This document shows positions 1 through 64,000 of a stretch of 64,000 bases of DNA, one piece after another (positions within the stretch are counted from its first letter, which is position 1; every line of letters begins with the position of its first letter). The notes beneath the pieces were generated by a model. It did not search any database and was not told the DNA's origin. It saw nothing but the letters and a program-made list of their open reading frames with translations. A program made the translations under genes and the position numbers. Source of the DNA: Alphaproteobacteria bacterium (lineage in GTDB: Bacteria > Pseudomonadota > Alphaproteobacteria > UBA828); contig CBDCRW010000005.1 of NCBI GenBank assembly GCA_965221125.1, positions 64,001 to 128,000 of the forward strand. The letters run 5' to 3'.

Positions 1-2
1 TC

Positions 3-962
3 GCCCGCTTCCTCAAGGAGACCTCCGGCGGCGCGGGTGCGCGCTTGCATGCAGGCAACATCGTCATCGTCGACGAGGCGTCCATGGTCGACCTTCCCCT
101 GCTCTGGCAGGTGGTGAGACGCATCGGGGACGCCTCCCTCGTTCTCGTCGGCGATCCCGCGCAGCTTCCGCCCATCGGCTTCGGCCTGACCTTCCACGTG
201 CTCATCGAACATCCCGCCATCCCGAAGACCGTCCTCGACCGCGTGATGCGTCAATCGGCCGAGACCGGGATACCGGTCGTGGCCGAGGCCATTCGCAACG
301 GCCGCCGCCCGGAGCTCGGCCCCTTCCGCGGCCTGGCGCCGGGGGTGACGTTCATCGACGCCGCCCCGGAGGAGGCGTTCGACGTCATCTTCGATGCCGG
401 CGCGCGGCTCGCCAAGAACGGATTGCGCCGGGGCGACGCTCAGATCGTCGCGCCGGTCAACGCAGGACCGGCGGGCATCCTCGCCATCAACCGCCGGTTC
501 CACGAACTGCGGATGCAGGGCAGCGCCCATACCCCCCGTCTCGTTCCCGGCCGTGCCGACATCGCCGAAGGCGATCCCGTCATCTGGACCCGCAACGACT
601 ACGAGCGCGACCTCATGAACGGCTCCACCGGCCGTATCGTCGAAGCGCACCGGGACCATGCGACGGCGGTCATCGACAGCCAGGAGCACCGGCTGGGCGC
701 CGCCGACGCCACCAACATCGAGCTCGCCTACGCGATCTCCGTGCACAAGGCGCAGGGCTCGCAGTGGCCCCTGGTGATCGTGCCCGTCTACCGGTCCAGG
801 ATCCTCGACAGAACGCTGATCTACACCGCGGCCACGCGGGCCTCGGAGCAGGTCGTCTTCGTCGGAGACCGAAACGTCTTCGACGCTGCCGTCGCAACGG
901 CGCCAAGGAATCTGAAGCGCGACATCACCCTGGCGTCGCGCTTGAGATCGATCGGGCAATGA
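3..962 (+). CDS. RecD2-like SF1B DNA helicase, C-terminal part (5' end outside window)
   Basis: Motifs IVDEASMVD, LVGDPAQLPP, VMRQ, LAYAISVHKAQGSQW, IYTAATRA; frame is open back to the window edge. Confidence 0.9.
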   Translation, partial: ARFLKETSGGAGARLHAGNIVIVDEASMVDLPLLWQVVRRIGDASLVLVGDPAQLPPIGFGLTFHVLIEHPAIPKTVLDRVMRQSAETGIPVVAEAIRNGRRPELGPFRGLAPGVTFIDAAPEEAFDVIFDAGARLAKNGLRRGDAQIVAPVNAGPAGILAINRRFHELRMQGSAHTPRLVPGRADIAEGDPVIWTRNDYERDLMNGSTGRIVEAHRDHATAVIDSQEHRLGAADATNIELAYAISVHKAQGSQWPLVIVPVYRSRILDRTLIYTAATRASEQVVFVGDRNVFDAAVATAPRNLKRDITLASRLRSIGQ

Positions 963-1266
963 CCTCGTTCAGCGACACCCGCCTGCCGGCTGGCCCCATC
1001 GCGCCCTGATCGCCCCCATCCCGCGCCCCCCTGATCAAAACTGCGCCCTGGCGGCTTCCAATGCCGGCGCACGCCCGGCCGCAGCCGGCCTCTCGTCGCG
1101 TGCGATCCGTGAAGCCGTCGGCTACCTGTCGGCCACCGGGGCGCCGGGCCTGGCAGAGGTGGAGAGTGGCTGGAGGAGGATGAACGGAGAAGGGCGGGGA
1201 GAGAGATCCCCCGGCCCGCTTCGTTCCGCAACCATCGTCAGAAACTCGGATGAACAGGAGACGATC

Positions 1267-1686
1267 ATGAGCTTCGGGATGAACAGGGCTGAGCTCATCG
1301 GACGCTTGGGCGCCGATGCGACCATCACCAATCTCACGTCCGGCGGGCGCGTCGCCAATATGAGCGTGGCGACCGACGAGGGGTACATCGACAAGACCGG
1401 CGAGCGCGTCGATCGCGTGGAATGGCACAAGGCGGTGACCTTCCAGGACGGGCTCATCGGCATGCTCGAAAAGCACGCGAAGAAGGGTCGCCTGGTCTAC
1501 GTCAGCGGCAAGCTCCAGACGCGCAGGTGGCGGAAGGAGGGCGAGGACAGCGACCGCTTCTCCACCGAGATCCTGCTGGTGCCCGGTTCGCGGATCCAGT
1601 TCCTCGAGCGCACCAACGGCACCGCCGCCACCCAGGACGACCGCCGGCCGGCAGAAGCCGGCCATGCCTCCGATTCGCCGTTCTAG
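1267..1686 (+). CDS. ssb: Single-stranded DNA-binding protein
   Basis: MNRAELIGRLGAD...SVATDE...EWH...KKGRLVYVSGKLQTRRW, acidic tail ending SPF; AGGAG RBS before ATG 1267. Confidence 0.95.
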   Translation: MSFGMNRAELIGRLGADATITNLTSGGRVANMSVATDEGYIDKTGERVDRVEWHKAVTFQDGLIGMLEKHAKKGRLVYVSGKLQTRRWRKEGEDSDRFSTEILLVPGSRIQFLERTNGTAATQDDRRPAEAGHASDSPF

Positions 1687-1776
1687 GAGCATGATCGCCG
1701 TCTACTCCCGATCGGGCCGGCGCTTCGCGCGTCGGCCCGTCCTTCCTGGCCTCGCATCGGGTGCCGACGACAAAAG

Positions 1777-1825
1777 TGTAAACAATGTCGCCCATATCGG
1801 GCCAATCTCGGCGGCATTGTTTACA
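1777..1825. repeat. AT-rich inverted repeat (operator or hairpin)
   Basis: TGTAAACAATGTCGCC (1777-1792) and GGCGGCATTGTTTACA (1810-1825), 15/16 complementary. Confidence 0.5.
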
Positions 1826-1969
1826 AGAGATCCGCACGGAAGGGCACCGGAACACCAAAAGATCGTTGTGAATCAAACCACTCACTCAAACGTTACACGG
1901 TCCAACTTCCCATAACCGTTCTAGTTGCCTGTCCCCGCAGCGGGCCTTCCCCGCCCGCTCGCTCCAGAG

Positions 1970-2006
1970 CCCGCCCCGCGTTCCTCCCGCGCGGGGCGGG
2001 TTTTTT
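1970..2006 (+). terminator. Rho-independent terminator-like hairpin
   Basis: Stem CCCGCCCCGCG / CGCGGGGCGGG followed by TTTTTT. Confidence 0.6.
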
Positions 2007-2211
2007 CATGCAGCCTGATCCGAGTCCCTCACGGGCGGGACGGCGCGCCGTGCGCTTCGCGCGGCGCCTGCCGTTCCGGCGCCGGCGAGAGGCCGGTCGA
2101 GGCCGGGACCGGGGCGCGTCCCACGCAGCGTCCGGAGAGGTCTCTCATGCGCCCCATCCCCGCTCACACGTCCGGCTCCCCCGGTTCTCCCAGACGCCCG
2201 AGGTGTGCATC

Positions 2212-3204
2212 GTGAGCGCCGCCGCTCGCGTCGCGGCCGCCCTCGGCGCACGCGCCGAGGAGGTGTGCCGCCGCTACCTCCCCCAAGGCCGCAAGCAGGG
2301 TCGATACTGGACCGCCGGCGACGTCTACGGCGCGCGGGGGCGGTCGCTCTTCGTCCGCCTGGCGCCCCCCGGCGTCCCGGGGAAGTGGACCGACGCGAGC
2401 AGCGGTCAGCACGGCGACCTGCTCGACCTCATTCGCATCTCTTCGGGCGCGGGCTCGCTCCGCGCAGCCCTCGCCGAGGCGCACGCGTTCCTCGCGTCGC
2501 CGCCCGTGCCGTCCTCCGCCATTTCCGAAGACTACGACCGCACCGAGGCGGCCCGCCGCCTCTGGCGCCGTTGCCGCGCCATCGACGGCACCCATGCCGA
2601 GGCCTACCTCGAGGCCCGCGGCATTGAGCGCTACCGCTTCGCGGCCCTGCGCTTCCATCCCGGCCTTTTCTACCGCGACGACGGCGGCGTGCGCCGCCTG
2701 CCGGCCCTGGTCGCGGCCGTCACCAGCTCCGACGAAGCCGTCTGCGGCGTGCTGCGAACGTGGTTGCACCCGACCAGGCCCGCCAAGGCGAATGTGAGTC
2801 GCCCGCGCAAGGCGCTCGGGCGCGTGCACGGCCATGCCGTCCGCTTCGGTGCTCCCGGCGCCGGCACGCTGCTGGTCGGCGAGGGGATCGAGACCGTGCT
2901 GTCCATCGTCACGGCCATCCCCGATACCGTCGCCGCCGCAGCGCTGTCCGCCGGCAGCCTCGGCGCATTCGCGCCGCCTGCCGGCGTCACGCGGCTGGTG
3001 ATCGCGCGCGACAACGACCCCGAGGGAGAGCGTGCCGCCGAGCGCCTCGCCCGGCGCTGCGCACGCGCGAGGGTCGCCGCACTGGTCGTCGCGCCCGAGC
3101 GCGATGACTTCAACAGCGATCTCGTCGCCCTCGGCGCGCCGGCGCTTCGCGCCAGACTCGCGCCGATCTTCCACCGCCGGGTCTGCGCCGGGGACCGGTG
3201 GTGA
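2212..3204 (+). CDS. Plasmid/ICE primase-like Toprim-domain protein
   Basis: Toprim motifs LLVGEGIET and LVIARDND, PERDDFNSDL; N-terminal GKWTD...HGDLLDLI typical of alphaproteobacterial mobile-element primases. GTG start inferred. Confidence 0.85.
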   Translation: MSAAARVAAALGARAEEVCRRYLPQGRKQGRYWTAGDVYGARGRSLFVRLAPPGVPGKWTDASSGQHGDLLDLIRISSGAGSLRAALAEAHAFLASPPVPSSAISEDYDRTEAARRLWRRCRAIDGTHAEAYLEARGIERYRFAALRFHPGLFYRDDGGVRRLPALVAAVTSSDEAVCGVLRTWLHPTRPAKANVSRPRKALGRVHGHAVRFGAPGAGTLLVGEGIETVLSIVTAIPDTVAAAALSAGSLGAFAPPAGVTRLVIARDNDPEGERAAERLARRCARARVAALVVAPERDDFNSDLVALGAPALRARLAPIFHRRVCAGDRW

Positions 3205-3302
3205 CGATCGCCCGGCCAGAGACGGAGAAGAGCAAGCGCCGGGCGAGCGGCGCAGAGAGGGAGAGAGGCTTCTCCCCGCCGCCATCACGCCAGGAGCGCA
3301 GC

Positions 3303-3536
3303 ATGAGCAGCACCATCACCTTCACGCGCGTCGCCGACGACGAGGCTCGCATCCTCGACGCCGACGGCGGCCATGTCGGCGATCTCTTCCGTCATCCCGA
3401 CATCCTTCATCCGGGTTCGTCCTACTTCGTGATCCATCTCGATGAAGATCCCCGCGGCCCGGTGCGTGTGCACGACCGCTCGCGCATTCGCGAGGTGGCC
3501 GAGCAGCGTATCCGCTCACACCCACTCTGGTCGTGA
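3303..3536 (+). CDS. Small hypothetical protein (77 aa)
   Basis: AGGAG RBS, protein-like composition, co-oriented with backbone genes. Confidence 0.6.
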   Translation: MSSTITFTRVADDEARILDADGGHVGDLFRHPDILHPGSSYFVIHLDEDPRGPVRVHDRSRIREVAEQRIRSHPLWS

Positions 3537-3667
3537 TGCCGGCAGGCACAACAGAAACGGGGACCGTGCGTGGGGAGAGAATAGCCACCCCGTCGTGATG
3601 TCCGAGGATGTCACGCGTGCTCATTCCAGCAACCCTGCGGGTCCTTCGGTCGCTCCGCTCCCTGCGG

Positions 3668-3940
3668 CCTGACCCAAGATGGTCTAAGGCGGGCCGTGAA
3701 CGTCGCCGACCGTGAAGTTGGCTTGCCAGAACTCTCCAACGCCGAGTGTGTGGCGCACCGGCCCCTCGCGCGGGGCCGGCGCGTCGGCCTGATGCTAGCA
3801 GTTCTTGAGAAGGCCTACTCGAAACGCGGCTACCCACCACGGCTGCGCATCAGGCCTCCCAGGCACAGAGAACGCCAACTTCCGCACCAACATCGGCGAC
3901 GTTCCGCACCGACTCCCGCCTAAGACCATCTAGGGCCAGG
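3668..3940. repeat. Long branched imperfect inverted-repeat structure
   Basis: Outer arms 3668-3693 / 3915-3940 (23/26 complementary); nested GAACGTCGCCGA/TCGGCGACGTTC, GAAGTTGGC/GCCAACTTC, GGCCTGATGC/GCATCAGGCC. Confidence 0.75.
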
Positions 3941-4020
3941 TGCTTCCACTGCGCGCGCGTGAAGAAAAAGGACATCACGAAGGGGCACTGGGCCCCGGAG
4001 GATGAACAAGGGAGGTCGAC

Positions 4021-4947
4021 ATGATCGACACCACAAGCGCTACCCCGACCGCTTCAGCAACCGCTGCAGTCTGCGACAGCATGGCCCTCTACGGCGCAAG
4101 CCCCGAGCGCGGCGAGCTCGACAGCAGGGTCGTCTGGGACGAGGACGACGCCATGGATGCACTGGGCGAAGCCATCCGCGTCATCGTCGACGGCATCACC
4201 GTCGACGGCACACAGATGGCCGACGAGCGCGAGGCCCTGATGTGGGGCTTCACCAACATGCTGCACTCGCAGGTCACCCGCCTCGACCGCGCCGTCGACC
4301 GCATCGCGCCCGAGATGAAGGACCTCGAGAAGGCGCAGGATGGTTCCGAGGTGAAGGCGTGGGAGCTGCAGACCCTCACGGACCGCGCCCAGAGCCTCGG
4401 CGACCGGCGCGACGCCTTCGAGAAGATGCGCGACCTCGCCGCCGACGCCTACCGCGTCGAGACCGGCGACGTCTGGCGCCCAAGGCACGGATCGCATGCG
4501 AGCCAGACCGGCACGCTGACCTCCGCCGCCATCGACGCCCGCGACTTCCGCCGTGCCCGCAAGGACCGCGAGACGAGGGCGCACCTGCCCGAGGGCACCC
4601 TGGTCGCGATCACCGGCGGCAAGACCGTCAGCGATGCCGACGCCGTCTGGAGCACGCTCGACATGGCGCGCGCGAAGTACGGCGACATGGTCCTGCTGCA
4701 CGGTGGCGGTCCCGGCGTCGAGAAGATCGCGGCAAGCTGGGCAGAAGCCAGAGGCGTCAACCAGGTCATCTGCCGCCCCGACTGGACCGCGCACGGCAAG
4801 GCCGCGCCCTTCCGTCGCAACGACGACCTGCTCAACCTGCTGCCCAAGGGCGTCATCGCGTTCCCCGGCTCCGGCATCACCGGCAACCTCGTCGACAAAG
4901 CCCGGCAGCTGGGGATACCGGTCATGAAGGTTCAGCTCGCCGCATGA
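4021..4947 (+). CDS. DUF2493 / YspA-like SLOG-family protein
   Basis: C-terminal VAITGG...LLHGGGPGVEKIAASWA...PDW..HGKAAPFRRND...IAFPGSGITGNL; GGAGG RBS. Confidence 0.85.
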   Translation: MIDTTSATPTASATAAVCDSMALYGASPERGELDSRVVWDEDDAMDALGEAIRVIVDGITVDGTQMADEREALMWGFTNMLHSQVTRLDRAVDRIAPEMKDLEKAQDGSEVKAWELQTLTDRAQSLGDRRDAFEKMRDLAADAYRVETGDVWRPRHGSHASQTGTLTSAAIDARDFRRARKDRETRAHLPEGTLVAITGGKTVSDADAVWSTLDMARAKYGDMVLLHGGGPGVEKIAASWAEARGVNQVICRPDWTAHGKAAPFRRNDDLLNLLPKGVIAFPGSGITGNLVDKARQLGIPVMKVQLAA

Positions 4948-5463
4948 CGGCGACGCTTGCCTGTCCTGTCGGAGGCGGTTCTCGCTTCGGCGAGGATCGC
5001 CTCCACTTTTTTCGCCGTGCCCCCCTCGCGCATCGCGGCTCGGCGCATCCGCGCCTGCGCCGCTCGCGCTCGGACGGCCAACCCTCCCGGACGCGGCCTC
5101 AGCATCGCCGCCGTCACGGTGCTGCGCACCGTCGACGGACGCTCGCCTCGCAGAAGAGATGGACCGAGGTTCTGTCCGCGATGGCCTGCCCGCGGTCGAT
5201 CGGCGCACTGCCGTCGTTGTTGGCGACGAGCATCGCGATGTCCTGCCCGACGGCGATGCAGCCGTCACTGCATGACCCGGCGTCACCACGCCCGGCACCG
5301 TCGACGACAGGCGTGACGAGCTCGCTGCGCCGACAGCGATCGCAAGCGTCTTCACCTCGTCCCGCTTGCCGTTCCACCGACCGTTTCCTCATCGGGAGTG
5401 CTTCCTATGCTTGCAACTCGAAGCCGCGCAACGACCTGCAACACCGCTCCGCCGGATGCGTCG

Positions 5464-6916
5464 GATCGTGTCCCGAGGAGTGGTGTAAGAGCGTCGCGCT
5501 TTACGCGGCATCCGGCGGGTAGGGCCGGGTTATTCAGGCTGCCACAGCGGACAGCTTGATCGTGGGATTGTCGCTCAGGGGAGCGATCGATTCCAGCGTC
5601 ATGTACCTCCTTCCGACGGTCCATTCGTCGTTCTGCTCGAGCAGCACGGCGCCGACGAGGCGGGTGATGGCGTCCTCGTTGGGGAAGATGCCGACGACGT
5701 TGGTGCGTCGCTTGATCTCGCCGTTGACGCGTTCGAGCGGGTTGGTCGAGTGAAGCTTGACCCGGTGCTCCTTGGGGAAGCTCATGTAGGCGAGGACGTC
5801 GTGCTGGGCCTCGTCCATGAGGGCCGCCAGCTTGGAGGCCTTGGGCCTGAGCTGGTCGGCGATCAGGCGCCACTGGGCGGCAGCGGCCTCGGCATCGTCC
5901 TGGGCGAAGGCGGTGGCGACGAAGGCGGAGACGACGCGCCGGCCCTGCTTGCCGGCATGGGCCAGCAGGTTGCGCATGAAGTGGACGCGGCATCTCTGCC
6001 AGGTGGCGCCGAGGATCCGGGTGGTGGCGGCCTTCAGGCCCTTGTGGTCGTCGGAGATCACCAGCTGCACGCCGCGCAGGCCGCGCCTGGTCAGCGAGCG
6101 CAGGAACTCGGTCCAGAAGGTCTCGGCCTCGGAGGCGCCGATCGCCATGCCGAGGATCTCGCGCCGGCCCTGGTCGTTGACCGCGACGGCCACGGTGACC
6201 GCGACCGGGACGATGCGCCCGGCCTCGCGCACCTTCACGTAAGTCGCATCCAGCCAGAGATAGGGCCAGTCGCCTTCGAGCGGGCGGTCGAGGAAGCTGC
6301 GGATCTTGTCGTCTATCTCCCCGCAAAGGCGCGAGACCTGGCTCTTCGATATCCCGCTCATGCCCATGGCCTGAACCAGTTCGTCGACCGAGCGGGTCGA
6401 TACCCCCTGGATGTAGGCCTCCTGGATCACCGCCGTGAGCGCCTTCTCCGCCGTCCGTCGGGGCTCCAGGAAGCCGGGGAAGTAGCTCCCCTTCCTGAGC
6501 TTCGGAATCTTCAGGTCGACCGTGCCGGCCCGGGTCTCCCAAGGCCGATCGCGGTAGCCGTTGCGCTGGTTGATCCGCTCCGGCGTCCGCGCGCCATGCT
6601 CGGCGCCGGTCAGGCCCTCGACTTCCAGCTCCATAAGGCGCTGCGCAGAGAAGGCGATCATCTCACGCAGCAGATCGGCGTCAGAGCTCTTCTCCAACAG
6701 CGTCCGCAGGGTAAGCTTGTCATCGGTCATCGTGGTTCTCCTTAGGCTCGGGTCGATTCGGATTCACCCAAACCCTAAACCGGAACCGCGATGGCCACCC
6801 CGCTGTGGATAACCGGCTTGGCGCCACCAGACTCGAGGGCGGTCGCGGCGCCAAGCCGGTTACCCACAGCTACCGGGGGTAGCGGGAGCTCCTACACCAC
6901 GTCTGGGGACACAACC
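5464..6916 (-). mobile_element. IS256-family insertion sequence (1453 bp)
   Basis: Imperfect 29-bp terminal IRs (GATCGTGTCCCGAGGAGTGGTGTAAGAGC vs GGTTGTGTCCCCAGACGTGGTGTAGGAGC); 8-bp TSD ATGCGTCG at 5456-5463 and 6917-6924. Confidence 0.95.
5534..6730 (-). CDS. IS256-family (Mutator-like) transposase
   Basis: [57 protein letters not shown]. Confidence 0.97.
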
Positions 6917-7537
6917 ATGCGTCGCGAGCGCTGACGCGAAGGCATCGATCGACCCGATCGTTTGTCCTGCAACGAGTTGGGGCCCTGACCGTTTCTATAT
7001 CGAACTTGTGTCCCCCCTCGACGCTTGCGCGCTTCTGTTCTCACACCTGACGCAGCTCGCTGCCAGCCTATGACATCACTACGCTCAGGCACGTGGAGGA
7101 TACGGTCTGCTACGATACTTCGTAGAAGAGCGTAGCTCAGAGGAGCCGGAATAACTGCGTCGCGTTTTGCGTCGCTCCGAGCTACATAAGAATTGTTCCC
7201 AATGACGTAATGGCTTACGCGTCACGTTCGATAGAGCTTCGGGAATGGCGCTTCGATAGACATGGCCCTGTTCCCATACCCGCATCCCGTTCTGCACCCG
7301 CATTCGGGGCAGGGCCAACTTCTGCACATTGCGTTGGGGAGCGCGTAATCGAGTCAAAATCGACGACAATGTTTCCGTCAGAGACCCTCCAATCGTCCAA
7401 CAAACAACCCCGTTTCAGCTTCAAGCTTCCGCCAAACTCCGGTCCCGGCGTCGCGCTCAGCACGATTCGCCGTCGCGAATGCGCGCCGCTTCACGGAAAA
7501 TGGTGTGCGCGTCGGGTCTACAGAGGGGACCGGAACC

Positions 7538-7888
7538 ATGTCCGGGACGATCAGCAAGCATATCCGCATCGACGAAGAGCTCTGGAAGCGCCTCGAAACG
7601 ACCGCCGGAGAAGAGGGCATGACCGCCAACCGCCTTCTCGCCGAGCTCGCGGAGCGGTGGCTGGAGACCAGGGAGTGGCCGCAATCCGAGGTACAGGTCC
7701 GCGTCGCGCGCGCTTCGCTGTTCGCCGCACAGGCCATTGCGCTCGACATGATCGCCGCAGGCCGCAAGACCGAGGTCGACCAAATCCTCGAGCACGTGGC
7801 CACCATCGTTCCCGGCGTGGCTCCCGAACCGTCGGCAGAGGGAGAGGCGGTCTCGCAGACGCATGATCCAAGCCGGCAAGACTCGTGA
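7538..7888 (+). CDS. Ribbon-helix-helix DNA-binding protein (possible relaxosome accessory protein or regulator)
   Basis: N-terminal SKHIRIDEELWKRLETTAGEEGMTANRLLAEL fits the beta-alpha-alpha RHH pattern; role inferred. Confidence 0.65.
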   Translation: MSGTISKHIRIDEELWKRLETTAGEEGMTANRLLAELAERWLETREWPQSEVQVRVARASLFAAQAIALDMIAAGRKTEVDQILEHVATIVPGVAPEPSAEGEAVSQTHDPSRQDS

Positions 7889-8165
7889 ACCTCGCGCGCC
7901 GTCAGCCGTCGATGGCGTGCGCGGTGCTGCCTGGGCTGGCCTGCGGAGTCATGAATTCCGTCGTCGACCCACTCGACCTGCCTCAAGGTCAGCGCAGATT
8001 GTAACTCTGCTTTCCACTCCGGTGCGCCGCCTTTCCGCTGCGACTGGAGCGATCCTGGTCCCAAGATCTTCGCCGCCGGAAGCGCTGACCGGTTTCAAGA
8101 CCGCACCATCACTCTCCTCGTGAGCGGTGAGCGGCAGGCTTTGGCAGGGTTATGCTGCGGCCTAT

Positions 8166-8344
8166 CTATCGGCCGAGCAGTCGATCCCGGGCAGCTCTGA
8201 TGTCTTCAAGGACTGGGCCGAGATTGTCGTGGCAGCGCCAAGCCGAAACGCGGAGAACTTCCCAGCCGCGCTGCCGGAGAATGTGATCGCGTCTGATGTC
8301 CTGGCGTCGGAGCTTACCTCGAACGTCGATGTGGTGATCGCCGT
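8166..8344 (-). pseudogene. Detached 3' end of the helicase-nuclease gene (DUF559/Vsr-like nuclease C-terminus)
   Basis: Removing 8345-12965 and one TSD restores ...VEIDG-DHHIDVRGKLRRQDIRRDHILRQRGWEVLRVSAW...LLGR-stop. Confidence 0.9.
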
Positions 8345-8713
8345 TGTTGTTTTCCGGTCTAGCCGGATAGAAGCACGGGTTTTTTTCTCACTTTGATTGG
8401 TTGGTGGATTTCCCGGGATGGTGGCCGAGTGCGGGAAGGACGCTGCCTGCGGCATTTTTTTGATCCTCAGCAGAATCCTCATTGCTGTTGAAGCTGTGGA
8501 GCGGTGGGCGCGAGATCGGCGAGTGTGGTCAGGCGGTGGGCAAGCGCCAGCTTGTCCACGGGCTGTCCACACGGTCCGCAGGACGCCGATCGGTCCGCAG
8601 GACGCGTCCACGGCTCCACAGCTTGGCGGCGGCGGGGAGCGTCCGTAATCTTGGCCTCTCACTGAACGACAAAGAGAGGCCCGGGGGACGGAACTCCCGC
8701 CGGGCCAGGGCCG

Positions 8714-9349
8714 GTGCAGCTTCGCTACGAAACGGGGCTCACCAGCGAGGAATACGTTAAGACCGAGGCGTGGCGCGACGCAAGGCTTGAGCGCTGCCCG
8801 AATCACCCGCACGGCGGATGTTCTGTGGCAAGCCACGGCACCTACGAGCGGAAGACCCCGCCCGGCGCAAGGGTTCCTCGCTGGTATTGCCGTGAGAGCC
8901 ATACGACCATCGGCCTGCTGGCCGACTGTCTGGCGGCGCGGCTGCCGGGCACGCTCGATGCGCTGGAAGCGGTTGTTGTCGTGGCGGAGGAGGCCGGCAG
9001 CCTGGAGGAGGCAGCGGACGAGGTGCGCTGCCCCGAGGACGAGGACGCCATCGAGCTTCCCGGCGCCGTGCGTTGGATCCGCCGCAGGCTGAAGCTTGTG
9101 CACGACGCGCTTGTGCGCGTCATCGGCCTGATCCCCGACCTGCTCGCGGGCTGCGCGCCCACCATGAGCGCGGTGCGCGAGCGTCTGAAGAGCGACAGCG
9201 CGTTGATGGAACTGCGCGGCCTGGTCGCCGGGCAGCTCCGGACGCTACCCGCGCCTCTGGGCTTCCAACCCCACGGCATCGACGTGGGGAATCGCAAACC
9301 GCAGTTCCAACAACGGGCGGGGCCGGACCCGCCGCCGGAGAGTTCGTAG
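8714..9349 (+). CDS. Transposon ORF1, Cys/His zinc-ribbon-like protein (DUF6431-like)
   Basis: CPNHPHGGC...HGTYERK...RWYCRESHTT motif; directly upstream of the transposase. Confidence 0.7.
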   Translation: MQLRYETGLTSEEYVKTEAWRDARLERCPNHPHGGCSVASHGTYERKTPPGARVPRWYCRESHTTIGLLADCLAARLPGTLDALEAVVVVAEEAGSLEEAADEVRCPEDEDAIELPGAVRWIRRRLKLVHDALVRVIGLIPDLLAGCAPTMSAVRERLKSDSALMELRGLVAGQLRTLPAPLGFQPHGIDVGNRKPQFQQRAGPDPPPESS

Positions 9350-9394
9350 CGTGACGATCCCGGGGCCAGGGAGTCCCTGAACGAGGATCGCACC

Positions 9395-10723
9395 ATGAAC
9401 AGCTCAGACGACGACCTTCGCCAACAGATCGCGCTCTTCCGATACGACGTCATCGCCGATCTGGTGCATCTGCCCGTGGGTGCACCGGGTGCCGGCGCGA
9501 TGATGCGCGCCAAAGCCGAGAAGACCTACACGATCCCCGGAACCACCAGGACCCGGGTCGCCGCCGAGACCATGCGGCGCTGGATCAAGGACTACCGCTA
9601 CGGCGGCTTCGACGCGCTCTACCCCAAGCCCCGCACCGACCGGGGGAAGCCCCGGCGGCTGCCGCCCGAGGTCGCCGAGCGCCTCATCGCGCTGAAGACC
9701 GAGAACGACGCATTGTCGGTTCGCGCCATCATCCAGAAGGTCAAGGAGGAGGGTATCGACCACCCGCTCGCCTCGTCCACCGTGCACCGCCTCTTCAGCC
9801 GCGAGGGCCTGTTCGACAAGAAGCCGCCCGACGGGGCGGATCGCCGCCGCTTCGCCTTCCGGCATGCCGGCGAGATGTGGATGAGCGACGTCATGCACGG
9901 ACCCAAGGTCCGGCACGGCCGAACCCGGCGCAAGACCTACCTGATCGCCTTCATCGACGACGCCACCCGCGTCATCCCGTTCGCCGCCTTCGCCATGGCG
10001 GAGAACACTGCGGCGTTCCTGCCGGTGTTCAAGGACGCGCTGATCCGGCGCGGCCTCCCGGCCCGCTTGTACGTCGACAACGGAAGCGCCTACCGCTCCC
10101 GTCATCTCTCCCTGGTCTGCGCCAGGCTCGGCGTTGCGTTGATTCACGCAAGGGCGTTCCAGCCAGCGGGAAAGGGTAAGATCGAGCGCTTCTTCCGCAC
10201 CCTCCGGGCCGGCTGGCTCCGCCACCTCGGCGATGACGTCGACAGCCTGGAGGCGCTCAACCGCAGCCTCTGGGCCTGGATCGAGGGGGAGTATCACAAC
10301 AGCCCGCATCGTGGCCTCGACGAGGGGCGCACCCCGCTTGAGCAGTGGGCGCTGGCCTCGGCCGGCGTGCGCTATCCCGACGCCACCATGGACCTCGACG
10401 ATCTGTTCCTCTTCGAGGCCAGGCGCCGTGTCTACAAGGACCGCACCGTTAGTCTGAACGGCCGCGTCTACGAGGTCGACGCCCTCCTGGTGGGTCAGAA
10501 CGTCATCCTGCGCTACGACCCGGCCGCGCCGCCCTCGCGCCCTCTCGACGTGGTCCATGACGGCAAGCCGGCCGGCAAGGCCAGCCCTCTCGACGCCTAC
10601 GCCAATACCGCCGTCAGGCGCACCTACCCGGCCAGGGAGATCGAGGCCGAAGATCCGGCGCCCGAGCCTCCGCCCTCGCCGCTGGCCATGCGCAACCTCA
10701 AGGACAAGAAGGAGGACGAGTGA
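9395..10723 (+). CDS. DDE transposase (rve core with Mu-transposase-like C-terminal domain)
   Basis: HTH region, WMSDVMHG, AFIDDATR, LYVDNGSAY, GKGKIERFF, YHNSPH, RRVYKDRTVSLNGRVYEV. Confidence 0.95.
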   Translation: MNSSDDDLRQQIALFRYDVIADLVHLPVGAPGAGAMMRAKAEKTYTIPGTTRTRVAAETMRRWIKDYRYGGFDALYPKPRTDRGKPRRLPPEVAERLIALKTENDALSVRAIIQKVKEEGIDHPLASSTVHRLFSREGLFDKKPPDGADRRRFAFRHAGEMWMSDVMHGPKVRHGRTRRKTYLIAFIDDATRVIPFAAFAMAENTAAFLPVFKDALIRRGLPARLYVDNGSAYRSRHLSLVCARLGVALIHARAFQPAGKGKIERFFRTLRAGWLRHLGDDVDSLEALNRSLWAWIEGEYHNSPHRGLDEGRTPLEQWALASAGVRYPDATMDLDDLFLFEARRRVYKDRTVSLNGRVYEVDALLVGQNVILRYDPAAPPSRPLDVVHDGKPAGKASPLDAYANTAVRRTYPAREIEAEDPAPEPPPSPLAMRNLKDKKEDE

Positions 10724-11523
10724 TGTACCTGCGCCACTTCGCCTTCACCCGCCTGCCCTTCGAGACCCCGGCAGAGACCGACGAGCTGTTCGAGTCCAAC
10801 GCGCGCCGCGAGGCCGAGGCCAGGCTCGGCCACCTCATCGACCTGCGCGGCATCGGCCTGCTCACCGGCGAGGTGGGCTCCGGCAAGACCACCGTGTGCC
10901 GGCATCTGACCGCGCAGCTTCATCCAGGCCTCTACCGGGTCCACTACGTCTCGCTGACCACGGGCAACGTGCTCGACATGTACAAGGCGATCGCGTGGGA
11001 GATCGGCCTGCCCATCGAGCGCTCCCGCGCCTCGGCCTATCAGGCCATCCGAAACGAGATCTCCCGCCTCGTCACCGAGGCCAAGCAGCTGCCGGTCCTC
11101 GTCATCGACGAGGCCCATCATCTGCGCAACGACGTCCTTGAGGACCTGCGCCTGCTCACCAACTTCGCCATGGATGCAGAGCAGCGCCTGTGCCTCGTCC
11201 TCGTCGGTCTGACCGAGCTCAGGCGCCGCCTGGCCATGGCCATGCACGAATCCCTCAGCCAGCGCCTCGTCGTCCGCCACCACCTGAGCGGTCTCGACCG
11301 CGACGAGGTCGACGCTTACATCAAGCACCGCCTCAGGCTCGCGGGATGCGAACTGCCGCTGTTCGAAGAGCCCGCCGTCGAGGCCCTGTTCCAGGGCGCG
11401 CGCGGCCTGCCGCGCCAGATCAACCGCATCGCCCACTACGCGCTCTCCGCCGCCGCTCTCGACGAGGCGAGGACCGTCAGTGCCGACCACCTGCAGCACG
11501 CGCTCGAGGAACTGCGGCCATGA
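10720..11523 (+). CDS. ExeA-like AAA+ ATPase (transposition helper)
   Basis: Walker A TGEVGSGKT, Walker B LVIDEAH, SLSQRL, GLPRQINR; overlaps the transposase stop. Confidence 0.92.
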   Translation: MMYLRHFAFTRLPFETPAETDELFESNARREAEARLGHLIDLRGIGLLTGEVGSGKTTVCRHLTAQLHPGLYRVHYVSLTTGNVLDMYKAIAWEIGLPIERSRASAYQAIRNEISRLVTEAKQLPVLVIDEAHHLRNDVLEDLRLLTNFAMDAEQRLCLVLVGLTELRRRLAMAMHESLSQRLVVRHHLSGLDRDEVDAYIKHRLRLAGCELPLFEEPAVEALFQGARGLPRQINRIAHYALSAAALDEARTVSADHLQHALEELRP

Positions 11524-12560
11524 CCGGCTTCCCGACCCGCGCCCCGATCGAGCTGGAGGAGCGGCCGCGCGAGCAGCAATGGCTGGTGGACACGCTATGG
11601 GGCGAGCAGGCCGTCGGCATCGTCGGCGGCGAGCCGAAGTGCGGCAAGTCCATCCTGGCGCTGGACCTCGCGGTCGCAGTCGCCGCCGGCGTCCCATGCC
11701 TGCGGCACTTCGCCCCGGCCCGGCCTGGCCCGGTCCTGCTGTTCGCCGCAGAAGACGCCGGCCACCTCGTGCGCAAGCGCCTGCAGGGGATCGCCCGCGC
11801 CGCAGGCGCCCGCTTCGAGACCCTCGACATCGCCGTCATCGACGTGCCCACACTGCGCCTCGACCATCTCGACGACCGCCGCCGCCTGCAGCAGACCGTG
11901 GAGCGCATCGCACCGCGCCTCGTGGTCCTCGACCCCCTGGTCCGCCTGCACGGCGTGGACGAGAACACGGTTGCGGACGTCGCCCCGATCCTCGGCTTCC
12001 TGCGCGACCTGCAACGCCGCTTCGAGACCGCCGTCCTCCTCGTCCACCACGCCCGCAAGAGCGGGGCCACGAGGCCGGGGCAGGCCCTGCGGGGCAGCAG
12101 TGAGCTGCACGCCTGGGGGGACTCGAACCTCTACCTGCGCCGCCGGGACCGGCAGACCCTCATGACCGTCGAGCATCGCGCCGCACGCGGTCTCGACGAC
12201 ATCGAGATCGAGCTCAAGGAAGACGGAGAGGAGCCCTCCTTCCGGCTGCGCCAGCCGCCCACGGCCGGCGGCGGGGCGCCTCAGCCCGAAACACCCGAAT
12301 GCCGCGTTCTCAAGGCGCTCGCCGACGCCGGGGCGCCGCTCTCGCAACGCCAGATCCGGGAACGCGCCGCGACCCGGCACAAGACCGTCGGCGTAATCTT
12401 GCAAAAGCTCGTCCAGGAGGGTCGCGTCGCGCGCAACGCCGAGGGCGGCTACAGCGTCGTCGCAGGCGCAGCGGACAAGCGGGCGGCGGCCGCCGCCGCC
12501 AACGGCAGCAGTCGGCCGCAGGCCCCGCGGTTCCCGGAGCCCGGTTCCGCCAACGCCTAG
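11520..12560 (+). CDS. RepA-like (AAA_25, RecA-fold) helicase with C-terminal winged HTH
   Basis: WLVDTLW, GGEPKCGKS, FAAED, LVVLDPL, DEN, LVHHARK, LRGSSELHAWGD; ATGA overlap with the ATPase gene. Confidence 0.88.
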   Translation: MTGFPTRAPIELEERPREQQWLVDTLWGEQAVGIVGGEPKCGKSILALDLAVAVAAGVPCLRHFAPARPGPVLLFAAEDAGHLVRKRLQGIARAAGARFETLDIAVIDVPTLRLDHLDDRRRLQQTVERIAPRLVVLDPLVRLHGVDENTVADVAPILGFLRDLQRRFETAVLLVHHARKSGATRPGQALRGSSELHAWGDSNLYLRRRDRQTLMTVEHRAARGLDDIEIELKEDGEEPSFRLRQPPTAGGGAPQPETPECRVLKALADAGAPLSQRQIRERAATRHKTVGVILQKLVQEGRVARNAEGGYSVVAGAADKRAAAAAANGSSRPQAPRFPEPGSANA

Positions 12561-12965
12561 GGGTTCGAGCCGGAACCGCCGTCGGGAACCACCCTTCCCC
12601 AACGGTCCGGAAGGCGCTGCGCCTCCACCGGGATACTACGTCAGGTGAGCGGCCAGTCCGTGGCCGGAAGCTTGCTTCAGGCCATGGCAGCACTTCGTCG
12701 TGTGGACGGTGGCGAGTCACCCGAAGGGCCGAAGCGAAGCGCAGGAGCGGCGCAGCCGCTTGACGCGCCGACGGCCGCGCGACACCTCGTCAGCTCTCCT
12801 CAAGCACCAGTCCAAACCTCAATCAGACAGCGACCCCGGACCGCCCGCAGAGACCATGAGCTCCTACGCTTCGATCCGGAAAAGACCGAGCAATCTGGGA
12901 AATCAGGGCAGCGATCACGTCAAATAATCTGGGAGATTCGGCGTCAAATAACGTGCGAAACAACA

Positions 12966-15900
12966 GCCGTCGATCTCGACGTTGAGCTTGATCCCTTCGT
13001 CGAGCAGCGCGAAGTCCAGTTCATAGCCGGCGACATTGAGTTTGGCGTAGGGCTTGAGGCCGGAGTCCCTCATGCCCTCGAAAACAAGTTTCTCTGCCCG
13101 ACTGTCCACCCGGAAGTTAGAGATGGCGGAAGGCGTTTGCTGCTTCGCCGCTACTTCGTTGCGCAGATAGGCTCGGAGCGAACCCAGCGTGGGTATGCCG
13201 AGCTGATCGATTTCCGGGTGTCCAATTACGATGAGGGATCGCCGGGCGCGGCTGACGGCTACATTGATTAGATTCTTCGTGTCCTCGATCCAGAGGCGGT
13301 TGCGATGGCTCATATCGGGGGAAACCACGCAGGATATGACGATGGCGTCCCGCTCGTTGCCTTGATAGCTGTGCGCGGTCGCGGAGAGGAAGCCAGCTTC
13401 GCACAAGGCGTCGCGTGAAATCCTTGCACGCGCCAAGCGCTTGATGCGGTCTGCTTGTCCGCGGAACGGAGTGACAACGCCAACGGTGAGATCGGATCGG
13501 ACGAGATGGGTGAGATGGCGGACGACTTCTTCCGCCTCAGCCGGGTTGCACCAGCTCTCGCCGTTGTCGCCTCGCTCGCACTCACCGGCTACGTCTTTCC
13601 AGAGAATTGAGTGATCCGCGTCTTCGACATCGGTCAGGACGGTCAATTCGTCGTTGTAGAAGGTGCGATTGAACCATCGGGCGATCTGCGGATGGCAGCG
13701 GTAATGCTCGTCCAGGAGAACTGGGGGATTGGAATCGCCGACGCAGTAAGCGAAGGCGAGATAGGCCGACCCATCCTTGTGGTGCAGGTTTCGGTCGCGC
13801 AAGCCGTCATTGTCGAATCCTGTCTCCTCAGCAATTTTCTTGAGCACGTTGTCCCCAACTCGCACGATCGGCTGCAGTTGAGAGGGGTCCCCGATCACCG
13901 CCAAGCGTTTGGCACGGTACGCCAGGGGAAGTACCGCGGCGAGCGTGCATTGACTCGCTTCGTCGAGGATCACGAGGTCGAAGAGGCCGCTTTCCCTCGG
14001 GAAATTCGACCCCGTGGAAAGCGCGGTACAGGCCCAGCCCTGTATGGTGCCGAGTGTGGAGGCGATCATCCCTCGCAGCGCTTTAGCGCTTGCCGCTGTG
14101 CGCGAAAAGCGCGCGAGCTCACTGGATTGGGAATCAAACTTCATTGCGACGTGCTGGCGAACGGCGTTGTAGCTGATCTCAGCCCACTTTTGGTTGAGCG
14201 CAGGCACCGCCGTTGTCACGTCACCAACGGAGTTCTCGATTCGAGCGCACGTCTGCTTGAGCTCTTCGATTTCCCGGGTGAGTGACGACCGCTCCTGTTC
14301 GAGCCGGGCCCAGGTATGGATAGCGCTGATGGGTGCTGAATGAAGGCAGCGGATATTCTTGCGAAGCCGGCGACTGCGGAACCGCCCTAGGAATCGTGCA
14401 TTAAGCAATCGATCGGCCCGATCCTCGATGCGTAGAGGATCGCGTCGCGCGACGGGAGGCGCCTCGAGGTGCCAGACTCGCCGTGCCACGTTGTTCAACT
14501 GGTCTTGGACGGTTTCGAGCTTGTGCGCGAGCGCCAAGAGCTCCCCTTCAGCGGCGTTCAGTCGCTCGAGGTCTGCAAACAACCCGGCCCGTTGGCCCGC
14601 GATTTTGCTCAAGGCGTCGGAGGAGCTGGGGGGCCTGGCCACGATGGGGGTTGCTGCGCAACGCGCGTCGCTGATGCGGCCAAGCACATCCTCCCGAGCT
14701 TTGCGATTTCCGGTTCGGATAAGGAGCCCGCTGAAAACGCGCTCGACCGCGCGGTCCACCGCGACATCGACGGCAGCGTTGTTGGTGGACGTGACGAGAA
14801 CCTTCTCCCCGTCGAGCCAAGCATTGCACACGGCGTTTACGACGAGCTCGGTCTTTCCCGTCCCAGGCGGCCCGGTAATGATCGTCAGAGGATGCGCGCG
14901 AATACGCTGGAGCGCATGTTCCTGGGATTGATTGCACAGAAGTGGGGCCGCGAGGGGTGTTGATGGCGAGGCAGCGCCGACAACCGCTTTCGGTGCGGCG
15001 CGGATCAGGTGAGCAGCCGCGCTCGACATCCAGTCATCGCAGTTTTTAATCTTTTCCAGCTCCTTGATGAGGCTGGTGTAGTAACTGGTCGCCGAAGCGT
15101 AAGCCGATATTGCCGCGTTATAGACGCCTTCATGGCTTTGGATGTGATCGCTGAGAGCCGCCGGCTCGAGCGGAGCGTGTATGGCGAGGCCGATCAGTTC
15201 CGCTACCTTGGTCGCGCAGTTCGCACAAGCGTCCTGGTCTCCGAAAGGCCAACCGGTGCCAAGAAGATCGCCGACCTGCTGAGTAATGGAGTCTTCGAAT
15301 GCGCCGCTCCCGACGATGGCCTGGTTGAATTCGGGCTCGGTGGCAGCTTGGAGCCGCCATTCTCCGTCGGCGTTCCGATCGGCTTCAATCTGTACATAGA
15401 AGAGTGGAGCCACGCGTAGACGCCTGTCGTCTTTGAATACCAGCGTGGGCCATCCGTACAGCAGCGACGCTTTCTGGGGCGATTCGGACGATGAGGCCAG
15501 ACTGGTGGCGAGCTGTGCGGGGGCGCGGACGGTATTGGTATGTCCGACTATCAGTTGTTCGGAACCGGTATGGCAGAACCAGGAGCGAGCCTTGGCTTCG
15601 AAGGTTACGAGCGACTGGGCGGCTTCCGCCTGTACGCATCTTCGAGCGTAGCTGCAGAGTCGGCGCCAATCGTCTTGCGGCGACTGGTCGACTCCGGTGG
15701 GCTCTGCAGAACTGTCATCTGTCTCAGTCGATTCCGGTTGGGCTAAACAGGGTCGGCGGGTTGAGTGGTCGACCGGGCTTTCCCGAGGGCGCGATTGGAC
15801 GGGTCCAGGGACGGACTCAGAAATTGATCGCCGTCGAGTCACCAATTTTCTTGTCAAGTGTATGACGATGGCAATGACCACAACAAAAATCAGGAATGGC

Positions 15901-16019
15901 AGGGGGTCGGCGAGCACGGCCAACGAGGCTCCCTGATCGAAGTCTGGCACGAGAGGGTCTCGCAATTCGGGAACGACGGGCTTCGGTTTTGGAAGCGGCA
16001 CTGTCGTGTCATCTGCCAT
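12966..16019 (-). pseudogene. SF1 (DNA2/NAM7/UPF1-like) helicase fused to DUF559-like nuclease, with N-terminal TM helix; interrupted by the transposon
   Basis: ITGPPGTGKT, STNNAAVD, ILDEASQ, IGDPSQLQP, EHYRCHP, TPFRGQ, AHSYQGNERD, NVAVSRAR, YELDFAL..LNVEIDG; hydrophobic LPFLIFVVVIAIVIHL. Reconstructed length 1075 aa from ATG 16019. Confidence 0.9.
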
Positions 16020-16175
16020 GCGAATCTTCTGTATATGGTGCTGATCCAGCTTCGCGATCTTGAACGGTGCAGGACCAAGTGAGCGGGGGCAAGACCTACC
16101 CAGCATCGCACCGAAGGGGGTGAGCCAAGACCGTGACGCAGCGGCGCGCGCCTGAGAGCGGCAGGGGAGAGAGGC

Positions 16176-16647
16176 ATGACATCGACGCCGCGTGGGTCGA
16201 GATCAAGTCGGTCTCGGGCGCCTTGGAGCCGAGGAGTTCATCGCGTCGGGTCGCATAGCGATGGATTCCGTCGTCGCCGTCACCGGCAAGACGGAAGGCA
16301 ACGGCGGGACCATCACTTCACCCGGATCCTGTCGCACAGCGCCTTCCGCGCCGCCCTCTTCGAGCACAGAACGCGCAGCAAAGCCGACGTCGCCTGGATC
16401 CTCATGGTCTGGACCGGGCGGCTGCGACGGCGTGCTCACTTCGCACGCAACCGTCTTCGCCAGCAACAACAGAGACCGGGCCGGCGGACGCAGTGCGTCT
16501 CGCCAAGGGACCGCGATGAGTTCACCCATCCTGCCCGAGACATCGGTCGGCCCGCGATGGTGGAGAACATCGCGGACGGCATCCGCGCGGCGATGGCCGA
16601 CGCGGGGACCGGCGATCCGGCGGACGTCCACTACGTCCAGACCAAGA
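16176..16647 (+). pseudogene. Barbiturase / cyanuric acid hydrolase family, 5' fragment with frameshifts
   Basis: VVAVTGKTEGNGG, FTRIL, MVWTG, GCDGVLTSHATVF, DIGRPAMVE..A.GIRAAM.DAG..DPADVHYVQTK are spread over two frames. Start approximate. Confidence 0.85.
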
Positions 16648-16795
16648 TGCCGTAATGGGGCTCGGCGCCAATCGGCACCATCGGAGCCTGTCCCGATGAC
16701 GACGAATCGGGTGTCGTTGCCCTTGCACGCTCAGCGTGCTCACGGGGTCTTGCCGGAAGGCGCGCCCCAATCCTTCGAGAGGAAAGGGCAACGAC

Positions 16796-17839
16796 ATGGC
16801 TGTCTATATCGGGCTGGATGTATCGCTGGCAAGCACGACAATCTGCGTGATCGGCGACAAGGGCAAGATCGTGACCGAGGCTCAGGTCGCCAGCACGCCT
16901 GACGCGTTGGTTGCGTTCATGGGCAAGCTGGAGCACGAGATCGCCGTGATCGGTCTTGAGGCCGGTCCCCTGTCCCACTGGTTGCACAAGGGGCTGACCG
17001 ACGCCGGCTTCGAGGCCGTCCTTATGGAGACCCGGCGGGTGAAGGCGGCGCTGAAGGCGATGCCGATCAAGACGGATCGCCGGGATGCCGAGGGCATCGC
17101 ACGGCTCTTGCAGATGGGCTGGTTCAGGCCGGTGCACTGCAAGTCGGTATCGTCGCAGGAGATGCGCGCACTGCTGACCTCGCGCAGGTCCGTGAAGGGC
17201 GCGCTCACCGATATGGAACTCTCGCTGCGCGGCGTGTTGCGCAACTTTGGCCTGAAGCTGGGCCAGGTCTCGAAGGGCCGCTGGGAGGCCCGCGTCCGGG
17301 AGTTGATCGCAGGCAACGCGATGCTGGAGGCCGCCGCCGAACCGATCCTGCGCGCGCGGGTGGCTCTGCGCCGCGAGCTGGCCGGCCTGGAGAAGCTGGT
17401 CCGCGATCTGGCCAGGGAGGATCCGGTATGCCGGCTGCTGATGACCATGCCCGGCGTAGGCGCGGTCGTGGCCCTGACCTTCAAATCGGCGATTGACGAT
17501 CCCGGGCGGTTCCGGAGATCGAAGGATGTCGGCCCCTGGGTGGGACTGACGCCGGGCCGGGACCAATCCGGCGAGCGAGATATTGTCGGCGGCATCACGA
17601 AGTGCGGCGACGCAGGTCTGCGTACCGCGCTCTATCAGGCCGCCACGGTGATGCTGAACGGCACCGCCGGGCCGAACTGGCTGAAGGCCTGGGCGCTTCG
17701 TCTGGCGAAGCTCCGTGGCAAGAAGCGTGCGACCGTCGCCCTGGCCCGGCGCATCGGCGTGGTACTTCACCGGATGTGGCGGGACGGCACCGAGTTCCGC
17801 TTCACGCGCGAGGAGGCGATGGCGCTCCAGACGGCATAG
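16796..17839 (+). CDS. IS110-family DEDD recombinase/transposase
   Basis: YIGLDVS, IGLEAG, KTDRRDA (RuvC DEDD); TMPGVG, GLTPGRDQSG, ITKCGD..LRTALY. Confidence 0.96.
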   Translation: MAVYIGLDVSLASTTICVIGDKGKIVTEAQVASTPDALVAFMGKLEHEIAVIGLEAGPLSHWLHKGLTDAGFEAVLMETRRVKAALKAMPIKTDRRDAEGIARLLQMGWFRPVHCKSVSSQEMRALLTSRRSVKGALTDMELSLRGVLRNFGLKLGQVSKGRWEARVRELIAGNAMLEAAAEPILRARVALRRELAGLEKLVRDLAREDPVCRLLMTMPGVGAVVALTFKSAIDDPGRFRRSKDVGPWVGLTPGRDQSGERDIVGGITKCGDAGLRTALYQAATVMLNGTAGPNWLKAWALRLAKLRGKKRATVALARRIGVVLHRMWRDGTEFRFTREEAMALQTA

Positions 17840-17910
17840 GCGCGGCTGCATCCCACCGGCAATCGGAAGCGAGAGGAGGAAAGAGCCGCGCCTGAAGGTG
17901 GCGATCCACC

Positions 17911-18090
17911 GGTGTCCCCTCGCCGGGACGCGGTTCCCGTTGATGCACGCGCTGCGTCTTGTCGGCCGAACCGTTTCATCGCGTTCGAGCACGCGACCAA
18001 GATCGGCACTCGGGAATCGTTTGGACCAGGCATGACGTTGGCAGCCGCTGCGCTGACCACGGACGGAAGCGAGAGCCTGGCGACGGACAC
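17911..18090 (+). ncRNA. Putative bridge RNA / seekRNA of the IS110 element
   Basis: Closing stems 17912-17927 with 18076-18090 and 17931-17939 with 18011-18019; target matches GCTGCGTCTTG (17951-17961) and GACCAAGA (17995-18002); donor matches GGCAT (18029-18033) and ACGGAAG (18063-18069). Boundaries approximate. Confidence 0.7.
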
Positions 18091-18278
18091 ATCCGGGAAT
18101 CCCGCTTCCTTCTTTGCCGCGCAGACGAGTCAGTTAGCCGCTCCCGCCATGGCAATCCGCTATGTTGACCGCGCCTGTGATTCGATTTGCAACAGGCTAC
18201 GGTGCTTCATGTGCGAGCCACCGTGCCAGGCCGGAAGATCGTGAAGATCGGTGTTTGACATCAACCGCCCCATTACGG

Positions 18279-18565
18279 AAGACGCCGCTGCTCACCATCG
18301 ACATGGTGCGGGACGCGCACGCGCGCTGAGACCTTGGCCGAGGTGGTCCGTGAATTGATGGGGGTTGGCGCACCAATGGCACCATCGGGCTCGGCATCGC
18401 GGTCGTGCTTGGCGAAGTCGCCATGCCCTGGGCCGACGAAATCTGCCACAGCGTCGACCTCTGCTCATCGATCGCCTCGTGCTCGTCGGGCGTGGAACTC
18501 GACCGCGGGAAGATCGCCCTCTTCGGCAATGCGCCGGGGGTCGGCGGGCGCTTCCGCATCGTCCC
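18279..18565 (+). pseudogene. Barbiturase family, downstream fragment (stops/frameshifts, truncated)
   Basis: KTPLLTIDMVRDAHAR...[18 protein letters not shown]...[13 protein letters not shown]...[12 protein letters not shown]. Confidence 0.85.
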
Positions 18566-18568
18566 AGA

Positions 18569-19210
18569 TCAAGGGCGGACGCAACATCCATCCAGTATGA
18601 CTCGGGTCATCGTCTCGGCTGCGGTGTCGAAGTCATTTCTCGTGAGCCGTCGCTGCCCGAGCACGTCGGCGGCCAACATCCCGAAGTCCGCATAGAACTG
18701 GGTCGCCGACCACAGCATGATGAAGAAGTGGCGCGGGTCCACCTTTGCCATCTGCCTGCGGCGGATCCACTCCTCCACAACGTGGGCGCGCTGGTCTGTG
18801 ACCTCGCGAATGTGCTGGCGCTGGCGCCGCTCCAGGAACTGTGCACCGCGCAGGATCTCGTTGGCGAAGAAGCGGGATTCCGTAGCATGGCGGCGGGAAT
18901 ACTCGAGCTTCGCGCGAATGTAGGCAGCGATGGCCTCGCGCGGTTCGCGCTCGGACACAATGTGCTCGAAGGCTCGGTCCCATTCCTCGATCAGGCGCTC
19001 GATAACCGCCGCGTAGATGCTCTCCTTGGTCGGAAAGTAGTAGTAGACGTTGGTCTTCGGCAGGCCGCTGACCCGGGCGATCTCCTTCATGTGCGTGCCG
19101 TGAAAGCTCTTGTCGGCAAAGAGGCCGACGGCGGCGCGCAGGATCCTTTCCTCGTTCCGGGCCCGGATACGCGGCGTCCCCCCCGCATCTGCTCGCTTCG
19201 TTTTCGTCAT
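18569..19210 (-). CDS. TetR-family regulator, RutR-like
   Basis: [16 protein letters not shown]....[18 protein letters not shown]; C-domain [10 protein letters not shown]...[12 protein letters not shown]...[19 protein letters not shown]. Confidence 0.9.
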
Positions 19211-19300
19211 GCCTGTGCCCCACCTCACACTGCAATTTGCCGCGCCGTCGCTGTCGGCCTCAGTCTAACCCCGCTCGGCTGTTGCCGGGCCAGAAATTAC

Positions 19301-19316
19301 TTGACGTGCGTGTCAT
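19301..19316. promoter_or_regulatory. Candidate RutR-type operator or -35 region
   Basis: TTGACGTGCGTGTCAT resembles the E. coli RutR box TTGACCAnnTGGTCAA; lies between the divergent regulator and operon. Confidence 0.35.
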
Positions 19317-19334
19317 GTTGCCAGATCGTGAAAC

Positions 19335-20231
19335 ATGACATTGGTGTCAGGTCCTGACGCATTGGAGCGGTCGGACGCCATGGCGATGCAACTCAGAGCG
19401 GCGCTCCGGGGGTCGCTCGACGGCTGGCAGGAAGACATCGCCTTTCTCTGGCGTGACGTCGTCGGCGATGCCGCGCTGGGTTTCGACGATATGGACCCCG
19501 CGCTCGAACTCGAACCCTGGGAGCCGATCTTTCCCGCCCGGCGGGGCCGGACCTTTCCCGGCGCGCCGGCGGACGCGCACATGCTCCGCGCCTTCGACGG
19601 CATTGCGCCCGAGGATGTGCGCTGCGTGATCCTGGGCCAGGACCCCTATCCCTGCCCCGCCTTCTCGACCGGGCGGGCCTTCGAGGCCGGCAACGTTGCC
19701 CATTGGCGGGAGCTCGACAAGATGTTCTCCCCAAGCGTGCGTGCGGTCGTCCAACTCATCGTCGCTGCGCGCACCGGCGACGCGCACTACGTCGGAAGCT
19801 TCGCGCAGTGGCCGGCGACGCTGGCTGCCATCGAAGCCGGTACGGTCGAGCTGGAAACGCCCTCTGCCCTCGCCGATCGCTGGGTGAAGTCCGGTGTATT
19901 GCTCCTCAACACCTCGCTCACGCTGACGCGCTTCCGGCGGGAGGGCGATCCCCACCAGGTGCGCGGGCACCTGCCGCTCTGGCGGCCGTTCATGGTGCGG
20001 GTGCTCGATCATCTCGCGCGGAGAAGTACGCCGGTCGTTTTCCTGGGCTTCGGCGACGCGGCGGCGGAGACGCTCAGCGCGGCGGGGCTCAACGGGTCCG
20101 ACGCAGGCGACGAGCGCCTCATCCTCCGCCCGCATCCGGCGGCAGCCGACGAGGTCCTCGGGCAAGAGAATCCGTTCACGCTCTGCAACCGGCGCCTCCA
20201 GGCGATAGGCGCAGACCCGGTGGACTGGTAG
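19335..20231 (+). CDS. Uracil-DNA glycosylase superfamily (family-1-like, divergent) protein
   Basis: AF..I.PEDVRCVILGQDPYP, GRAF, PSVR, GVLLLNTSLT, H..LW.PF, VVFLGFG, RPHPAA, NPF..CN.RL...P.DW. Start may be 19380. Confidence 0.85.
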   Translation: MTLVSGPDALERSDAMAMQLRAALRGSLDGWQEDIAFLWRDVVGDAALGFDDMDPALELEPWEPIFPARRGRTFPGAPADAHMLRAFDGIAPEDVRCVILGQDPYPCPAFSTGRAFEAGNVAHWRELDKMFSPSVRAVVQLIVAARTGDAHYVGSFAQWPATLAAIEAGTVELETPSALADRWVKSGVLLLNTSLTLTRFRREGDPHQVRGHLPLWRPFMVRVLDHLARRSTPVVFLGFGDAAAETLSAAGLNGSDAGDERLILRPHPAAADEVLGQENPFTLCNRRLQAIGADPVDW

Positions 20232-20234
20232 GCG

Positions 20235-21893
20235 ATGCCATACGCGCCCTCCTTCGACTACATCGTCGTTGGCGCAGGCTCGGCGGGATGCGTGCTCGCC
20301 AACAGGCTGTCCGCCGATCCCGACCGTTCGGTCCTGCTGATCGAGGCCGGCGGCAGGGACCGCAATCCCCTGTTTCGACTGCCCATGCTGATGGGCAGGC
20401 TGTTCCATTCCGGCATATACAACTGGCGCTATCACACCGAGCCGGTGCCGAGCCTGGACGGCCGCTCGCTTTACTGGCCGCGCGGCAAGGTGCTCGGCGG
20501 CTCGTCCACCATCAACGGTATGATTTATGTGCGCGGCAACCGCCACGACTACGACCGCTGGGCCCAGATGGGCCTCGCCGGCTGGTCCTACGACGAAGTG
20601 CTCCCGGCCTTCCGCCGCTCCGAAGGGCACGCGGAGCGGGACGGGACCTATCACGGGACTAAGGGTGAGCTGACCGTCTGCCGCGCGCGTGGCGCCAATT
20701 CGCTCTTCGACGTGTTCGTCGAGGCGGGTCGCCAGGCCGGACATCCCGTCAACGACGACTTCAACGGGGCCGAGCAACTGGGGTTCGGCCGGTACGACTT
20801 CACCATCAGGCGGGGCAAACGCTGCTCCACATCGGCTGCCTTCCTCAACCCGATTCGAAATCGGCGCAACCTGACGACCACCACCGGAAACCTCGTGCGA
20901 CGCGTGGTCGTGGAGGCAGGACGCGCGACCGGGGTCGAGGTCGCTGACGGCGCCGACGTCCGCACCATCCGCGCGGCGAGCGAGGTCATCCTCTGCGCCG
21001 GCACGGTCAACTCGCCCCAGCTCCTCATGCTCTCGGGCATCGGGCCCGGCAACGATCTGAAGCGGCACGGCATCGACGTGATCCACGACCTGCCGGGCGT
21101 CGGCCGCAACCTGCAGGATCACGTCGATTGCGTCCTCGCCTATGCCTGCACCAAGTCCATCACCCTCTACCACGAGTTGCGGGCCGATCGGATGATCCGG
21201 TCGGTCGCCGCCGGCATGCTGCTCGGCCGCGGCATCGCTACCACCTTCCCTTACGAGGCGGGCGCCTTCCTCAAGAGCCGGGCGGAGAAGGTGGCGCCGG
21301 ACATCCAGGTGCACTTCATGCCGGCGCTGGAGAACGCGGCGAACCTGCACTTTCCGGTGCCCTTCAGGAAGCCACCGCTTGAGGAGACCCACGGCTTTTC
21401 CATGCGCGTGGGCCCGGTCAATCCCGAAAGTCGGGGGTGGATCGGTCTGCGCTCCGCGGATCCCGCCGATACGCCGCTGATCCAGCCCAACTATCTGCAG
21501 GACGAAGCCGACCGCGTGACGACGATCGCGGGCATCCGCTTGGTCCGCGACGTGGTGGCGCAGCCTGCCTTTGACACCTATCGCGGCGTCGAGCTTGCTC
21601 CTGGCGCGGCTGCGCAGAGCGACGAGGAGCTGACCCGCTGGCTCCGCGCAAACGCCATGACCACGTTCCACCCCGTCGGCACCTGCCGCATGGGCACCGA
21701 CCCGATGGCGGTGGTGGACGCCCGGCTCGCCGTCCGCGGCATCGCCGGGCTCAGGGTCGCCGACGCCTCGGTCATGCCCGTCATCACGAGCGGCAACACC
21801 AACGCGCCCGCCATCATGATCGGCGAGAAGGCGGCGGAGTTCATTCTCGGCGTGGGCGAAGCCCATGCGTCGCTTGAAAGGACCCAGGAATGA
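20235..21893 (+). CDS. GMC-family FAD oxidoreductase (choline dehydrogenase-like)
   Basis: DYIVVGAGSAGC, PRGKVLGGSSTINGM, GVGRNLQDH, FHPVGTCRMG, SGNTNAP. Confidence 0.95.
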   Translation: MPYAPSFDYIVVGAGSAGCVLANRLSADPDRSVLLIEAGGRDRNPLFRLPMLMGRLFHSGIYNWRYHTEPVPSLDGRSLYWPRGKVLGGSSTINGMIYVRGNRHDYDRWAQMGLAGWSYDEVLPAFRRSEGHAERDGTYHGTKGELTVCRARGANSLFDVFVEAGRQAGHPVNDDFNGAEQLGFGRYDFTIRRGKRCSTSAAFLNPIRNRRNLTTTTGNLVRRVVVEAGRATGVEVADGADVRTIRAASEVILCAGTVNSPQLLMLSGIGPGNDLKRHGIDVIHDLPGVGRNLQDHVDCVLAYACTKSITLYHELRADRMIRSVAAGMLLGRGIATTFPYEAGAFLKSRAEKVAPDIQVHFMPALENAANLHFPVPFRKPPLEETHGFSMRVGPVNPESRGWIGLRSADPADTPLIQPNYLQDEADRVTTIAGIRLVRDVVAQPAFDTYRGVELAPGAAAQSDEELTRWLRANAMTTFHPVGTCRMGTDPMAVVDARLAVRGIAGLRVADASVMPVITSGNTNAPAIMIGEKAAEFILGVGEAHASLERTQE

Positions 21894-22216
21894 TCGTCGA
21901 GCACCGCACCTACACGTTTCGCCCTGGCACGGTGGATGGCTGGCTCAAGAAGTACGAGGCGGAAGGCCTGCCGATCCAGAGGCGCCATCTCGGCCGCTTC
22001 GTCGGCCTCTACGTCTCGGAGATCGGGCGGTTGCACCGGATTGTCCTGATCTGGGCCTATGAAAGCTTGGCCGACCGCGAGCAGCGTCGCGCGGCGATGA
22101 CGGCGGATCCGGCTTGGCAGGCCTTCATCCAGTCGATCTGGGCGCTGGACGCGATCCAGGAGCAGGACGTGATGGTGATGAACCCCGCGCCATGCTCGCC
22201 GCCCATCGGCGATTGA
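21890..22216 (+). CDS. NIPSNAP-family protein
   Basis: MIVEHRTYTFRPG...WAYESLADREQRRAAM.ADPAW. Confidence 0.9.
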   Translation: MIVEHRTYTFRPGTVDGWLKKYEAEGLPIQRRHLGRFVGLYVSEIGRLHRIVLIWAYESLADREQRRAAMTADPAWQAFIQSIWALDAIQEQDVMVMNPAPCSPPIGD

Positions 22217-22293
22217 AAGGCCTTCTGGTTAGGGCCTGACAGCGAATTCCAGCCGGGCGCAACGGGCGCCCGCGGGAGAGAAGGAGAAACGCC

Positions 22294-23367
22294 ATGTCGA
22301 ACAAGCCGAACGCGAATGGTCTCGGCGCGCCGCTCGCGCGCCTCAGCCGCCGCCGGTTCCTGGCGGCTACCGCCGGAGTCTCGGCGGTCGTTGGGGCGGG
22401 TACCACGTTTCCGCTCGCCGCGCGTGCGGACGCCGGCCTGGTCGCCCTGGTTCATACCCAGGCGGCCGGGGACAGCGGCCCCATCGATTCCATGATGGGC
22501 CGGCTCAACCAGCTCTCTGAGGCGCAAGGCTTCGAGACCCGCGCCATCTACGCGCAGGACCCGGCGACCTACGAGACCGTGCTGAGGACCCTCGGCGATG
22601 CGGGTGCATCCATCGTGCTCGGGACCTTCCCGGTCATCTCCGAGGCCTTCAAGGCGGTGGCCCCGATCTACCCCGACACCAGGTGGATCCAGCTCTTCGG
22701 TGACGCCGTCGACCCGCCGATCGGAAACCTGGTGACGGTCTCCTACGACTACTATCTCGGCTGCTATCTGTCGGGAATCTTCGCCGCGCACGTCTCGCAA
22801 TCGAAGCAGATCGGCTTCATCGGCGGCATCAGCATTCCGCCGATCAACGCCGACTTCAACGCGCTTCAGGCCGGCGTGCACGCGGTCGATCCCGAGGCCA
22901 GCGTTACCGCCGCCTTCGCGGGCTCCTTCCAGGACCCGGCCAAGGGCTACGAGATCGCGAGCCAGATGTTCCTGGACGGGATCGACTACATCCAGACCGA
23001 TTCTGCCGCGACCGACGGCGGCATTATCCAGGCGGCCAACGAGCGCGAGGGCGCCATGGTCAGCGCGCTCGATCCGGCCCAGTACCCGCTCGGGCCCGCC
23101 TCCGTGATCGGGGTGGTCAGCCTCGACTTCGGCCAGTCGCTCCATAACGAGACCAGCTTGGCGCTGGCCGCCGACTGGCAGGGCGGGCGGCATGTGCCGA
23201 CCGGCCTTGGCAGCGGCGTCATCGACTTCCTCCGGTCTCCGCTCTACCAGGAGCAGGGGCCCGCGGCTATCGTCGCCCGGTCCGACAAGGCGTGGCCTGC
23301 GGTCGAAGCGGCACGGGCGGGCATCCTCGACGGATCGGTTTCGGTGCCGTTCAACACGGAGCTCTGA
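22294..23367 (+). CDS. BMP-family (nucleoside-type) ABC substrate-binding protein, Tat signal
   Basis: SRRRFL twin-arginine motif; GCYLSGIFAA, IGFIGG..IP, GSFQDPAKG.E.A. Confidence 0.88.
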   Translation: MSNKPNANGLGAPLARLSRRRFLAATAGVSAVVGAGTTFPLAARADAGLVALVHTQAAGDSGPIDSMMGRLNQLSEAQGFETRAIYAQDPATYETVLRTLGDAGASIVLGTFPVISEAFKAVAPIYPDTRWIQLFGDAVDPPIGNLVTVSYDYYLGCYLSGIFAAHVSQSKQIGFIGGISIPPINADFNALQAGVHAVDPEASVTAAFAGSFQDPAKGYEIASQMFLDGIDYIQTDSAATDGGIIQAANEREGAMVSALDPAQYPLGPASVIGVVSLDFGQSLHNETSLALAADWQGGRHVPTGLGSGVIDFLRSPLYQEQGPAAIVARSDKAWPAVEAARAGILDGSVSVPFNTEL

Positions 23368-23402
23368 TCGCACGACCTCATGAGGAGGCCCCTTCGGGAG
23401 AC

Positions 23403-24983
23403 ATGATCGCCGCGAACCCGCCTGCCCTCAGTTGCCGCGGGATTCGCGTTACATACGGCCAGGTCACGGCGCTCGCCGATCTGGAAATCGCCTTCGCGCG
23501 CGGCGCCATCCACGCCGTGGTCGGCCAGAACGGCGCCGGCAAGACGACCTTCGCCCGCGTCGCGGCGGGTCTTGTCCGGCCCGACGCGGGTTCGCTTGCT
23601 ATTGACGGCAGCCCCTTGCGGCTCGGTCGGGTGGCGGGGGCGCGTGCGGCAGGGGTCGAACTCGTTCACCAGAGCTTCGCGCTGCCGCCCTCGTTTACCG
23701 TGGCAGAGGCGCTGGAATTCGGTGCCGGCGGCGGCATCGGCCTCTACAGCCGTCGGCGGCTCCTGCAGCGATGCCGCGAGCGGCTCGCAGCCCTCGATCT
23801 GGAAGTCGATCCCCGCCGGCGCATCCGAGACCTGCCGGTGGAAGCGCAGCAGGGCGTTGAGATCGCCCGCGCGCTGGTGACCGACGCGCGTGTGCTCATC
23901 CTGGACGAGCCGACCGCGGTGCTGCCTCCAGCCGGCATCGAGGCGCTGTTTGAGCGTATCCGCGGCCTCAAGCGGCAGGGAGTCACGATCATCCTGATCC
24001 TGCACAAGATCCGCGAGGTGATGGCGGTTGCGGACACGATCTCCGTCCTTCGCGGCGGTCGGCTGGTCGCAGGGCCCATTCCCCGAGAGCGAGCGGAGGA
24101 AAGGCGCATCGCCGAGATGATCGTCGGCCAAGGCGAGGCCGAGGCCGTCGGTGCGGACGATGCCCGGGCGCTTGTCGGAGCGGCGCCGGTTCGGCGCACG
24201 GCCTCTTGGGATGCAGGGGCCGCCGCGGCGTCCGCCTCCGGCGAGACAGTGCTTGATCTCGCGGGCGTGAGCACGGCGGAGGACCTGGAGGAGCCACCGC
24301 TGGATGGGGTTTCGCTCACGGTCAGGCCGGGAGAGATCGTCGGCGTCGCCGGCGTCCAGGGCAACGGCCAGCGGACGCTGGTGCAAGCGATCGCCGGACT
24401 CGCCGATGTCACGGGCGGCGATGTCCACCTGAACGGCAGCCGCGCAAACCGGACCAGCGCCGCAAACCGACGGGCATTGGGCCTTCGGGTTATCCCGTTC
24501 GAGCGCAACATCGAAGGCCTCAGCCTCACCAGCGCGCTGTGGGAGAACTGGTCCGTCCGCGAGCTTCTGCAACGACCGTTGTTCAGCCTGGTCGATCCGG
24601 CCGCGCTGCGCCGGCGCTGCGACGAGGCGCTCCAGGCCTGGGGCGTGCGCTATGCGTCCGCGACCCAAAACGCCGGCGCCCTTTCCGGCGGCAACGCGCA
24701 GAAGGTCATCCTCGCGCGCGAGATCGATGAAGACGCGCGCCTTATCATCGCCGCCCAGCCGGCGCGCGGGCTCGACATCGGCGCCACTGCCTTCGTCTGG
24801 TCGGCGCTGCGCGAGGCGGCCGGGAGGGGCTGCGGCGTGCTGCTGATCTCGTCCGACCTGGACGAGCTCTTCGACATCAGCCACCGCTTGGTGGTGATGC
24901 TCTCGGGCCGCATCGTCGCAGAGTTCGTCCCGCCCTACGACATTGCGGCCGTGGGCCGCGCCATGACCGGGGCGTCCGCATGA
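23403..24983 (+). CDS. ABC transporter ATP-binding protein (tandem domains, sugar/nucleoside type)
   Basis: GQNGAGKTT, LILDEPTAVL, GVAGVQGNGQ, LSGGNAQK, QPARGLDIG. Confidence 0.93.
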   Translation: MIAANPPALSCRGIRVTYGQVTALADLEIAFARGAIHAVVGQNGAGKTTFARVAAGLVRPDAGSLAIDGSPLRLGRVAGARAAGVELVHQSFALPPSFTVAEALEFGAGGGIGLYSRRRLLQRCRERLAALDLEVDPRRRIRDLPVEAQQGVEIARALVTDARVLILDEPTAVLPPAGIEALFERIRGLKRQGVTIILILHKIREVMAVADTISVLRGGRLVAGPIPRERAEERRIAEMIVGQGEAEAVGADDARALVGAAPVRRTASWDAGAAAASASGETVLDLAGVSTAEDLEEPPLDGVSLTVRPGEIVGVAGVQGNGQRTLVQAIAGLADVTGGDVHLNGSRANRTSAANRRALGLRVIPFERNIEGLSLTSALWENWSVRELLQRPLFSLVDPAALRRRCDEALQAWGVRYASATQNAGALSGGNAQKVILAREIDEDARLIIAAQPARGLDIGATAFVWSALREAAGRGCGVLLISSDLDELFDISHRLVVMLSGRIVAEFVPPYDIAAVGRAMTGASA

Positions 24984-26026
24984 GCGGCATCAGCATCCGC
25001 GCGGGCGCGGTGATCCGCACGCTCGCCTTCATCGTGGTGGCGCTCGCGCTCTGCGGCGTCGTCTTCGAGCTCGCCGGCTACTCCGCCCTCCTGATGTTCG
25101 AAAGCGTCGTCGAGGGCGCCTTCCTGCGCGCGGGCGGCTGGGCGCAGAGCCTGCGTTGGGCGCTCCCGCTCTTCATCACGGCGACCGGCGTCGCTATCTC
25201 ATTCCGCTGCGGCTTCTTCAACATCGGTGCACAGGGCCAATTCTACGTGGGCGCCATCTGCGCCGCCTTCGTCGCCGATGTTCTCGGCGGCGCACCGGCC
25301 GCCCTCGTGCTGCCGGCGACCTTCCTCGCCGGCATGGCGGGCGGTGCGCTCTGGGCGCTCTGGCCGGGCTATCTCAGGCTCCGCTCCGGGACCGACGAGG
25401 TCATTACCACCTTGATGGGCAACTTCATCGCAGCGCTCGCGCTGGTCTGGGTCACCTCCGGCCCGCTCAAGGACCCCTCCGGCACCGGTCAGCAGGCGGC
25501 GAGCCCGCTGCTGCCGGCGGCCTATCGCATCAGCGATTCCCAGGGCATCTCGCCCGCCATCATCGGCATCGCCGCCGCCGTCGCGCTCGCGATGTGGGTC
25601 CTGGTCAACCGCACGCCCTTCGGCATGCTGGCGAGCCTGGCCGGGCGGAACCCGACCATGGTGCGCTTTCAGGGTGCGCGCCTCTGGACCCTGGGACTTT
25701 CGAGCTTCCTCATCAGCGGCGGGCTGGCCGGGCTCGCAGGTACCATCGAGCTTCTCGGCCCGACCGGGCGCATCGCGAGCGGCTTTCTGCCCGGCCACGG
25801 CTTCACCGCAGTGCTGATCGCGCTGGTCGCGAACCTCTCGGTGCTCGCGACTGCGGTCGTCAGCATGTTCTTCGGCGGCCTTGCATCGGCTGCGCTCTAC
25901 CTGCCGATCCTCGCCGGCCTGCCGGCCGCCGCCATCGACGTCTTCAACGCCTCCGTCGCGCTCTTCATCACCGCGAAGTCGGGATTGCTGGACCGCCTGC
26001 TGCGGGCAGCGAGGCTCCCGACATGA
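24980..26026 (+). CDS. Nucleoside ABC permease 1
   Basis: FRCGFFNIGAQGQFYVGA, DEVITTLMGN; multiple TM segments. Confidence 0.92.
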   Translation: MSGISIRAGAVIRTLAFIVVALALCGVVFELAGYSALLMFESVVEGAFLRAGGWAQSLRWALPLFITATGVAISFRCGFFNIGAQGQFYVGAICAAFVADVLGGAPAALVLPATFLAGMAGGALWALWPGYLRLRSGTDEVITTLMGNFIAALALVWVTSGPLKDPSGTGQQAASPLLPAAYRISDSQGISPAIIGIAAAVALAMWVLVNRTPFGMLASLAGRNPTMVRFQGARLWTLGLSSFLISGGLAGLAGTIELLGPTGRIASGFLPGHGFTAVLIALVANLSVLATAVVSMFFGGLASAALYLPILAGLPAAAIDVFNASVALFITAKSGLLDRLLRAARLPT

Positions 26027-26925
26027 CCGAGTTCCACGAGTTCATGGTGGCGATCCTGCGCTCCGGCACGCCGCTGGTCTACGTCACCATGGCGGGCGTC
26101 ATCGCCCAGCGCGCCGGCGTCTGGCACCTCGGCCTCGAAGGCGTGATGATCGTCGGCGCCTGCGCGACGATCCTCGGCATCGTGCTCACCGGCTCGTTTG
26201 CGGCCGCCATCGTCATCGCCTGCGTGCTCTGTGTCGCCGCCTCGGTCCTGCTCTGGTTCGTGATCGAGAAGCTGGGCGCCAACCCCATCATTGCGGGACT
26301 CGGCCTCACGGGACTCGGAATCGGCGGGACAGCGCTCGCCGTCCAGGCGCTCTTCGGCAGCCTCGCTGCCGTGACCGCACCCTTCGGCGTGCCCAGGCTG
26401 GGCGCCGCCTTCGGCCCCTACGGCGTGCTCTCGATCTTTGTGCTGATGATGCCCTTCGTCGTCTGGAGCATGTGGGTGCTGCTCTGCCGCACGCGCTTCG
26501 GCCTGCGGCTGGCCGCTGCCGGAGAGCACCCGCTGGCGGCACGCAGCGTCGGCACCGATCCGGCCCGTGTCAGGCTCATCGCGCTCGCGGCGGGCGGGGT
26601 TCTCTGCGCCATCGGCGGCGCTGAGCTCGCGGCCGGCGGTCTCACCATCTTCGCTCAGAGCATGACCGCTGGGCGCGGCTTCATGAGCTTCGCCGCCGTC
26701 ATCTTCGGCGCGGGCCACCCCATCGCAGCCACCTTCGCCGCGATGTTCTTCAGCCTGGTGGGTGTTGCGGGCATCAGGCTACAGCTTCTCTTCGGCGCGA
26801 GCATCCCGCACGACGTGCTGCTCTCGCTGCCCTATCTGGCGACGATCCTCGGCGTCTGGATCAGCGGCCGTATGCGCGGCGGCGCCAAGGCCGCCACCGA
26901 GGCCTCGGAGTTGCGCGACTATTAG
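26023..26925 (+). CDS. Nucleoside ABC permease 2
   Basis: QRAGVWHLGLEG, TRFGLRLAAAGEHP.AA, MTAGRGF, LPYLATIL. Confidence 0.92.
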   Translation: MTEFHEFMVAILRSGTPLVYVTMAGVIAQRAGVWHLGLEGVMIVGACATILGIVLTGSFAAAIVIACVLCVAASVLLWFVIEKLGANPIIAGLGLTGLGIGGTALAVQALFGSLAAVTAPFGVPRLGAAFGPYGVLSIFVLMMPFVVWSMWVLLCRTRFGLRLAAAGEHPLAARSVGTDPARVRLIALAAGGVLCAIGGAELAAGGLTIFAQSMTAGRGFMSFAAVIFGAGHPIAATFAAMFFSLVGVAGIRLQLLFGASIPHDVLLSLPYLATILGVWISGRMRGGAKAATEASELRDY

Positions 26926-26938
26926 CGAGTGGGATCAT

Positions 26939-27250
26939 TTAGACGAGGGGCGTGCGCACTGCACGACAGAGCGGCAAGTGATGCGAAAGCGGGCGGCTGA
27001 GGATCGACGGCGCAGGGAACACGTGGGCGCTCTCCGAGCGTGGCTGCCTCCCAAGAATGGCGCGTGCTGGCGCATTGAGAATGACCCGCCTCGGTCCGGA
27101 CTTGGCGTCGACGAGACTGAGCGTGTCGCTGCCCACATCCTGCCAGCACAGGGCTACGGATTCGGTCTTCCGGTAGCCGGTCAGCAACAGAAGGAGGATG
27201 AAATCTGCCTGCCGCGCGCGACGGTCGCGCGTCATCGTGGTGATCCAGCA
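26939..27250 (-). pseudogene. Tyrosine integrase remnant
   Basis: ILLLLLTGYRKTESVALCWQDV....L.L.DAKSGPRRVILN..A.AIL resembles the box I region of the integrase at 53113-54267; N- and C-termini missing. Confidence 0.75.
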
Positions 27251-27540
27251 TCCCATGGAGTCGACACACCTCCTCGCGCGAAAGTAAGCGGGTGAGCGTG
27301 GCACCGGGTGGACGTGGGGACCTGACCGCGCTGCCGCCCGCCTGCCGTGCCTCCGCCCCGCGACCGGCGATAGCCGGCGCCGGCCGACCCTGTCGATCCT
27401 CCCGCAGCCCGCGGGTCGGGAAGGTTCACCAACACCCGCTCGGCCTTCACGACGACGATTCGGGCGAGGATGATCCGAGGCGGCAGCGAAAGAAGCAGGG
27501 CACCTGGTGCTGCGGAAGCACGAGCGCGGCCAGGCTTCCT

Positions 27541-30500
27541 CTACAGTTCCAGCTCGAACTCGTACTCGTAGGTCTTCTCGCGCTTCGGCCGCGCAGGCGG
27601 AGCAGGCCGTCGATCGGCCGGGGCGAGGTCGCCGTCCCTGGCACGCTCCTTCGGCTCCGGTGCGCGCGAGCTTCGCTCTCGCTGTCGCAAGGGCTCTGCG
27701 TCCAGTTCCTGCGGCTCGCGCGCCGCTTCGTCCCTGGCCTTGCCGTCCCTCGCCGGGCCGTCCGGCGGCGACGGCGCGATGGCTTCGAGCGCGGCGATGC
27801 GCTCTCCCGTCGCCGCCTCCAGGCGCTCGCGCAGCGCGCGGCGGTCGTCGGTCACGAGCTCGGCATGAAGGCGCGCGCGGCTGATCTCCACGTAGAAAGT
27901 CTTCTGGGTGGTCAGGTGGGCGTGGTCCGCTTCCATCGCCGCGATCACCCGGTCCACGGTGCGGCCCTGGAAAGCATGCACGGTCGCCGCCCAGGCCCGG
28001 TCGACATGGCGCAGCTGGGGATCGCTTTTGGGCAGCGTCAGCGCCCGGCCGTCCTCCAGTCGGAGCTCAACAGCGGCGTCGCCGACCGCCGTCACCTCCG
28101 CCGTGCCGCTGTTCACCAGCCCGTGCCTCCTGTCGTTGCGGGTCCAGCATACGCGGTCGCCCCCGCGAAGCTCCATGGCGTCCACGGCGTAGACCTCCAC
28201 CCCGCCGCGTCGTGCCGCCAGCCTCGCGGGTTCCCAGGCGACGGCCGTGCCGTGCCTGCCCTGGAGCGTCACCACACCCGCCGCCCGGTCGACACCGGCG
28301 ACGCAGAGCTCGTCGCCCTTGTCGACCCCGAGACGCTTGTAGGGGCGGTGGAAGGCCACGACGTCACCGGGGACGTAGTTGGCAGCGAGCGCCTTCTCCG
28401 CATTGGTATAGCCGCGCGAGACCAGCTTCTCGCCGTCCATCGCAGGCCCGTCGACGATGCCGTCGCGGATCAGGCGCTCGCGGACGATGGCATTGATCTT
28501 CTCCCTCAGCGCATGGCTGGGGGCCATCAGCCCCGTGGCCTCCCGCTCTTCTGCCGAGAGCGCAAGCCAGCGCGCGGCCGCAGCCCCCGCGAGATTGTCC
28601 GCCTTCACCTCCGCGACGTTATCGCCGAGCTTTTGGAAGGCCCGGTGGATGTCGCCTGCGAGGCTGGCCTCGACGGCCTCTTTCAGCGCCAGCTCACGCT
28701 GGCGAACGATCTCGTCCATCGTCGCGCACGTCATGCCGGCGGCCTGCAGCTGCGCGAAGGGCTTGCCGGCATCGACGGCATCGAGCTGCTTCTCGTCGCC
28801 CACCAGCACCACGCGGGGAATGCGGAGCGTGTCGGCGATCCTGAGCAGGTCGCGCGCCTGCGCGGTGGAGGCGAGGGAGCCCTCGTCCACCACCAGCACG
28901 GTCTTGCGGAACCGTGCCCTCATGGCCCGCTCGCCCTTGCGGGAGAGCCGGCCTTCCGCGACGCCCGCGTTGCGGGCGAGGAAGCCCTGCAGGGTCTCGC
29001 TCGCAATGCCGGCCTCGGCATCCAGGGTGCGCGCGGCAGAGGCCGACGGCGCCAGGCCCCTGACCTCGAAGCCGCGCTTCTCCAGCAATGCGCGCGCCCG
29101 GTTCAGCATTGTGGTCTTGCCGGTTCCCGCATAGCCCTGCACGCCCACGACGCGATCCTTGTCGGACAGGATCAGCTTCACGGCCTGCTTCTGCCCGGCC
29201 GTGAGAGGGCCGTTGCGGAGCGCCTTGTCGACGGCGCGCCCGCGCATGGGAGCAGCACCCCGACCCTGTCCGCGTTCCATGAGGGCAATGGTCTCGCGCT
29301 CGTCGGCGACGGTCCTGTCGGTGGTGAGCGAATCCCCCGGCACGGGGTAGTCCGCAGCCAGCAGGGTGCCGGCCTTCTGGAGCCGCGTGACGGCGGCCTC
29401 CGCCTCGCCGATGCTCACCTTGCCGGGATTCCAGGCGAGGGTCGAGGTGAGGAGATCGGTTCGCGAGAATACCGCCCCTCTCTCGGAGAGGTGCGCCACG
29501 GCCCAGGCGGCCGCCCGGTCCACTTCCGCCGTCGTACCAGGCTCCGCCTCCCGGTGCTGGCCTGCACGGGCGAGGGGTCGGTCTCCACAGGCCGCCTGCC
29601 GGTGCCGGGCCTCGTCGACGAACTCGCGAGCATCGAAGCCCAGTTCCGAGGCCTGTCTCTGCCAGCTCTCGCGCAGGGCGACCCTGTCCACCTCGCGCTT
29701 GTGGGCGCGGGTCATCAGCGCCGCGCGCGCCGCCAGATGGGGATTGCTTCCGGGATCGCCCTGGCCGCGCGCGTCCATCGCCGCCTCGATCTCGGCACGC
29801 CTGGTGGAGAAGGCCTCGACGATGGACCGCGATACGGGGGAACGCCCCGGTACAGGGGAACGCCCTGGTGCAGGGGAACGCCCTGGTGCACCCGCAATCT
29901 CGAACCGCCCGTCCGCGTGGGTCTTCTCGATGCCGTAGCCGAGCTCCTCCAGGCCTCTCGCCAGCTCGGCGCGGTAGAGCGCACCGATCAGCATCTTGGA
30001 CGCATAGAGCTTCTCGTTGGCCATGGTGCGCCACTTGGCGGAGCGGGGCGTTCCCCCGGACCGGGGTGTTCCCCCGTCCTGGCCCTGCACCATGTTCGCA
30101 ATCACCGCATGCGTGTGGAGCTGTGGATCGAGATTGCGCGAGACTTCGTGGCGGAAGGTGGCGATCACCGCCTTCTGGTCGCCGGTGCGCACCATGCGGC
30201 CGCTGTCTGCATCCATCGTCCTGGTCTCGACCGCGTTCTTCTCGATCCAGGCGAGGGTCTTGCGGACAGCGGCGTCGTGGGCGGCGACGATGCGCTCGTC
30301 GCCGCCGATCAGGGCCGCGATGGACACGGACTTGGGCGCGGAGAAGGTGACGTCACGGCCGGGGCGGTGGTCGATCGTGCCGTCCCCCAGCCTGCGGCCG
30401 AGCCGGCGGCCGGAGCCGTCGGGGACTTCGCCCGCGAGGATGTCGCTGAAGACGTCCGGATCGACCGACCCGGAGAGCCCCAGAGCGTCCGCGCCCCTGC

Positions 30501-30615
30501 CCGCCCAGGCGCTGGCCTCCCTGTGCGCCGGATCTTCCTTCGCGTAGTAGCCATCTCTCTCATAGTAAGAGACGCCCTGGGCGGGCGAGGCGATGGCGCC
30601 GATCGAGGCGACCAT
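27541..30615 (-). CDS. MOB-F (TrwC/TraI-type) relaxase-helicase
   Basis: GVSYYERDGYYAKE, DVTFSAPKSVS, FRHEVSRNLDPQLHTHAVIAN, FSTRRAEI; helicase QGYAGTGKTT, VDEGSL, GDEKQL, TVHAFQGRT. Confidence 0.95.
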   Translation of the reverse strand: MVASIGAIASPAQGVSYYERDGYYAKEDPAHREASAWAGRGADALGLSGSVDPDVFSDILAGEVPDGSGRRLGRRLGDGTIDHRPGRDVTFSAPKSVSIAALIGGDERIVAAHDAAVRKTLAWIEKNAVETRTMDADSGRMVRTGDQKAVIATFRHEVSRNLDPQLHTHAVIANMVQGQDGGTPRSGGTPRSAKWRTMANEKLYASKMLIGALYRAELARGLEELGYGIEKTHADGRFEIAGAPGRSPAPGRSPVPGRSPVSRSIVEAFSTRRAEIEAAMDARGQGDPGSNPHLAARAALMTRAHKREVDRVALRESWQRQASELGFDAREFVDEARHRQAACGDRPLARAGQHREAEPGTTAEVDRAAAWAVAHLSERGAVFSRTDLLTSTLAWNPGKVSIGEAEAAVTRLQKAGTLLAADYPVPGDSLTTDRTVADERETIALMERGQGRGAAPMRGRAVDKALRNGPLTAGQKQAVKLILSDKDRVVGVQGYAGTGKTTMLNRARALLEKRGFEVRGLAPSASAARTLDAEAGIASETLQGFLARNAGVAEGRLSRKGERAMRARFRKTVLVVDEGSLASTAQARDLLRIADTLRIPRVVLVGDEKQLDAVDAGKPFAQLQAAGMTCATMDEIVRQRELALKEAVEASLAGDIHRAFQKLGDNVAEVKADNLAGAAAARWLALSAEEREATGLMAPSHALREKINAIVRERLIRDGIVDGPAMDGEKLVSRGYTNAEKALAANYVPGDVVAFHRPYKRLGVDKGDELCVAGVDRAAGVVTLQGRHGTAVAWEPARLAARRGGVEVYAVDAMELRGGDRVCWTRNDRRHGLVNSGTAEVTAVGDAAVELRLEDGRALTLPKSDPQLRHVDRAWAATVHAFQGRTVDRVIAAMEADHAHLTTQKTFYVEISRARLHAELVTDDRRALRERLEAATGERIAALEAIAPSPPDGPARDGKARDEAAREPQELDAEPLRQRERSSRAPEPKERARDGDLAPADRRPAPPARPKREKTYEYEFELEL
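29837..30075. repeat. Two in-frame 18-bp tandem repeat blocks, mutually inverted, inside the relaxase gene
   Basis: 3 x GGGGAACGCCCYGGTRCA (29837-29890) and 2 x GGASCGGGGYGTTCCCCC (30040-30075). Confidence 0.85.
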
Positions 30616-30616
30616 T

Positions 30617-32647
30617 TCAGAATTTGACCCAGGGCGGCAGCGTCTTCTTCTCTTCCGCCGGCGTGCCGGTCGCCGCCTTCTCCGTGCCTTCGCCTGACGA
30701 GGACGCGGCTCGATTGCCGTCAGGGTCGGCAGCGGCCGACCCCTGGGGCAGCCGCTCCTGTCCGTTCCGCGCATCGTCGCCGTCAGGCCGGGATTTTCCG
30801 ACCTGCGCTTCCTCTGCCGTTTCCGGCGCACCGGCTTCGCCGGGTGCCCCATCGCCGGCCAGGTGCGTCAGTCGCGCCGGCGGTTCGCCGGCAAAGCCCG
30901 GATCGTGGCTGTCGTCCGGCCTCGGCACGAAGCGCACCGCGACGATGTCCCGCTTGCGGTACTTCAGCCTGATCCTGGTCACCGGCAATTCGCCGGGGAA
31001 CTTCAGAAAGCCGGACAGGTTCTCAAGACGCGACACTTCGGAGGGCAGCACCAACGCACGCTCTTCGCGCCTCGTGCTCAGCGTCACGCCGCCGTGCGCG
31101 GTCTCGTAGCTCACGCCCTCGGAGAGAGTCTCGACCTCCACCTTGCCCAAGCTCTCCGCCGACCACTCGGACGTGTCCTTGTCGGGCGACGCCAACACGA
31201 CCCGGGTGCCGCACAGCCCCGAGATCGTCTGCGCAAGGTCGCGCCCGTAGAGGTCGCGCAGAGCGGAGAACACCTGCACGCCGAGCACGAAGCAGCCCCC
31301 GTACTGTCGGCTCTCCGCAAGGCCGGACCCGAGGCTCGGGAGCTGGTGCAACGTCGGCAGCTCGTCCAGGATCACCCAGATGCGGCGTGAATCGGAGCGC
31401 GACAGCGAGAGCAGCGAGTTGACCGCGATCTCCAGCCAGGTGGAGATCAGCCCCCGCAGACTCGCGTGCTGGTCGCCCCGCGACGTGAGAAACAGGCAGC
31501 CGCCACTTCCCTCGTGCTCGATCCACTTCCTGATGGAGAAGGGGTCGCCCTCGTCGGGCAGCACCTCCATGGCGCCGATGTTGGCGGTGAGCATGGCGCG
31601 AACCGAGAGCGCCGTCTTCGGGTTGGCGAGATCGACGATGGACTGGGTCACGGTGCCCTCCATGGCCTCCGCGAGTTCGCTCAGATCGGTCTTGAGCAGA
31701 CGGTCCACCAGCACCCGGTTGCGTGTCTCTCCCCGTTGCCAGAGCACGGCCGCGCCATGAGAGAAGAGCTGGCGTGCGGCAGTGATCCAGAAGGGATCGG
31801 CGGCGTCCTTCTGGCGGGGGATCAGCGCCGCCGCCATCGTGTCGAAGTCCAGCGCGGTGCGGGCCTCGAGGAAGGGCGACCAGCGCGGCGCGCGGTCGTC
31901 GAGGGGATTGAGCAGGACGTCCCGGCGCTTGTCGAAGAAGGTTTCGGTATAGCTCCCCATCTTGTCGTAGATGACGCAATGCTCGCCCCGGCTGCGGATT
32001 TGCTCGACCAGGTCCGAGATCAGCACCGTCTTGCCCGAGCCCGTGGTGCCGGAGACGATCGTGTGGTGCCTCTCGGCACCCTTCGGCCAGGGGATGCCGG
32101 CGATCAGGTAGGGCTGGGCCTCCGCGGGGCGGTTCCGCAGCAACAGCCGACGACGCCATGGCAGGGAGCGGCGCCTCAGCTCCTTCGCGCTTGCCAACTC
32201 GCCGCCCCGCAGGCGCTTGCCGCGCCCCAGTCTTCGCCCCAACAGGCGCAGCCCGAACAGGACGGCGACGGCGAGGACCGCACAGGCGCCGCCGCCGAGC
32301 AGGGCGGAGTCGACGGCATCCCCCAGCAAGCGCTCGCGAAGATCGAGGATCTTCGGGTGTGTCGCGATGGTGTCGAGGGTCATGACCAGGACGGTTCCGT
32401 CCACGTCGCGGATCTTCTTGGTCTTGTCGGGCTTGAAATCGGCCAAGAGCATGAACTCGCTCAGCGCGTAGACGCCGAAGACGTGCCAGTCGTGGTTGGT
32501 GTAGTCGCTGGTGGTCTTCCAGATCGCGGCGCCCAGGCCCGCAAGGATGACGCCGATGCCGATCCACCAGCCGAACCTGAACCACGTGCGGAAACCCCTG
32601 GTAGCAACCCGGAGCCCGCGCCCGGTGTCGCCGCCCACCCCGGTCAT
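30617..32647 (-). CDS. Type IV coupling protein (TrwB/TraD-like)
   Basis: N-terminal TM helices, LRGGEL, SGTTGSGKT, IYDKMGSY, LNPLDDR..RWSPF, ILDELPTL, ESRQYGG. Confidence 0.93.
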   Translation of the reverse strand: MTGVGGDTGRGLRVATRGFRTWFRFGWWIGIGVILAGLGAAIWKTTSDYTNHDWHVFGVYALSEFMLLADFKPDKTKKIRDVDGTVLVMTLDTIATHPKILDLRERLLGDAVDSALLGGGACAVLAVAVLFGLRLLGRRLGRGKRLRGGELASAKELRRRSLPWRRRLLLRNRPAEAQPYLIAGIPWPKGAERHHTIVSGTTGSGKTVLISDLVEQIRSRGEHCVIYDKMGSYTETFFDKRRDVLLNPLDDRAPRWSPFLEARTALDFDTMAAALIPRQKDAADPFWITAARQLFSHGAAVLWQRGETRNRVLVDRLLKTDLSELAEAMEGTVTQSIVDLANPKTALSVRAMLTANIGAMEVLPDEGDPFSIRKWIEHEGSGGCLFLTSRGDQHASLRGLISTWLEIAVNSLLSLSRSDSRRIWVILDELPTLHQLPSLGSGLAESRQYGGCFVLGVQVFSALRDLYGRDLAQTISGLCGTRVVLASPDKDTSEWSAESLGKVEVETLSEGVSYETAHGGVTLSTRREERALVLPSEVSRLENLSGFLKFPGELPVTRIRLKYRKRDIVAVRFVPRPDDSHDPGFAGEPPARLTHLAGDGAPGEAGAPETAEEAQVGKSRPDGDDARNGQERLPQGSAAADPDGNRAASSSGEGTEKAATGTPAEEKKTLPPWVKF

Positions 32648-33321
32648 TGCGAAGTCTCCCCCTCTGCGGCAGCTGCCGGGGCACCGGCAGCGCCGCTCCT
32701 GTCATGGACGTTGCCGCCAGTAGAGGAACCGGCCAGTTCCCTGAAGCGGGCGAGCCAGCGCTCTGCCGCGGCATCGGGCGCGAGCGGGCGGATGGTGCGG
32801 CGCAGCGGCGGGAAGGGCGTCCTGGCGCCGCCCACACCGAGATCGCGTCTTTCCGCAGCGTCGGTCATTCTGGCGACGAAGTGGAGCACCTCGCTCCAGT
32901 CTTCCGGCGGCTCCGGGTCGAGGCCTGCGGCCCCGCGCACCGCCCTGTCGACAGCGGCGCCCAGCGCCTTGGCGCGTGCCGCCGTCCTGACCGATGCGGG
33001 GAGACCCGCCTCTTCGTCGCCGAGCCAGGCGGCACGCGCAGGCTTGAGAAGTGCGTGGAGCGCCAGGCAGCGGCAGTCTTCGCCGGCGATGCCCTCCAGC
33101 GCCTCGATTTCCCCGGACATGGTGAGCCCGTGCTGGGCGAGCGAGAGGAAGCGCTGCGTGCGTCCGCCCCAGCGGCAGGTGTTGGCCAGCACATGGGCGA
33201 TCGCCTCGACGTCCACGTCGATGTCCGCGCCCCGCTCCGGATCGCCGGGCCAGCGAGGCGGCGGCGACTGGTTCGATCGCGAGTGCCGGCGGCGCTTGAC
33301 GGGGGATACTTGGTCGGTCAT
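32644..33321 (-). CDS. YfbR/DatZ-like HD-fold protein with degenerate active site
   Basis: IAHVLANTCRWGGRT..FLSLAQH matches the family, but the usual LLHDAxEAYxGD reads LLKPARAAWLGD. Confidence 0.7.
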   Translation of the reverse strand: MTDQVSPVKRRRHSRSNQSPPPRWPGDPERGADIDVDVEAIAHVLANTCRWGGRTQRFLSLAQHGLTMSGEIEALEGIAGEDCRCLALHALLKPARAAWLGDEEAGLPASVRTAARAKALGAAVDRAVRGAAGLDPEPPEDWSEVLHFVARMTDAAERRDLGVGGARTPFPPLRRTIRPLAPDAAAERWLARFRELAGSSTGGNVHDRSGAAGAPAAAAEGETSQ

Positions 33322-33569
33322 CGTCTCGATCCTCGTGAAGTTCCTTGGGTTGTGCCGTTGTTCATCGAGGACAGGAGGGCGCTGGCGGAAGCCGGTGGTG
33401 GAGGCCAGCACCCCGGGATCGGCCCCCGATATCGTTTCGGCGGGAATGATTGAATTCGGGAAAGCCGGCACGGAGGCGCGAACCGCCGTGCCGGCAACCC
33501 GTCAGACGCCCGGTGCCGATCCGGCCGATGCTGCCGGCGGCCGGGCCCGCGAGAACAGCTCCGGCACCG

Positions 33570-33884
33570 TCATCGCCGCCCCCGGTCTGGCGCCTGGCCG
33601 GCCTCGCACCGGAGCTCCGCCCACAAACCCTTGAAGACCTTGAATGTCAGCGCCGCCAATGCGAGCAACAGCGACACGCAGAGCGTGAGCATCAGCACGA
33701 CGATGAGGGTTTCGATCTCGCAGGTGCTCCAGGAGGAAAACTCCGCCGCGGTTCCCGACAGGGTCTCTCTATATTCCGTCGGCAGAGGCGGGGACGTCTC
33801 CGCATATGCCGGGGCGGCCTGCGGGATGACCGGCGCAGGCTCCCCGGTCTGCTTGCCCAGCGGCAGACCGGCGCCGACCGTCAT
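33570..33884 (-). CDS. Small membrane protein, hypothetical
   Basis: One long hydrophobic segment; ATGA overlap with the upstream HTH gene. Confidence 0.55.
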   Translation of the reverse strand: MTVGAGLPLGKQTGEPAPVIPQAAPAYAETSPPLPTEYRETLSGTAAEFSSWSTCEIETLIVVLMLTLCVSLLLALAALTFKVFKGLWAELRCEAGQAPDRGRR

Positions 33885-34171
33885 CGCCGTACCCTCCCGG
33901 AGCCGTCGGCGCCGTCATCGTCGTCGTCCTCGTCATTCTCCTCGTCCCCGTCGTTCGGGATCGGACCCTGCAGCCCGTCGTCGGAGGTCGAATGCCTGCG
34001 CCGCTTCGACGCCCACTTGATGACGTCGGACAGCAGATAGCGCACGACGCCTTCGAGGTCATAGTAAGGCGGACCCCCACCGCGGGAGCGGTAGCTCTCC
34101 AGCGTACGCGGGCTCAGGCCCAGGTACTCCGCCACCCTCTTGGTGGATATGAACTGAGCGTTCTCGTCCAT
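33881..34171 (-). CDS. Excisionase/AlpA-like HTH protein
   Basis: ISTKRVAEYLGLSPRTLESYRSRGGGPPY...VRY..SDV.KW; GGAG RBS before ATG 34171. Confidence 0.88.
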   Translation of the reverse strand: MDENAQFISTKRVAEYLGLSPRTLESYRSRGGGPPYYDLEGVVRYLLSDVIKWASKRRRHSTSDDGLQGPIPNDGDEENDEDDDDDGADGSGRVRR

Positions 34172-35211
34172 TTCTTTCTCCCATGTGTCCTGCCGCATCG
34201 ACCGCAACAGGCGTGACGCCGTCCCCGACCGAGGCCCGCACCTGGCTCCACCGCACTCGCGGTGTTCGCCATCAAGGCACTCATCTCTTGGTCGGTGCCG
34301 GGCGTCGGGACCCGTCCCCGCCCCGGCCTGAGCACGAAGCCGGGACCGCTCATTGCCCTCTCGCCGAGCCTTTGCGGCTCGATGCTGTGCACCTCGGTGC
34401 TGTCGAACGGCGCGTGACGGCTGCCTGGGGCAATGCGGTCGATGTGGAGTGATGTGCTCATGGGGAGAACATATAGGGATCAAACTCCTCCTGACAACTG
34501 GAGAGAACCCTCCAAGCAACTGTAGCGAAACGGTTATTCGCTACATATAGACGACATAAGACGACATAGGCGGACAGGAGTACGCTGGAGTACGATCCTG
34601 TAGGCGATCAAATTTTCGTGATGCCGGCACGGTCCTACCGGGCGCGAGACTTCGCCGTCATCGGCCGCAAGTGCCACAGGGTCGGCGGTTGGCGGGAATT
34701 CGGAAAGCGGAGGGTGCCTGCCACCGGAGACATCGCGATGCTCGCGGAACTCCTCGATGGTTATGCCAGAGAACCACCCCGAACCTCGAACCATCGCTGT
34801 GTCGGCGTGACCCCGGCGAGGCGGCCGCTTTCCGATGAGCCGGTCTCGGCCAACCCGCGGTCGACATTTTCGAGATGGAAGCCAACACCGCTACCGGCTC
34901 GCACCAAGCGCCCGAAAGGGGAGAACGTCACATTTTGGGCAGCTCAATGTGGCACATGAAAGGGAGCTTCGGCATCACCGTCGAGCGGCGTCGAGAGTGA
35001 GCGCGAGCTGATGCTGCCGCAGGCGCTCACCAAGCGGCTGGTGAACCCTGCACCGCCCAACGACGTCACGGAGGGGTATGCGGCCAATTGGACGATGGAG
35101 CAGTCGCACGGACCGGCCCAGCGTATAGCCGATCGCATCGAGGCGCTGAGAGAGAGTTGGGATTCCATTGGGAACCGGGCGGATGAAGACGCCCGGGCCC
35201 AGCATTTGCGG

Positions 35212-36165
35212 TCATACAGCCAACGGTCGGGTGATCTTCCTCAAGGTATCGGCGAAGGTCTGGCTGACCAGCGTCAGAGCCACGCCTCGGCGGGTGACCA
35301 ACTCTATCTTCGTGTTGAGACGGTAGGTTTCGGGCAGGAGGCTGCGCATTTGCCCGCTTTCCACCCACCGCTCGGCGTAGGAGACGGGCAGATAGCCGAT
35401 GTGCCATCCGGACAGGATGAGGAAAGCCACGCCCTCGATCTGGCGGGCCGCCGCGGTCGATGGCAGATCTCCGGTGAGTGGTGCGACCTGCCGCTCGGAC
35501 AGATAGGCGCGGTGGACAAGATCGGCCGCCTGCAAGTCATCGCTGTCGATCCCTTCCGGAGCCCGGTCGAAGAGTGCGTGATCCTTGCCGCAGTAGAGCT
35601 CCACCGGATCGTCGTAGAGGGCCTCGTAGGCCAGGCCCGGGCGGTGCTGGTGGAACACGCCGATCCCCAGGTTGACCCTGTTCTCCAGCACGGCGCGTTC
35701 GATCTCGTCCGGCGCCAGCGTGTGGAAGTGAACATGGACCTGCCGGGCCTTCGACCTGAAAGCGCGGAGCACGTCGGCCAGCGGATAGCCACTATCGGTG
35801 GCCCAGTTGTCGATCACGGCGATCGAGAGCTCGCCGATCAGCTCGCCGCGAAGCGCGCCCACTGTGGCACGGAAACTCTCCAGCGCGGTTGCGAGGTGCT
35901 GGCAGGCCTCGTACACGATCCGCCCCTTGTCCGTCAGGCGGAAGCCGGCGCGTCCTCGTTGACAGAGGCGCATACCGAGGCGCCTTTCGAGATCGCCGAT
36001 CTGGCGGCTGATGGTCGACTGGCCGACGTTCAGGGCAACCTGCGCCGGGGCGAACCCGCCGCACTCCGCGACCGTCATGAAGACCGCGAGCATGTGTAGA
36101 TCGGCCTTGTGAAGACGCGGGGTGGCGGCCGCGTCCGGTGGCCTGTCGTTTGCCCTTTCCTGCAT
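35212..36165 (-). CDS. LysR-family regulator
   Basis: DLHMLAVF.TVAECGGFAPAQVALNVGQSTISRQI.DLE.RLG..LC.RGRAGF.LT. Confidence 0.95.
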   Translation of the reverse strand: MQERANDRPPDAAATPRLHKADLHMLAVFMTVAECGGFAPAQVALNVGQSTISRQIGDLERRLGMRLCQRGRAGFRLTDKGRIVYEACQHLATALESFRATVGALRGELIGELSIAVIDNWATDSGYPLADVLRAFRSKARQVHVHFHTLAPDEIERAVLENRVNLGIGVFHQHRPGLAYEALYDDPVELYCGKDHALFDRAPEGIDSDDLQAADLVHRAYLSERQVAPLTGDLPSTAAARQIEGVAFLILSGWHIGYLPVSYAERWVESGQMRSLLPETYRLNTKIELVTRRGVALTLVSQTFADTLRKITRPLAV

Positions 36166-36329
36166 GCTAACATTTCATGAGTGATGTATTTGGCAACTGA
36201 GAGTAGCACTATGATCGCTCCATGGACGAGGGGTCAGGCACGCGAGGCGAGGAGGCAACTGCCACATCGATCCATTGTCGAGGCGCCCGCCGTGCATGGC
36301 TCCAGCATGATGAATCGCAGGAGAATACA

Positions 36330-37304
36330 ATGAAGACTTTCAAGTGGCGCCGCGGCTTGTGTGCGGCCGTGTTTCTCGTCGGCCTTTCGCCCGTCATCGG
36401 CGTCGCGCCTGCCCAGTCGGCAGATATCGTCGTGGGCGTTCCCAATTGGCCGTCGGCAGCGGCTACCGCGAACATCCTAAAGGTGGTGCTGGAGGACAAT
36501 CTAGGCCTGGAAGTGGAACTTCAGAACGGCACCAACCCCGTCATCTTCGAGGCGATGGACACCGGCAGCATGCATGTGCATCCGGAGGTCTGGCTGCCCA
36601 ACCAGACCAATCTGCACGACAAGTACGTCAAATCGAAGGGTACGGTCAGAATGAGCCCCAACGGCGTGTCCTCGTTTCAGGGCATGTGCGTGACGAAGGC
36701 AAGTGCCGACCGTACCGGCATCACTGCGATCGCCGATCTTGCTGATCCCGACATGGCGAAGAACTTCGACTCGAACGGCGACGGCCTGGGTGAAGTGTGG
36801 GTCGGAGCATCGGGCTGGGCTTCGACGAATATCGAGAAGATCCGCGCCAAGAGCTACGGCTACGACGAGACCATGGAGCTGCTGGAAATGGACGAGGCGT
36901 TGGCAATGGCCGATGTCGACGCCGCGGTCGCAAAGGATGCCAACCACGTCTTCTATTGCTACACGCCCAACCACATGTTCGCGCTGTACGATCTGGTCAT
37001 CCTGGAGGAGCCTCCGTATGACGAGTCTAAGTGGGTGATCATCCAGCCGACCGACGACCCCGAATGGCTGGAAAAATCGAGCGCGCCGGTTGCGTGGGAT
37101 CTGGCCTGGCTGCACGTGCACTATGCGGCATCCCTGGAGGAGTCGCATCCGGAGGCCGCGGCCCTGCTGAGCAAGATCGCGCTGACCACCGACCAGGTGT
37201 CCCACATGACCTTCGGCCTCGTGGTCGAGAAGATGAGCCCCGCCGACTATGCCGTGCAGTGGGCGCAAGACAACGCCGATCTCGTCGACTCGTGGATGAA
37301 GTAA
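36330..37304 (+). CDS. Glycine betaine/proline-type ABC substrate-binding protein (ProX/OpuAC-like)
   Basis: Signal peptide; PNWPS, HPEVWLPN, FYCYTPN; linked to ProV/ProW-type genes. Confidence 0.88.
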   Translation: MKTFKWRRGLCAAVFLVGLSPVIGVAPAQSADIVVGVPNWPSAAATANILKVVLEDNLGLEVELQNGTNPVIFEAMDTGSMHVHPEVWLPNQTNLHDKYVKSKGTVRMSPNGVSSFQGMCVTKASADRTGITAIADLADPDMAKNFDSNGDGLGEVWVGASGWASTNIEKIRAKSYGYDETMELLEMDEALAMADVDAAVAKDANHVFYCYTPNHMFALYDLVILEEPPYDESKWVIIQPTDDPEWLEKSSAPVAWDLAWLHVHYAASLEESHPEAAALLSKIALTTDQVSHMTFGLVVEKMSPADYAVQWAQDNADLVDSWMK

Positions 37305-37598
37305 AGCGGTTGGTCGTCTTAGCGACGCCGGTGCGCATGAAATCCGGTCGTTGCTGGACGGCTCATGCGGAAGGGAACGACCTTAGCGGCCCCACTCTGA
37401 ACCGGTGCCTGAGTGAGGCTGCGTGAGATGGGCGATGCGACGGCATCGCCCATCTTTCTTTCTCCGACGGACACGCCCTCGCCATTGCCGCGCGAGCCAG
37501 CAACGGCGGTGATTGGCTCAACTTTCCTTGTCTCTCGGTACACGTACCACTTGCACGCGCTGCATGCGCACCTTTCCCGCGCCTGTTTCCCGGTTGAG

Positions 37599-38483
37599 CT
37601 AAACGTCTTCGCGGTAGAGCGCCTGACACAGGCAATGGACGCCGCCGCCGCCGAGTGTGAACATCGACATGTCCGGATCGAAGACTTCGAAGCCCATGGC
37701 GCGCATGCGCGCGTTCAGGTCCGTCGCCCCGCTCATGGAAAGCACACGGTCGTTGCCGAGCGCCACGAGGTTCACGCCGAGGTTTCTGGCTTCCGCGTAA
37801 CCGACCTCGACGAACTCGAAGCCGCGCTCGCGGAGCAGAGCCACCAGCCAGTCCTCCATGGCATCGACACACGCCACGAGCAGCTTGGGCGCCAGCGGCA
37901 CCACCAAGCCGTCCATGTGCACGAACTCCCGCGAGATGGGTGCAACCACGGCTTCCCACCCCTGCTCCCGCACCCAAGCCGCGACCTGTTCGGAACCTTC
38001 GCGTTCGGAACGCTCGCCGCTAAAGCCGATCAGCACGAAGCCCGGCTCAACGATGTTGAAGTCGCCGCCCTCGAAGTGACCGGCGGTGGCGTAGCGCCAG
38101 ATCGGAATGTCGTTGCTCTGGTAGAAGCGGATGGCGGTCACATAGTCAGCGCGCCGGCTCTTGAGCTGCATATGGCAGATAAGCGCGCCCCAGGGAGTCA
38201 TTGCGCTCGAATCGCGGGCGAAGAAGTTGCGGTGCAGGACCTCGTCGGCATCCAGATAGTGGCAGGTCACACCATTGGCCTCGTAGATCGCTACCATCTC
38301 GGCGTGCTGCGACATGGCCCTCTGAAGGTTGAATTCGACTCCTGTGTGTATCTGGTTGTTGAGCGTCCGCATGGTGATCGGACCGGCGTCGATCCAGCGG
38401 TAGAATTCAGGGATACCCAGGAGAACGTCCTTGAGTGGACCGTAGTCGTTGTGAATGCCCCAGCGGCGCGGATTGGCAGTCAT
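37599..38483 (-). CDS. Amidinotransferase / dimethylarginine dimethylaminohydrolase (pentein) family protein
   Basis: FFARDS, HFEGGDF, FVHMDG, GGGVHCL (Asp-His-Cys catalytic set). Confidence 0.9.
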   Translation of the reverse strand: MTANPRRWGIHNDYGPLKDVLLGIPEFYRWIDAGPITMRTLNNQIHTGVEFNLQRAMSQHAEMVAIYEANGVTCHYLDADEVLHRNFFARDSSAMTPWGALICHMQLKSRRADYVTAIRFYQSNDIPIWRYATAGHFEGGDFNIVEPGFVLIGFSGERSEREGSEQVAAWVREQGWEAVVAPISREFVHMDGLVVPLAPKLLVACVDAMEDWLVALLRERGFEFVEVGYAEARNLGVNLVALGNDRVLSMSGATDLNARMRAMGFEVFDPDMSMFTLGGGGVHCLCQALYREDV

Positions 38484-38744
38484 GAGCCATTCTCTCCGAC
38501 TTGATTGACCGGCACGAGTACATCATGAATTGGGCAATGGAATCAAGCTGCAACCGCCGATGAGCTTGGATGCCGTCACGCCTATCAGGAACATGACGCC
38601 GTCTTGCGGTGCGTGGGTCCATATGTCGTTCCACCCGATTGAGCGTGGAAAATCCCGAGCGTGCCGCCAGTCAATTGACCGTCTGACTGCGGGCCGTCAC
38701 GGGGTCGCTGCGAGCGAGCAACAGCCTCGTTGCAGGCACACCGA

Positions 38745-39791
38745 ATGAGTGAACCGGTCATCAGGCTGCAGGGCGTGTGGAAGATCTTCGGCGCTCGGGT
38801 CGAAGACGCAATGCAGGCCATCACGCAGGAGGGCCTCAGCAAGACGCAGGCGCTCGAGCGGTTCGGGTGCGTCGTCGGAATCGCGAATTGCTCGTTCGAG
38901 GTTCCGCGCGGGGAGATTTTCTGCGTCATGGGACTGTCCGGCTCAGGAAAGTCGACCATGGTGCGTCATATCAATCGGCTGATCGAGCCGACTGCAGGCC
39001 GTATCGAGGTCTTGGGACGGGATGTGCTGGCGCTCGGCGAGGGAGAGTTGAGGAAGCTGCGCGCTGCCCAGATCGGCATGGTGTTCCAGCACATGGCGCT
39101 GTTCCCGCACCGCACGGTCCGGGACAACGTCGCGTTTCCGCTGCAGGTGCAGGGTCTGCCGAAGGCGAAACGCTGGGAGGTCTCCCAGCGTTGCCTCAGC
39201 CTCGTCAATCTCGACGGATACGAGGACCGCTTCCCGAGCGAGCTGTCGGGGGGCATGCAGCAGCGTGTCGGGCTCGCGCGGGCGCTCGCGTCGGACCCCG
39301 AGATCCTGCTGATGGACGAGCCGTTCTCCGCGCTGGACCCCCTGATCAGGCGTCGGCTTCAGGAGCAGTTCATGTCGTTGTCGGCCGAGTTGAACAAGAC
39401 CACGGTCTTCATCACGCACGATCTGGACGAAGCGATCCGCATCGGCAGCCGTATCGCCATCATGAACGACGGCCGAATCGTGCAGATCGGCACGCCGGAA
39501 GACATCGTCACCAACCCGATCGACGACTACGTGCGGGATTTCGTTGAAGGCATCTCCACGCTGAAGCTGGTGTTCGCCCATACCATCATGGTGCGAATCG
39601 CAGAGTACAGACCACGTCCCGGCGAAGACCTGGAGCGTGCGCCGAGGGCCGCCCACGACGTCGATTTGAGCGAACTCATCGACGCATCCATCGCAACGGA
39701 TCAGCCCATCGTGATCACGCACGATGGCATGGACGTAGGCGTCATCGACAAGACCACACTGCTTAACGGAATCAAGGGCGGAAACGACTGA
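38745..39791 (+). CDS. Quaternary-amine ABC transporter ATPase (ProV-like)
   Basis: MGLSGSGKST, LSGGMQQRVGLARAL, LLMDEPFSALDPLIR. Confidence 0.95.
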   Translation: MSEPVIRLQGVWKIFGARVEDAMQAITQEGLSKTQALERFGCVVGIANCSFEVPRGEIFCVMGLSGSGKSTMVRHINRLIEPTAGRIEVLGRDVLALGEGELRKLRAAQIGMVFQHMALFPHRTVRDNVAFPLQVQGLPKAKRWEVSQRCLSLVNLDGYEDRFPSELSGGMQQRVGLARALASDPEILLMDEPFSALDPLIRRRLQEQFMSLSAELNKTTVFITHDLDEAIRIGSRIAIMNDGRIVQIGTPEDIVTNPIDDYVRDFVEGISTLKLVFAHTIMVRIAEYRPRPGEDLERAPRAAHDVDLSELIDASIATDQPIVITHDGMDVGVIDKTTLLNGIKGGND

Positions 39792-41347
39792 TGCGAGAGA
39801 CCGAGTATTCCGAAGAGTCAGTCAAGCTTTCCGGCTCCATCGGCAGTTTCGTTCGTTCCCGGCAGGGATATTACGGCCGGGAGTTTGAGAAGATTCAGGT
39901 AGCGGAACAATTTCCGTGGTCGTGGAACACCATGGCCGCTCTCGCAGGTCCCTTGTGGGGTGCATCCCGCGGTCTGTGGGGGTACTTCTGGATGTTCCTG
40001 ATCCTCGAAGTACTCGCGCTTGTTCAGATCGGCAGGGGTTGGTGGGGCGACCTTGGAGCCGACAAGCTCGCCCGGCTGGAGAGACTCACCCGCAAGTCGG
40101 ACGAGTTCATGGCGAAGTACGATGCGGCCCTGCTCGCCGGTGATCCCGACGCGGAATCGTACCTCAATCGCGCGGAGAACCTCGATAAGATCGCGGTCCA
40201 GGTCGCAGAAGAAGCAGCGCTCGCGGCCGAGGGGGCCACGACGATTCTTCTCGTCGGCATCGCTCTGTTGATCGGCTTGCGCCTGATCCAGGGCTTCTAC
40301 GCCAACCTGCGCTACGAGAAACAGTATCTGAGCTGGAGAGCGAATCCCTCCAGGACAGCCGCCGGCGTGAGCTGGGTACGGGCCGGTCTCGGCAGCCTGC
40401 TGTGGCTGGCGATCGTGCCGCTCACCCTCTACCGCTTCACCGTCGGCAAGATCGACCCCGAGCTCGAACCCTACGTTGCCGGCGTTCCCATCGAGAAAGG
40501 GACCTATTACGCGCCCATGTCCGATTGGCTGGACGCAGGCTTCGACTGGCTGTCGGTCGAAGGGGCCGGCGTCTTCGACGGCGTCGTCGCGGCGATCAGC
40601 GCAGTCGTGGGCGCGCTGGAAACGGTGCTGGTCGACGCGCCGTGGCCGGTGGTCATGACGGTCATCGTCGTTGTCGCATGGCGGCTGGCCGGTCCTCGGG
40701 TCGCGGTGTTTACCGCCGCCGCGCTCGCCTACCTGGCGCTGTTCGGCCTGTGGGAGACGAGCATGGTGACAGTCGCCTTGCTCGGCGCCGCCGCATTCCT
40801 GTGCGTGCTGTTCGGGATACCGCTCGGGATCTGGTTCGGCAAGAACCAGAGGGCTTACAACGCAGCCCAGCCGGTGCTGGACTTCATGCAGACGATGCCG
40901 GCGTTCGTCTACCTGATCCCGATCATCGCCTTCTTCGGCACGGGCAAGCCGCCGGGGGTGCTGGCAACATTGGTGTTCGGGATGCCGCCCGTCATACGGC
41001 TGACGGCGCTTGGCATCCGCGGCGTACCGGAGAGCACCAAGGAGGCCGCTATCGCCTTCGGCTGCAATCGCTGGACGCTGCTGAAGGACGTGGAGATACC
41101 GCTCGCGCTGCCGTCCATCATGACCGGGATCAACCAGACCATCCTGATGTGTCTCTCGATGGTTGTGATCGCGTCGCTTATCGGTGCGAAGGGCCTGGGC
41201 CAGGACGTGCTTATCGCGCTCCAGTACGCGGCCAAGGGGCAGGGGATGCTCGCCGGTCTCGCGATCCTGTTCTGCGCGATGGTCATCGACCGCATCATCC
41301 AGGGGCACTACAAGCGCTCCGCCTCGCGCCAGGTGCCCCGGGGATAG
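39791..41347 (+). CDS. ProW-like ABC permease with N-terminal membrane extension
   Basis: PVLDFMQTMPAFVYLIP, EAAIAFG, GINQTILMCLSMVVIAS; N-terminal SWN..A..GPLW...RGLW. Confidence 0.92.
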   Translation: MRETEYSEESVKLSGSIGSFVRSRQGYYGREFEKIQVAEQFPWSWNTMAALAGPLWGASRGLWGYFWMFLILEVLALVQIGRGWWGDLGADKLARLERLTRKSDEFMAKYDAALLAGDPDAESYLNRAENLDKIAVQVAEEAALAAEGATTILLVGIALLIGLRLIQGFYANLRYEKQYLSWRANPSRTAAGVSWVRAGLGSLLWLAIVPLTLYRFTVGKIDPELEPYVAGVPIEKGTYYAPMSDWLDAGFDWLSVEGAGVFDGVVAAISAVVGALETVLVDAPWPVVMTVIVVVAWRLAGPRVAVFTAAALAYLALFGLWETSMVTVALLGAAAFLCVLFGIPLGIWFGKNQRAYNAAQPVLDFMQTMPAFVYLIPIIAFFGTGKPPGVLATLVFGMPPVIRLTALGIRGVPESTKEAAIAFGCNRWTLLKDVEIPLALPSIMTGINQTILMCLSMVVIASLIGAKGLGQDVLIALQYAAKGQGMLAGLAILFCAMVIDRIIQGHYKRSASRQVPRG

Positions 41348-41530
41348 TGCGCCCCGTGCCTCCCGCAAACGCCGTCCCGGATGCGACGGGGGACCGAATA
41401 CGGGATTGTCAATTGGTGAGCACATCGCGAGGGTTCGGATGATCCACGGCAAGAGGCACGTGAGGTCGCCGGCGAACACATCTCCGCTTCGGCGCGGGAA
41501 CGGAACGAACGGGAACAGGAGCGTATCGCG

Positions 41531-43297
41531 ATGAATATGACGACTGAAGAAGCTTTCGTGAAGGTGCTGCAGCGGCACGGGATCGAGCACGTGTTCGGGA
41601 TCATCGGCTCGGCCTTCATGCCGATCTCCGACCTCTTCCCCAAGGCCGGGATCACCTTCTGGGACGTGGCCCACGAGAGCAACGCGGGCTTCATGTGCGA
41701 CGGCTACACGCGGGCCACCGGCAAGATCGCCATGTGCATCGGCCAGAACGGCCCCGGCATCACCAATCTCGTGACCCCGGTGAAGACCGCGTACTGGAAC
41801 CACACCCCGCTGCTGCTGGTGACGCCGCAGGCGGCCAACAAGACCATCGGCCAGGGCGGCTTTCAGGAAGTGCCGCAGATGGCGCTGTTCGAGGAGATGG
41901 TCTGCTACCAGGAGGAGGTGCGCGACGCGTCACGCATGGCCGAGGTGCTGAACCGGGTGATCGAGAACGCGATCCGCCAGTCGGCGCCGGCGCAGATCAA
42001 CGTGCCGCGCGATCTGTGGACTCAGGAGGTTGATATCGAGCTGCCGCCGGTGGTGCACCTGGAGCGCGCGGCGGGCGGCGAGGCTTCGGTGGCGGAAGCC
42101 GCGCGGCTGCTGTCCGAGGCGCGCTTCCCGGTGATCCTCTCCGGCGGCGGCGTGGTGATCGGGGATGCGATCGGCGAGTGCCGGGCGCTGGCCGAGCGGC
42201 TCGACGCGCCGGTCTGCTCCGGCTACCAGCACAACGACAGCTTCCCCGGCTCGCACCCGCTTGCCGTGGGCCCGCTCGGCTACAACGGCTCCAAGGCCGC
42301 GATGGAGCTGATCGCGCAGGCCGACGTGGTGCTGGCATTGGGCACCCGCCTCAACCCGTTCTCGACGCTCCCCGGCTACGGCATCGACTACTGGCCGAAG
42401 GACGCGGCGATCATCCAGGTGGAGCTGAACCCGGACCGCATCGGGCTCACCAAGAAGGTCACGGTCGGCATCTGCGGCGATGCGAAGAAGGTGGCGCGGC
42501 AGCTCCGCGAGCAGCTCTCGGCCACGGCCGGCAACGCGGGCCGCGAGGAGCGCCGGGCGGCGATCCACCAGACCCGCTCGGCGTGGCTGCAGACCCTCGC
42601 CAGCATGGACCACGAGGACGACGACCCCGGCACCACGTGGAACGTGGACGCGCGCACGCGCGAGCCGGAGCGCATGTCGGCGCGGATGGCGTGGCGCGCG
42701 ATCCAGGACGGACTGCCGCCGGACGCCATCATCTCGTCCGACATCGGCAACAACTGCGCCATCGGCAACGCCTATCCCACCTTCGAGGAGGGCCGGAAGT
42801 ATCTCGCGCCCGGCCTGTTCGGCCCGTGCGGCTACGGCTTCCCCGCCATCCTCGGGGCCAAGATCGGGTGTGCGGACGTGCCTGTCGTCGGCTTCGCGGG
42901 CGACGGCGCCTTCGGCATCTCGATGAACGAGATGGTCTCGGTCGGGCGCGAGGGCTGGCCCGCGATCACCATGGTCGTCTTCCGCAACTACCAGTGGGGC
43001 GCAGAGAAGCGCAACTCGATCCTCTGGTACGACAACAACTTCGTCGGCACCGAACTCAATCCCGACCTGAGCTACGCGAAGGTGGCGGATGCCTGCGGGC
43101 TGAAGGGCGTCGCGGTGAGCACCATGGAGGAGCTGACGGCAGCACTCCGTGAGTCCTGCGAAGCGCAAGCCGACGGCGTCACCACTTTCATCGAGGTGAT
43201 CCTGAACCAGGAGCTGGGCGAGCCCTTCCGCCGCGACGCGATGAAGAAGCCCAACGTCGTCGCCGGCATCGACGGCGCCGACATGCGCCCGCAATAG
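41531..43297 (+). CDS. xsc: Sulfoacetaldehyde acetyltransferase (ThDP-dependent)
   Basis: MTTEEAFVKVLQ.HGIEH.FGIIGSA.MP, HNDSFPGSHPL, GDGAFGISMNE, RNYQWGAEKRN, NQELGEPFRRDAMKKP. Confidence 0.95.
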   Translation: MNMTTEEAFVKVLQRHGIEHVFGIIGSAFMPISDLFPKAGITFWDVAHESNAGFMCDGYTRATGKIAMCIGQNGPGITNLVTPVKTAYWNHTPLLLVTPQAANKTIGQGGFQEVPQMALFEEMVCYQEEVRDASRMAEVLNRVIENAIRQSAPAQINVPRDLWTQEVDIELPPVVHLERAAGGEASVAEAARLLSEARFPVILSGGGVVIGDAIGECRALAERLDAPVCSGYQHNDSFPGSHPLAVGPLGYNGSKAAMELIAQADVVLALGTRLNPFSTLPGYGIDYWPKDAAIIQVELNPDRIGLTKKVTVGICGDAKKVARQLREQLSATAGNAGREERRAAIHQTRSAWLQTLASMDHEDDDPGTTWNVDARTREPERMSARMAWRAIQDGLPPDAIISSDIGNNCAIGNAYPTFEEGRKYLAPGLFGPCGYGFPAILGAKIGCADVPVVGFAGDGAFGISMNEMVSVGREGWPAITMVVFRNYQWGAEKRNSILWYDNNFVGTELNPDLSYAKVADACGLKGVAVSTMEELTAALRESCEAQADGVTTFIEVILNQELGEPFRRDAMKKPNVVAGIDGADMRPQ

Positions 43298-43380
43298 TGG
43301 ACATCGCGGACCGCCTCATCGCGCAAGCGAAGGAGCGTCGGCGCAGCGTCACCCTGCCGGAGTGCGATGAACCTAAATCC
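43297..43380 (+). pseudogene. pta: 5' stub of phosphate acetyltransferase
   Basis: MDIADRLIAQAKERRRSVTLPECDEP directly after xsc (xsc-pta is the usual order), then similarity is lost. Confidence 0.6.
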
Positions 43381-43813
43381 CATAGACGACTGACGGTGAC
43401 GTCGAGCCACGGGCGGCGCGATTGCGTCCCGGGTCGTGGCGCAAGAGGCTCGCGCCTTACGCGCGGCAATCAGCGGTGGAGCCCGGCCAATCCGGGATGC
43501 CCGTTGTTCGTGCCGAGGGGACGGCAGCGCGCTTTTTCACACTGTCCCGCCGGGCTACCCTGACGTCAGGCTGAAAGCATGCTTCGCCATGGCGACGGTG
43601 AAGCGAGCCGAAACTTGGGATGTCGTGCGCGCAGAGGTCGGACTGCGATTCCGCTACACGACCCAATCGGTGAACGCGATCATCTAGGCGACCTGAGACC
43701 GGCCGCGGCCCGAAGACAGGCGATGTCCCTGGAGGTGATTGACGAAGCCGCTTCCGCAATGCCGGGATCAGCGATTGTAGTATCCATCGACGTGGCACCG
43801 ACCGGACCGCATC

Positions 43814-44989
43814 ATGCTGACCTTCACCGAAGAGCTCGTCCTGCTGCTGAACGACGAGGACGGTGCGCCGCTGCCGATCCGGCAGGATATCGTGGCGTGT
43901 GCGCTCGCCGGCGCGGTGCTGATGGACCTGGCGTTCGCTTATCGGATCGATACCGACCTCAAGGCGCTCTTCGTCAACGACCGGACGGCGACCGGCAAGC
44001 CCACGCTCGACCGCATATTGGAGAGGATCGCGGCCCGTACCGAGGTCTGCGATACCAAGATGTGGATCGGCACGCTATCCGTCGAGGAGGCGCCCTCCAT
44101 TCACGAGCAGACCTTGGCGGGCCTCGTCGAGAGCGGAATCCTGACGCTGCGGGAGAGCAGGCTTCCGTGGATAAGGGCCCGGCGCTATCCGAGCAGCGAC
44201 GGCAAGACGGCGAAAGAGCTCCGCCAGCATGTCGCCAACGTGTTGACCTCCGACGAGATTCCCGACCCTCGCGATGTCGCCCTGATCTCCCTGTTGGACG
44301 CCTGCGAAATCCTCCCCGACATCTTCCCGAGACAGGAGATAGAGGATTTTCGTCCCCGGATCGCTCTCTTGCGCAAGATGGACCTGATCGGCCGTGAGGT
44401 CGCAGGCGCCATCGCCGAGATCGAGCGCTCGATCATTCAAGCGGTGCGCGTCCGAGCCGCGCAGTTCAAGAAGCTGCTGCTGATCCTCTCAATCGCCGCA
44501 GGTGTGGCCGCGTTCGCGACGCTTGTGGCCCCGAGGTTCCCGGTGGCGGATCGGTTCAGTGCCCTGTATTTCGAGCGCCTCTGGTTCGACGGCGGCTGGC
44601 AACTGTGGAGCGGCTTCGCGCTTCTCGGATTGAGCGGCGCCGGCGTCCTCGCGGTCCTGCTCCTGAAGCTGCGAGCGATTGCCCGCCTGGGCGGCTTCAA
44701 CTGGTGGCGGCTTGCTCATGTCGGGTTCGGCATCGCCTGCGTGCTCGCGCTCTTCGCGCATACCGGCTTTCGCTTCGGGACCAGTCTCAACGCGGCGCTG
44801 ATGGGCTGCTTCCTGGCCGTGCTGGTCCTCGGCGGCCTGGCCGGGGTCTGCACGAACGCAGCGGGTCAACTCAGAAAATGGGGGATCAAGCCCAAGCAGC
44901 GCATCATTCCGATGCGGGTGCATATCGTGGCCCTCGTTCCCCTGCCCGCTCTCCTGATCATCCACATCATCGCCGTCTACCTTTACTGA
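43814..44989 (+). CDS. GPP34/GOLPH3-family domain fused to a His-containing membrane (cytochrome b-like) domain
   Basis: MLTFTEELVLLL...LAGAVLMDLA...RID..., L..L...GIL, RDVALISLLDAC; C-terminal TM helices with WRLAHV, FAHTGF, RVHI, IHII. Confidence 0.75.
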   Translation: MLTFTEELVLLLNDEDGAPLPIRQDIVACALAGAVLMDLAFAYRIDTDLKALFVNDRTATGKPTLDRILERIAARTEVCDTKMWIGTLSVEEAPSIHEQTLAGLVESGILTLRESRLPWIRARRYPSSDGKTAKELRQHVANVLTSDEIPDPRDVALISLLDACEILPDIFPRQEIEDFRPRIALLRKMDLIGREVAGAIAEIERSIIQAVRVRAAQFKKLLLILSIAAGVAAFATLVAPRFPVADRFSALYFERLWFDGGWQLWSGFALLGLSGAGVLAVLLLKLRAIARLGGFNWWRLAHVGFGIACVLALFAHTGFRFGTSLNAALMGCFLAVLVLGGLAGVCTNAAGQLRKWGIKPKQRIIPMRVHIVALVPLPALLIIHIIAVYLY

Positions 44990-45001
44990 TGAGGCCGACA
45001 C

Positions 45002-46480
45002 GTGTCGCGCAAGTCGATCCTTCACGTCTGCTGGGTGCTGGCGACCCTGGCGGCGATCGGCGCGGTCACGGTGTGGATGACGGTGGGCGGCGATCGCGAA
45101 GTCTTGTTGATCGGCGCAACCACCGATGCCCATCACCAGTTCGAACTGGCGTGCGAGAGCTGCCACACCGCAGCGGTCTTCGCCAGCAGGAAGGCAGCGT
45201 TGAAGGGTCTGAACAAGGCCTGCCGGAACTGTCACGAGGACGATCTGAAGGACGCCGAGGACAGTCACCCGCGCAAGAAATTCCGCAATCCGAGGATGTC
45301 CGTCTACTGGGAGCCGCTCGATGGCCGGTCTTGCACGACCTGCCATGTCGAGCATCGCCCCGAGATCACCCGGAAGGGGGCGGTTACTGTCGCGATGGAT
45401 TTTTGCGAGGCGTGCCACGGCGAGGGCGATCAGGACGTGCGAATGGACCGCCCGACCCATGCGGGCTTGACCTTCAACACCTGTGCCTCGTCGGGTTGCC
45501 ACAACTATCACGACAACCGCGCGCTCTATGCGGACTTCCTGGTGAAGCACGCGGACCAGCCCTGGCTGGCTGCGGCACCTGTGCACGCGCTTGCGGCCCT
45601 GCACCGTTCGCAGAAACCGCTGGAAGAGACGGCGCTCGGGCGGGAAGACGCTCTCGCGCCGGCAGCGGCGCTCGCGGACGAAACGGCCCTCGATCACTGG
45701 GCTGGCTCGGGTCATGCGGCAGCGGGCGTGAACTGCGCGGGCTGCCACGCGCCGGAGGTGGCGTCAGGCGCGCCGCTCGCCGAGATCGAAGCCGGTTGGA
45801 CCGACGCGGCGCCGCTCACGGCCTGCAGGGACTGCCACAAGCAGGAAGCGAAGACCTTCGCGCTCGGTCGGCACGGCATGCGCCAGCACCCTGAGATCGC
45901 GCGGCCGCGGGATGCGTCGGCCACCGTCCTTGACGCCGTGCTGCCCGAGGGTGTCACGGAGTGGCTTTCCGACGCGCCTTATCCCGTGCTCATGACCGTG
46001 AAGGAGGCACGCATTCCGATGCGCGCCGATGCCGCCCACGAGTCCCTCGATTGCGGGACCTGCCACCAACCCCATGCGGTCGACGTCGAGCACGCCGCGG
46101 TGGAGGCCTGCATGTCCTGCCACGCCGACCTCCATACTCAGGCCTATGTCGGCAGCCCTCATCATGCGCTTTGGCAGGCGGAGCTGGCCGGCGACGCAGA
46201 GCCCGGCTCAGGGGTGAGCTGCGCAACCTGCCACATGTTCAAGGTGGAACGCCGGGGAACGATCTTCACCAGCCATCATCAGAACGACGGCCTGCGGCCG
46301 AGCGAGAAGATGATCCGGCCCGTCTGCCTCGATTGCCACGGTCTCGGCTTCGACATCGACGCGCTCGCGGACGAGGACCTGGTGGCCGGAAACTTCAGGG
46401 GACAGCCTGCGGTCCATGTCGAGAGTATCGACTGGGCGGTGCAGCATGCGACATCGGGCGTTCCGAACGATGAGCGTTGA
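45002..46480 (+). CDS. Multiheme cytochrome c
   Basis: Ten CxxCH motifs plus CASSGCH; N-terminal membrane anchor. Confidence 0.93.
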   Translation: MSRKSILHVCWVLATLAAIGAVTVWMTVGGDREVLLIGATTDAHHQFELACESCHTAAVFASRKAALKGLNKACRNCHEDDLKDAEDSHPRKKFRNPRMSVYWEPLDGRSCTTCHVEHRPEITRKGAVTVAMDFCEACHGEGDQDVRMDRPTHAGLTFNTCASSGCHNYHDNRALYADFLVKHADQPWLAAAPVHALAALHRSQKPLEETALGREDALAPAAALADETALDHWAGSGHAAAGVNCAGCHAPEVASGAPLAEIEAGWTDAAPLTACRDCHKQEAKTFALGRHGMRQHPEIARPRDASATVLDAVLPEGVTEWLSDAPYPVLMTVKEARIPMRADAAHESLDCGTCHQPHAVDVEHAAVEACMSCHADLHTQAYVGSPHHALWQAELAGDAEPGSGVSCATCHMFKVERRGTIFTSHHQNDGLRPSEKMIRPVCLDCHGLGFDIDALADEDLVAGNFRGQPAVHVESIDWAVQHATSGVPNDER

Positions 46481-46523
46481 GCGCTCGGCCGTGTGCCGAT
46501 TGAAACCTGGGAGGACAGGAGCC

Positions 46524-47093
46524 ATGCAACGAACATCGAGCCTGATTGCCGCGTTGGCGTTCGGCACGGCCACGACGCTGGCGGCGGCAACCGCAGCGGC
46601 GGACGATGTTTCTTACGAGCGGGTCGCCGACATGCTGTACACGGTGATGTCCGCGGACCGCGAGGTCTACACGAAGATGGTGATCCAGCGCCTCACCGTG
46701 GACGACAAGGTCATCACCGCGTCCGAGCACTTTCGGGATGATCTGGCCTTGCCGCTGCCGGCGCAGATGTTCCGCTTCGGCTCCGAGGCGGCGATGGATG
46801 CGACCGAGGACTTCTCCTATGCGCTGCTCTCGCTCCATCCCATCAATAGGAAGAACGGTCCTGGGACGGATCTGGAGAGGGAGGGCCTCGAATTCGTCGT
46901 CGACAATCCGGGCGAGAACTTCTACGGCGAAGAGGAGCTGGGCGGAGAGGAGTACTTCACCGCCATCTATCCCGACTACGCCGTCGCCGAGGCCTGCGCG
47001 CTCTGCCACAACGACCACAAGGATTCCCCTCGTCGAGACATCGAGGTCGGCGACGTTATGGGCGGCGTCGTCATCCGTATTCTGATGGATTGA
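46524..47093 (+). CDS. DUF3365 (Tll0287-like) monoheme periplasmic protein
   Basis: Signal peptide; ADREVYT, LPLPAQMFR, PINRKNGP, CALCH, GDVMGGVVIRI. Confidence 0.85.
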   Translation: MQRTSSLIAALAFGTATTLAAATAAADDVSYERVADMLYTVMSADREVYTKMVIQRLTVDDKVITASEHFRDDLALPLPAQMFRFGSEAAMDATEDFSYALLSLHPINRKNGPGTDLEREGLEFVVDNPGENFYGEEELGGEEYFTAIYPDYAVAEACALCHNDHKDSPRRDIEVGDVMGGVVIRILMD

Positions 47094-47407
47094 GGGGTTC
47101 CTGCTGACAGCCTCTCGGTGCCAGCACCATGCCACGCAGTGTTGCGGGGTGACTCGTCCCTCGCCCGAATCTCTCGCTGATCGGGATGGTCTCCAGCGGT
47201 ATCCCGCGGCGCGCACTTCTTGTGCCGTCCTGGGTGGGGTTCCGACCCATCCAAACGGTCATGGTCGCCGCAGTGTTGAGCCACCGGGTGGGATCTGCTT
47301 CACGGCAGACAATGGACGCCGTGCGCGCCGGAGGCGTCCTCATCGACGCGCTTCGCGCGGCGGTCCCGCCGGGCCAATTTGTCGCGAGGGAGGAAGAAAG
47401 TTTCATT

Positions 47408-47759
47408 ATGGCGAGGGTGACTCGGGCCGGTCTGACAAACGCTGTGCTTGACGAGGCCGAACTGCCGGATCGCGATGCGAGGTCTCTCGTGGATACCGTG
47501 ATCGATATGGTGGCAGAGCGGCTGACAGCGGGGGAGACGGTGATGATCTCCGGCTTCCGGCACCTTCATCGCGCGCGACAAGGCCGCGAGGATGGGTCGT
47601 AACCCGAAGACCGGCGAGGCGGCGGCGATCTCGGTGCATCGGGTGGTGGTGTTTCGCGCCTCGCAGATTCTGAAACAGCGGGTCGCCTCGGCCATGCGGG
47701 ACGCGGCCGGCAGCGGCCCGAACACTCGGGACAGACCGGGCGTCGGGCAAGGCGGGTGA
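47408..47759 (+). pseudogene. IHF-alpha/HU-like protein, single frameshift
   Basis: VTRAGL...[10 protein letters not shown], extra C near 47557, then [20 protein letters not shown]...I...[12 protein letters not shown]. Confidence 0.85.
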
Positions 47760-47947
47760 CCGCGGGGATCCATGATCCGATGGGGCAACGCCGAAGGCGC
47801 GGGCTCGGGCGGCGCGGCCAAGCGCCTCGCATCCATAAAGGGTGCCGAGGCCGACCGGCGGATGCGCCTATCGTATAGAGGCGCCGCGCCGGCCGCAGCG
47901 GCCGCCGCGACGGTCGCAGCCACTTGAGTGTTCGCAGAGACTCAGCC

Positions 47948-48196
47948 TCAGTGCGGGCCGGTGGCTTTCCGGACCCGCGCGGCGAAGGCGATCCAGGAGT
48001 CCCGGTCGTGCCCGAGACGCCGGTTCATGCCGTCGCACAGATTGAGGGCGTTATCCAGCGTCAACGCGATCAACGTGGTGGGAATGACCTTGTCAAGACT
48101 GTCGACCGCGATGACGATGCGGTACATGCCGTCCCCGGGCAGCTCCTCGGGGCAGAACACGTAGTCCGGATTGTCCGGCAGCGCTTGAACGGTCAT
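47948..48196 (-). CDS. Small hypothetical protein (82 aa)
   Basis: GGAG RBS, protein-like sequence MTVQALPDNPDYVFCPEE... Confidence 0.55.
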   Translation of the reverse strand: MTVQALPDNPDYVFCPEELPGDGMYRIVIAVDSLDKVIPTTLIALTLDNALNLCDGMNRRLGHDRDSWIAFAARVRKATGPH

Positions 48197-48321
48197 GGGA
48201 ATTCTCCGCTGTTGCGTCGATGCCAGCTTACCCGCCGGCCCGCCCGCGTGCGCTGCCGGGTCGGCGGGTCGGTTCGGGAGGACAAGATCCGGGGGGCGAG
48301 CCCGCCGGGATAGCGGCGAGC

Positions 48322-49029
48322 CTATCGGTCCCTTGCGGAGATTCTCACCAGGCAGCTGTGGGCAGTGGTGACGACCTCCACCTGCGGACCGCAGGACTGC
48401 AACAGGGACTTCAGTTTCTTCTTGCCGAACTTCGACGGCTCGAAGCCGGGCTCGACCTCGCGCAGGCTCACGCCCACCAAGCCGATATCGACCCACCCGT
48501 CGTTCTTGTCGAGCGAGGCCATGGCAGCGACCAGCAGCGAGACGAAGTCGTCGCGACGCTCGATCTCCGTGCATGAGACTGCAGCGGGCATTTCGGCGCC
48601 GGACGCCCCTTCGAGGAACGCGAACTCATCGCATGCCTCGACGAACGCCCTCGGCGTCTTGCGCTCGCCCATGCCGACGACATGGCGACCGCTCTGGCGC
48701 AGGCGGATCGCGAGCGGCGCGAAGTCGCTGTCGCTCGAGACCAGGCAGAAGCCCTCGATCCTGGTGTCGTGCAAGAGGTCCATCGCTGCGATGGTCAGCT
48801 CGATGTCGGCTGCATTTCGACCGCCGGCCTGCGGTGTGCGATCAGCCGTGTGAAAGGCGTAGCGCACAAGGGCCTTGTCCCACCCGGCAGATACCACCGT
48901 GCCGAATGCGCGGCGAATCTCGACCCTGCCGTGCTTCGCAGCCTCCGAAAGGATGAGCGGCGCCAGCGCCGGGGAGACGTTCTCGGCATCCACCAGGACG
49001 GCGAGCTGTCGTCGGGCCATGTCGGTCAT
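48322..49029 (-). CDS. NYN (PIN-like) domain protein with OST-HTH/LOTUS domain
   Basis: LAVLVDAENV, RRAFG, NAADIEL.I.AMDLL, LVSSDSDFAPL; C-terminal GWV....VG..L....PGF....FG.KKL..LL. Confidence 0.9.
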   Translation of the reverse strand: MTDMARRQLAVLVDAENVSPALAPLILSEAAKHGRVEIRRAFGTVVSAGWDKALVRYAFHTADRTPQAGGRNAADIELTIAAMDLLHDTRIEGFCLVSSDSDFAPLAIRLRQSGRHVVGMGERKTPRAFVEACDEFAFLEGASGAEMPAAVSCTEIERRDDFVSLLVAAMASLDKNDGWVDIGLVGVSLREVEPGFEPSKFGKKKLKSLLQSCGPQVEVVTTAHSCLVRISARDR

Positions 49030-49084
49030 CGTGGAGAACGTGTGTTGCTCGCCATGACGCCCAACTTCTCCCTCGCTGCGCCGG

Positions 49085-49360
49085 TCACCGGTAGAACTCG
49101 ACGTAGAACCGTACCCTTCCCATCGGCTCGACTTCGTGCTCGACCTCCGGCTCGACGACGCCGGGGTGGTCGGGGTTCAGGATCAACTCCTCCGCCGGCG
49201 ACCGGAGGATACGATAGAGAAGCCTTCCGTCGAGTACCACGATCAGGCCCCAGGTCCCTGCCCTTGTGCGATGCGATCTCCTGAGACCCGGCGACACCGT
49301 CTCCTCGGTGAACTCCGGGGTACGCCGGTAAAGGCGGACAATGGCAGGGAGGGATTTCAT
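49085..49360 (-). CDS. DUF1971 / TehB-N-terminal-like cupin protein
   Basis: YRRTPEFTEETV..GL...H.T.AGTWG.I.VL.G.L.Y...VEP...H.VE.....F.VEFY. Confidence 0.85.
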   Translation of the reverse strand: MKSLPAIVRLYRRTPEFTEETVSPGLRRSHRTRAGTWGLIVVLDGRLLYRILRSPAEELILNPDHPGVVEPEVEHEVEPMGRVRFYVEFYR

Positions 49361-49587
49361 CGGCCAAACCACCGATCACGGAGACGGCAAGGCCCACCGA
49401 CCCCCGGCTGCATCGGGATCGCCCGCAGCAACGTCGTCGGGGCGCCGTCGGCCCAACGCGTTCCCGGCTCCCACTTCCGGCAGCCGGTCAGGCTCCTGCT
49501 CATCAGGGGCGCAATCTGGGCCCGTGTGAGCTGCAGCTTCTCGCGCACCTCGCGCGAGGTGGCGGCCGCAATGAACGGCGGCGGCAC
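49357..49587 (-). pseudogene. Degenerate XRE-HTH (antitoxin-like) remnant
   Basis: REVREKLQLTRAQIA.LM..S....RKWE.G.R...GA...LL; no cognate toxin gene seen. Confidence 0.55.
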
Positions 49588-49902
49588 CTTCGCCCCCAGC
49601 GTTAGGGCAGCGCCTCGTCAAGGGACTGAATCGTGTCTTCCCAGGACATGCTCATGATCTTTGCGGCGCCCATGATCGACGCGACGATGGCTGCCATTCC
49701 GCGGCGCGGCAAGGGGCTCAAGTCGGTCCTGGCGGATTTGGCACAGGCGCGCGGCGCATAGAACGGCACCCTGTGCGTTCGCACGATGATAGGGAAAATC
49801 AATGGCGCCGACACCAGGTATTGGTGGCGACGATTGCGGGCCACGAGCGAGCAAACGTAGAATTTCGACAGGCTCGATTCTCTGCAGGAAGTTGTGCGCA
49901 CC

Positions 49903-52425
49903 ATGAAATACATGCTTCTGGTGGCCGGCCTGGCGCTTCTCTTGGCGGGCTGCATTCATGATGGAGACGGGATCTCCACATCCGGAGACACAACCGTCCA
50001 GCCGGAGCCCCCGAAGTCGGAAGAGGAGCGGCGGCGGGCCTATGCCGCGCACCCCGAGTTCCGCAACCAGTACGGTCTGGAACAGATCAAGGCGCACCAT
50101 GCGTACGCCCGCGGCGCGACCGGCAAGGGGGTGACGCTCGGCATCGTTGACAGCGGTGTCGACCCAAGCCACCCGAAGTTCGAGGGTAAGCTCGAGTCGA
50201 GCAACGTCGAGGGCTACGAGCCCGACTTCGACACCTGCGACAACCCAGCCGCCGACGGCGACTGTCACAGCCTGGTCGGGCATGGAACGTTCGTCGCGGG
50301 CATTATGGCAGCGAACAGGCGGGCGAGCCCGGACGCGGGCACCGGTAGCGCGTCGGCCATCCACGGGGTCGCTTTCGACGCTGATGTGATCTCGGTGGGA
50401 TTCCGCGATTTGGGCGAAACCCTCGAGGACATCCTCGGCGATTACCCCACGCCCGAGCAGATCCGCGACCTTCCCGATCTGCTGCGCGACCTCGAGTCCA
50501 GCCTGGAAGAGCAGTTTGCGTCAGCCTTTGAGCGTCTGAACGGGCGGGTAACTGCGGTCAACGCGAGCTTCGGGCTGCCCGGAAACATCGAGGACTTCGG
50601 CGCCGATGCGCTGCGTAAGCGCTTCCCCAACGTGATCGATGCCATCGCGCAGGTCGATACCCCGGCCGGCGCACGCACGATCTATGTTTGGGCAGCTGGC
50701 AACGCCCGGGGCGAGATCGATCTGGACGGCTCCGTCGAGTCCGGCAGTTCGGTCGAGATCGTGGCCGGGCTTCCAGTCAGAATCCTGGAGCTGCGGGGTC
50801 ATTCCCTGGCTGTGGTGGCGACGGACCAGCAGGGCGAAATCGCGGATTTCTCCAATCTTTGCGGCATCGCGAAGGAGTTCTGCCTGGCGGCACCGGGCGT
50901 AAACATCACCGGTCCGGTGCCGAGCCTCTACTGCCCCACCGGTACGGCGGAATGCTACCGCACGTTCGAAGAGGCCGGCACGTCGTCGGCCACGCCGTTC
51001 GTGACGGGCGGGATCGGTCTGCTCGCGCAGCACTACCGCAACCAGCTCGGCAATGACGAGATCGTTGAGCGCATGCTCGCGACCGCCGATCGGACGGGTG
51101 AGTATGCCGACTCGGACGTGTATGGCCGGGGCTTCCTCGACCTCGACGCCGCGACGCGTCCGGTGGGCGAGACGCGGATGCTGACCGGCCGCTTGCTGTC
51201 CAGTCCCTCGGCGCCGAGTGCCGCCAGCGTATTCCACCTAGGCGGCGCATACGGTGATTCGCTCGCGCGGGGGTTCGCGTCGCGGGAGGTCGCAAGCTTC
51301 GACGACCTGGACGCGCCGTTCTTCCGCCCGCTTGGCGACTACCTCGGGCCCAGCCGTTCTTCCATGTTCGGGCTCGAAGAGCGTCTTGGAACACTGGGAC
51401 GCGATCCACGCGGCCCAAGGTGGCGCATGAATGACGCCGAGTTCCGACTGCGCCTCAATGCTGTGGCGACGTCTCATGACTTCGGTGGCGTGCAAGGTTC
51501 GGACTTCCGCAATGAGGCGGACGCGTCCGCCTCGCTCGGCTCGTTGTCGCTCGCTCAGGAGCTCGGAGGCGGTCGGCTGCTGTTCGGATACCGCGCCCAC
51601 CCGGGCTGGCAGTTCGGGCTCCATGCCGGCAACGGCAAGGCGAGTGAAGGATCCGGATCGATCGATCTTGGCGTGTTTGCCGATGAGGGCGCATTCGTCA
51701 ATCCGTTCCTTGGGTTTGCCCGCGACGGCGCCAGCATCGGCTATGGGGCGTCCCTCGGCGCGGCTTGGTTCCGTATCGGGGCTTTCCATGGCAAGGCACA
51801 GCATGGGGAACTGCGCGACCCGGATGCGGGCCAGGCCACGGGTGCGTTGACCGAGTACCGCTTCGGCCGGTCCGGCCTCGCCGTGCAAGCGGGGTGGCTC
51901 TCGGAAGCCGAGGCGGCGGTGGGCGGGCGGCCGAGCGGGGCGTTCGGCGAGATCGCTGCGGACTCCGTCATCGCGGGGCTCTCGGCGCGTCGCTCACTCG
52001 GCGCCGGCTGGACTCTGCTCACCAGCGCCCATGCGGGCATGAGCCGCGCCGGGATGCAAGGACATGGCATGGTACGCGACCCATCGGCGCTATGGACCGC
52101 TTCGTTCGCTCTGGGTCTCGTCGGCGAAAGTATGGATCGTGCCGGAGGACGGTGGGGATTCCGATTGTCTCAGCCGCTACGCATCGAGGCGGGTCATGCG
52201 CAGTTGCGGTGGGTGTCAGGCCGCACCCCCGACGGACGGGTCATGGTCGAGCAGGCCACCCTGGACCTGGAGCCCTCGGGCCGTCAGTTGGATCTGGAGC
52301 TGATCTACTCCCGTCCGTGGGCAGGCGGACGGGCGCATCTGGCCGGTATCGTCACGCGCGACGCAGGACACGTCCAGGACGAGCACGAAGCCGCACTGCT
52401 GATGCGCTACAGCCGCTCGTTCTGA
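49903..52425 (+). CDS. S8 subtilisin-like serine peptidase, lipoprotein, probable C-terminal beta-barrel
   Basis: Lipobox LLAGC; triad IVDSG, HGTFVAG, GTSSATP; AAGN; ends YSRSF. Confidence 0.9.
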   Translation: MKYMLLVAGLALLLAGCIHDGDGISTSGDTTVQPEPPKSEEERRRAYAAHPEFRNQYGLEQIKAHHAYARGATGKGVTLGIVDSGVDPSHPKFEGKLESSNVEGYEPDFDTCDNPAADGDCHSLVGHGTFVAGIMAANRRASPDAGTGSASAIHGVAFDADVISVGFRDLGETLEDILGDYPTPEQIRDLPDLLRDLESSLEEQFASAFERLNGRVTAVNASFGLPGNIEDFGADALRKRFPNVIDAIAQVDTPAGARTIYVWAAGNARGEIDLDGSVESGSSVEIVAGLPVRILELRGHSLAVVATDQQGEIADFSNLCGIAKEFCLAAPGVNITGPVPSLYCPTGTAECYRTFEEAGTSSATPFVTGGIGLLAQHYRNQLGNDEIVERMLATADRTGEYADSDVYGRGFLDLDAATRPVGETRMLTGRLLSSPSAPSAASVFHLGGAYGDSLARGFASREVASFDDLDAPFFRPLGDYLGPSRSSMFGLEERLGTLGRDPRGPRWRMNDAEFRLRLNAVATSHDFGGVQGSDFRNEADASASLGSLSLAQELGGGRLLFGYRAHPGWQFGLHAGNGKASEGSGSIDLGVFADEGAFVNPFLGFARDGASIGYGASLGAAWFRIGAFHGKAQHGELRDPDAGQATGALTEYRFGRSGLAVQAGWLSEAEAAVGGRPSGAFGEIAADSVIAGLSARRSLGAGWTLLTSAHAGMSRAGMQGHGMVRDPSALWTASFALGLVGESMDRAGGRWGFRLSQPLRIEAGHAQLRWVSGRTPDGRVMVEQATLDLEPSGRQLDLELIYSRPWAGGRAHLAGIVTRDAGHVQDEHEAALLMRYSRSF

Positions 52426-53112
52426 ATCGGCGAGGTATTCAGCCATCGCGAGGTCCCTGGCCGAAGCGAAGCTCCGGGCAGATAGCGTTTCCGATAAAGG
52501 GATGGTTGCAGGGCAGACGAGCGCTCCTGTGGCGATGTGCACCGTCGCATTTGCAGCCCGAGGCTTCTGAAGGGTTGCAGCGGCATGGGCATGCTACGCG
52601 GCGAGGACAGCCCGGACCGGCAAGACCTTCGCCGATTGCGCTGGCGCCCCGCCTGCTGAGCGAACGCCAACGCCAGCCACTCTGGCGACGGTCACTGTGC
52701 CTCCTGAAGGGTGTCGCCCCGCCGCTCTCCGATCAAGCCCGAAATAGCACGCACCGAACGGCACGGCCGGGACGGCCTCCGGGGGCGGCTTGAACTGCCG
52801 TTCGGGGTGCTGGCATCGCGAAGGCGGAGGGTCTCGCGAACGGCAACGATCCCGCCTACCCGGCCACCGCTGGCGCGGCGGCTGTAGGTGCGTTGCGACG
52901 CCTGCGCGCAGGGCTAAGCGGAAACATGATCGACTCGTATTGCATTTGCAATCACGCGGGAAATTCGGGCTCAACGCGAACTGAACCCGGCGAATCGTAG
53001 TTCTTCTTTGTCGTTCAATGGGTTTCCGCGCTTTGACTATTACGCGCTTGTCGCGCAGCAGGATGGCGTCGGTGACCGAGCACGTCGCTCAGATTGCAGG
53101 GGCTGTCCGTAC

Positions 53113-54267
53113 TCATCCCGTGACCTCGGCGATCCTGCTCGCGATGCGATTGGCGGCCGCTTTTACGGGGTCGTTGGCCAAGTGCGCGTAGCGCGAGGTC
53201 GTCGTCACCCTGTTGTGGCCAAGGAGCTTGCCGATCATCGGAAGCCCTTCACCGACCAGCAGACCGCCGCTGGCAAAGCTGTGCCTGAGGTCATGGATTC
53301 GCAGATTTTCGATCCCGGCCCGGTCGAGAATGCGGCGCCACGAGTCGTGCAGGTAGGCGATGTGCTTGCCACCCCTGATGCCCGGCAACACCCACGGACT
53401 GCCGTTTGCGCGCGGGATGCCCCGCAGTACCGCGATCGCCGGATCGCCCAGGTGCACCACCTTCGAACCGGTCTTGCTCTCCGCCAACCTGAGCTCGCCT
53501 GCATCGAGATCGACATGCTCCCACCGCAGGCTCATGATCTCCCCGCTCCGGCACCCGGTCAGCATCAGCAAGCGTATCGCGGCGATCGCCACCGGGGAGA
53601 CGAAGCCCTCATCCTCCGCGTCACGCAGCGCCGCGCCGAGACGGCGGTACTCGTCGTCCGAGAGAAACCGCTCCCGCTTGTGCTCCGGATACTTCTTGAC
53701 GTGCCGGCACGGATTGACGCCCTCGGGCCGCATCTCCCAGACCTCGGCGAGCGTCAGCATGCGCGAGAGCACGCTCAGCGTCCGGTTGGCATGGCCGGGG
53801 ACGTCGCGCATCTCGTGGTGAAGAGCGGCGACGTCGTTCTTGCCGAGATTGCCGACCCGGCGCTTGCCGAGCCGGGGAAGGATGCGGTTGTCGATGATCT
53901 TGCGGTAGAGCCGCGCGGTGCCGGGCTTCAGATGACCAGGGGCGTACTCGTCCATGAAGCGCTTGGCGAGGTCTGCCACGGTGGCGCCTCTCTTCCCACG
54001 GGGAATCTTCCCTTCGAGATCGCGGCCGGTCTTCGCAAGAGTGACAATCTCTGCTGCCTTTGCCCGCGCGGCGGCGGGCGTGATGGGGCCGTGGGGTCCG
54101 ATGGTGACTTTGACGGATCGTCCCTCGTGTCGGTACTTGACGATGTAGACCTTGCGCCCCGTCGGATGGACGCGGACCCCGAAGCCTGTGATGGCGTCGT
54201 CCCAGAGAATTCTCTCCCGCTCTTCGGGGACGAGGGCATCGACGGTTCTCTTGGTGATTTTCGGCAA
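53113..54267 (-). CDS. Tyrosine integrase with N-terminal arm-binding domain
   Basis: PKITKRTVDAL..WDD...GFGVRV..TGRK.Y; LTGCRSGE, HDLRHSFAS, LLGH....TTSRYAH. Native start is probably TTG 54267. Confidence 0.95.
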   Translation of the reverse strand: MPKITKRTVDALVPEERERILWDDAITGFGVRVHPTGRKVYIVKYRHEGRSVKVTIGPHGPITPAAARAKAAEIVTLAKTGRDLEGKIPRGKRGATVADLAKRFMDEYAPGHLKPGTARLYRKIIDNRILPRLGKRRVGNLGKNDVAALHHEMRDVPGHANRTLSVLSRMLTLAEVWEMRPEGVNPCRHVKKYPEHKRERFLSDDEYRRLGAALRDAEDEGFVSPVAIAAIRLLMLTGCRSGEIMSLRWEHVDLDAGELRLAESKTGSKVVHLGDPAIAVLRGIPRANGSPWVLPGIRGGKHIAYLHDSWRRILDRAGIENLRIHDLRHSFASGGLLVGEGLPMIGKLLGHNRVTTTSRYAHLANDPVKAAANRIASRIAEVTG

Positions 54268-54389
54268 GGTTCGTAATCCTTCGGTCATAGAGTGATGGCA
54301 TGTTGGGCGTTGACATCAACGACCGCGCCTGGAGACGCGCTCGGTAGGAATTGCTGGTAACGAATTTCGCCATGCGCTAGCGTGAGTGC

Positions 54390-55014
54390 ATGGCGATTCG
54401 CGACGCGTCTGCCGCGGCACACCTCTCGCTGGTCGAGGGGTCTGACGGTCCATGGTCTTTTCCTCCTGATAATCCGTCCTCCGAAGAGCCGGACTGGCGA
54501 TCCCTGTCCGAGCGGGCGCACGCCCGTGCGGAGAGCGAGGGGGCGCGGGCAGACGCGGCTGAAGCGCGCATCCAGGAACTGCTCGGCGATATCCGTCGGC
54601 TCCGCGCTTCTTTGCGCAAAACGGGAGCAGCCGGAAGTACGGGGGAGCCGCTGCCGAGGGGTGCCCGTGGAGCGCACAAAGCGCCGCGAAGATTGCGACG
54701 GAACGACACCATCGGCTCGCTGCATGTGGAGAACGCCGAACTGCGCGAGGAGGCCACAACGCTGCGCAAGGCGGCGGGTGCGGCACAGACGTCGCTCTCC
54801 AGGAAAGACGCCCGGCTGCTCAAGGCCCGGGAACGTTCGCAGGCCCAAAGGAGCACGATCGAGGAGCTGCGCCGGCAGGTCCGTTCCCTGGAAAGGCAGG
54901 TCGCCCGGCAGAGCCGCGACCTGGAGGAGGCGGAAAGCCGCAGGCAGACTATCCGTGATCTCTCCCGCGAGAACGCGGAACTCCGTGGAGCACTCAGGGA
55001 TTGGCGCGACCAGG
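54390..55014 (+). pseudogene. IS66 transposase, N-terminal coiled-coil part (interrupted)
   Basis: Removing 55015-59635 and one TSD joins ...RDWRDQ-EATIEWFDGRVSELE... in frame to MEADLADR at 59721. Confidence 0.88.
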
Positions 55015-55383
55015 TGTTGTTTTCCGGTCTAGCCGGATAGAAGCACGGGTTTTTTTCTCACTTTGATTGGTTGGTGGATTTCCCGGGATGGTGGCCGAGT
55101 GCGGGAAGGACGCTGCCTGCGGCATTTTTTTGATCCTCAGCAGAATCCTCATTGCTGTTGAAGCTGTGGAGCGGTGGGCGCGAGATCGGCGAGTGTGGTC
55201 AGGCGGTGGGCAAGCGCCAGCTTGTCCACGGGCTGTCCACACGGTCCGCAGGACGCCGATCGGTCCGCAGGACGCGTCCACGGCTCCACAGCTTGGCGGC
55301 GGCGGGGAGCGTCCGTAATCTTGGCCTCTCACTGAACGACAAAGAGAGGCCCGGGGGACGGAACTCCCGCCGGGCCAGGGCCG

Positions 55384-56019
55384 GTGCAGCTTCGCTACGA
55401 AACGGGGCTCACCAGCGAGGAATACGTTAAGACCGAGGCGTGGCGCGACGCAAGGCTTGAGCGCTGCCCGAATCACCCGCACGGCGGATGTTCTGTGGCA
55501 AGCCACGGCACCTACGAGCGGAAGACCCCGCCCGGCGCAAGGGTTCCTCGCTGGTATTGCCGTGAGAGCCATACGACCATCGGCCTGCTGGCCGACTGTC
55601 TGGCGGCGCGGCTGCCGGGCACGCTCGATGCGCTGGAAGCGGTTGTTGTCGTGGCGGAGGAGGCCGGCAGCCTGGAGGAGGCAGCGGACGAGGTGCGCTG
55701 CCCCGAGGACGAGGACGCCATCGAGCTTCCCGGCGCCGTGCGTTGGATCCGCCGCAGGCTGAAGCTTGTGCACGACGCGCTTGTGCGCGTCATCGGCCTG
55801 ATCCCCGACCTGCTCGCGGGCTGCGCGCCCACCATGAGCGCGGTGCGCGAGCGTCTGAAGAGCGACAGCGCGTTGATGGAACTGCGCGGCCTGGTCGCCG
55901 GGCAGCTCCGGACGCTACCCGCGCCTCTGGGCTTCCAACCCCACGGCATCGACGTGGGGAATCGCAAACCGCAGTTCCAACAACGGGCGGGGCCGGACCC
56001 GCCGCCGGAGAGTTCGTAG
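55384..56019 (+). CDS. Transposon ORF1, zinc-ribbon-like (copy 2)
   Basis: Same translation as 8714-9349. Confidence 0.7.
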   Translation: MQLRYETGLTSEEYVKTEAWRDARLERCPNHPHGGCSVASHGTYERKTPPGARVPRWYCRESHTTIGLLADCLAARLPGTLDALEAVVVVAEEAGSLEEAADEVRCPEDEDAIELPGAVRWIRRRLKLVHDALVRVIGLIPDLLAGCAPTMSAVRERLKSDSALMELRGLVAGQLRTLPAPLGFQPHGIDVGNRKPQFQQRAGPDPPPESS

Positions 56020-56064
56020 CGTGACGATCCCGGGGCCAGGGAGTCCCTGAACGAGGATCGCACC

Positions 56065-57393
56065 ATGAACAGCTCAGACGACGACCTTCGCCAACAGATC
56101 GCGCTCTTCCGATACGACGTCATCGCCGATCTGGTGCATCTGCCCGTGGGTGCACCGGGTGCCGGCGCGATGATGCGCGCCAAAGCCGAGAAGACCTACA
56201 CGATCCCCGGAACCACCAGGACCCGGGTCGCCGCCGAGACCATGCGGCGCTGGATCAAGGACTACCGCTACGGCGGCTTCGACGCGCTCTACCCCAAGCC
56301 CCGCACCGACCGGGGGAAGCCCCGGCGGCTGCCGCCCGAGGTCGCCGAGCGCCTCATCGCGCTGAAGACCGAGAACGACGCATTGTCGGTTCGCGCCATC
56401 ATCCAGAAGGTCAAGGAGGAGGGTATCGACCACCCGCTCGCCTCGTCCACCGTGCACCGCCTCTTCAGCCGCGAGGGCCTGTTCGACAAGAAGCCGCCCG
56501 ACGGGGCGGATCGCCGCCGCTTCGCCTTCCGGCATGCCGGCGAGATGTGGATGAGCGACGTCATGCACGGACCCAAGGTCCGGCACGGCCGAACCCGGCG
56601 CAAGACCTACCTGATCGCCTTCATCGACGACGCCACCCGCGTCATCCCGTTCGCCGCCTTCGCCATGGCGGAGAACACTGCGGCGTTCCTGCCGGTGTTC
56701 AAGGACGCGCTGATCCGGCGCGGCCTCCCGGCCCGCTTGTACGTCGACAACGGAAGCGCCTACCGCTCCCGTCATCTCTCCCTGGTCTGCGCCAGGCTCG
56801 GCGTTGCGTTGATTCACGCAAGGGCGTTCCAGCCAGCGGGAAAGGGTAAGATCGAGCGCTTCTTCCGCACCCTCCGGGCCGGCTGGCTCCGCCACCTCGG
56901 CGATGACGTCGACAGCCTGGAGGCGCTCAACCGCAGCCTCTGGGCCTGGATCGAGGGGGAGTATCACAACAGCCCGCATCGTGGCCTCGACGAGGGGCGC
57001 ACCCCGCTTGAGCAGTGGGCGCTGGCCTCGGCCGGCGTGCGCTATCCCGACGCCACCATGGACCTCGACGATCTGTTCCTCTTCGAGGCCAGGCGCCGTG
57101 TCTACAAGGACCGCACCGTTAGTCTGAACGGCCGCGTCTACGAGGTCGACGCCCTCCTGGTGGGTCAGAACGTCATCCTGCGCTACGACCCGGCCGCGCC
57201 GCCCTCGCGCCCTCTCGACGTGGTCCATGACGGCAAGCCGGCCGGCAAGGCCAGCCCTCTCGACGCCTACGCCAATACCGCCGTCAGGCGCACCTACCCG
57301 GCCAGGGAGATCGAGGCCGAAGATCCGGCGCCCGAGCCTCCGCCCTCGCCGCTGGCCATGCGCAACCTCAAGGACAAGAAGGAGGACGAGTGA
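56065..57393 (+). CDS. DDE transposase (copy 2)
   Basis: Same translation as 9395-10723. Confidence 0.95.
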   Translation: MNSSDDDLRQQIALFRYDVIADLVHLPVGAPGAGAMMRAKAEKTYTIPGTTRTRVAAETMRRWIKDYRYGGFDALYPKPRTDRGKPRRLPPEVAERLIALKTENDALSVRAIIQKVKEEGIDHPLASSTVHRLFSREGLFDKKPPDGADRRRFAFRHAGEMWMSDVMHGPKVRHGRTRRKTYLIAFIDDATRVIPFAAFAMAENTAAFLPVFKDALIRRGLPARLYVDNGSAYRSRHLSLVCARLGVALIHARAFQPAGKGKIERFFRTLRAGWLRHLGDDVDSLEALNRSLWAWIEGEYHNSPHRGLDEGRTPLEQWALASAGVRYPDATMDLDDLFLFEARRRVYKDRTVSLNGRVYEVDALLVGQNVILRYDPAAPPSRPLDVVHDGKPAGKASPLDAYANTAVRRTYPAREIEAEDPAPEPPPSPLAMRNLKDKKEDE

Positions 57394-58193
57394 TGTACCT
57401 GCGCCACTTCGCCTTCACCCGCCTGCCCTTCGAGACCCCGGCAGAGACCGACGAGCTGTTCGAGTCCAACGCGCGCCGCGAGGCCGAGGCCAGGCTCGGC
57501 CACCTCATCGACCTGCGCGGCATCGGCCTGCTCACCGGCGAGGTGGGCTCCGGCAAGACCACCGTGTGCCGGCATCTGACCGCGCAGCTTCATCCAGGCC
57601 TCTACCGGGTCCACTACGTCTCGCTGACCACGGGCAACGTGCTCGACATGTACAAGGCGATCGCGTGGGAGATCGGCCTGCCCATCGAGCGCTCCCGCGC
57701 CTCGGCCTATCAGGCCATCCGAAACGAGATCTCCCGCCTCGTCACCGAGGCCAAGCAGCTGCCGGTCCTCGTCATCGACGAGGCCCATCATCTGCGCAAC
57801 GACGTCCTTGAGGACCTGCGCCTGCTCACCAACTTCGCCATGGATGCAGAGCAGCGCCTGTGCCTCGTCCTCGTCGGTCTGACCGAGCTCAGGCGCCGCC
57901 TGGCCATGGCCATGCACGAATCCCTCAGCCAGCGCCTCGTCGTCCGCCACCACCTGAGCGGTCTCGACCGCGACGAGGTCGACGCTTACATCAAGCACCG
58001 CCTCAGGCTCGCGGGATGCGAACTGCCGCTGTTCGAAGAGCCCGCCGTCGAGGCCCTGTTCCAGGGCGCGCGCGGCCTGCCGCGCCAGATCAACCGCATC
58101 GCCCACTACGCGCTCTCCGCCGCCGCTCTCGACGAGGCGAGGACCGTCAGTGCCGACCACCTGCAGCACGCGCTCGAGGAACTGCGGCCATGA
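57390..58193 (+). CDS. ExeA-like AAA+ ATPase (copy 2)
   Basis: Same translation as 10720-11523. Confidence 0.92.
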   Translation: MMYLRHFAFTRLPFETPAETDELFESNARREAEARLGHLIDLRGIGLLTGEVGSGKTTVCRHLTAQLHPGLYRVHYVSLTTGNVLDMYKAIAWEIGLPIERSRASAYQAIRNEISRLVTEAKQLPVLVIDEAHHLRNDVLEDLRLLTNFAMDAEQRLCLVLVGLTELRRRLAMAMHESLSQRLVVRHHLSGLDRDEVDAYIKHRLRLAGCELPLFEEPAVEALFQGARGLPRQINRIAHYALSAAALDEARTVSADHLQHALEELRP

Positions 58194-59230
58194 CCGGCTT
58201 CCCGACCCGCGCCCCGATCGAGCTGGAGGAGCGGCCGCGCGAGCAGCAATGGCTGGTGGACACGCTATGGGGCGAGCAGGCCGTCGGCATCGTCGGCGGC
58301 GAGCCGAAGTGCGGCAAGTCCATCCTGGCGCTGGACCTCGCGGTCGCAGTCGCCGCCGGCGTCCCATGCCTGCGGCACTTCGCCCCGGCCCGGCCTGGCC
58401 CGGTCCTGCTGTTCGCCGCAGAAGACGCCGGCCACCTCGTGCGCAAGCGCCTGCAGGGGATCGCCCGCGCCGCAGGCGCCCGCTTCGAGACCCTCGACAT
58501 CGCCGTCATCGACGTGCCCACACTGCGCCTCGACCATCTCGACGACCGCCGCCGCCTGCAGCAGACCGTGGAGCGCATCGCACCGCGCCTCGTGGTCCTC
58601 GACCCCCTGGTCCGCCTGCACGGCGTGGACGAGAACACGGTTGCGGACGTCGCCCCGATCCTCGGCTTCCTGCGCGACCTGCAACGCCGCTTCGAGACCG
58701 CCGTCCTCCTCGTCCACCACGCCCGCAAGAGCGGGGCCACGAGGCCGGGGCAGGCCCTGCGGGGCAGCAGTGAGCTGCACGCCTGGGGGGACTCGAACCT
58801 CTACCTGCGCCGCCGGGACCGGCAGACCCTCATGACCGTCGAGCATCGCGCCGCACGCGGTCTCGACGACATCGAGATCGAGCTCAAGGAAGACGGAGAG
58901 GAGCCCTCCTTCCGGCTGCGCCAGCCGCCCACGGCCGGCGGCGGGGCGCCTCAGCCCGAAACACCCGAATGCCGCGTTCTCAAGGCGCTCGCCGACGCCG
59001 GGGCGCCGCTCTCGCAACGCCAGATCCGGGAACGCGCCGCGACCCGGCACAAGACCGTCGGCGTAATCTTGCAAAAGCTCGTCCAGGAGGGTCGCGTCGC
59101 GCGCAACGCCGAGGGCGGCTACAGCGTCGTCGCAGGCGCAGCGGACAAGCGGGCGGCGGCCGCCGCCGCCAACGGCAGCAGTCGGCCGCAGGCCCCGCGG
59201 TTCCCGGAGCCCGGTTCCGCCAACGCCTAG
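58190..59230 (+). CDS. RepA-like AAA_25 helicase with HTH (copy 2)
   Basis: Same translation as 11520-12560. Confidence 0.88.
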   Translation: MTGFPTRAPIELEERPREQQWLVDTLWGEQAVGIVGGEPKCGKSILALDLAVAVAAGVPCLRHFAPARPGPVLLFAAEDAGHLVRKRLQGIARAAGARFETLDIAVIDVPTLRLDHLDDRRRLQQTVERIAPRLVVLDPLVRLHGVDENTVADVAPILGFLRDLQRRFETAVLLVHHARKSGATRPGQALRGSSELHAWGDSNLYLRRRDRQTLMTVEHRAARGLDDIEIELKEDGEEPSFRLRQPPTAGGGAPQPETPECRVLKALADAGAPLSQRQIRERAATRHKTVGVILQKLVQEGRVARNAEGGYSVVAGAADKRAAAAAANGSSRPQAPRFPEPGSANA

Positions 59231-59635
59231 GGGTTCGAGCCGGAACCGCCGTCGGGAACCACCCTTCCCCAACGGTCCGGAAGGCGCTGCGCCTCCACCG
59301 GGATACTACGTCAGGTGAGCGGCCAGTCCGTGGCCGGAAGCTTGCTTCAGGCCATGGCAGCACTTCGTCGTGTGGACGGTGGCGAGTCACCCGAAGGGCC
59401 GAAGCGAAGCGCAGGAGCGGCGCAGCCGCTTGACGCGCCGACGGCCGCGCGACACCTCGTCAGCTCTCCTCAAGCACCAGTCCAAACCTCAATCAGACAG
59501 CGACCCCGGACCGCCCGCAGAGACCATGAGCTCCTACGCTTCGATCCGGAAAAGACCGAGCAATCTGGGAAATCAGGGCAGCGATCACGTCAAATAATCT
59601 GGGAGATTCGGCGTCAAATAACGTGCGAAACAACA

Positions 59636-61301
59636 CCAGGAGGCCACCATCGAATGGTTCGACGGCCGCGTCAGCGAGCTGGAATGTGCCCTGGACGAGG
59701 CCGCAGACGAGAGGCGGTGGATGGAGGCCGATCTTGCCGATCGCCCTCTGTTGCCCGTGGCCTTCGAACGACTGCGCACCCAGGAGAAGACGATCCAATC
59801 GCTCACCGAGAAGATCCAGTCCCTCTCCGAGAAAAACGAGCGGTTGCGGGCCCGGATCACGGACCTGGAGGCGACGGTTGCCAGGCACCGTGCGAGCAGG
59901 GCCGTGCTGTCCAAGGCACTGTTCGGCAGCAAGAGCGAGCAGCAGGAGAAGCCCAGCACGGGGCGCAAGCGCGGCCAGCAGCGCGGCGCTCCCGGCCACG
60001 GCCGTACCCCGCGGCCCGGGCTCGAGGAGCGCACCGACAAGCGCAACCCGCCCAAGGACGCGCGCGCGTGCTCCTGTTGCGGCAAGCCCTATGTCGCCAA
60101 CGGCGAGCACGTCTCGACCATCATCGAGATCGAGGTCAAGGCCCACAAACGCAGGATCGTCCGCCCCCGCTGGCGCCGGGGTTGCGACTGCCCGTCCTCG
60201 CCCCTGGAAGTGACGGCGCCCCCGCCGCTGCGCCTGTTCCCCAGGACACCCTACGGAACCAGCGTGTGGGCGAGCTTCCTCTACGAGCGCTACGCCTCTC
60301 TGCGGCCCCTCAGCCAGGTCTCCGCGTGGCTGTCCGGCCTCGGTCTGCCGATCGCTGCCGGCACCCTCGCCGGCAGCGTGGAGCGCTTCATTCCTGTGTT
60401 CGAGCCCGTGGCGGACGCGATCCTCGCGCACCAGAACCAACAGGCGGTCCGTCACGGCGACGAGACCGGCTGGCGTATCCAGTCGCTGCGCGAGATCGGC
60501 CGCTCCAACCGCGCGTGGCTGTGGAACTCGGTCAGCGAGGATGCGGTCTACTTCCACTGCGACCCCTCGCGCTCGGCCGAGGCCGCGAAGACGTTGTTCG
60601 GCGATACCGCCGTCGTCGTGTTCGTGGTCTGCGACCGCCTCTCCAGCTACAAGAAGATGGCGCGCGACCTCGACGGCAAGGTGATCCTCTGCTTCTGCTG
60701 GGTCCATCAACGGCGGGACTTCATCCAATGCGCGGCCAGCCACAATCGGCTGACGGACTGGTGCCAGAGTTGGATCGAGCGCATCGCCTCGATCTACAGC
60801 CTGAACAAGGCGCGGCTGCGGCATTACGACCCCGCTCTGGAGCGCCAGACGCCACAGTTCGACGCCGCACAGAGAGAGTTGGAGAAGGCCGTCGACAAGC
60901 TGTTCGCGGACGCAAAAGCGGAACTGGCCGGCCTGCCGGCCGGCTCGCGCGAGGCCAAGCCGCTGCGCTCGCTGCTCAACCACCGCGAGGGGTTGTGCGT
61001 CTTCGTCGACAACCCGCAGGTGCCCATGGACAATAACGCTGCCGAGCGGGCGTTCAGGAAAGCGGTCATAGGACGACGCCTCAGCTTCGGATCCGACAGC
61101 GAGGACGGCGCGAAGTTCACGGCAATCATGTACTCCGTCGTCGGCACCCTCGCCATGAACGGCATCGATGTCCGGCGCTGGCTGGAGGCATGGCTGAAGA
61201 CCTGCGCGAAGAATGGCGGCAAACCGCCGGACGACTTGTCGCCCTGGCTGCCGTGGTCGATGAGCGAGAAGCGAAGGCGCAAGTTCACGGCGCCGGGATG
61301 A
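59636..61301 (+). pseudogene. IS66 TnpC transposase, C-terminal part
   Basis: LFGSKSE, RGQQRGAPGHGR, CSCCG, HGDETGW, VCDR, CWVHQRRDF, DNNAAERAFR..V.GRR.SFG. Confidence 0.92.
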
Positions 61302-62179
61302 CCGGCGCCATCGAGTGCCGCTACTACGGGCGCGACTTCACTTCGGAAGAGATGGCGCTGCTGCGCGCGCTCATCGCCGCCGACCCGCCCCTCAACCGCC
61401 ATGCCCTGTCCAAGGAGTTCTGCCGGCGCATCGGCTGGGTCAAGCCTGACGGCGGGCTCAAGGACATGATGGCCAGGGTCACCATGCTGGCCATGCACAA
61501 GGACGGTCTGATCACCCTGCCGCCGCCGAGATGGAAACCGGGTCCGCCAAAGCCCATCGTCTTCGGGCCTGACACCGAGCCGCCGCTCTTCCCCGCCCCC
61601 ACTACCCTCGATGACGTTCGCCCGCTCGAGATGCGCACCGTCGTGCGCAACACCCGGGAGGGCAAGCTCTGGAACGAGTTCGTCGCCCGCTACCACTACC
61701 TCGGCTTCAAGACCCTGGTCGGTGCCCAGATGCGCTACGCCGTCCACGGCCGCGACGGCTGGCCGCTCGCCATGCTCGGCTTCTCCACCGCCGCCTGGAA
61801 GCTCGCGCCGCGCGACAGCTTCATCGGGTGGACGCCCGAGAAGCGCGAGAAAAACCTGCCGCTGGTGGTCGACAACCCGCGTTTCCTCATCCTGCCCTGG
61901 ATCAAGATCCCAAACCTCGGCTCGCACATCCTCGCCATCGTCCGCCGCCGCCTGCCCGAGGATTGGATCGAGCGCTACAACACCACGCCCGTGCTCGTCG
62001 AGACCTTCGTCCAGAGGCCGCCCTACACCGGCGCCGTCTACAGGGCCTCGGGATGGATCCATGTCGGAACCACACAGGGGCGCGGCCGCTATGACAGATA
62101 CTCCCAAAGGGCCCTGCCGCAGAAAGACATCTGGCTCCGGCCCCTCCGAAAAGACTGGAAACGAGCACTCAACCGATGA
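61298..62179 (+). CDS. DUF4338 (Druantia DruA-like domain) protein
   Basis: WNEFVARYHYLG...LVGAQMRY, F.TAAWKLAPRD.FIGW, NPRFLILPW....NLGSHIL, PVLVETFV, YRASGW..VG.TQGRGR; ATGA overlap with tnpC. Confidence 0.85.
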   Translation: MTGAIECRYYGRDFTSEEMALLRALIAADPPLNRHALSKEFCRRIGWVKPDGGLKDMMARVTMLAMHKDGLITLPPPRWKPGPPKPIVFGPDTEPPLFPAPTTLDDVRPLEMRTVVRNTREGKLWNEFVARYHYLGFKTLVGAQMRYAVHGRDGWPLAMLGFSTAAWKLAPRDSFIGWTPEKREKNLPLVVDNPRFLILPWIKIPNLGSHILAIVRRRLPEDWIERYNTTPVLVETFVQRPPYTGAVYRASGWIHVGTTQGRGRYDRYSQRALPQKDIWLRPLRKDWKRALNR

Positions 62180-62553
62180 CATCTCGGTCCTCATCACGCA
62201 CCATCACCCGGTGACCGAAGGGATTCCAAGGTTCTGAATTTTCCTTCTGGTTTCGGGTGCCACATAGGTACCTATAGAACGCGAACCAGAGCGTACGATA
62301 TCGTACTTCTGACCACAAGGGAATTCACATAATGCACTGAATATAGTGCAATATCGTACTTCTCTCGTCTTCTAGGGCCATAACCCCAATACCATGGTGC
62401 GGTGCACGGGACGAGCCGCCGGGGGCAGGCTCTGCGGATGCAGCGCACGGACCATCGCCCTACAGGAAAGGCCGGGCCGGAGCGGCCCCGGGGAGCCGGC
62501 TCGTGGCCGGGCGCTCGTCCCGCGGCCCTCTGCCGCCGCCGGGACGGGTCAGC

Positions 62554-62634
62554 TTGTGCCACCTTGTGCCACTTTGTGCCACTTTGTGCCGCCCGTTTCG
62601 TGCCACCTTGTGCCACTTTGTGCCACTTTGTGCC
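62554..62634. repeat. 10-bp-period tandem repeat, two blocks of four TTGTGCCACY units
   Basis: Read directly from the sequence; the blocks are separated by a short GCCCGT interruption. Confidence 0.9.
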
Positions 62635-62875
62635 GGCGTATGCCGGAATATCCCGCCTTAAAGCCTTTCCGTGCAAACCAGAACCGCTCTGAGCCGTATT
62701 GCTTCACCAGGGTCATGGTCTGCGCGTCGCTGCTGCCCGGCCCGCAGGGCAGGAAAGGCGCGCGTACCCGCAGGTCGCGACACAGGCCGTGACCTTGGTG
62801 AGAATTGCGGGTTAATCTCCGGCTGCAGCGCGGCCGGCCCCGCGCGGACTTATTCGGCTTATTCGGGAGACGCGC

Positions 62876-63844
62876 ATGGCGACGACGCACCGCACCAAGG
62901 TCCTGATCATCGGCTCCGGCCCCGCCGGCTATTCCGCCGCGATCTACGCCGCGCGCGCCAATCTTGAGCCGATCATGGTGCAGGGCCTGGAGCCCGGCGG
63001 CCAGCTCACCATCACCACCGACGTCGAGAACTATCCGGGCTTCGCCGACGTCATCCAGGGGCCGTGGCTGATGGAGCAGATGGCGGGCCAGGCGCAGGCG
63101 GTGGGCACCCGGCTCATCCACGACATGGTCGTCGCCGTGGACCTCGGCACGCGGCCCTTCGTCTGCACCGGCGACTCCGGCGACGTCTACATCGGCGAGA
63201 CCGTCATCATCTGCACCGGCGCGCAGGCGAAGTGGCTGGGGCTGGAGAGCGAGCAGCGCTTCATGGGCTTCGGCGTCTCGGCCTGTGCCACGTGCGACGG
63301 CTTCTTCTTCCGCGGCAAGGAGGTCGCGGTGATCGGCGGCGGCAACACCGCCGTCGAGGAAGCGCTCTACCTCACCAACCACGCGAGCAAGGTGACGCTG
63401 GTGCACCGCCGCGATGCGCTCCGCGCCGAGAAGATCCTGCAGGACCGCCTGTTCCGCAACGACAGGATCGAGATCCTGTGGGACCATGTGCTGGACGAGA
63501 TCGAGGGCGAGAGCGATCCGCTCTCGGTGACGGGGATGGCGGTGCGCCATGTCGGCACCGGGGCGGTGCAGCGGATTCCGCTCCAGGGCGTGTTCATCGC
63601 CATCGGGCACCGCCCCAACACGGAGCTCTTCGCCGGCCTGCTCACCATGGACGATGAGGGCTACATCCAGACGATGGCGGACAGCACGAAGACGAACGTG
63701 CCGGGCGTGTTCGCCGCCGGCGACGTGCAGGACAAGGTGTTCCGCCAGGCCGTGACCGCCGCCGGCACCGGCTGCATGGGCGCGCTGGAGGCCGAGAAGT
63801 TTCTCGCCGAGGCCGAGACGCCCGCGGCCGCCGCGGCGGAGTAG
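62876..63844 (+). CDS. trxB: Thioredoxin reductase
   Basis: IIGSGPAGY, GGQLTITTDVENYPGF, SACATCDGFFF, IGGGNTAVEEA, FAAGDV, RQAVTAAGTGC. Confidence 0.98.
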   Translation: MATTHRTKVLIIGSGPAGYSAAIYAARANLEPIMVQGLEPGGQLTITTDVENYPGFADVIQGPWLMEQMAGQAQAVGTRLIHDMVVAVDLGTRPFVCTGDSGDVYIGETVIICTGAQAKWLGLESEQRFMGFGVSACATCDGFFFRGKEVAVIGGGNTAVEEALYLTNHASKVTLVHRRDALRAEKILQDRLFRNDRIEILWDHVLDEIEGESDPLSVTGMAVRHVGTGAVQRIPLQGVFIAIGHRPNTELFAGLLTMDDEGYIQTMADSTKTNVPGVFAAGDVQDKVFRQAVTAAGTGCMGALEAEKFLAEAETPAAAAAE

Positions 63845-63870
63845 GCGCCGGGCGGGCGCCAGGCGTCGCG

Positions 63871-64000
63871 ATGGACTGGAATCGCCTCCGCATCTTCCAG
63901 ACGGTCGCCGAGCACGGCAGCTTCACCCGCGCCGGCGACATCCTCGAACTCAGCCAGTCGGCGGTAAGCCGGCAGATCGCGGCTCTGGAGAAGAGCCTGG
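63871..64000 (+). CDS. LysR-family regulator, 5' part (runs off window)
   Basis: MDWNRLRIFQTVAEHGSFTRAGDILELSQSAVSRQIAALE. Confidence 0.9.
   Translation, partial: MDWNRLRIFQTVAEHGSFTRAGDILELSQSAVSRQIAALEKSL

Follow-up and report, generated by a model that had tools for sequence, protein, structure and literature searches.

To our knowledge, the handover of branched intermediates to the replisome by replicative or copy-out transposons is well understood for phage Mu only. The transposon found twice in the window, i.e., the whole 64,000-nucleotide stretch of DNA analysed here, carries a predicted replicative helicase as its fourth gene. The preliminary description of this DNA regarded the helicase as a core component of the element. 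Is it part of the transposition machinery, and what does the gene position it occupies contribute?

The element, its copies and its four genes

The two copies in the window do not differ at any of their 4621 bp, the match ends exactly at both element ends, and their independent target site duplications (TSDs), GCCGT and CCAGG, are as first described. Each copy splits a gene, again as described: excision of copy 1 in silico restores a minus-strand frame of 1136 aa, and copy 2 is inserted in a plus-strand frame of 764 aa (GC3 = 0.85). Genome-wide, a recent burst to 20 copies is shown, 17 of them intact and all 100% identical, the other three with another IS inserted. All 20 are integrated with duplications, which are perfect 5-bp repeats in 15; swapped flanks in one pair of copies indicate an inversion. 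The features of copy 1, all of which recur in copy 2 shifted by +46670, are the following (window coordinates):

8340..8344, no strand: left TSD of copy 1, GCCGT, repeated at 12966-12970
8345..12965, plus: copy 1, TSD GCCGT
8345..8713, plus: left end with terminal TGTTGTTT, subterminal GGATTTCCCGGGAT site at ~8405-8420 and untranslated leader
8714..9349, plus: ORF1, 211 aa, GTG start, Zn-ribbon-like, distantly DUF6431-like, core gene
9395..10723, plus: ORF2, 442 aa, DDE transposase (HTH_32, rve, Mu-transpos_C), core gene
10720..11523, plus: ORF3, 267 aa, AAA_22 (ExeA/TniB/MuB-like) ATPase, start overlapping the ORF2 stop, core gene
11520..12560, plus: ORF4, 346 aa, predicted RepA/DnaB-like RecA-fold (SF4-type) helicase core with C-terminal winged helix-turn-helix (wHTH), its ATG overlapping the ORF3 stop (ATGA)
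11520..12789, plus: exchangeable cassette of ~1.27 kb, helicase gene and downstream structured motif
12654..12785, plus: conserved structured non-coding motif, ~130 nt, several stems
12790..12965, plus: lineage-specific right end with repeats AATCTGGGA and CGTCAAATAA and terminal AAACAACA
12892-12900 and 12926-12934: right-end repeat AATCTGGGA
12918-12927 and 12942-12951: right-end repeat CGTCAAATAA
12966..12970, no strand: right TSD of copy 1, GCCGT
55015..59635, plus: copy 2, identical to copy 1, TSD CCAGG
55010-55014 and 59636-59640: duplication CCAGG of copy 2

Domain matches and the conserved Cys/His residues of ORF1 agree with the gene content originally proposed (Zn-ribbon ORF, DDE transposase, ExeA-like ATPase, AAA_25 helicase-wHTH), and the overlapping stop and start codons, GTGATG and ATGA, were found between ORF2, ORF3 and ORF4. 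Neither ORF1 nor any of its 1297 homologues has a Pfam match; it shows conserved C28/H31/C36/H41/C59 and aligns in hhalign with a DUF6431 protein of C. necator pBB2 (81% probability, E 1.2e-5), and its predicted model (pLDDT 78) returned no significant PDB match in the fold search. In ORF2, HTH_32, rve (41.9, cut-off 32.6) and Mu-transpos_C (31.6, cut-off 21.7) all exceed the Pfam cut-offs, and D165, D228 and E264 of the DD35E triad are kept in at least 97% of 72 transposases. The best-scoring model for its catalytic core is NCBIfam IS481 (NF033577); the 201.9 bits obtained fall short of the cut-off, 224, and the 43.1 bits with NCBIfam IS21 stay below the 160 required there. ORF3 reaches 95 bits with AAA_22 and is ExeA/pepcterm-ATPase-like, its score with Pfam TniB (20.8) lying under the cut-off of 22.4; in A5, neither Walker A (G50-K56) nor Walker B (D130/E131) varies.

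ORF4 matches Pfam AAA_25 at 9.4e-37 (127 bits) as well as MarR_2, a MarR-type wHTH, and its sole sequence match in the PDB is RSF1010 RepA (1g8y, E 9.6e-10). Foldseek matches its model (pLDDT 89) to DnaB and to RepA 1g8y (TMt 0.73); KaiC, RadA and Rad51 paralogues, which are non-helicase ATPases of the AAA_25/RecA fold, are also among the fold matches. Invariant across 71 sequences are K43, E78, D138, R191 and R220, which we take to be Walker A Lys, catalytic Glu, Walker B Asp and Arg finger residues. In sequence and predicted structure, the RecA-like core of ORF4 has the properties expected of a RepA/DnaB-type (SF4) replicative helicase, an ATPase of the hexameric-helicase type.

The element terminates in TGTTGTTT...AAACAACA. 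Its perfect inverted repeat is indeed only 8 bp long and both pairs of right-end repeats were located, but the asymmetry described for the ends has to be refined, as GATTTCCCGGAT-like sites are conserved subterminally at both ends, with one site at the left end and two at the right. All 10 left ends compared retain the terminal 8-11 nt together with the subterminal site. Assignment to active transposons of the Mu/Tn7/Tn402/IS21 kind holds: a DD35E rve domain with Mu-transpos_C, TG..CA termini, 5-bp duplications and an AAA+ partner, which characterise the Mu/Tn7/Tn552/Tn5053 transposase group, are all present. The reported absence of resolvase, TnsA, TniQ and Cas genes agrees with searches in Pfam, NCBIfam and PADLOC, which detected no TniQ/TnsD, TnsA, TnsE, resolvase or Cas gene among the four ORFs, and none of the ORFs has a PADLOC match. 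The element is shown to belong to the Tn6049 superfamily as an autonomous DDE transposon and to form a lineage of its own, here called F1, with TGTTGTTT ends and 5-bp duplications.

Distribution and exchange of the helicase cassette

The conserved core consists of the Zn-ribbon ORF, the DDE transposase and the AAA_22 ATPase. In the transposase tree, the helicase is present in 13 of the 17 crown rows of the F1 lineage, including 11 of 11 rows of the nearest clade, and in none of the 30 deeper rows. The sister-clade elements L030, L032, L045 and L046 retain ends and core and lack the helicase; L030, which is sister to the helicase-bearing L119, measures 3677 bp, is 86% identical over the core, shares the right end and has a 73-aa ORF in place of the helicase. 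The claim of a core component therefore had to be abandoned. Its author had named as contrary evidence that same-ended relatives usually lack the helicase, which is the case in the family at large, though not in the nearest clade of 11 rows.

Where the cassette was shared became apparent from a second lineage, F2, whose transposases and ATPases are each 51% identical to those of Tn6049; judged by these identities, F2 elements are true close relatives of Tn6049. Nucleotide homology between F1 and these Tn6049-type elements is limited to element positions 3177/3182 to 4436/4445, with 74-76% identity and sharp limits. At the protein level, F1 and F2 transposases are 26%, ATPases 27% and helicases 74% identical, and the structured motif is 80-91% identical in nucleotides across both lineages. 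The motif comprises 42 pairs, with 96.6% of cells paired and compensatory changes in seven pairs, values which none of 500 shuffles reached, and folds at -66.3 kcal/mol on the plus strand and -59 kcal/mol on the minus strand. It matches no Rfam family, the sole match in the element at E<=1 being a chance one (RF04220, E 0.89, at 8506-8589). Matches of its covariance model within the genome are confined to the 20 element copies, and it was seen only downstream of a helicase gene (22 hits in 46 sources). However, the motif is lost from some helicase-bearing copies (L115, L138/139, L142/143) and replaced by a Toprim gene in others (L126/127/129) and is hence not indispensable.

The fourth gene is shown to be an accessory, laterally exchanged cassette and not core machinery. 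Its restriction to crown rows of the F1 transposase tree suggests that F1 acquired it, the partner being the true Tn6049 lineage, F2, in the same host genus. By itself, the helicase tree leaves the direction of this transfer undecided, and the AU test does not reject a single clade of F2 helicases (p 0.228). Both lineages are multicopy in congeners, where the two can sit side by side.

Possible roles of the fourth slot

The position behind the ATPase gene, here termed the fourth slot, was surveyed in 79 loci fetched by transposase similarity: it holds a helicase in 8, a Toprim protein in 14, a small tail protein in 28 (recognised by short peptide patterns with our own regular expression) and another or no gene in 17, and was not assessable in 12. 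All occupants begin at, or a few bases from, the ATPase stop codon. The Toprim occupant is a DUF3991-Toprim protein (DUF3991+Toprim_2), and in F2 relatives a Toprim gene lies 3' of the helicase. The small occupant is an acidic protein of ~70 aa ending in QLxLF...D-x-PF; in the nearest helicase-less siblings this tail reads QL[PSA]LFPELD[TIHN]PF, in C. necator ..ELDLPF and in the fourth protein of Tn6049 ..ADNDF. The clamp-binding consensus is QL[SD]LF, and the genome's own SSBs end in ..DDEIPF, ..TIPF and similar. By its letters, the tail thus looks like a clamp-binding motif joined to an SSB tail, of which DDDIPF is described, in the part of the source available, as a protein-docking sequence (PMC5872125).

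Since the occupants in relatives are a Toprim protein or a clamp/SSB-tail-like protein, we infer that the slot may be a replication-coupling module, a reading to which we give a little less than an even chance and which we prefer. The preliminary idea that the helicase may serve replication of a transposition intermediate gains some indirect backing from these other occupants. Transposition by this class of enzyme would leave a branched intermediate needing replication, either a Mu-type strand-transfer product or an IS481/IS3-type figure-eight in copy-out-paste-in; either would suffice. The slot protein, whose translation is coupled to that of the AAA+ ATPase, would recruit replication to this intermediate. 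In relatives, recruitment would be done by the small acidic protein or the Toprim primase-like protein, while the F1 element would supply its own replicative helicase instead, loaded by the wHTH onto the structured site transferred along with it close to the right end, so that fork assembly might become independent of host loaders.

More tentatively, and at appreciably less than even chances, this may extend to the Tn6049-like superfamily as a whole, which would keep a translationally coupled 'replisome interface' slot where a docking-peptide protein, a Toprim primase or a self-loading SF4 helicase are interchangeable. The ~130-nt structure accompanying the helicase would be its loading site or else a non-coding RNA, in either case of a class outside Rfam, elements would assemble forks on their own intermediates, and cassettes would move between lineages as cis-trans units.

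Some observations run against replication coupling: public runs, in assembled form, contain no junction that would point to circles or cointegrates, most relatives manage without a helicase, the element has no primase, and helicase-less relatives are multicopy too (six loci in one genome, four in another). In this genus, helicase-bearing elements number 20, 30, 9, 34 and 12 copies per genome and helicase-less F1 elements one or two, so that high-copy elements are mostly helicase-bearing, in a small sample of non-independent genomes.

The strongest competitor, if rather unlikely, assumes that the slot protein is a TnsE-like selector steering the AAA+ ATPase, and with it insertion, to replication forks or gapped DNA, fork structures being recognised by clamp/SSB-tail-like peptides, Toprim and helicase alike. 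Tn7 TnsE binds the beta clamp, linking transposition to the replisome. The slot lies directly behind, and is translationally coupled to, a TnsC/TniB/MuB-like ATPase, and the small occupants have clamp-binding-like tails; the target specificity of the 20 insertions does not go beyond a weak CCNGG-like preference, which would suit such selection, as would the binding of the clamp by many IS transposases, reported in the accessible part of PMC4549789. On the other hand, insertions are oriented without bias to local GC skew (12 co-oriented, 8 anti-oriented; a weak test, the skews being small), at least 11 of the 20 lie in coding-like frames, spread across six of the seven contigs (C2-C7), and an ATP-driven helicase with a co-transferred cis element exceeds what a selector needs.

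It is less probable again that helicase and motif are unrelated to transposition, i.e., a cargo for defence, anti-defence or repair, or a selfish hitchhiker exploiting the transposon ends. Such a passenger would be dispensable in most relatives and gained, lost and swapped, as is the case, its sharp limits would fit an independently moving unit, and Tn7-like and Tn402-like elements carry cargo at just this position. Yet its start overlaps the ATPase stop in both lineages despite unrelated flanks, the other occupants are likewise replication-type proteins, no recombinase is aboard, and neither the missing PADLOC matches nor the prevalence of helicase-bearing forms among high-copy elements of the genus, in the small sample given above, favours a passenger.

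That helicase and structured site form an initiator and origin in minimal form, serving to replicate or maintain an excised circle, was the second alternative of the preliminary description and is improbable. A DNA-binding helicase gene and an adjacent structured site moving as one unit resemble Rep-plus-origin pairs, the closest sequence relative of solved structure is RSF1010 RepA, a plasmid replicative helicase, and the Toprim gene follows the helicase in F2; but no circular junction occurs in the contigs assembled from public runs, neither the element nor ORF4 matches any plasmid record, the element has neither a primase nor an initiator gene, the motif is missing from a number of copies with helicase, and all 20 copies are integrated. 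Finally, that the helicase is core, indispensable and the mark of a new four-gene family is hardly credible in spite of its translational coupling and its presence throughout the nearest clade, as four siblings and all 30 deeper rows do without it at the same ends and core, and the cassette is common to F2.

These elements form a natural comparative series in which one core machinery is combined either with an adaptor whose end resembles clamp-binding and SSB tails, or with a primase-like protein, or with a helicase that brings its own cis site, alternatives which sometimes coexist within one genus, the helicase-bearing forms at 9-34 copies per genome; the question of replisome handover thereby becomes testable through one small slot. 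It would also account for part of the very large pool of AAA_25 genes that stand unannotated in metagenomes as 'AAA family ATPase', and for annotation such genes and the conserved 130-nt motif are shown to mark transposon ends.

Comparison with known systems

The architecture had not been recognised as that of a named family. This stands in so far as the similarity of the element to Tn6049 is low and its ends differ, but its genes follow the order of Tn6049, a named yet uncharacterised and little-studied transposon described, in the parts of the sources at hand, from Cupriavidus metallidurans CH34 (12 copies) and P. aeruginosa pHS87a (PMC2864759, PMC4739549). According to the same parts, a small N-terminal ORF, an IS481-like DDE transposase, an ExeA/'GspA'-like AAA ATPase and a short fourth ORF follow one another (PMC2864759, PMC4739549). 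The genes of the pMOL30 copy encode 181, 479, 277 and 71 aa, against 211, 442 and 267 aa and then the fourth slot in F1, and both elements are multicopy. However, the transposases are only 26% (E 1e-26) and the ATPases 28% (E 1e-13) identical, and ORF1 has no detectable similarity to its counterpart; by these values, homology between F1 and Tn6049 is at superfamily level only. Tn6049 further differs in its size of 3.5 kb (4.6 kb in F1), in the 71-aa protein where F1 has the helicase cassette and, as far as pHS87a is described in the portion available, in a 12-bp inverted repeat TGTGCaTaAGCA instead of TGTTGTTT and a 4-bp direct repeat instead of 5-bp duplications (PMC4739549). Our literature searches found no paper on helicase- or primase-bearing Tn6049-type elements.

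With IS21 (IstA/IstB) the element shares a DDE transposase with an AAA+ helper, and with the IS481 family the closest DD35E catalytic core; it remains under both NCBIfam cut-offs and has ORF1 and the fourth slot in addition. Phage Mu (MuA/MuB), Tn552 and Tn5053-Tn402 (TniA/TniB) are alike in the DDE transposase with Mu-transpos_C, the AAA+ partner, TG..CA ends, several subterminal sites, the 5-bp duplication and the weak CCNGG-like target preference, whereas F1 has no detected resolvase, TniQ or phage genes, a TniB score below cut-off, a catalytic core scoring best with IS481 and its own helicase aboard. Mu requires assembly of the host primosome at the strand-transfer intermediate. The TnsE pathway of Tn7 is comparable in placing an accessory protein behind an AAA+ regulator, and the small slot proteins of relatives have QLxLF-like tails, but no TnsA, TnsD or TnsE homologue was found in F1, its insertions show no orientation bias, and its slot is occupied by a helicase.

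RSF1010 RepA resembles ORF4 in sequence and fold, with Walker A Lys, catalytic Glu and Walker B Asp kept, and, as with the oriV/ssi sites, a structured DNA or RNA element adjoins the helicase gene. It differs in an identity of ~19%, in the extra C-terminal wHTH of ORF4 and in its setting, F1 being a DDE transposon and not a plasmid and having no genes for the RepB primase or RepC initiator. Casposons and Polintons, the self-synthesising transposons, carry a DNA polymerase with Cas1 or a retroviral-type integrase; with them the F1 element shares the concept only, namely that a part of the replication machinery is brought along.

Copies, ends and genes of the element

The preliminary description of this DNA had reported two identical 4621-bp copies of a transposon, flanked by different 5-bp direct repeats and each splitting a gene, and all of this was borne out. 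Identity between copy 1 (window positions 8345-12965) and copy 2 (55015-59635) ends exactly at both borders, the termini read TGTTGTTT...AAACAACA, and the direct repeats are GCCGT and CCAGG, respectively. Removal of copy 1 restores a frame of 1136 aa, while copy 2 lies in a frame of 764 aa with coding-like GC3. Across the full assembly (4.58 Mb, 7 contigs, 69% G+C) there are 20 copies, of which 17 are intact and 100% identical to each other and three are interrupted by an insertion sequence of 1453 bp. Perfect 5-bp duplications were found at 15 copies and a match at four of five positions at three more; the remaining two, an inverted pair on contig 4 (671960-676580, minus strand, and 716887-721507, plus strand), have swapped flanks (CGGGG, CCCTC), which indicates an inversion of the interval of about 40 kb between them via homologous recombination between the copies. 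The duplicated pentamers of the 20 insertions display a weak CCNGG-like preference, and at least 11 of the sites lie inside coding-like frames. Taken together, these observations show a genuine mobile element that has been active recently and does not insert site-specifically.

Subterminal sites resembling GATTTCCCGGAT, one at the left and two at the right end, are conserved among relatives. Orientation of the copies against local GC skew was 12 versus 8, and a scan of the element for promoters and terminators returned no promoter and two terminators, with 2.3 expected. The product of the gene disrupted by copy 1 (window 12915-16106, minus strand, continuing left of 8345) has about 1136 aa and contains the P-loop GPPGTGKT; judged by eye it is an AAA_11/AAA_12-like helicase, and the GC3 of the gene is lower than usual for the genome. 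The 1453-bp insertion sequence, which looks similar to IS256, is present in 14 copies; it generates duplications of 8-9 bp, its terminal inverted repeats are imperfect, and its transposase has about 409 aa. Three of these copies are nested near ends of element copies outside the window (contig 7, 271669-277750; contig 5, 753863-759944; contig 6, 190502-196583). The genome also yielded 16 SSB-family matches, one of them at window 1279-1578 (contig 5, 65279-65578), including groups of five and three with equal scores, which suggests further multicopy mobile elements bearing SSB genes.

Features of copy 1 (window positions)
8714-9349: ORF1, with a conserved C..H..C..H..C pattern
9395-10723: ORF2, transposase; HTH_32, rve and Mu-transpos_C above Pfam cut-offs
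10720-11523: ORF3, AAA_22, ExeA-like ATPase; weak similarity to TniB and TnsC
11520-12560: ORF4, AAA_25 and MarR-type wHTH
12654-12785: structured non-coding motif of about 130 nt, about 95 nt 3' of ORF4

Domain searches of ORF2-ORF4 confirmed the gene order proposed earlier (ORF1, DDE transposase, ExeA-like ATPase, AAA_25-wHTH protein), and the stop/start overlaps said to link the last three genes are present as GTGATG (ORF2/ORF3) and ATGA (ORF3/ORF4). ORF1 has 1297 homologues; no Pfam domain was matched even at an E value of 10, its predicted fold gave no Foldseek match to solved structures at E<=0.001, and VIA-align reached Z<=4.8, HTH-like, for residues 79-169 only, while its profile matches, at 81% probability and E 1.2e-5, a DUF6431 protein encoded ahead of a related transposase gene on a plasmid of Cupriavidus necator. 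For ORF2 the top NCBIfam model was IS481, below cut-off (201.9 versus 224), and in a set of 72 related transposases D165, D228 and E264 are at least 97% conserved. Among solved structures the sole sequence match of ORF4 was the hexameric helicase RepA of RSF1010 (9.6e-10); its model, predicted with confidence (pLDDT 89, pTM 0.77), superposes on DnaB-family helicases and RepA (TMt 0.73), ranking above RadA, Rad51 paralogues and KaiC, and no substitution of K43, E78, D138, R191 or R220 occurs across 71 diverse relatives. The predicted fold of ORF4 is of the helicase type. PADLOC gave no match for ORF1 or ORF4. A predicted protein of 597 aa, in which AAA_22 and AAA_25 are fused, may reflect either read-through in gene calling or a genuine ATPase-helicase fusion.

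The helicase gene and its motif as an exchanged cassette

The helicase had been proposed as a core component of the element, which was not borne out. Throughout 79 loci, fetched by transposase similarity, the core of ORF1-ORF2-ORF3 was present, and ORF4 followed the ATPase gene in eight loci from six genomes. One relative, L030, has the same ends and a core 86% identical to that of the element at a length of 3677 bp, and carries in the helicase's place an ORF of 73 aa overlapping the ATPase stop. The transposase phylogeny likewise disagrees with a core status: among 47 distinct rows of the element's own lineage (F1), the helicase occurs in 13 of 17 rows of a crown clade and in none of 30 deeper rows, although the metagenome rows were fetched with a helicase query and are thus biased toward its presence. 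At least three changes of helicase state are required on the transposase tree, on which L030 is sister to L119, a locus with helicase.

The same gene is shared with the true Tn6049-type lineage (F2). In metagenomes, helicases 65-81% identical to ORF4 were found behind F2 transposases and ATPases only 25-31% identical to those of the element, and nucleotide homology to six F2 loci (74-76%) is confined to element positions 3177/3182 to 4436/4445, a block that opens with the start codon of the helicase gene and closes with the motif (window ~11520-12789). In the helicase tree, 14 of 16 F1-labelled rows form one clade (support 98/98) placed among F2 helicases, the exceptions being L137 and a row of L048 that belongs to a neighbouring element of a third lineage. 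Compared by sequence, helicase and motif thus form an accessory, laterally exchanged cassette. The direction of transfer is not fixed by this tree, in which a single F2 clade was not rejected (AU test, p 0.228); because the helicase is confined to the F1 crown, we infer F1 to have been the recipient. Helicase-bearing F1 and F2 elements occur together in individual genomes and can directly adjoin: in L087 (9021-11033, minus strand) and L153 (1650-5347), such an F2 element is located next to such an F1 element or within its tail, a proximity that could favour exchange of the cassette. The third, more distant DDE and AAA lineage (L048, 8215-11089, minus strand; 27% and 32% identity) has in the same position a helicase 45% identical to ORF4, and therefore the association of helicase and slot, the gene position starting at the ATPase stop, would predate the exchange between F1 and F2.

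Motif identity across F1 and F2 loci is 80-91%, in some pairs above the conservation of the adjacent protein. The consensus fold has eight helices comprising 42 pairs; 96.6% of cells are paired and compensatory changes affect seven pairs, figures flattered by the derivation of the structure from the alignment that was scored; none of 500 shuffles matched the observed values, and slid controls were 24-46% paired. G-U intermediates far outnumber A-C, and folding is better on the plus strand (-66.3 kcal/mol, z -2.25) than on the minus strand (-59, z -1.16), which together indicate the helicase-sense strand, as RNA or single-stranded DNA. No match was found in Rfam. Within the source genome, a covariance model matched the 20 copies of the element and nothing else, and it gave 22 matches in 46 other sources, every one 3' of a helicase gene. 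Helicase-bearing copies without the motif are L115, L138/139 and L142/143, and in L126/127/129 its place 3' of the helicase gene is taken by a Toprim gene. L126 (5783-7614), an F2 variant, has helicase, DUF3991+Toprim and NYN+LOTUS genes in succession, the NYN gene probably lying outside the element, since homology between copies stops near L126:6732-6751. An integron cassette or attC-like site was rejected for the motif, as the sequence itself is strongly conserved and an integrase is absent; small ORFs in the element tail were rejected on a 23-nt insertion in the alignment and the lack of 3-nt periodicity.

Other occupants of the slot and its possible role

Occupants of the slot in the 79 loci
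Helicase: 8 loci, 6 genomes
DUF3991+Toprim_2 protein of about 300 aa: 14 loci, 9 genomes
Acidic protein of about 65-100 aa with characteristic tail (class defined by our own pattern): 28 loci, 20 genomes
Unclear or none: 17 loci, genomes not counted
Not assessable: 12 loci, genomes not counted

In the nearest helicase-less siblings the small proteins have the tails QLPLFPELDTPF, QLSLFPELDIPF, QLALFPELDHPF and QLALFPELDNPF, and further endings are DDDLPF, DDELPF, FDDIPF and EQDPF. QL[SD]LF is the beta-clamp-binding consensus, and published work covers clamp-binding motifs and clamp-binding transposases. The SSBs of the genome itself end in DDEIPF, TIPF, EIPF and so on. The C-terminal hexapeptide DDDIPF of SSB is described as the conserved tail at which partner proteins of replication and repair dock (PMC5872125). 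The alternatives to the helicase in this translationally coupled position are replication-flavoured.

The slot protein may couple the transposition intermediate to replication, in which case the present element would supply a helicase of its own, ORF4, for the intermediate, loaded through its wHTH at the co-transferred structured site. We hold this reading tentatively, its chances falling somewhat short of even: against it stand the dispensability of the helicase in most relatives, the loss of the motif from some helicase-bearing copies, the absence of a primase from the element and non-helicase ATPases with the same fold as ORF4. A TnsE-like, fork-targeting role of the slot protein is unlikely. 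That helicase and motif are unrelated cargo is a still weaker proposition, set beside their absence from most relatives on one side and the replication-flavoured alternatives on the other. A replicon for an excised form seems improbable; end-to-end joints of the element were absent from the contigs of four public runs compared with it.

Distribution and relation to Tn6049

The F1 transposase occurs in eight of 20 other species genomes of the genus. Helicase-bearing F1 copies number 30, 9, 3+1 and 1 in four of five congeneric genomes checked; helicase-bearing F2 elements account for about 34, 12+4 and 12 further copies, and F1 copies without helicase number one and two. Helicase-less relatives outside the genus reach several copies as well, and any association of the helicase with copy number is no more than suggestive. 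Proteins like ORF4 are common in metagenome assemblies, with 478 clusters (50% identity, E<=1e-30), but rare among other species-representative genomes of the class, where three of 400 gave matches, all weak; the plasmid collection was searched with the element (megablast) and with ORF4 (tblastn), and neither query gave a match. The 24 public runs listed, all as contigs, are sponge, coral and marine metagenomes, and pieces of the element are present in RNA libraries among them; the four runs compared with the element gave no usable indication of its expression. The literature searched held no account of helicase- or primase-bearing Tn6049-type elements, of the slot or of the motif. New here are the separate lineage F1, the exact limits of the cassette, its crown-only distribution and the small proteins with clamp/SSB-like tails.

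Tn6049 is a named, functionally unstudied transposon. An account of Cupriavidus metallidurans CH34 gives it 3.5 kb and 12 copies, with the ATPase gene 'gspA' always aboard (PMC2864759), and the copy of pHS87a is described with inverted repeats of 12 bp and a direct repeat of 4 bp (PMC4739549). In the pMOL30 copy, a 181-aa ORF is followed by genes for an IS481-like transposase (479 aa) and an AAA ATPase (277 aa) and then by a 71-aa ORF, whose product ends in ADNDF; the C. necator counterpart of this small protein ends in ELDLPF. The element had not been recognised as one of a named family; this stands insofar as it falls outside close membership of Tn6049, IS481, IS21 and Tn5053/Tn7 alike, but it is homologous to Tn6049 at superfamily level. 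Identity to the Tn6049 proteins (pMOL30) is no more than 26% for its transposase and 28% for its ATPase, whereas F2 elements, with ends of TGAGCGCGCG type, reach 51% for both, and therefore the element of the window represents a separate lineage, F1, within a Tn6049 superfamily.

What the first reader, a model, noticed from the sequence alone, without database searches (positions are those of the whole stretch)
16644..18284. IS110/IS1111 element with readable bridge-RNA guides for its own target and donor
Seen: removing the element restores the target ...CAGACC-AAGA-CGCCGCTG... (barbiturase QTKTPL). The predicted circle junction is ...ATTACGG-AAGA-TGCCGTAAT. The 3' non-coding end folds into about 180 nt. 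Loop 1 holds GCTGCGTCTTG (10/11 to the target bottom strand GCGGCGTCTTG) then GACCAAGA (8/8 to the top strand). Loop 2 holds GGCAT (donor bottom strand) then ACGGAAG (donor top strand), in the same order. Known: IS110/IS1111 recombinases are guided by bispecific bridge/seekRNAs, encoded downstream of the gene in IS1111-type elements. Inference: an intact programmable recombinase orthologue with a core within AAGA and a preferred target near GACCAAGACGCAGC. The 5-nt donor match is weak on its own.
Basis: partly seen in the sequence, partly recalled or inferred. Interest (0 to 1): 0.8.

Follow-up and report, generated by a model that had tools for sequence, protein, structure and literature searches.

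The report
RNA-guided IS1111-type insertion sequence
This is an intact jumping gene of the known IS110/IS1111 kind whose own small RNA spells out both the DNA site it inserts into and its own ends; it is a well-supported new example rather than a new mechanism.

Summary
A 1635-bp IS (16647-18281 with one core copy) interrupts an AtzD/barbiturase-like pseudogene. Two same-genus genomes carry the same site empty, reading ...CAGACCAAG|ACGCCGCTG.... The ORF is an IS110-family DEDD transposase. The element has 12-bp subterminal inverted repeats and a long 3' non-coding end, so it is IS1111-type.

The genome holds six copies. All sit in (G/T)ACCA-AG-(A/G)(C/T)GC... sites, as the RNA segments at 17951-17961 and 17995-18002 predict.

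I compared about 80 relatives (transposase 69-95% identical). The RNA scaffold is conserved, with 37 pairs, 97.9% paired and 14 compensatory pairs. The two target segments change together with each element's own flanks (0 of 20000 permutations). The short donor segments (18029-18033, 18063-18069) change together with changed IS ends in several lineages.

Refinements:
- The core is AG, not all of AAGA.
- The code is 5 nt left + AG + 7 nt right.
- A conserved -35 (18255-18260) fits a circle-junction promoter.

RNA expression, protein binding and the circle were not shown. Verdict: a new member of a known kind, with moderate interest.

The parts
16640..16644 (+). Left target half (GACCA), read by the 3' target guide
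   Evidence: Five of six genome copies have GACCA and one has TACCA. Positions -1 to -5 match the guide in 0.64-0.97 of 33 relatives, against 0.24-0.34 in the null.
16645..16646 (+). Core dinucleotide AG, left copy
   Evidence: Every left flank listed ends in AG (69 flanks; one has an N at the last base). The empty site has a single AG.
16647..18279 (+). Body of the insertion sequence (1633 bp; 1635 bp with one core copy)
16650..16661 (+). Left subterminal inverted repeat CCGTAATGGGGC
   Evidence: The arms change in concert in relatives, for example L024 CCGTATTGGGGC/GCCCCAATACGG and L056 CCGTAATAGGGCGC/GCGCCCTATTACGG.
16796..17839 (+). Transposase/recombinase gene, 347 aa, DEDD RuvC-like domain plus Tnp domain with GLTPGRDQSG
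   Evidence: Aligned to IS621 transposase 8wt6 (E 3.8e-13), with the Ser loop aligned to GLTPRRYESG.
17906..18086 (+). Modelled bridge/seekRNA scaffold. The conserved stretch is about 17880-18090.
   Evidence: Alignment A1, 37 pairs, 97.9% paired, 14 pairs with compensatory change. Conservation profile. Covariance model R1 finds all six copies at 161.8 bits.
17951..17961 (+). 5' target guide. GCUGCGU pairs with top-strand right target ACGCAGC, and CU (17958-17959) pairs with the core.
   Evidence: Right-target positions +1 to +7 match in 0.53-0.69 of relatives, against 0.24-0.31 in the null, and fall to background at +8.
17961..17994 (+). Variable hairpin (P4) that separates the two target guides
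   Evidence: Six of its 9 pairs show changes on both sides, for example pair 65-92 AU:24 and GC:11.
17995..18003 (+). 3' target guide. GACCA is identical to the top-strand left target, followed by core AG (18000-18001) and a nearly invariant AU.
   Evidence: By eye on the A1 rows, AGAT is present in 38 of 40 (exceptions L028 and L056).
18029..18033 (+). 5' donor guide GGCAU, complement of the left-end start ATGCC
   Evidence: Thirty of 37 rows with a known left end are all Watson-Crick. ATACC ends go with GGTAT (L030, L034) or AGTAT (L052).
18037..18060 (+). Hairpin (P5) between the two donor guides
   Evidence: Pair 156-179 reads AU:21, GC:17, GU:2.
18063..18069 (+). 3' donor guide ACGGA+AG, identical to the right-end terminus plus core
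   Evidence: Of 11 relatives with a changed right end, 7 carry the matching RNA change, 3 a G:T wobble and 1 a mismatch.
18255..18260 (+). -35 hexamer TTGACA of the inferred circle-junction promoter (TTGACA-17 nt-GAAGAT across the joined ends)
   Evidence: TTGAC sits exactly 27 nt from the end in 43 of 44 distinct 3' ends. That a promoter forms at the junction is inferred. The simple promoter scan of the linear sequence found none.
18267..18278 (+). Right subterminal inverted repeat GCCCCATTACGG
18280..18281 (+). Core dinucleotide AG, right copy
18282..18288 (+). Right target half ACGCCGC (6 of 7 to the guide-predicted ACGCAGC)

Best explanation
The element is an intact, recently active insertion sequence of the IS1111 group of the IS110 family. 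Its DEDD/serine recombinase is guided by a roughly 180-200-nt RNA encoded in the long 3' non-coding end.

Target arm. An internal loop sits between a conserved outer stem and a variable hairpin, and it carries two guides. The 5' guide (GCUGCGU-CU) pairs with the top strand of core plus right target. The 3' guide (GACCA-AG) pairs with the bottom strand of left target plus core. The site read is 5 + 2 + 7 = 14 bp: GACCA-AG-ACGCAGC.

Donor arm. Single strands flank a second conserved hairpin, in a multi-loop-like layout. GGCAU pairs with the start of the left end (ATGCC), and ACGGA-AG matches the right-end terminus plus core. Together they read the joined ends of the excised circle.

Exchange happens at the AG core. 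This is inferred from the single AG in the empty site and the AG at both junctions.

Inferred by analogy, not shown here:
- Excision gives a circle whose junction builds a promoter (TTGACA-17-GAAGAT) that drives the recombinase gene and the RNA.
- The nearly invariant AU after the core in the 3' target guide acts like the IS621 handshake guide, pairing with the first two left-end bases after strand exchange.
- Read on the other strand, the geometry equals IS621 (core CT; the left guide lies 5' and pairs with the bottom strand).
For: Family and layout
- IS110-family transposase. The catalytic motifs align with IS621 (YIGLD, GLEAG, KTDRRDA, GLTPGRDQSG).
- 12-bp subterminal inverted repeats. The 3' non-coding end is 442 nt and the 5' end 149 nt.

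Insertion sites
- six copies. They differ at 3 single bases plus one patch in L006, and not at all in 17840-18281. Their six different sites all fit the guides, and L006 fits 14/14.
- the same locus is empty in two same-genus genomes, with one AG.

Target guides across relatives
- 80 related loci were fetched and 44 distinct 3' ends aligned. The scaffold is conserved and the sequence is variable exactly at the two target guides.
- over 33 distinct guide pairs, the 5' guide scores 228.9 on its own targets against 126.7 (sd 6.8) on permuted targets. The 3' guide scores 150.6 against 88.1 (sd 5.0). Both give 0 of 20000 permutations.
- after skipping partial copies, the 5' guide scores 245.2 against 124.0 (sd 7.1). 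An element's own target is best or tied in 24 of 32.
- the signal covers right-target positions +1 to +7 and left-target positions -1 to -5, then drops to background.

Structure
- 37 pairs, 97.9% of cells paired against 27-44% in slid controls. Fourteen pairs show compensatory change. 0 of 500 shuffles reach the observed values.

Donor guides and junction promoter
- the donor guides follow changed ends in L021, L025, L059/L067/L083, L069/L074 and L030/L034/L052.
- TTGAC lies at a fixed 27 nt from the end in 43 of 44.

Literature
- IS1111 seekRNAs lie 3' of the transposase gene, with the top-strand match 5' of the bottom-strand match (PMC11187229, sections read).
- Bridge RNAs are predicted in 93% of IS1111 elements, often with donor nucleotides in a multi-loop (PMC11208160, passages).
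- IS621 strand assignments and handshake guides come from PMC11208158 (passages).
Against: - There is no direct evidence of the RNA. All runs were contigs. Contigs from RNA libraries X15 and X17 cover the element, including 17890-18270, but the tool states this does not show transcription.
- No contig shows a circle junction; one search listed no joints.
- No Rfam family matches (best E 0.68, a chance-level hit).
- Single-sequence folding is no better than shuffles.
- The simple promoter scan of the linear sequence found nothing. The inferred -10, GAAGAT, has only 3 of 6 consensus bases.
- Many stems never vary: 14 of 37 pairs. The RNAalifold covariation term is small (-2.42).
- Donor covariation rests on a few lineages and was not corrected for shared descent. 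There are exceptions: L014 (C:A mismatch), L076 and L052 (one mismatch each), and L008 carries an RNA change without a change in its end (wobble).
- The donor guides cover only about 5 nt per side. The 12-bp inverted repeats are largely unread by the RNA, so protein recognition of the ends is likely to contribute.
- Some relatives still match their flanks poorly after correction (L013 and L067 score 3; L011 and L064 score 4).
- Relatives are kin, so the permutation counts overstate independence.
- The window's own site has one C:U mismatch (ACGCCGC against ACGCAGC).
Confidence: 0.82

Rival explanations
1. The RNA guides only target choice, as a seekRNA in the narrow sense. The element's ends are recognised by the protein through the subterminal inverted repeats. 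The short 'donor guides' are scaffold sequence that resembles the ends by descent or by chance.
For: - The donor matches are only 5 and 7 nt.
- The 12-bp inverted-repeat arms covary with each other, as expected for symmetric protein or structure recognition.
- In PMC11187229 (discussion read) the short 82-nt seekRNA sufficed for ISEc11, and end recognition was left open.
- There are exceptions to donor pairing in L014, L076 and L052.
Against: - Seven of 11 relatives with a changed right end carry the matching RNA change and 3 more a G:T wobble.
- All three ATACC left ends carry the matching U.
- No RNA change in the 3' donor guide occurs without the change in the end.
- The layout mirrors the IS621 donor loop.
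- PMC11208160 reports donor complementarity in IS1111 RNAs.
Confidence: 0.12
2. The element is a fossil. The copies spread in the past, and the RNA or the recombinase no longer works in this genome.
For: - Copy L006 has a rearranged patch at 16915-16952 with an in-frame TGA.
- A 258-bp left-end fragment exists (L007).
- No circle junction and no joint appeared in the contigs.
- Unoccupied one-mismatch sites remain in the genome.
Against: - Five copies differ by at most 2 bases and have open 347-aa frames.
- The RNA region is identical in all six.
- The window's site is empty in two same-genus genomes with 100% identical flanking protein sequence, so the insertion is recent.
Confidence: 0.05
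3. The RNA-like matches are coincidence, and target choice is encoded in the protein.
For: In shuffles of the 3' end each single match arises at about 0.6-0.9%. The window alone is not overwhelming.
Against: Guide columns change with each relative's own flanks. 0 of 20000 permutations reach the observed score for either guide. The transposases stay 69-95% identical while the targets differ completely.
Confidence: 0.01

Closest known systems
IS1111-group elements with seekRNA (ISEc11, ISPa11, ISKpn4, ISPst6; Siddiquee et al. 2024, PMC11187229)
   Same: - DEDD transposase of about 340 aa with the GL-P----SG motif.
- Subterminal inverted repeats and a long non-coding region downstream of the gene.
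- An RNA with a top-strand match 5' of a bottom-strand match, the two overlapping at the insertion point.
- Natural re-direction among relatives by guide replacement.
- A promoter formed at the circle junction.
   Different: - The target (GACCA-AG-ACGCAGC) and the host lineage are different.
- Here the donor-end matches are also supported by covariation, a point that paper left open.
- Nothing here is experimental.
IS621 bridge RNA and recombinase (Durrant et al. 2024, PMC11208160; Hiraizumi et al. 2024, PMC11208158; PDB 8wt6)
   Same: - A bispecific RNA with a target arm and a donor arm. Each arm has two guides that read opposite strands on either side of a 2-nt core.
- The recombinase is homologous (E 3.8e-13).
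- The core AG is CT on the other strand, as in IS621.
- Two nearly invariant bases after the core in one target guide sit where the IS621 handshake guide sits.
   Different: - The RNA lies at the 3' end, not the 5' end.
- The guide order is reversed relative to the element's orientation.
- The inverted repeats are long (12 bp).
- The donor guides lie beside a hairpin in a multi-loop-like junction, not in a simple internal loop.
- I saw no covariation for a donor-arm handshake base: the C after AAG is constant in 37 of 40 rows (by eye on the A1 rows) while the first right-target base varies.
ISPpu9 of Pseudomonas putida (PMC12288879, abstract read)
   Same: An IS110-family element with a small-RNA gene downstream of the transposase gene. 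It has modular sub-element products: circles that hold only part of the element.
   Different: In ISPpu9 the small RNA was not required for transposition and no hybrid junction promoter formed. In the present family the RNA carries covarying guides and a conserved -35 at the end. The partial-copy arrays seen in relatives here start at arbitrary internal AG sites, not at module borders.

Membership tests
IS110 family (DEDD transposases) | N-terminal RuvC-like DEDD domain (PF01548) and C-terminal Tnp domain (PF02371) | tested here: met
   PF01548 at 2.6e-16 and PF02371 at 6.7e-22. NF033542 equivalog, 251.1 bits against a cut-off of 140.
IS110 family (DEDD transposases) | Catalytic D-E-D-D residues and the Ser of the G--P----SG loop | tested here: met
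   alignment to IS621: YIGLD/YIGID, GLEAG/CIEATG, KTDRRDA/KTDTVDA and GLTPGRDQSG/GLTPRRYESG. The N-terminal part of that alignment scores weakly (3.8 bits), so those equivalences rest on motif position.
IS1111 group | Subterminal inverted repeats of 7-17 bp | tested here: met
   12 bp, CCGTAATGGGGC/GCCCCATTACGG, set 3 nt in from the left end and 1 nt in from the right end.
IS1111 group | The longer non-coding region lies downstream of the transposase gene | tested here: met
   442 nt downstream (including the core) against 149 nt upstream.
IS1111 group | Transposase of 330-350 aa with GL-P----S(T)G | tested here: met
   347 aa, with GLTPGRDQSG in the sequence. The criterion comes from PMC11187229, section read.
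IS1111 group | Site-specific, orientation-specific insertion with an identifiable uninterrupted target | tested here: met
   Six sites share (G/T)ACCA-AG-(A/G)(C/T)GC in one orientation. The empty site is seen in G015 and G018.
IS1111 group | A circular intermediate with a junction promoter | tested here: inconclusive
   The -35 TTGAC lies at a fixed distance in 43 of 44 ends. No junction-spanning contig was found, and raw reads were not available.
Bridge RNA / seekRNA | A conserved RNA secondary structure in the non-coding end | tested here: met
   37 pairs, 97.9% paired, 14 with compensatory change, 0 of 500 shuffles, slid controls 27-44%.
Bridge RNA / seekRNA | Two segments that match opposite strands of the target, overlap at the core, and covary with the target | tested here: met
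Bridge RNA / seekRNA | IS1111-type order: the segment that pairs with the top strand lies 5' of the one that pairs with the bottom strand | tested here: met
   coordinates (17951-17961, then 17995-18002) against the criterion.
Bridge RNA / seekRNA | A second pair of segments that match the joined element ends (bispecificity) | tested here: met
   The matches are short (5 and 7 nt) and covary in several lineages, with a few exceptions, and were not corrected for phylogeny.
Bridge RNA / seekRNA | The RNA is transcribed, processed and bound by the recombinase, and is needed for transposition | not testable with these tools
   Only contigs of RNA libraries were available. They cover the region but do not show transcription.
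Rfam-curated RNA family | A match to a curated covariance model | tested here: not met
   nothing near a gathering score in 16400-18600.

The most novel reading that the evidence does not exclude
This IS1111-type RNA is fully bispecific and works as a mirror image of IS621: core AG = CT, a 5+2+7 target code, 5-nt donor half-sites, and a nearly invariant AU 'handshake' for the left end.

The same recombinase also exchanges its right end with arbitrary internal AG sites. In nature this leaves tandem arrays of right-end partial copies in 7 of the related elements. That would be a visible record of core-only off-target recombination by a bridge recombinase.
Probability: 0.35. Interest if true: 0.5.

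Novelty: new member of a known kind. Interest (0 to 1): 0.35.

Why it matters
RNA-guided IS110/IS1111 recombinases are being developed as genome-insertion tools. Only a handful of IS1111-type RNAs have been dissected, and how they read the donor ends is still open.

This family offers one scaffold with about 32 naturally reprogrammed guide pairs, a defined 14-bp code, an observed empty site, and natural covariation at the donor half-sites. That makes it a convenient system for testing donor recognition and handshake pairing in the IS1111 group.

For the biology of the host genome it is ordinary. It is a multi-copy IS whose best-matching site is the start of an HU-family gene.

Tried and rejected
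- Rfam scan of 16400-18600 at E up to 10: only chance-level hits.
- Single-sequence folding of 17900-18100 and 17840-18284: energies no better than shuffles, so not informative for this G+C-rich RNA.
- Promoter and terminator scan of 16500-18400: none found. The junction promoter can only exist in the circle.
- Exact empty copies of GACCAAGACGCAG in the genome: none. There were 12 one-mismatch sites against 19 for the reversed control, so no enrichment.
- Sequencing runs: four runs were laid, all as contigs.
  - No joints appeared, so there is no evidence for a circle junction or for excision.
  - Contigs from RNA libraries X15 and X17 cover only the element and not its flanks. The tool does not accept absence of cover as evidence, and a multi-copy element is favoured anyway, so I draw nothing from it.
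  - Loose ends at 16640 and at 18285-18292 fit other insertion sites of the same element, with the L002/L006-like and L005-like flanks among them.
- RNAalifold on the 5' part, 17873-17931: it predicted only the GUCCC/GGGAC hairpin. A further hairpin that I saw by eye around 17886-17905 is not established, because the alignment is out of register there.
- My first register-anchored guide scores undercounted matches, because some relatives carry an imperfect core complement. I replaced them with ungapped local scores.
- Poor guide matches of L016, L024, L054, L058 and much of the L034 group came from partial copies lying between the element and its true right flank. They are not evidence against guidance.
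- Paper search for IS1111 + tandem + 'partial copies': 0 papers. This one search does not show that the arrays are undescribed.
- Supplementary files of the papers were not opened. The ISfinder-wide tables and RNA structures of Durrant et al. and Siddiquee et al. may already list this element or close relatives.
Full report
**What is there**

The stretch 16644-18284 holds one ORF, 16796-17839 on the + strand, 347 aa.
- It carries the two Pfam domains of IS110-family transposases: PF01548 at 2.6e-16 and PF02371 at 6.7e-22.
- It passes NCBI's equivalog model NF033542, 'IS110 family RNA-guided transposase', at 251 bits against a cut-off of 140.
- Against solved structures it aligns with the IS621 and ISCro4 transposases (E 3.8e-13 and 6.4e-13).
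- The motifs YIGLD, GLEAG, KTDRRDA and GLTPGRDQSG lie opposite the IS621 catalytic D, E, D..D and Ser loop. The N-terminal part of that alignment is weak.
- The gene is flanked by 149 nt on the left and 442 nt on the right.
- A 12-bp inverted repeat sits just inside the ends: CCGTAATGGGGC at 16650-16661 and GCCCCATTACGG at 18267-18278.

These are the published hallmarks of the IS1111 group (PMC11187229, section read; PMC11208160, passages).

**Boundaries and core**

I fetched 80 related loci from public genomes, with transposases 69-95% identical. Wherever a left end could be found, the junctions read ...AG|AT(G/A)CC...ACGGA|AG.... All 69 left flanks end in AG, although one has an N at its last base. 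The base before the AG varies.

The core is therefore the dinucleotide AG. The extra A on each side in this window is a coincidence between the target (GACCA-AG-ACGC...) and the element's termini (A...A).

The element is 16647-18279 plus one core copy, 1635 bp in all.

The same locus is uninterrupted in two same-genus genomes. G015 and G018 carry ...TACGTCCAGACCAAG|ACGCCGCTGCTC... (HYVQTK|TPLLT), with flanking protein sequence 100% identical to the window. Intact homologues read the same across the point. This confirms the restored target and shows that the insertion is recent.

**Copies and their sites**

The genome has 7 contigs and 4.58 Mb. It holds six full copies and one 258-bp left-end fragment.
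- Five copies differ at no more than two of three single-base positions.
- The sixth, L006, has a rearranged patch at 16915-16952 with 21 extra bases and an in-frame TGA.
- None differs anywhere in 17840-18281. A covariance model of the RNA scores all six at 161.8 bits and finds nothing else in the genome.

The six sites, read in the element's orientation, are:

| Site (left half - core - right half) |
|---|
| GACCA-AG-ACGCCGC |
| GACCA-AG-ACGCAGT |
| GACCA-AG-ACGCGCT |
| TACCA-AG-ATGCGGC |
| GACCA-AG-GCGCAGC |
| GACCA-AG-ACGCAGC |

Several departures from the optimum would be G:U or G:T wobbles against the RNA; this is read from the sequences.

The two best sites are codons 2-6 (M-TKTQ-L) of an HU-family gene and of a truncated paralogue.

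**The RNA: target guides**

I aligned 44 distinct 3' ends. A scaffold from about 17880 to 18090 is conserved, and the alignment is variable at two short blocks and at the hairpin between them.
- Block 1, in the window GCUGCGU + CU at 17951-17959, is the complement of core plus right flank.
- Block 2, GACCA + AG at 17995-18001, equals left flank plus core.

In relative after relative both blocks differ and match that element's own flanks. For example, L008 has ...GAGCGG-CU and UACC-AG for the site GTACC-AG-CCGCTCGC.

Scores over 33 distinct guide pairs, own targets against permuted targets:

| Guide | Own targets | Permuted mean (sd) | Permutations reaching own |
|---|---|---|---|
| 5' guide | 228.9 | 126.7 (6.8) | 0 of 20000 |
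| 3' guide | 150.6 | 88.1 (5.0) | 0 of 20000 |

Position by position, the signal covers right-flank bases +1 to +7 (0.53-0.69 matched against 0.24-0.31 in the null) and left-flank bases -1 to -5 (0.64-0.97 against 0.24-0.34). It falls to background beyond those positions. The code is therefore 5 + 2 + 7 bases.

The order, with the top-strand-pairing guide first, is the one reported for IS1111 seekRNAs and is the reverse of IS110-type RNAs. In IS621 the left guide pairs with the bottom strand. Read on the opposite strand, the present site has core CT and the IS621 arrangement. This last point is my inference.

**The RNA: structure**

RNAalifold was run on 40 distinct sequences covering 17906-18086. 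It gives:
- a three-pair closing helix;
- an invariant hairpin, GUCCC/GGGAC;
- a long arm whose internal loop holds the two target guides and is capped by a variable hairpin;
- a second hairpin flanked by the two donor segments.

Of 1467 cells, 97.9% are paired, against 27-44% when partners are slid by 1-3 columns. Fourteen of 37 pairs show changes on both sides. No shuffle out of 500 reaches any observed measure. The strongest support is in the variable hairpin (6 of 9 pairs) and in one pair of the donor hairpin (AU 21, GC 17).

Fourteen pairs never vary, and single-sequence energies are unremarkable. Placing the donor nucleotides beside a hairpin in a junction, rather than in a simple internal loop, agrees with what Durrant et al. 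note for many IS1111 RNAs.

**The RNA: donor guides**

GGCAU (18029-18033) is complementary to the first five bases of the left end. ACGGA-AG (18063-18069) equals the last five bases of the right end plus the core.

Because the ends are conserved, most relatives cannot test this. Those with changed ends can:

| End change | Relatives with the matching RNA change | Others |
|---|---|---|
| Right end ACAGA | L021, L059, L067, L083 (ACAGAAG) | L052, L068, L084 keep G (G:T wobble) |
| Right end ACGAA | L025 (ACGAAAG) | - |
| Right end ATGGA | L069, L074 (AUGGAAG) | L014 mismatched |
| Left end ATACC | L030, L034 (GGUAU), L052 (AGUAU) | - |

No change in the 3' donor guide occurs without the change in the end.

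Three caveats apply. The lineages are few, I did not correct for shared descent, and the 12-bp inverted repeats are mostly outside the RNA matches. The two repeat arms covary with each other. Recognition of the ends is therefore probably shared between the RNA and the protein.

**Expression signals**

The hexamer TTGACA at 18255-18260 is conserved as TTGAC exactly 27 nt from the end in 43 of 44 distinct ends. Joining the ends would give TTGACA-17 nt-GAAGAT.

A junction promoter is known for the IS1111 family: it is discussed in PMC11187229, and Prosseda et al. 2006 is seen only as a reference. Here it is inferred.

Contigs from two RNA libraries cover the element, including the RNA region. By the tool's own rules that does not show transcription, and no circle junction or excision joint was seen.

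**Mechanism**

- Shown: the family, layout, boundaries and empty site; six guide-compatible sites; a conserved structured RNA region; covariation of target guides with targets; partial covariation of donor guides with ends.
- Inferred from the published systems: the element excises as a circle; the junction promoter drives the recombinase and the RNA; recombinase dimers bound to the two arms of the RNA pair the circle junction with a GACCA-AG-ACGCAGC-like site and exchange strands at AG; the nearly invariant AU after the core in the 3' target guide pairs with the first two left-end bases after the first strand exchange, like the IS621 handshake guide.

**Comparison and novelty**

This is a member of the IS1111 group with a bridge/seekRNA of the known kind. 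Bridge RNAs were predicted in 93% of catalogued IS1111 elements. NCBI's family name already says 'RNA-guided'.

What is new is the particular element, its target and its family of naturally retargeted relatives. The comparative support for RNA reading of the donor half-sites in an IS1111-type element is also new here. I could not check ISfinder or the papers' supplementary tables, which may already list close relatives.

**A side observation in relatives, not in this genome**

In 18 of 61 loci with both flanks, from 7 distinct elements, the full element is followed directly by one to four 3' partial copies of itself. This includes 13 of the 17 copies in one genome.
- Each partial copy begins right after an internal AG.
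- Nearly all of them run at about 100% identity to the right end.
- Where the locus reached past the last partial copy (13 of the 17 loci listed), a flank follows. It fits the 5' guide in most cases; L039 and L067 fit poorly.

Skipping the partial copies raises the guide statistics to 245.2 against 124.0 (sd 7.1). An element's own target is then best or tied in 24 of 32.

The pattern looks like exchange between the right end and arbitrary internal AG sites. I could not exclude assembly artefacts, and I have no tested mechanism.

Noticed in passing
Loci L016, L024, L034-L051, L054, L058, L067 (relatives): A full element is followed directly by one to four 3' partial copies of itself. Each partial copy starts right after an internal AG, and nearly all run at about 100% identity to the right end. 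Where the locus reaches past the array, the flank behind it mostly fits the 5' guide. This occurs in 18 of 61 loci and 7 distinct elements. It does not occur in the window's own six copies.
   Followed up: partly
window 16176-16646 and 18282-18692: The interrupted gene is an AtzD/TrzD/barbiturase-family (PF09663) pseudogene. Its pieces lie in three reading frames, at profile positions 17-122, 46-157 and 200-254 of 358. A stop falls 15 codons after the insertion point, and the same stop is present in the empty alleles of G015 and G018.
   Followed up: partly
L006:3160-3444 and L002:3139-3438 (own genome): The two sites that fit the guides best are codons 2-6 (TKTQL) of an HU/IHF-family gene (PF00216, 3.3e-12) and of a truncated paralogue. 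A third genome's contig, L029, shows the same kind of flank.
   Followed up: partly
L006 (own genome C5:718283-719944), window-equivalent 16915-16952: This copy sits in the perfect target. It carries a rearranged patch with 21 extra bases and a TGA inside the transposase domain match, so it is probably the oldest copy and is broken.
   Followed up: partly
L007 (own genome C6:220871-221126): A solo left-end fragment of about 258 bp. By it matches the element almost exactly for about 120 bases, then falls out of register. It is flanked on the left by ...TATATTC-AG, which is a core but no GACCA.
   Followed up: partly
window 17873-17905: A purine-rich AGGAGG-like block and a possible short hairpin (GCGCC..GGYGC) are conserved upstream of the modelled RNA in most relatives. 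RNAalifold did not call the hairpin. The block could be a 5' stem-loop of the long RNA form.
   Followed up: partly
Loci L011, L018, L024/L026, L029 (record titles): Near-identical transposases (84-100% aa) sit in metagenome-assembled genomes labelled as different phyla: Binatia, Chloroflexota, Thermodesulfobacteriota and Gemmatimonadetes. This points either to horizontal spread or to mis-binned short contigs. I did not resolve which.
   Followed up: no
own genome C3:392712-393131, C4:166510-166929, C2:60021-60245, C7:303676-303918: Further IS110-family transposase matches that do not belong to this element: two full-length copies of another element and two fragments.
   Followed up: no
window 18569-19228 (-) and 12915-16106 (-): A TetR-family regulator (PF00440 + PF08362) overlaps the tail of the pseudogene. 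A 1063-aa ORF upstream, with helicase-like motifs by eye, was not examined.
   Followed up: no
plasmid records H1-H5: DNA similarity of about 70% to roseobacter and rhizobial plasmid copies runs from the left end through the transposase gene. It stops at query positions 1426-1447, about window 18070-18091, which is the 3' edge of the conserved RNA.
   Followed up: no
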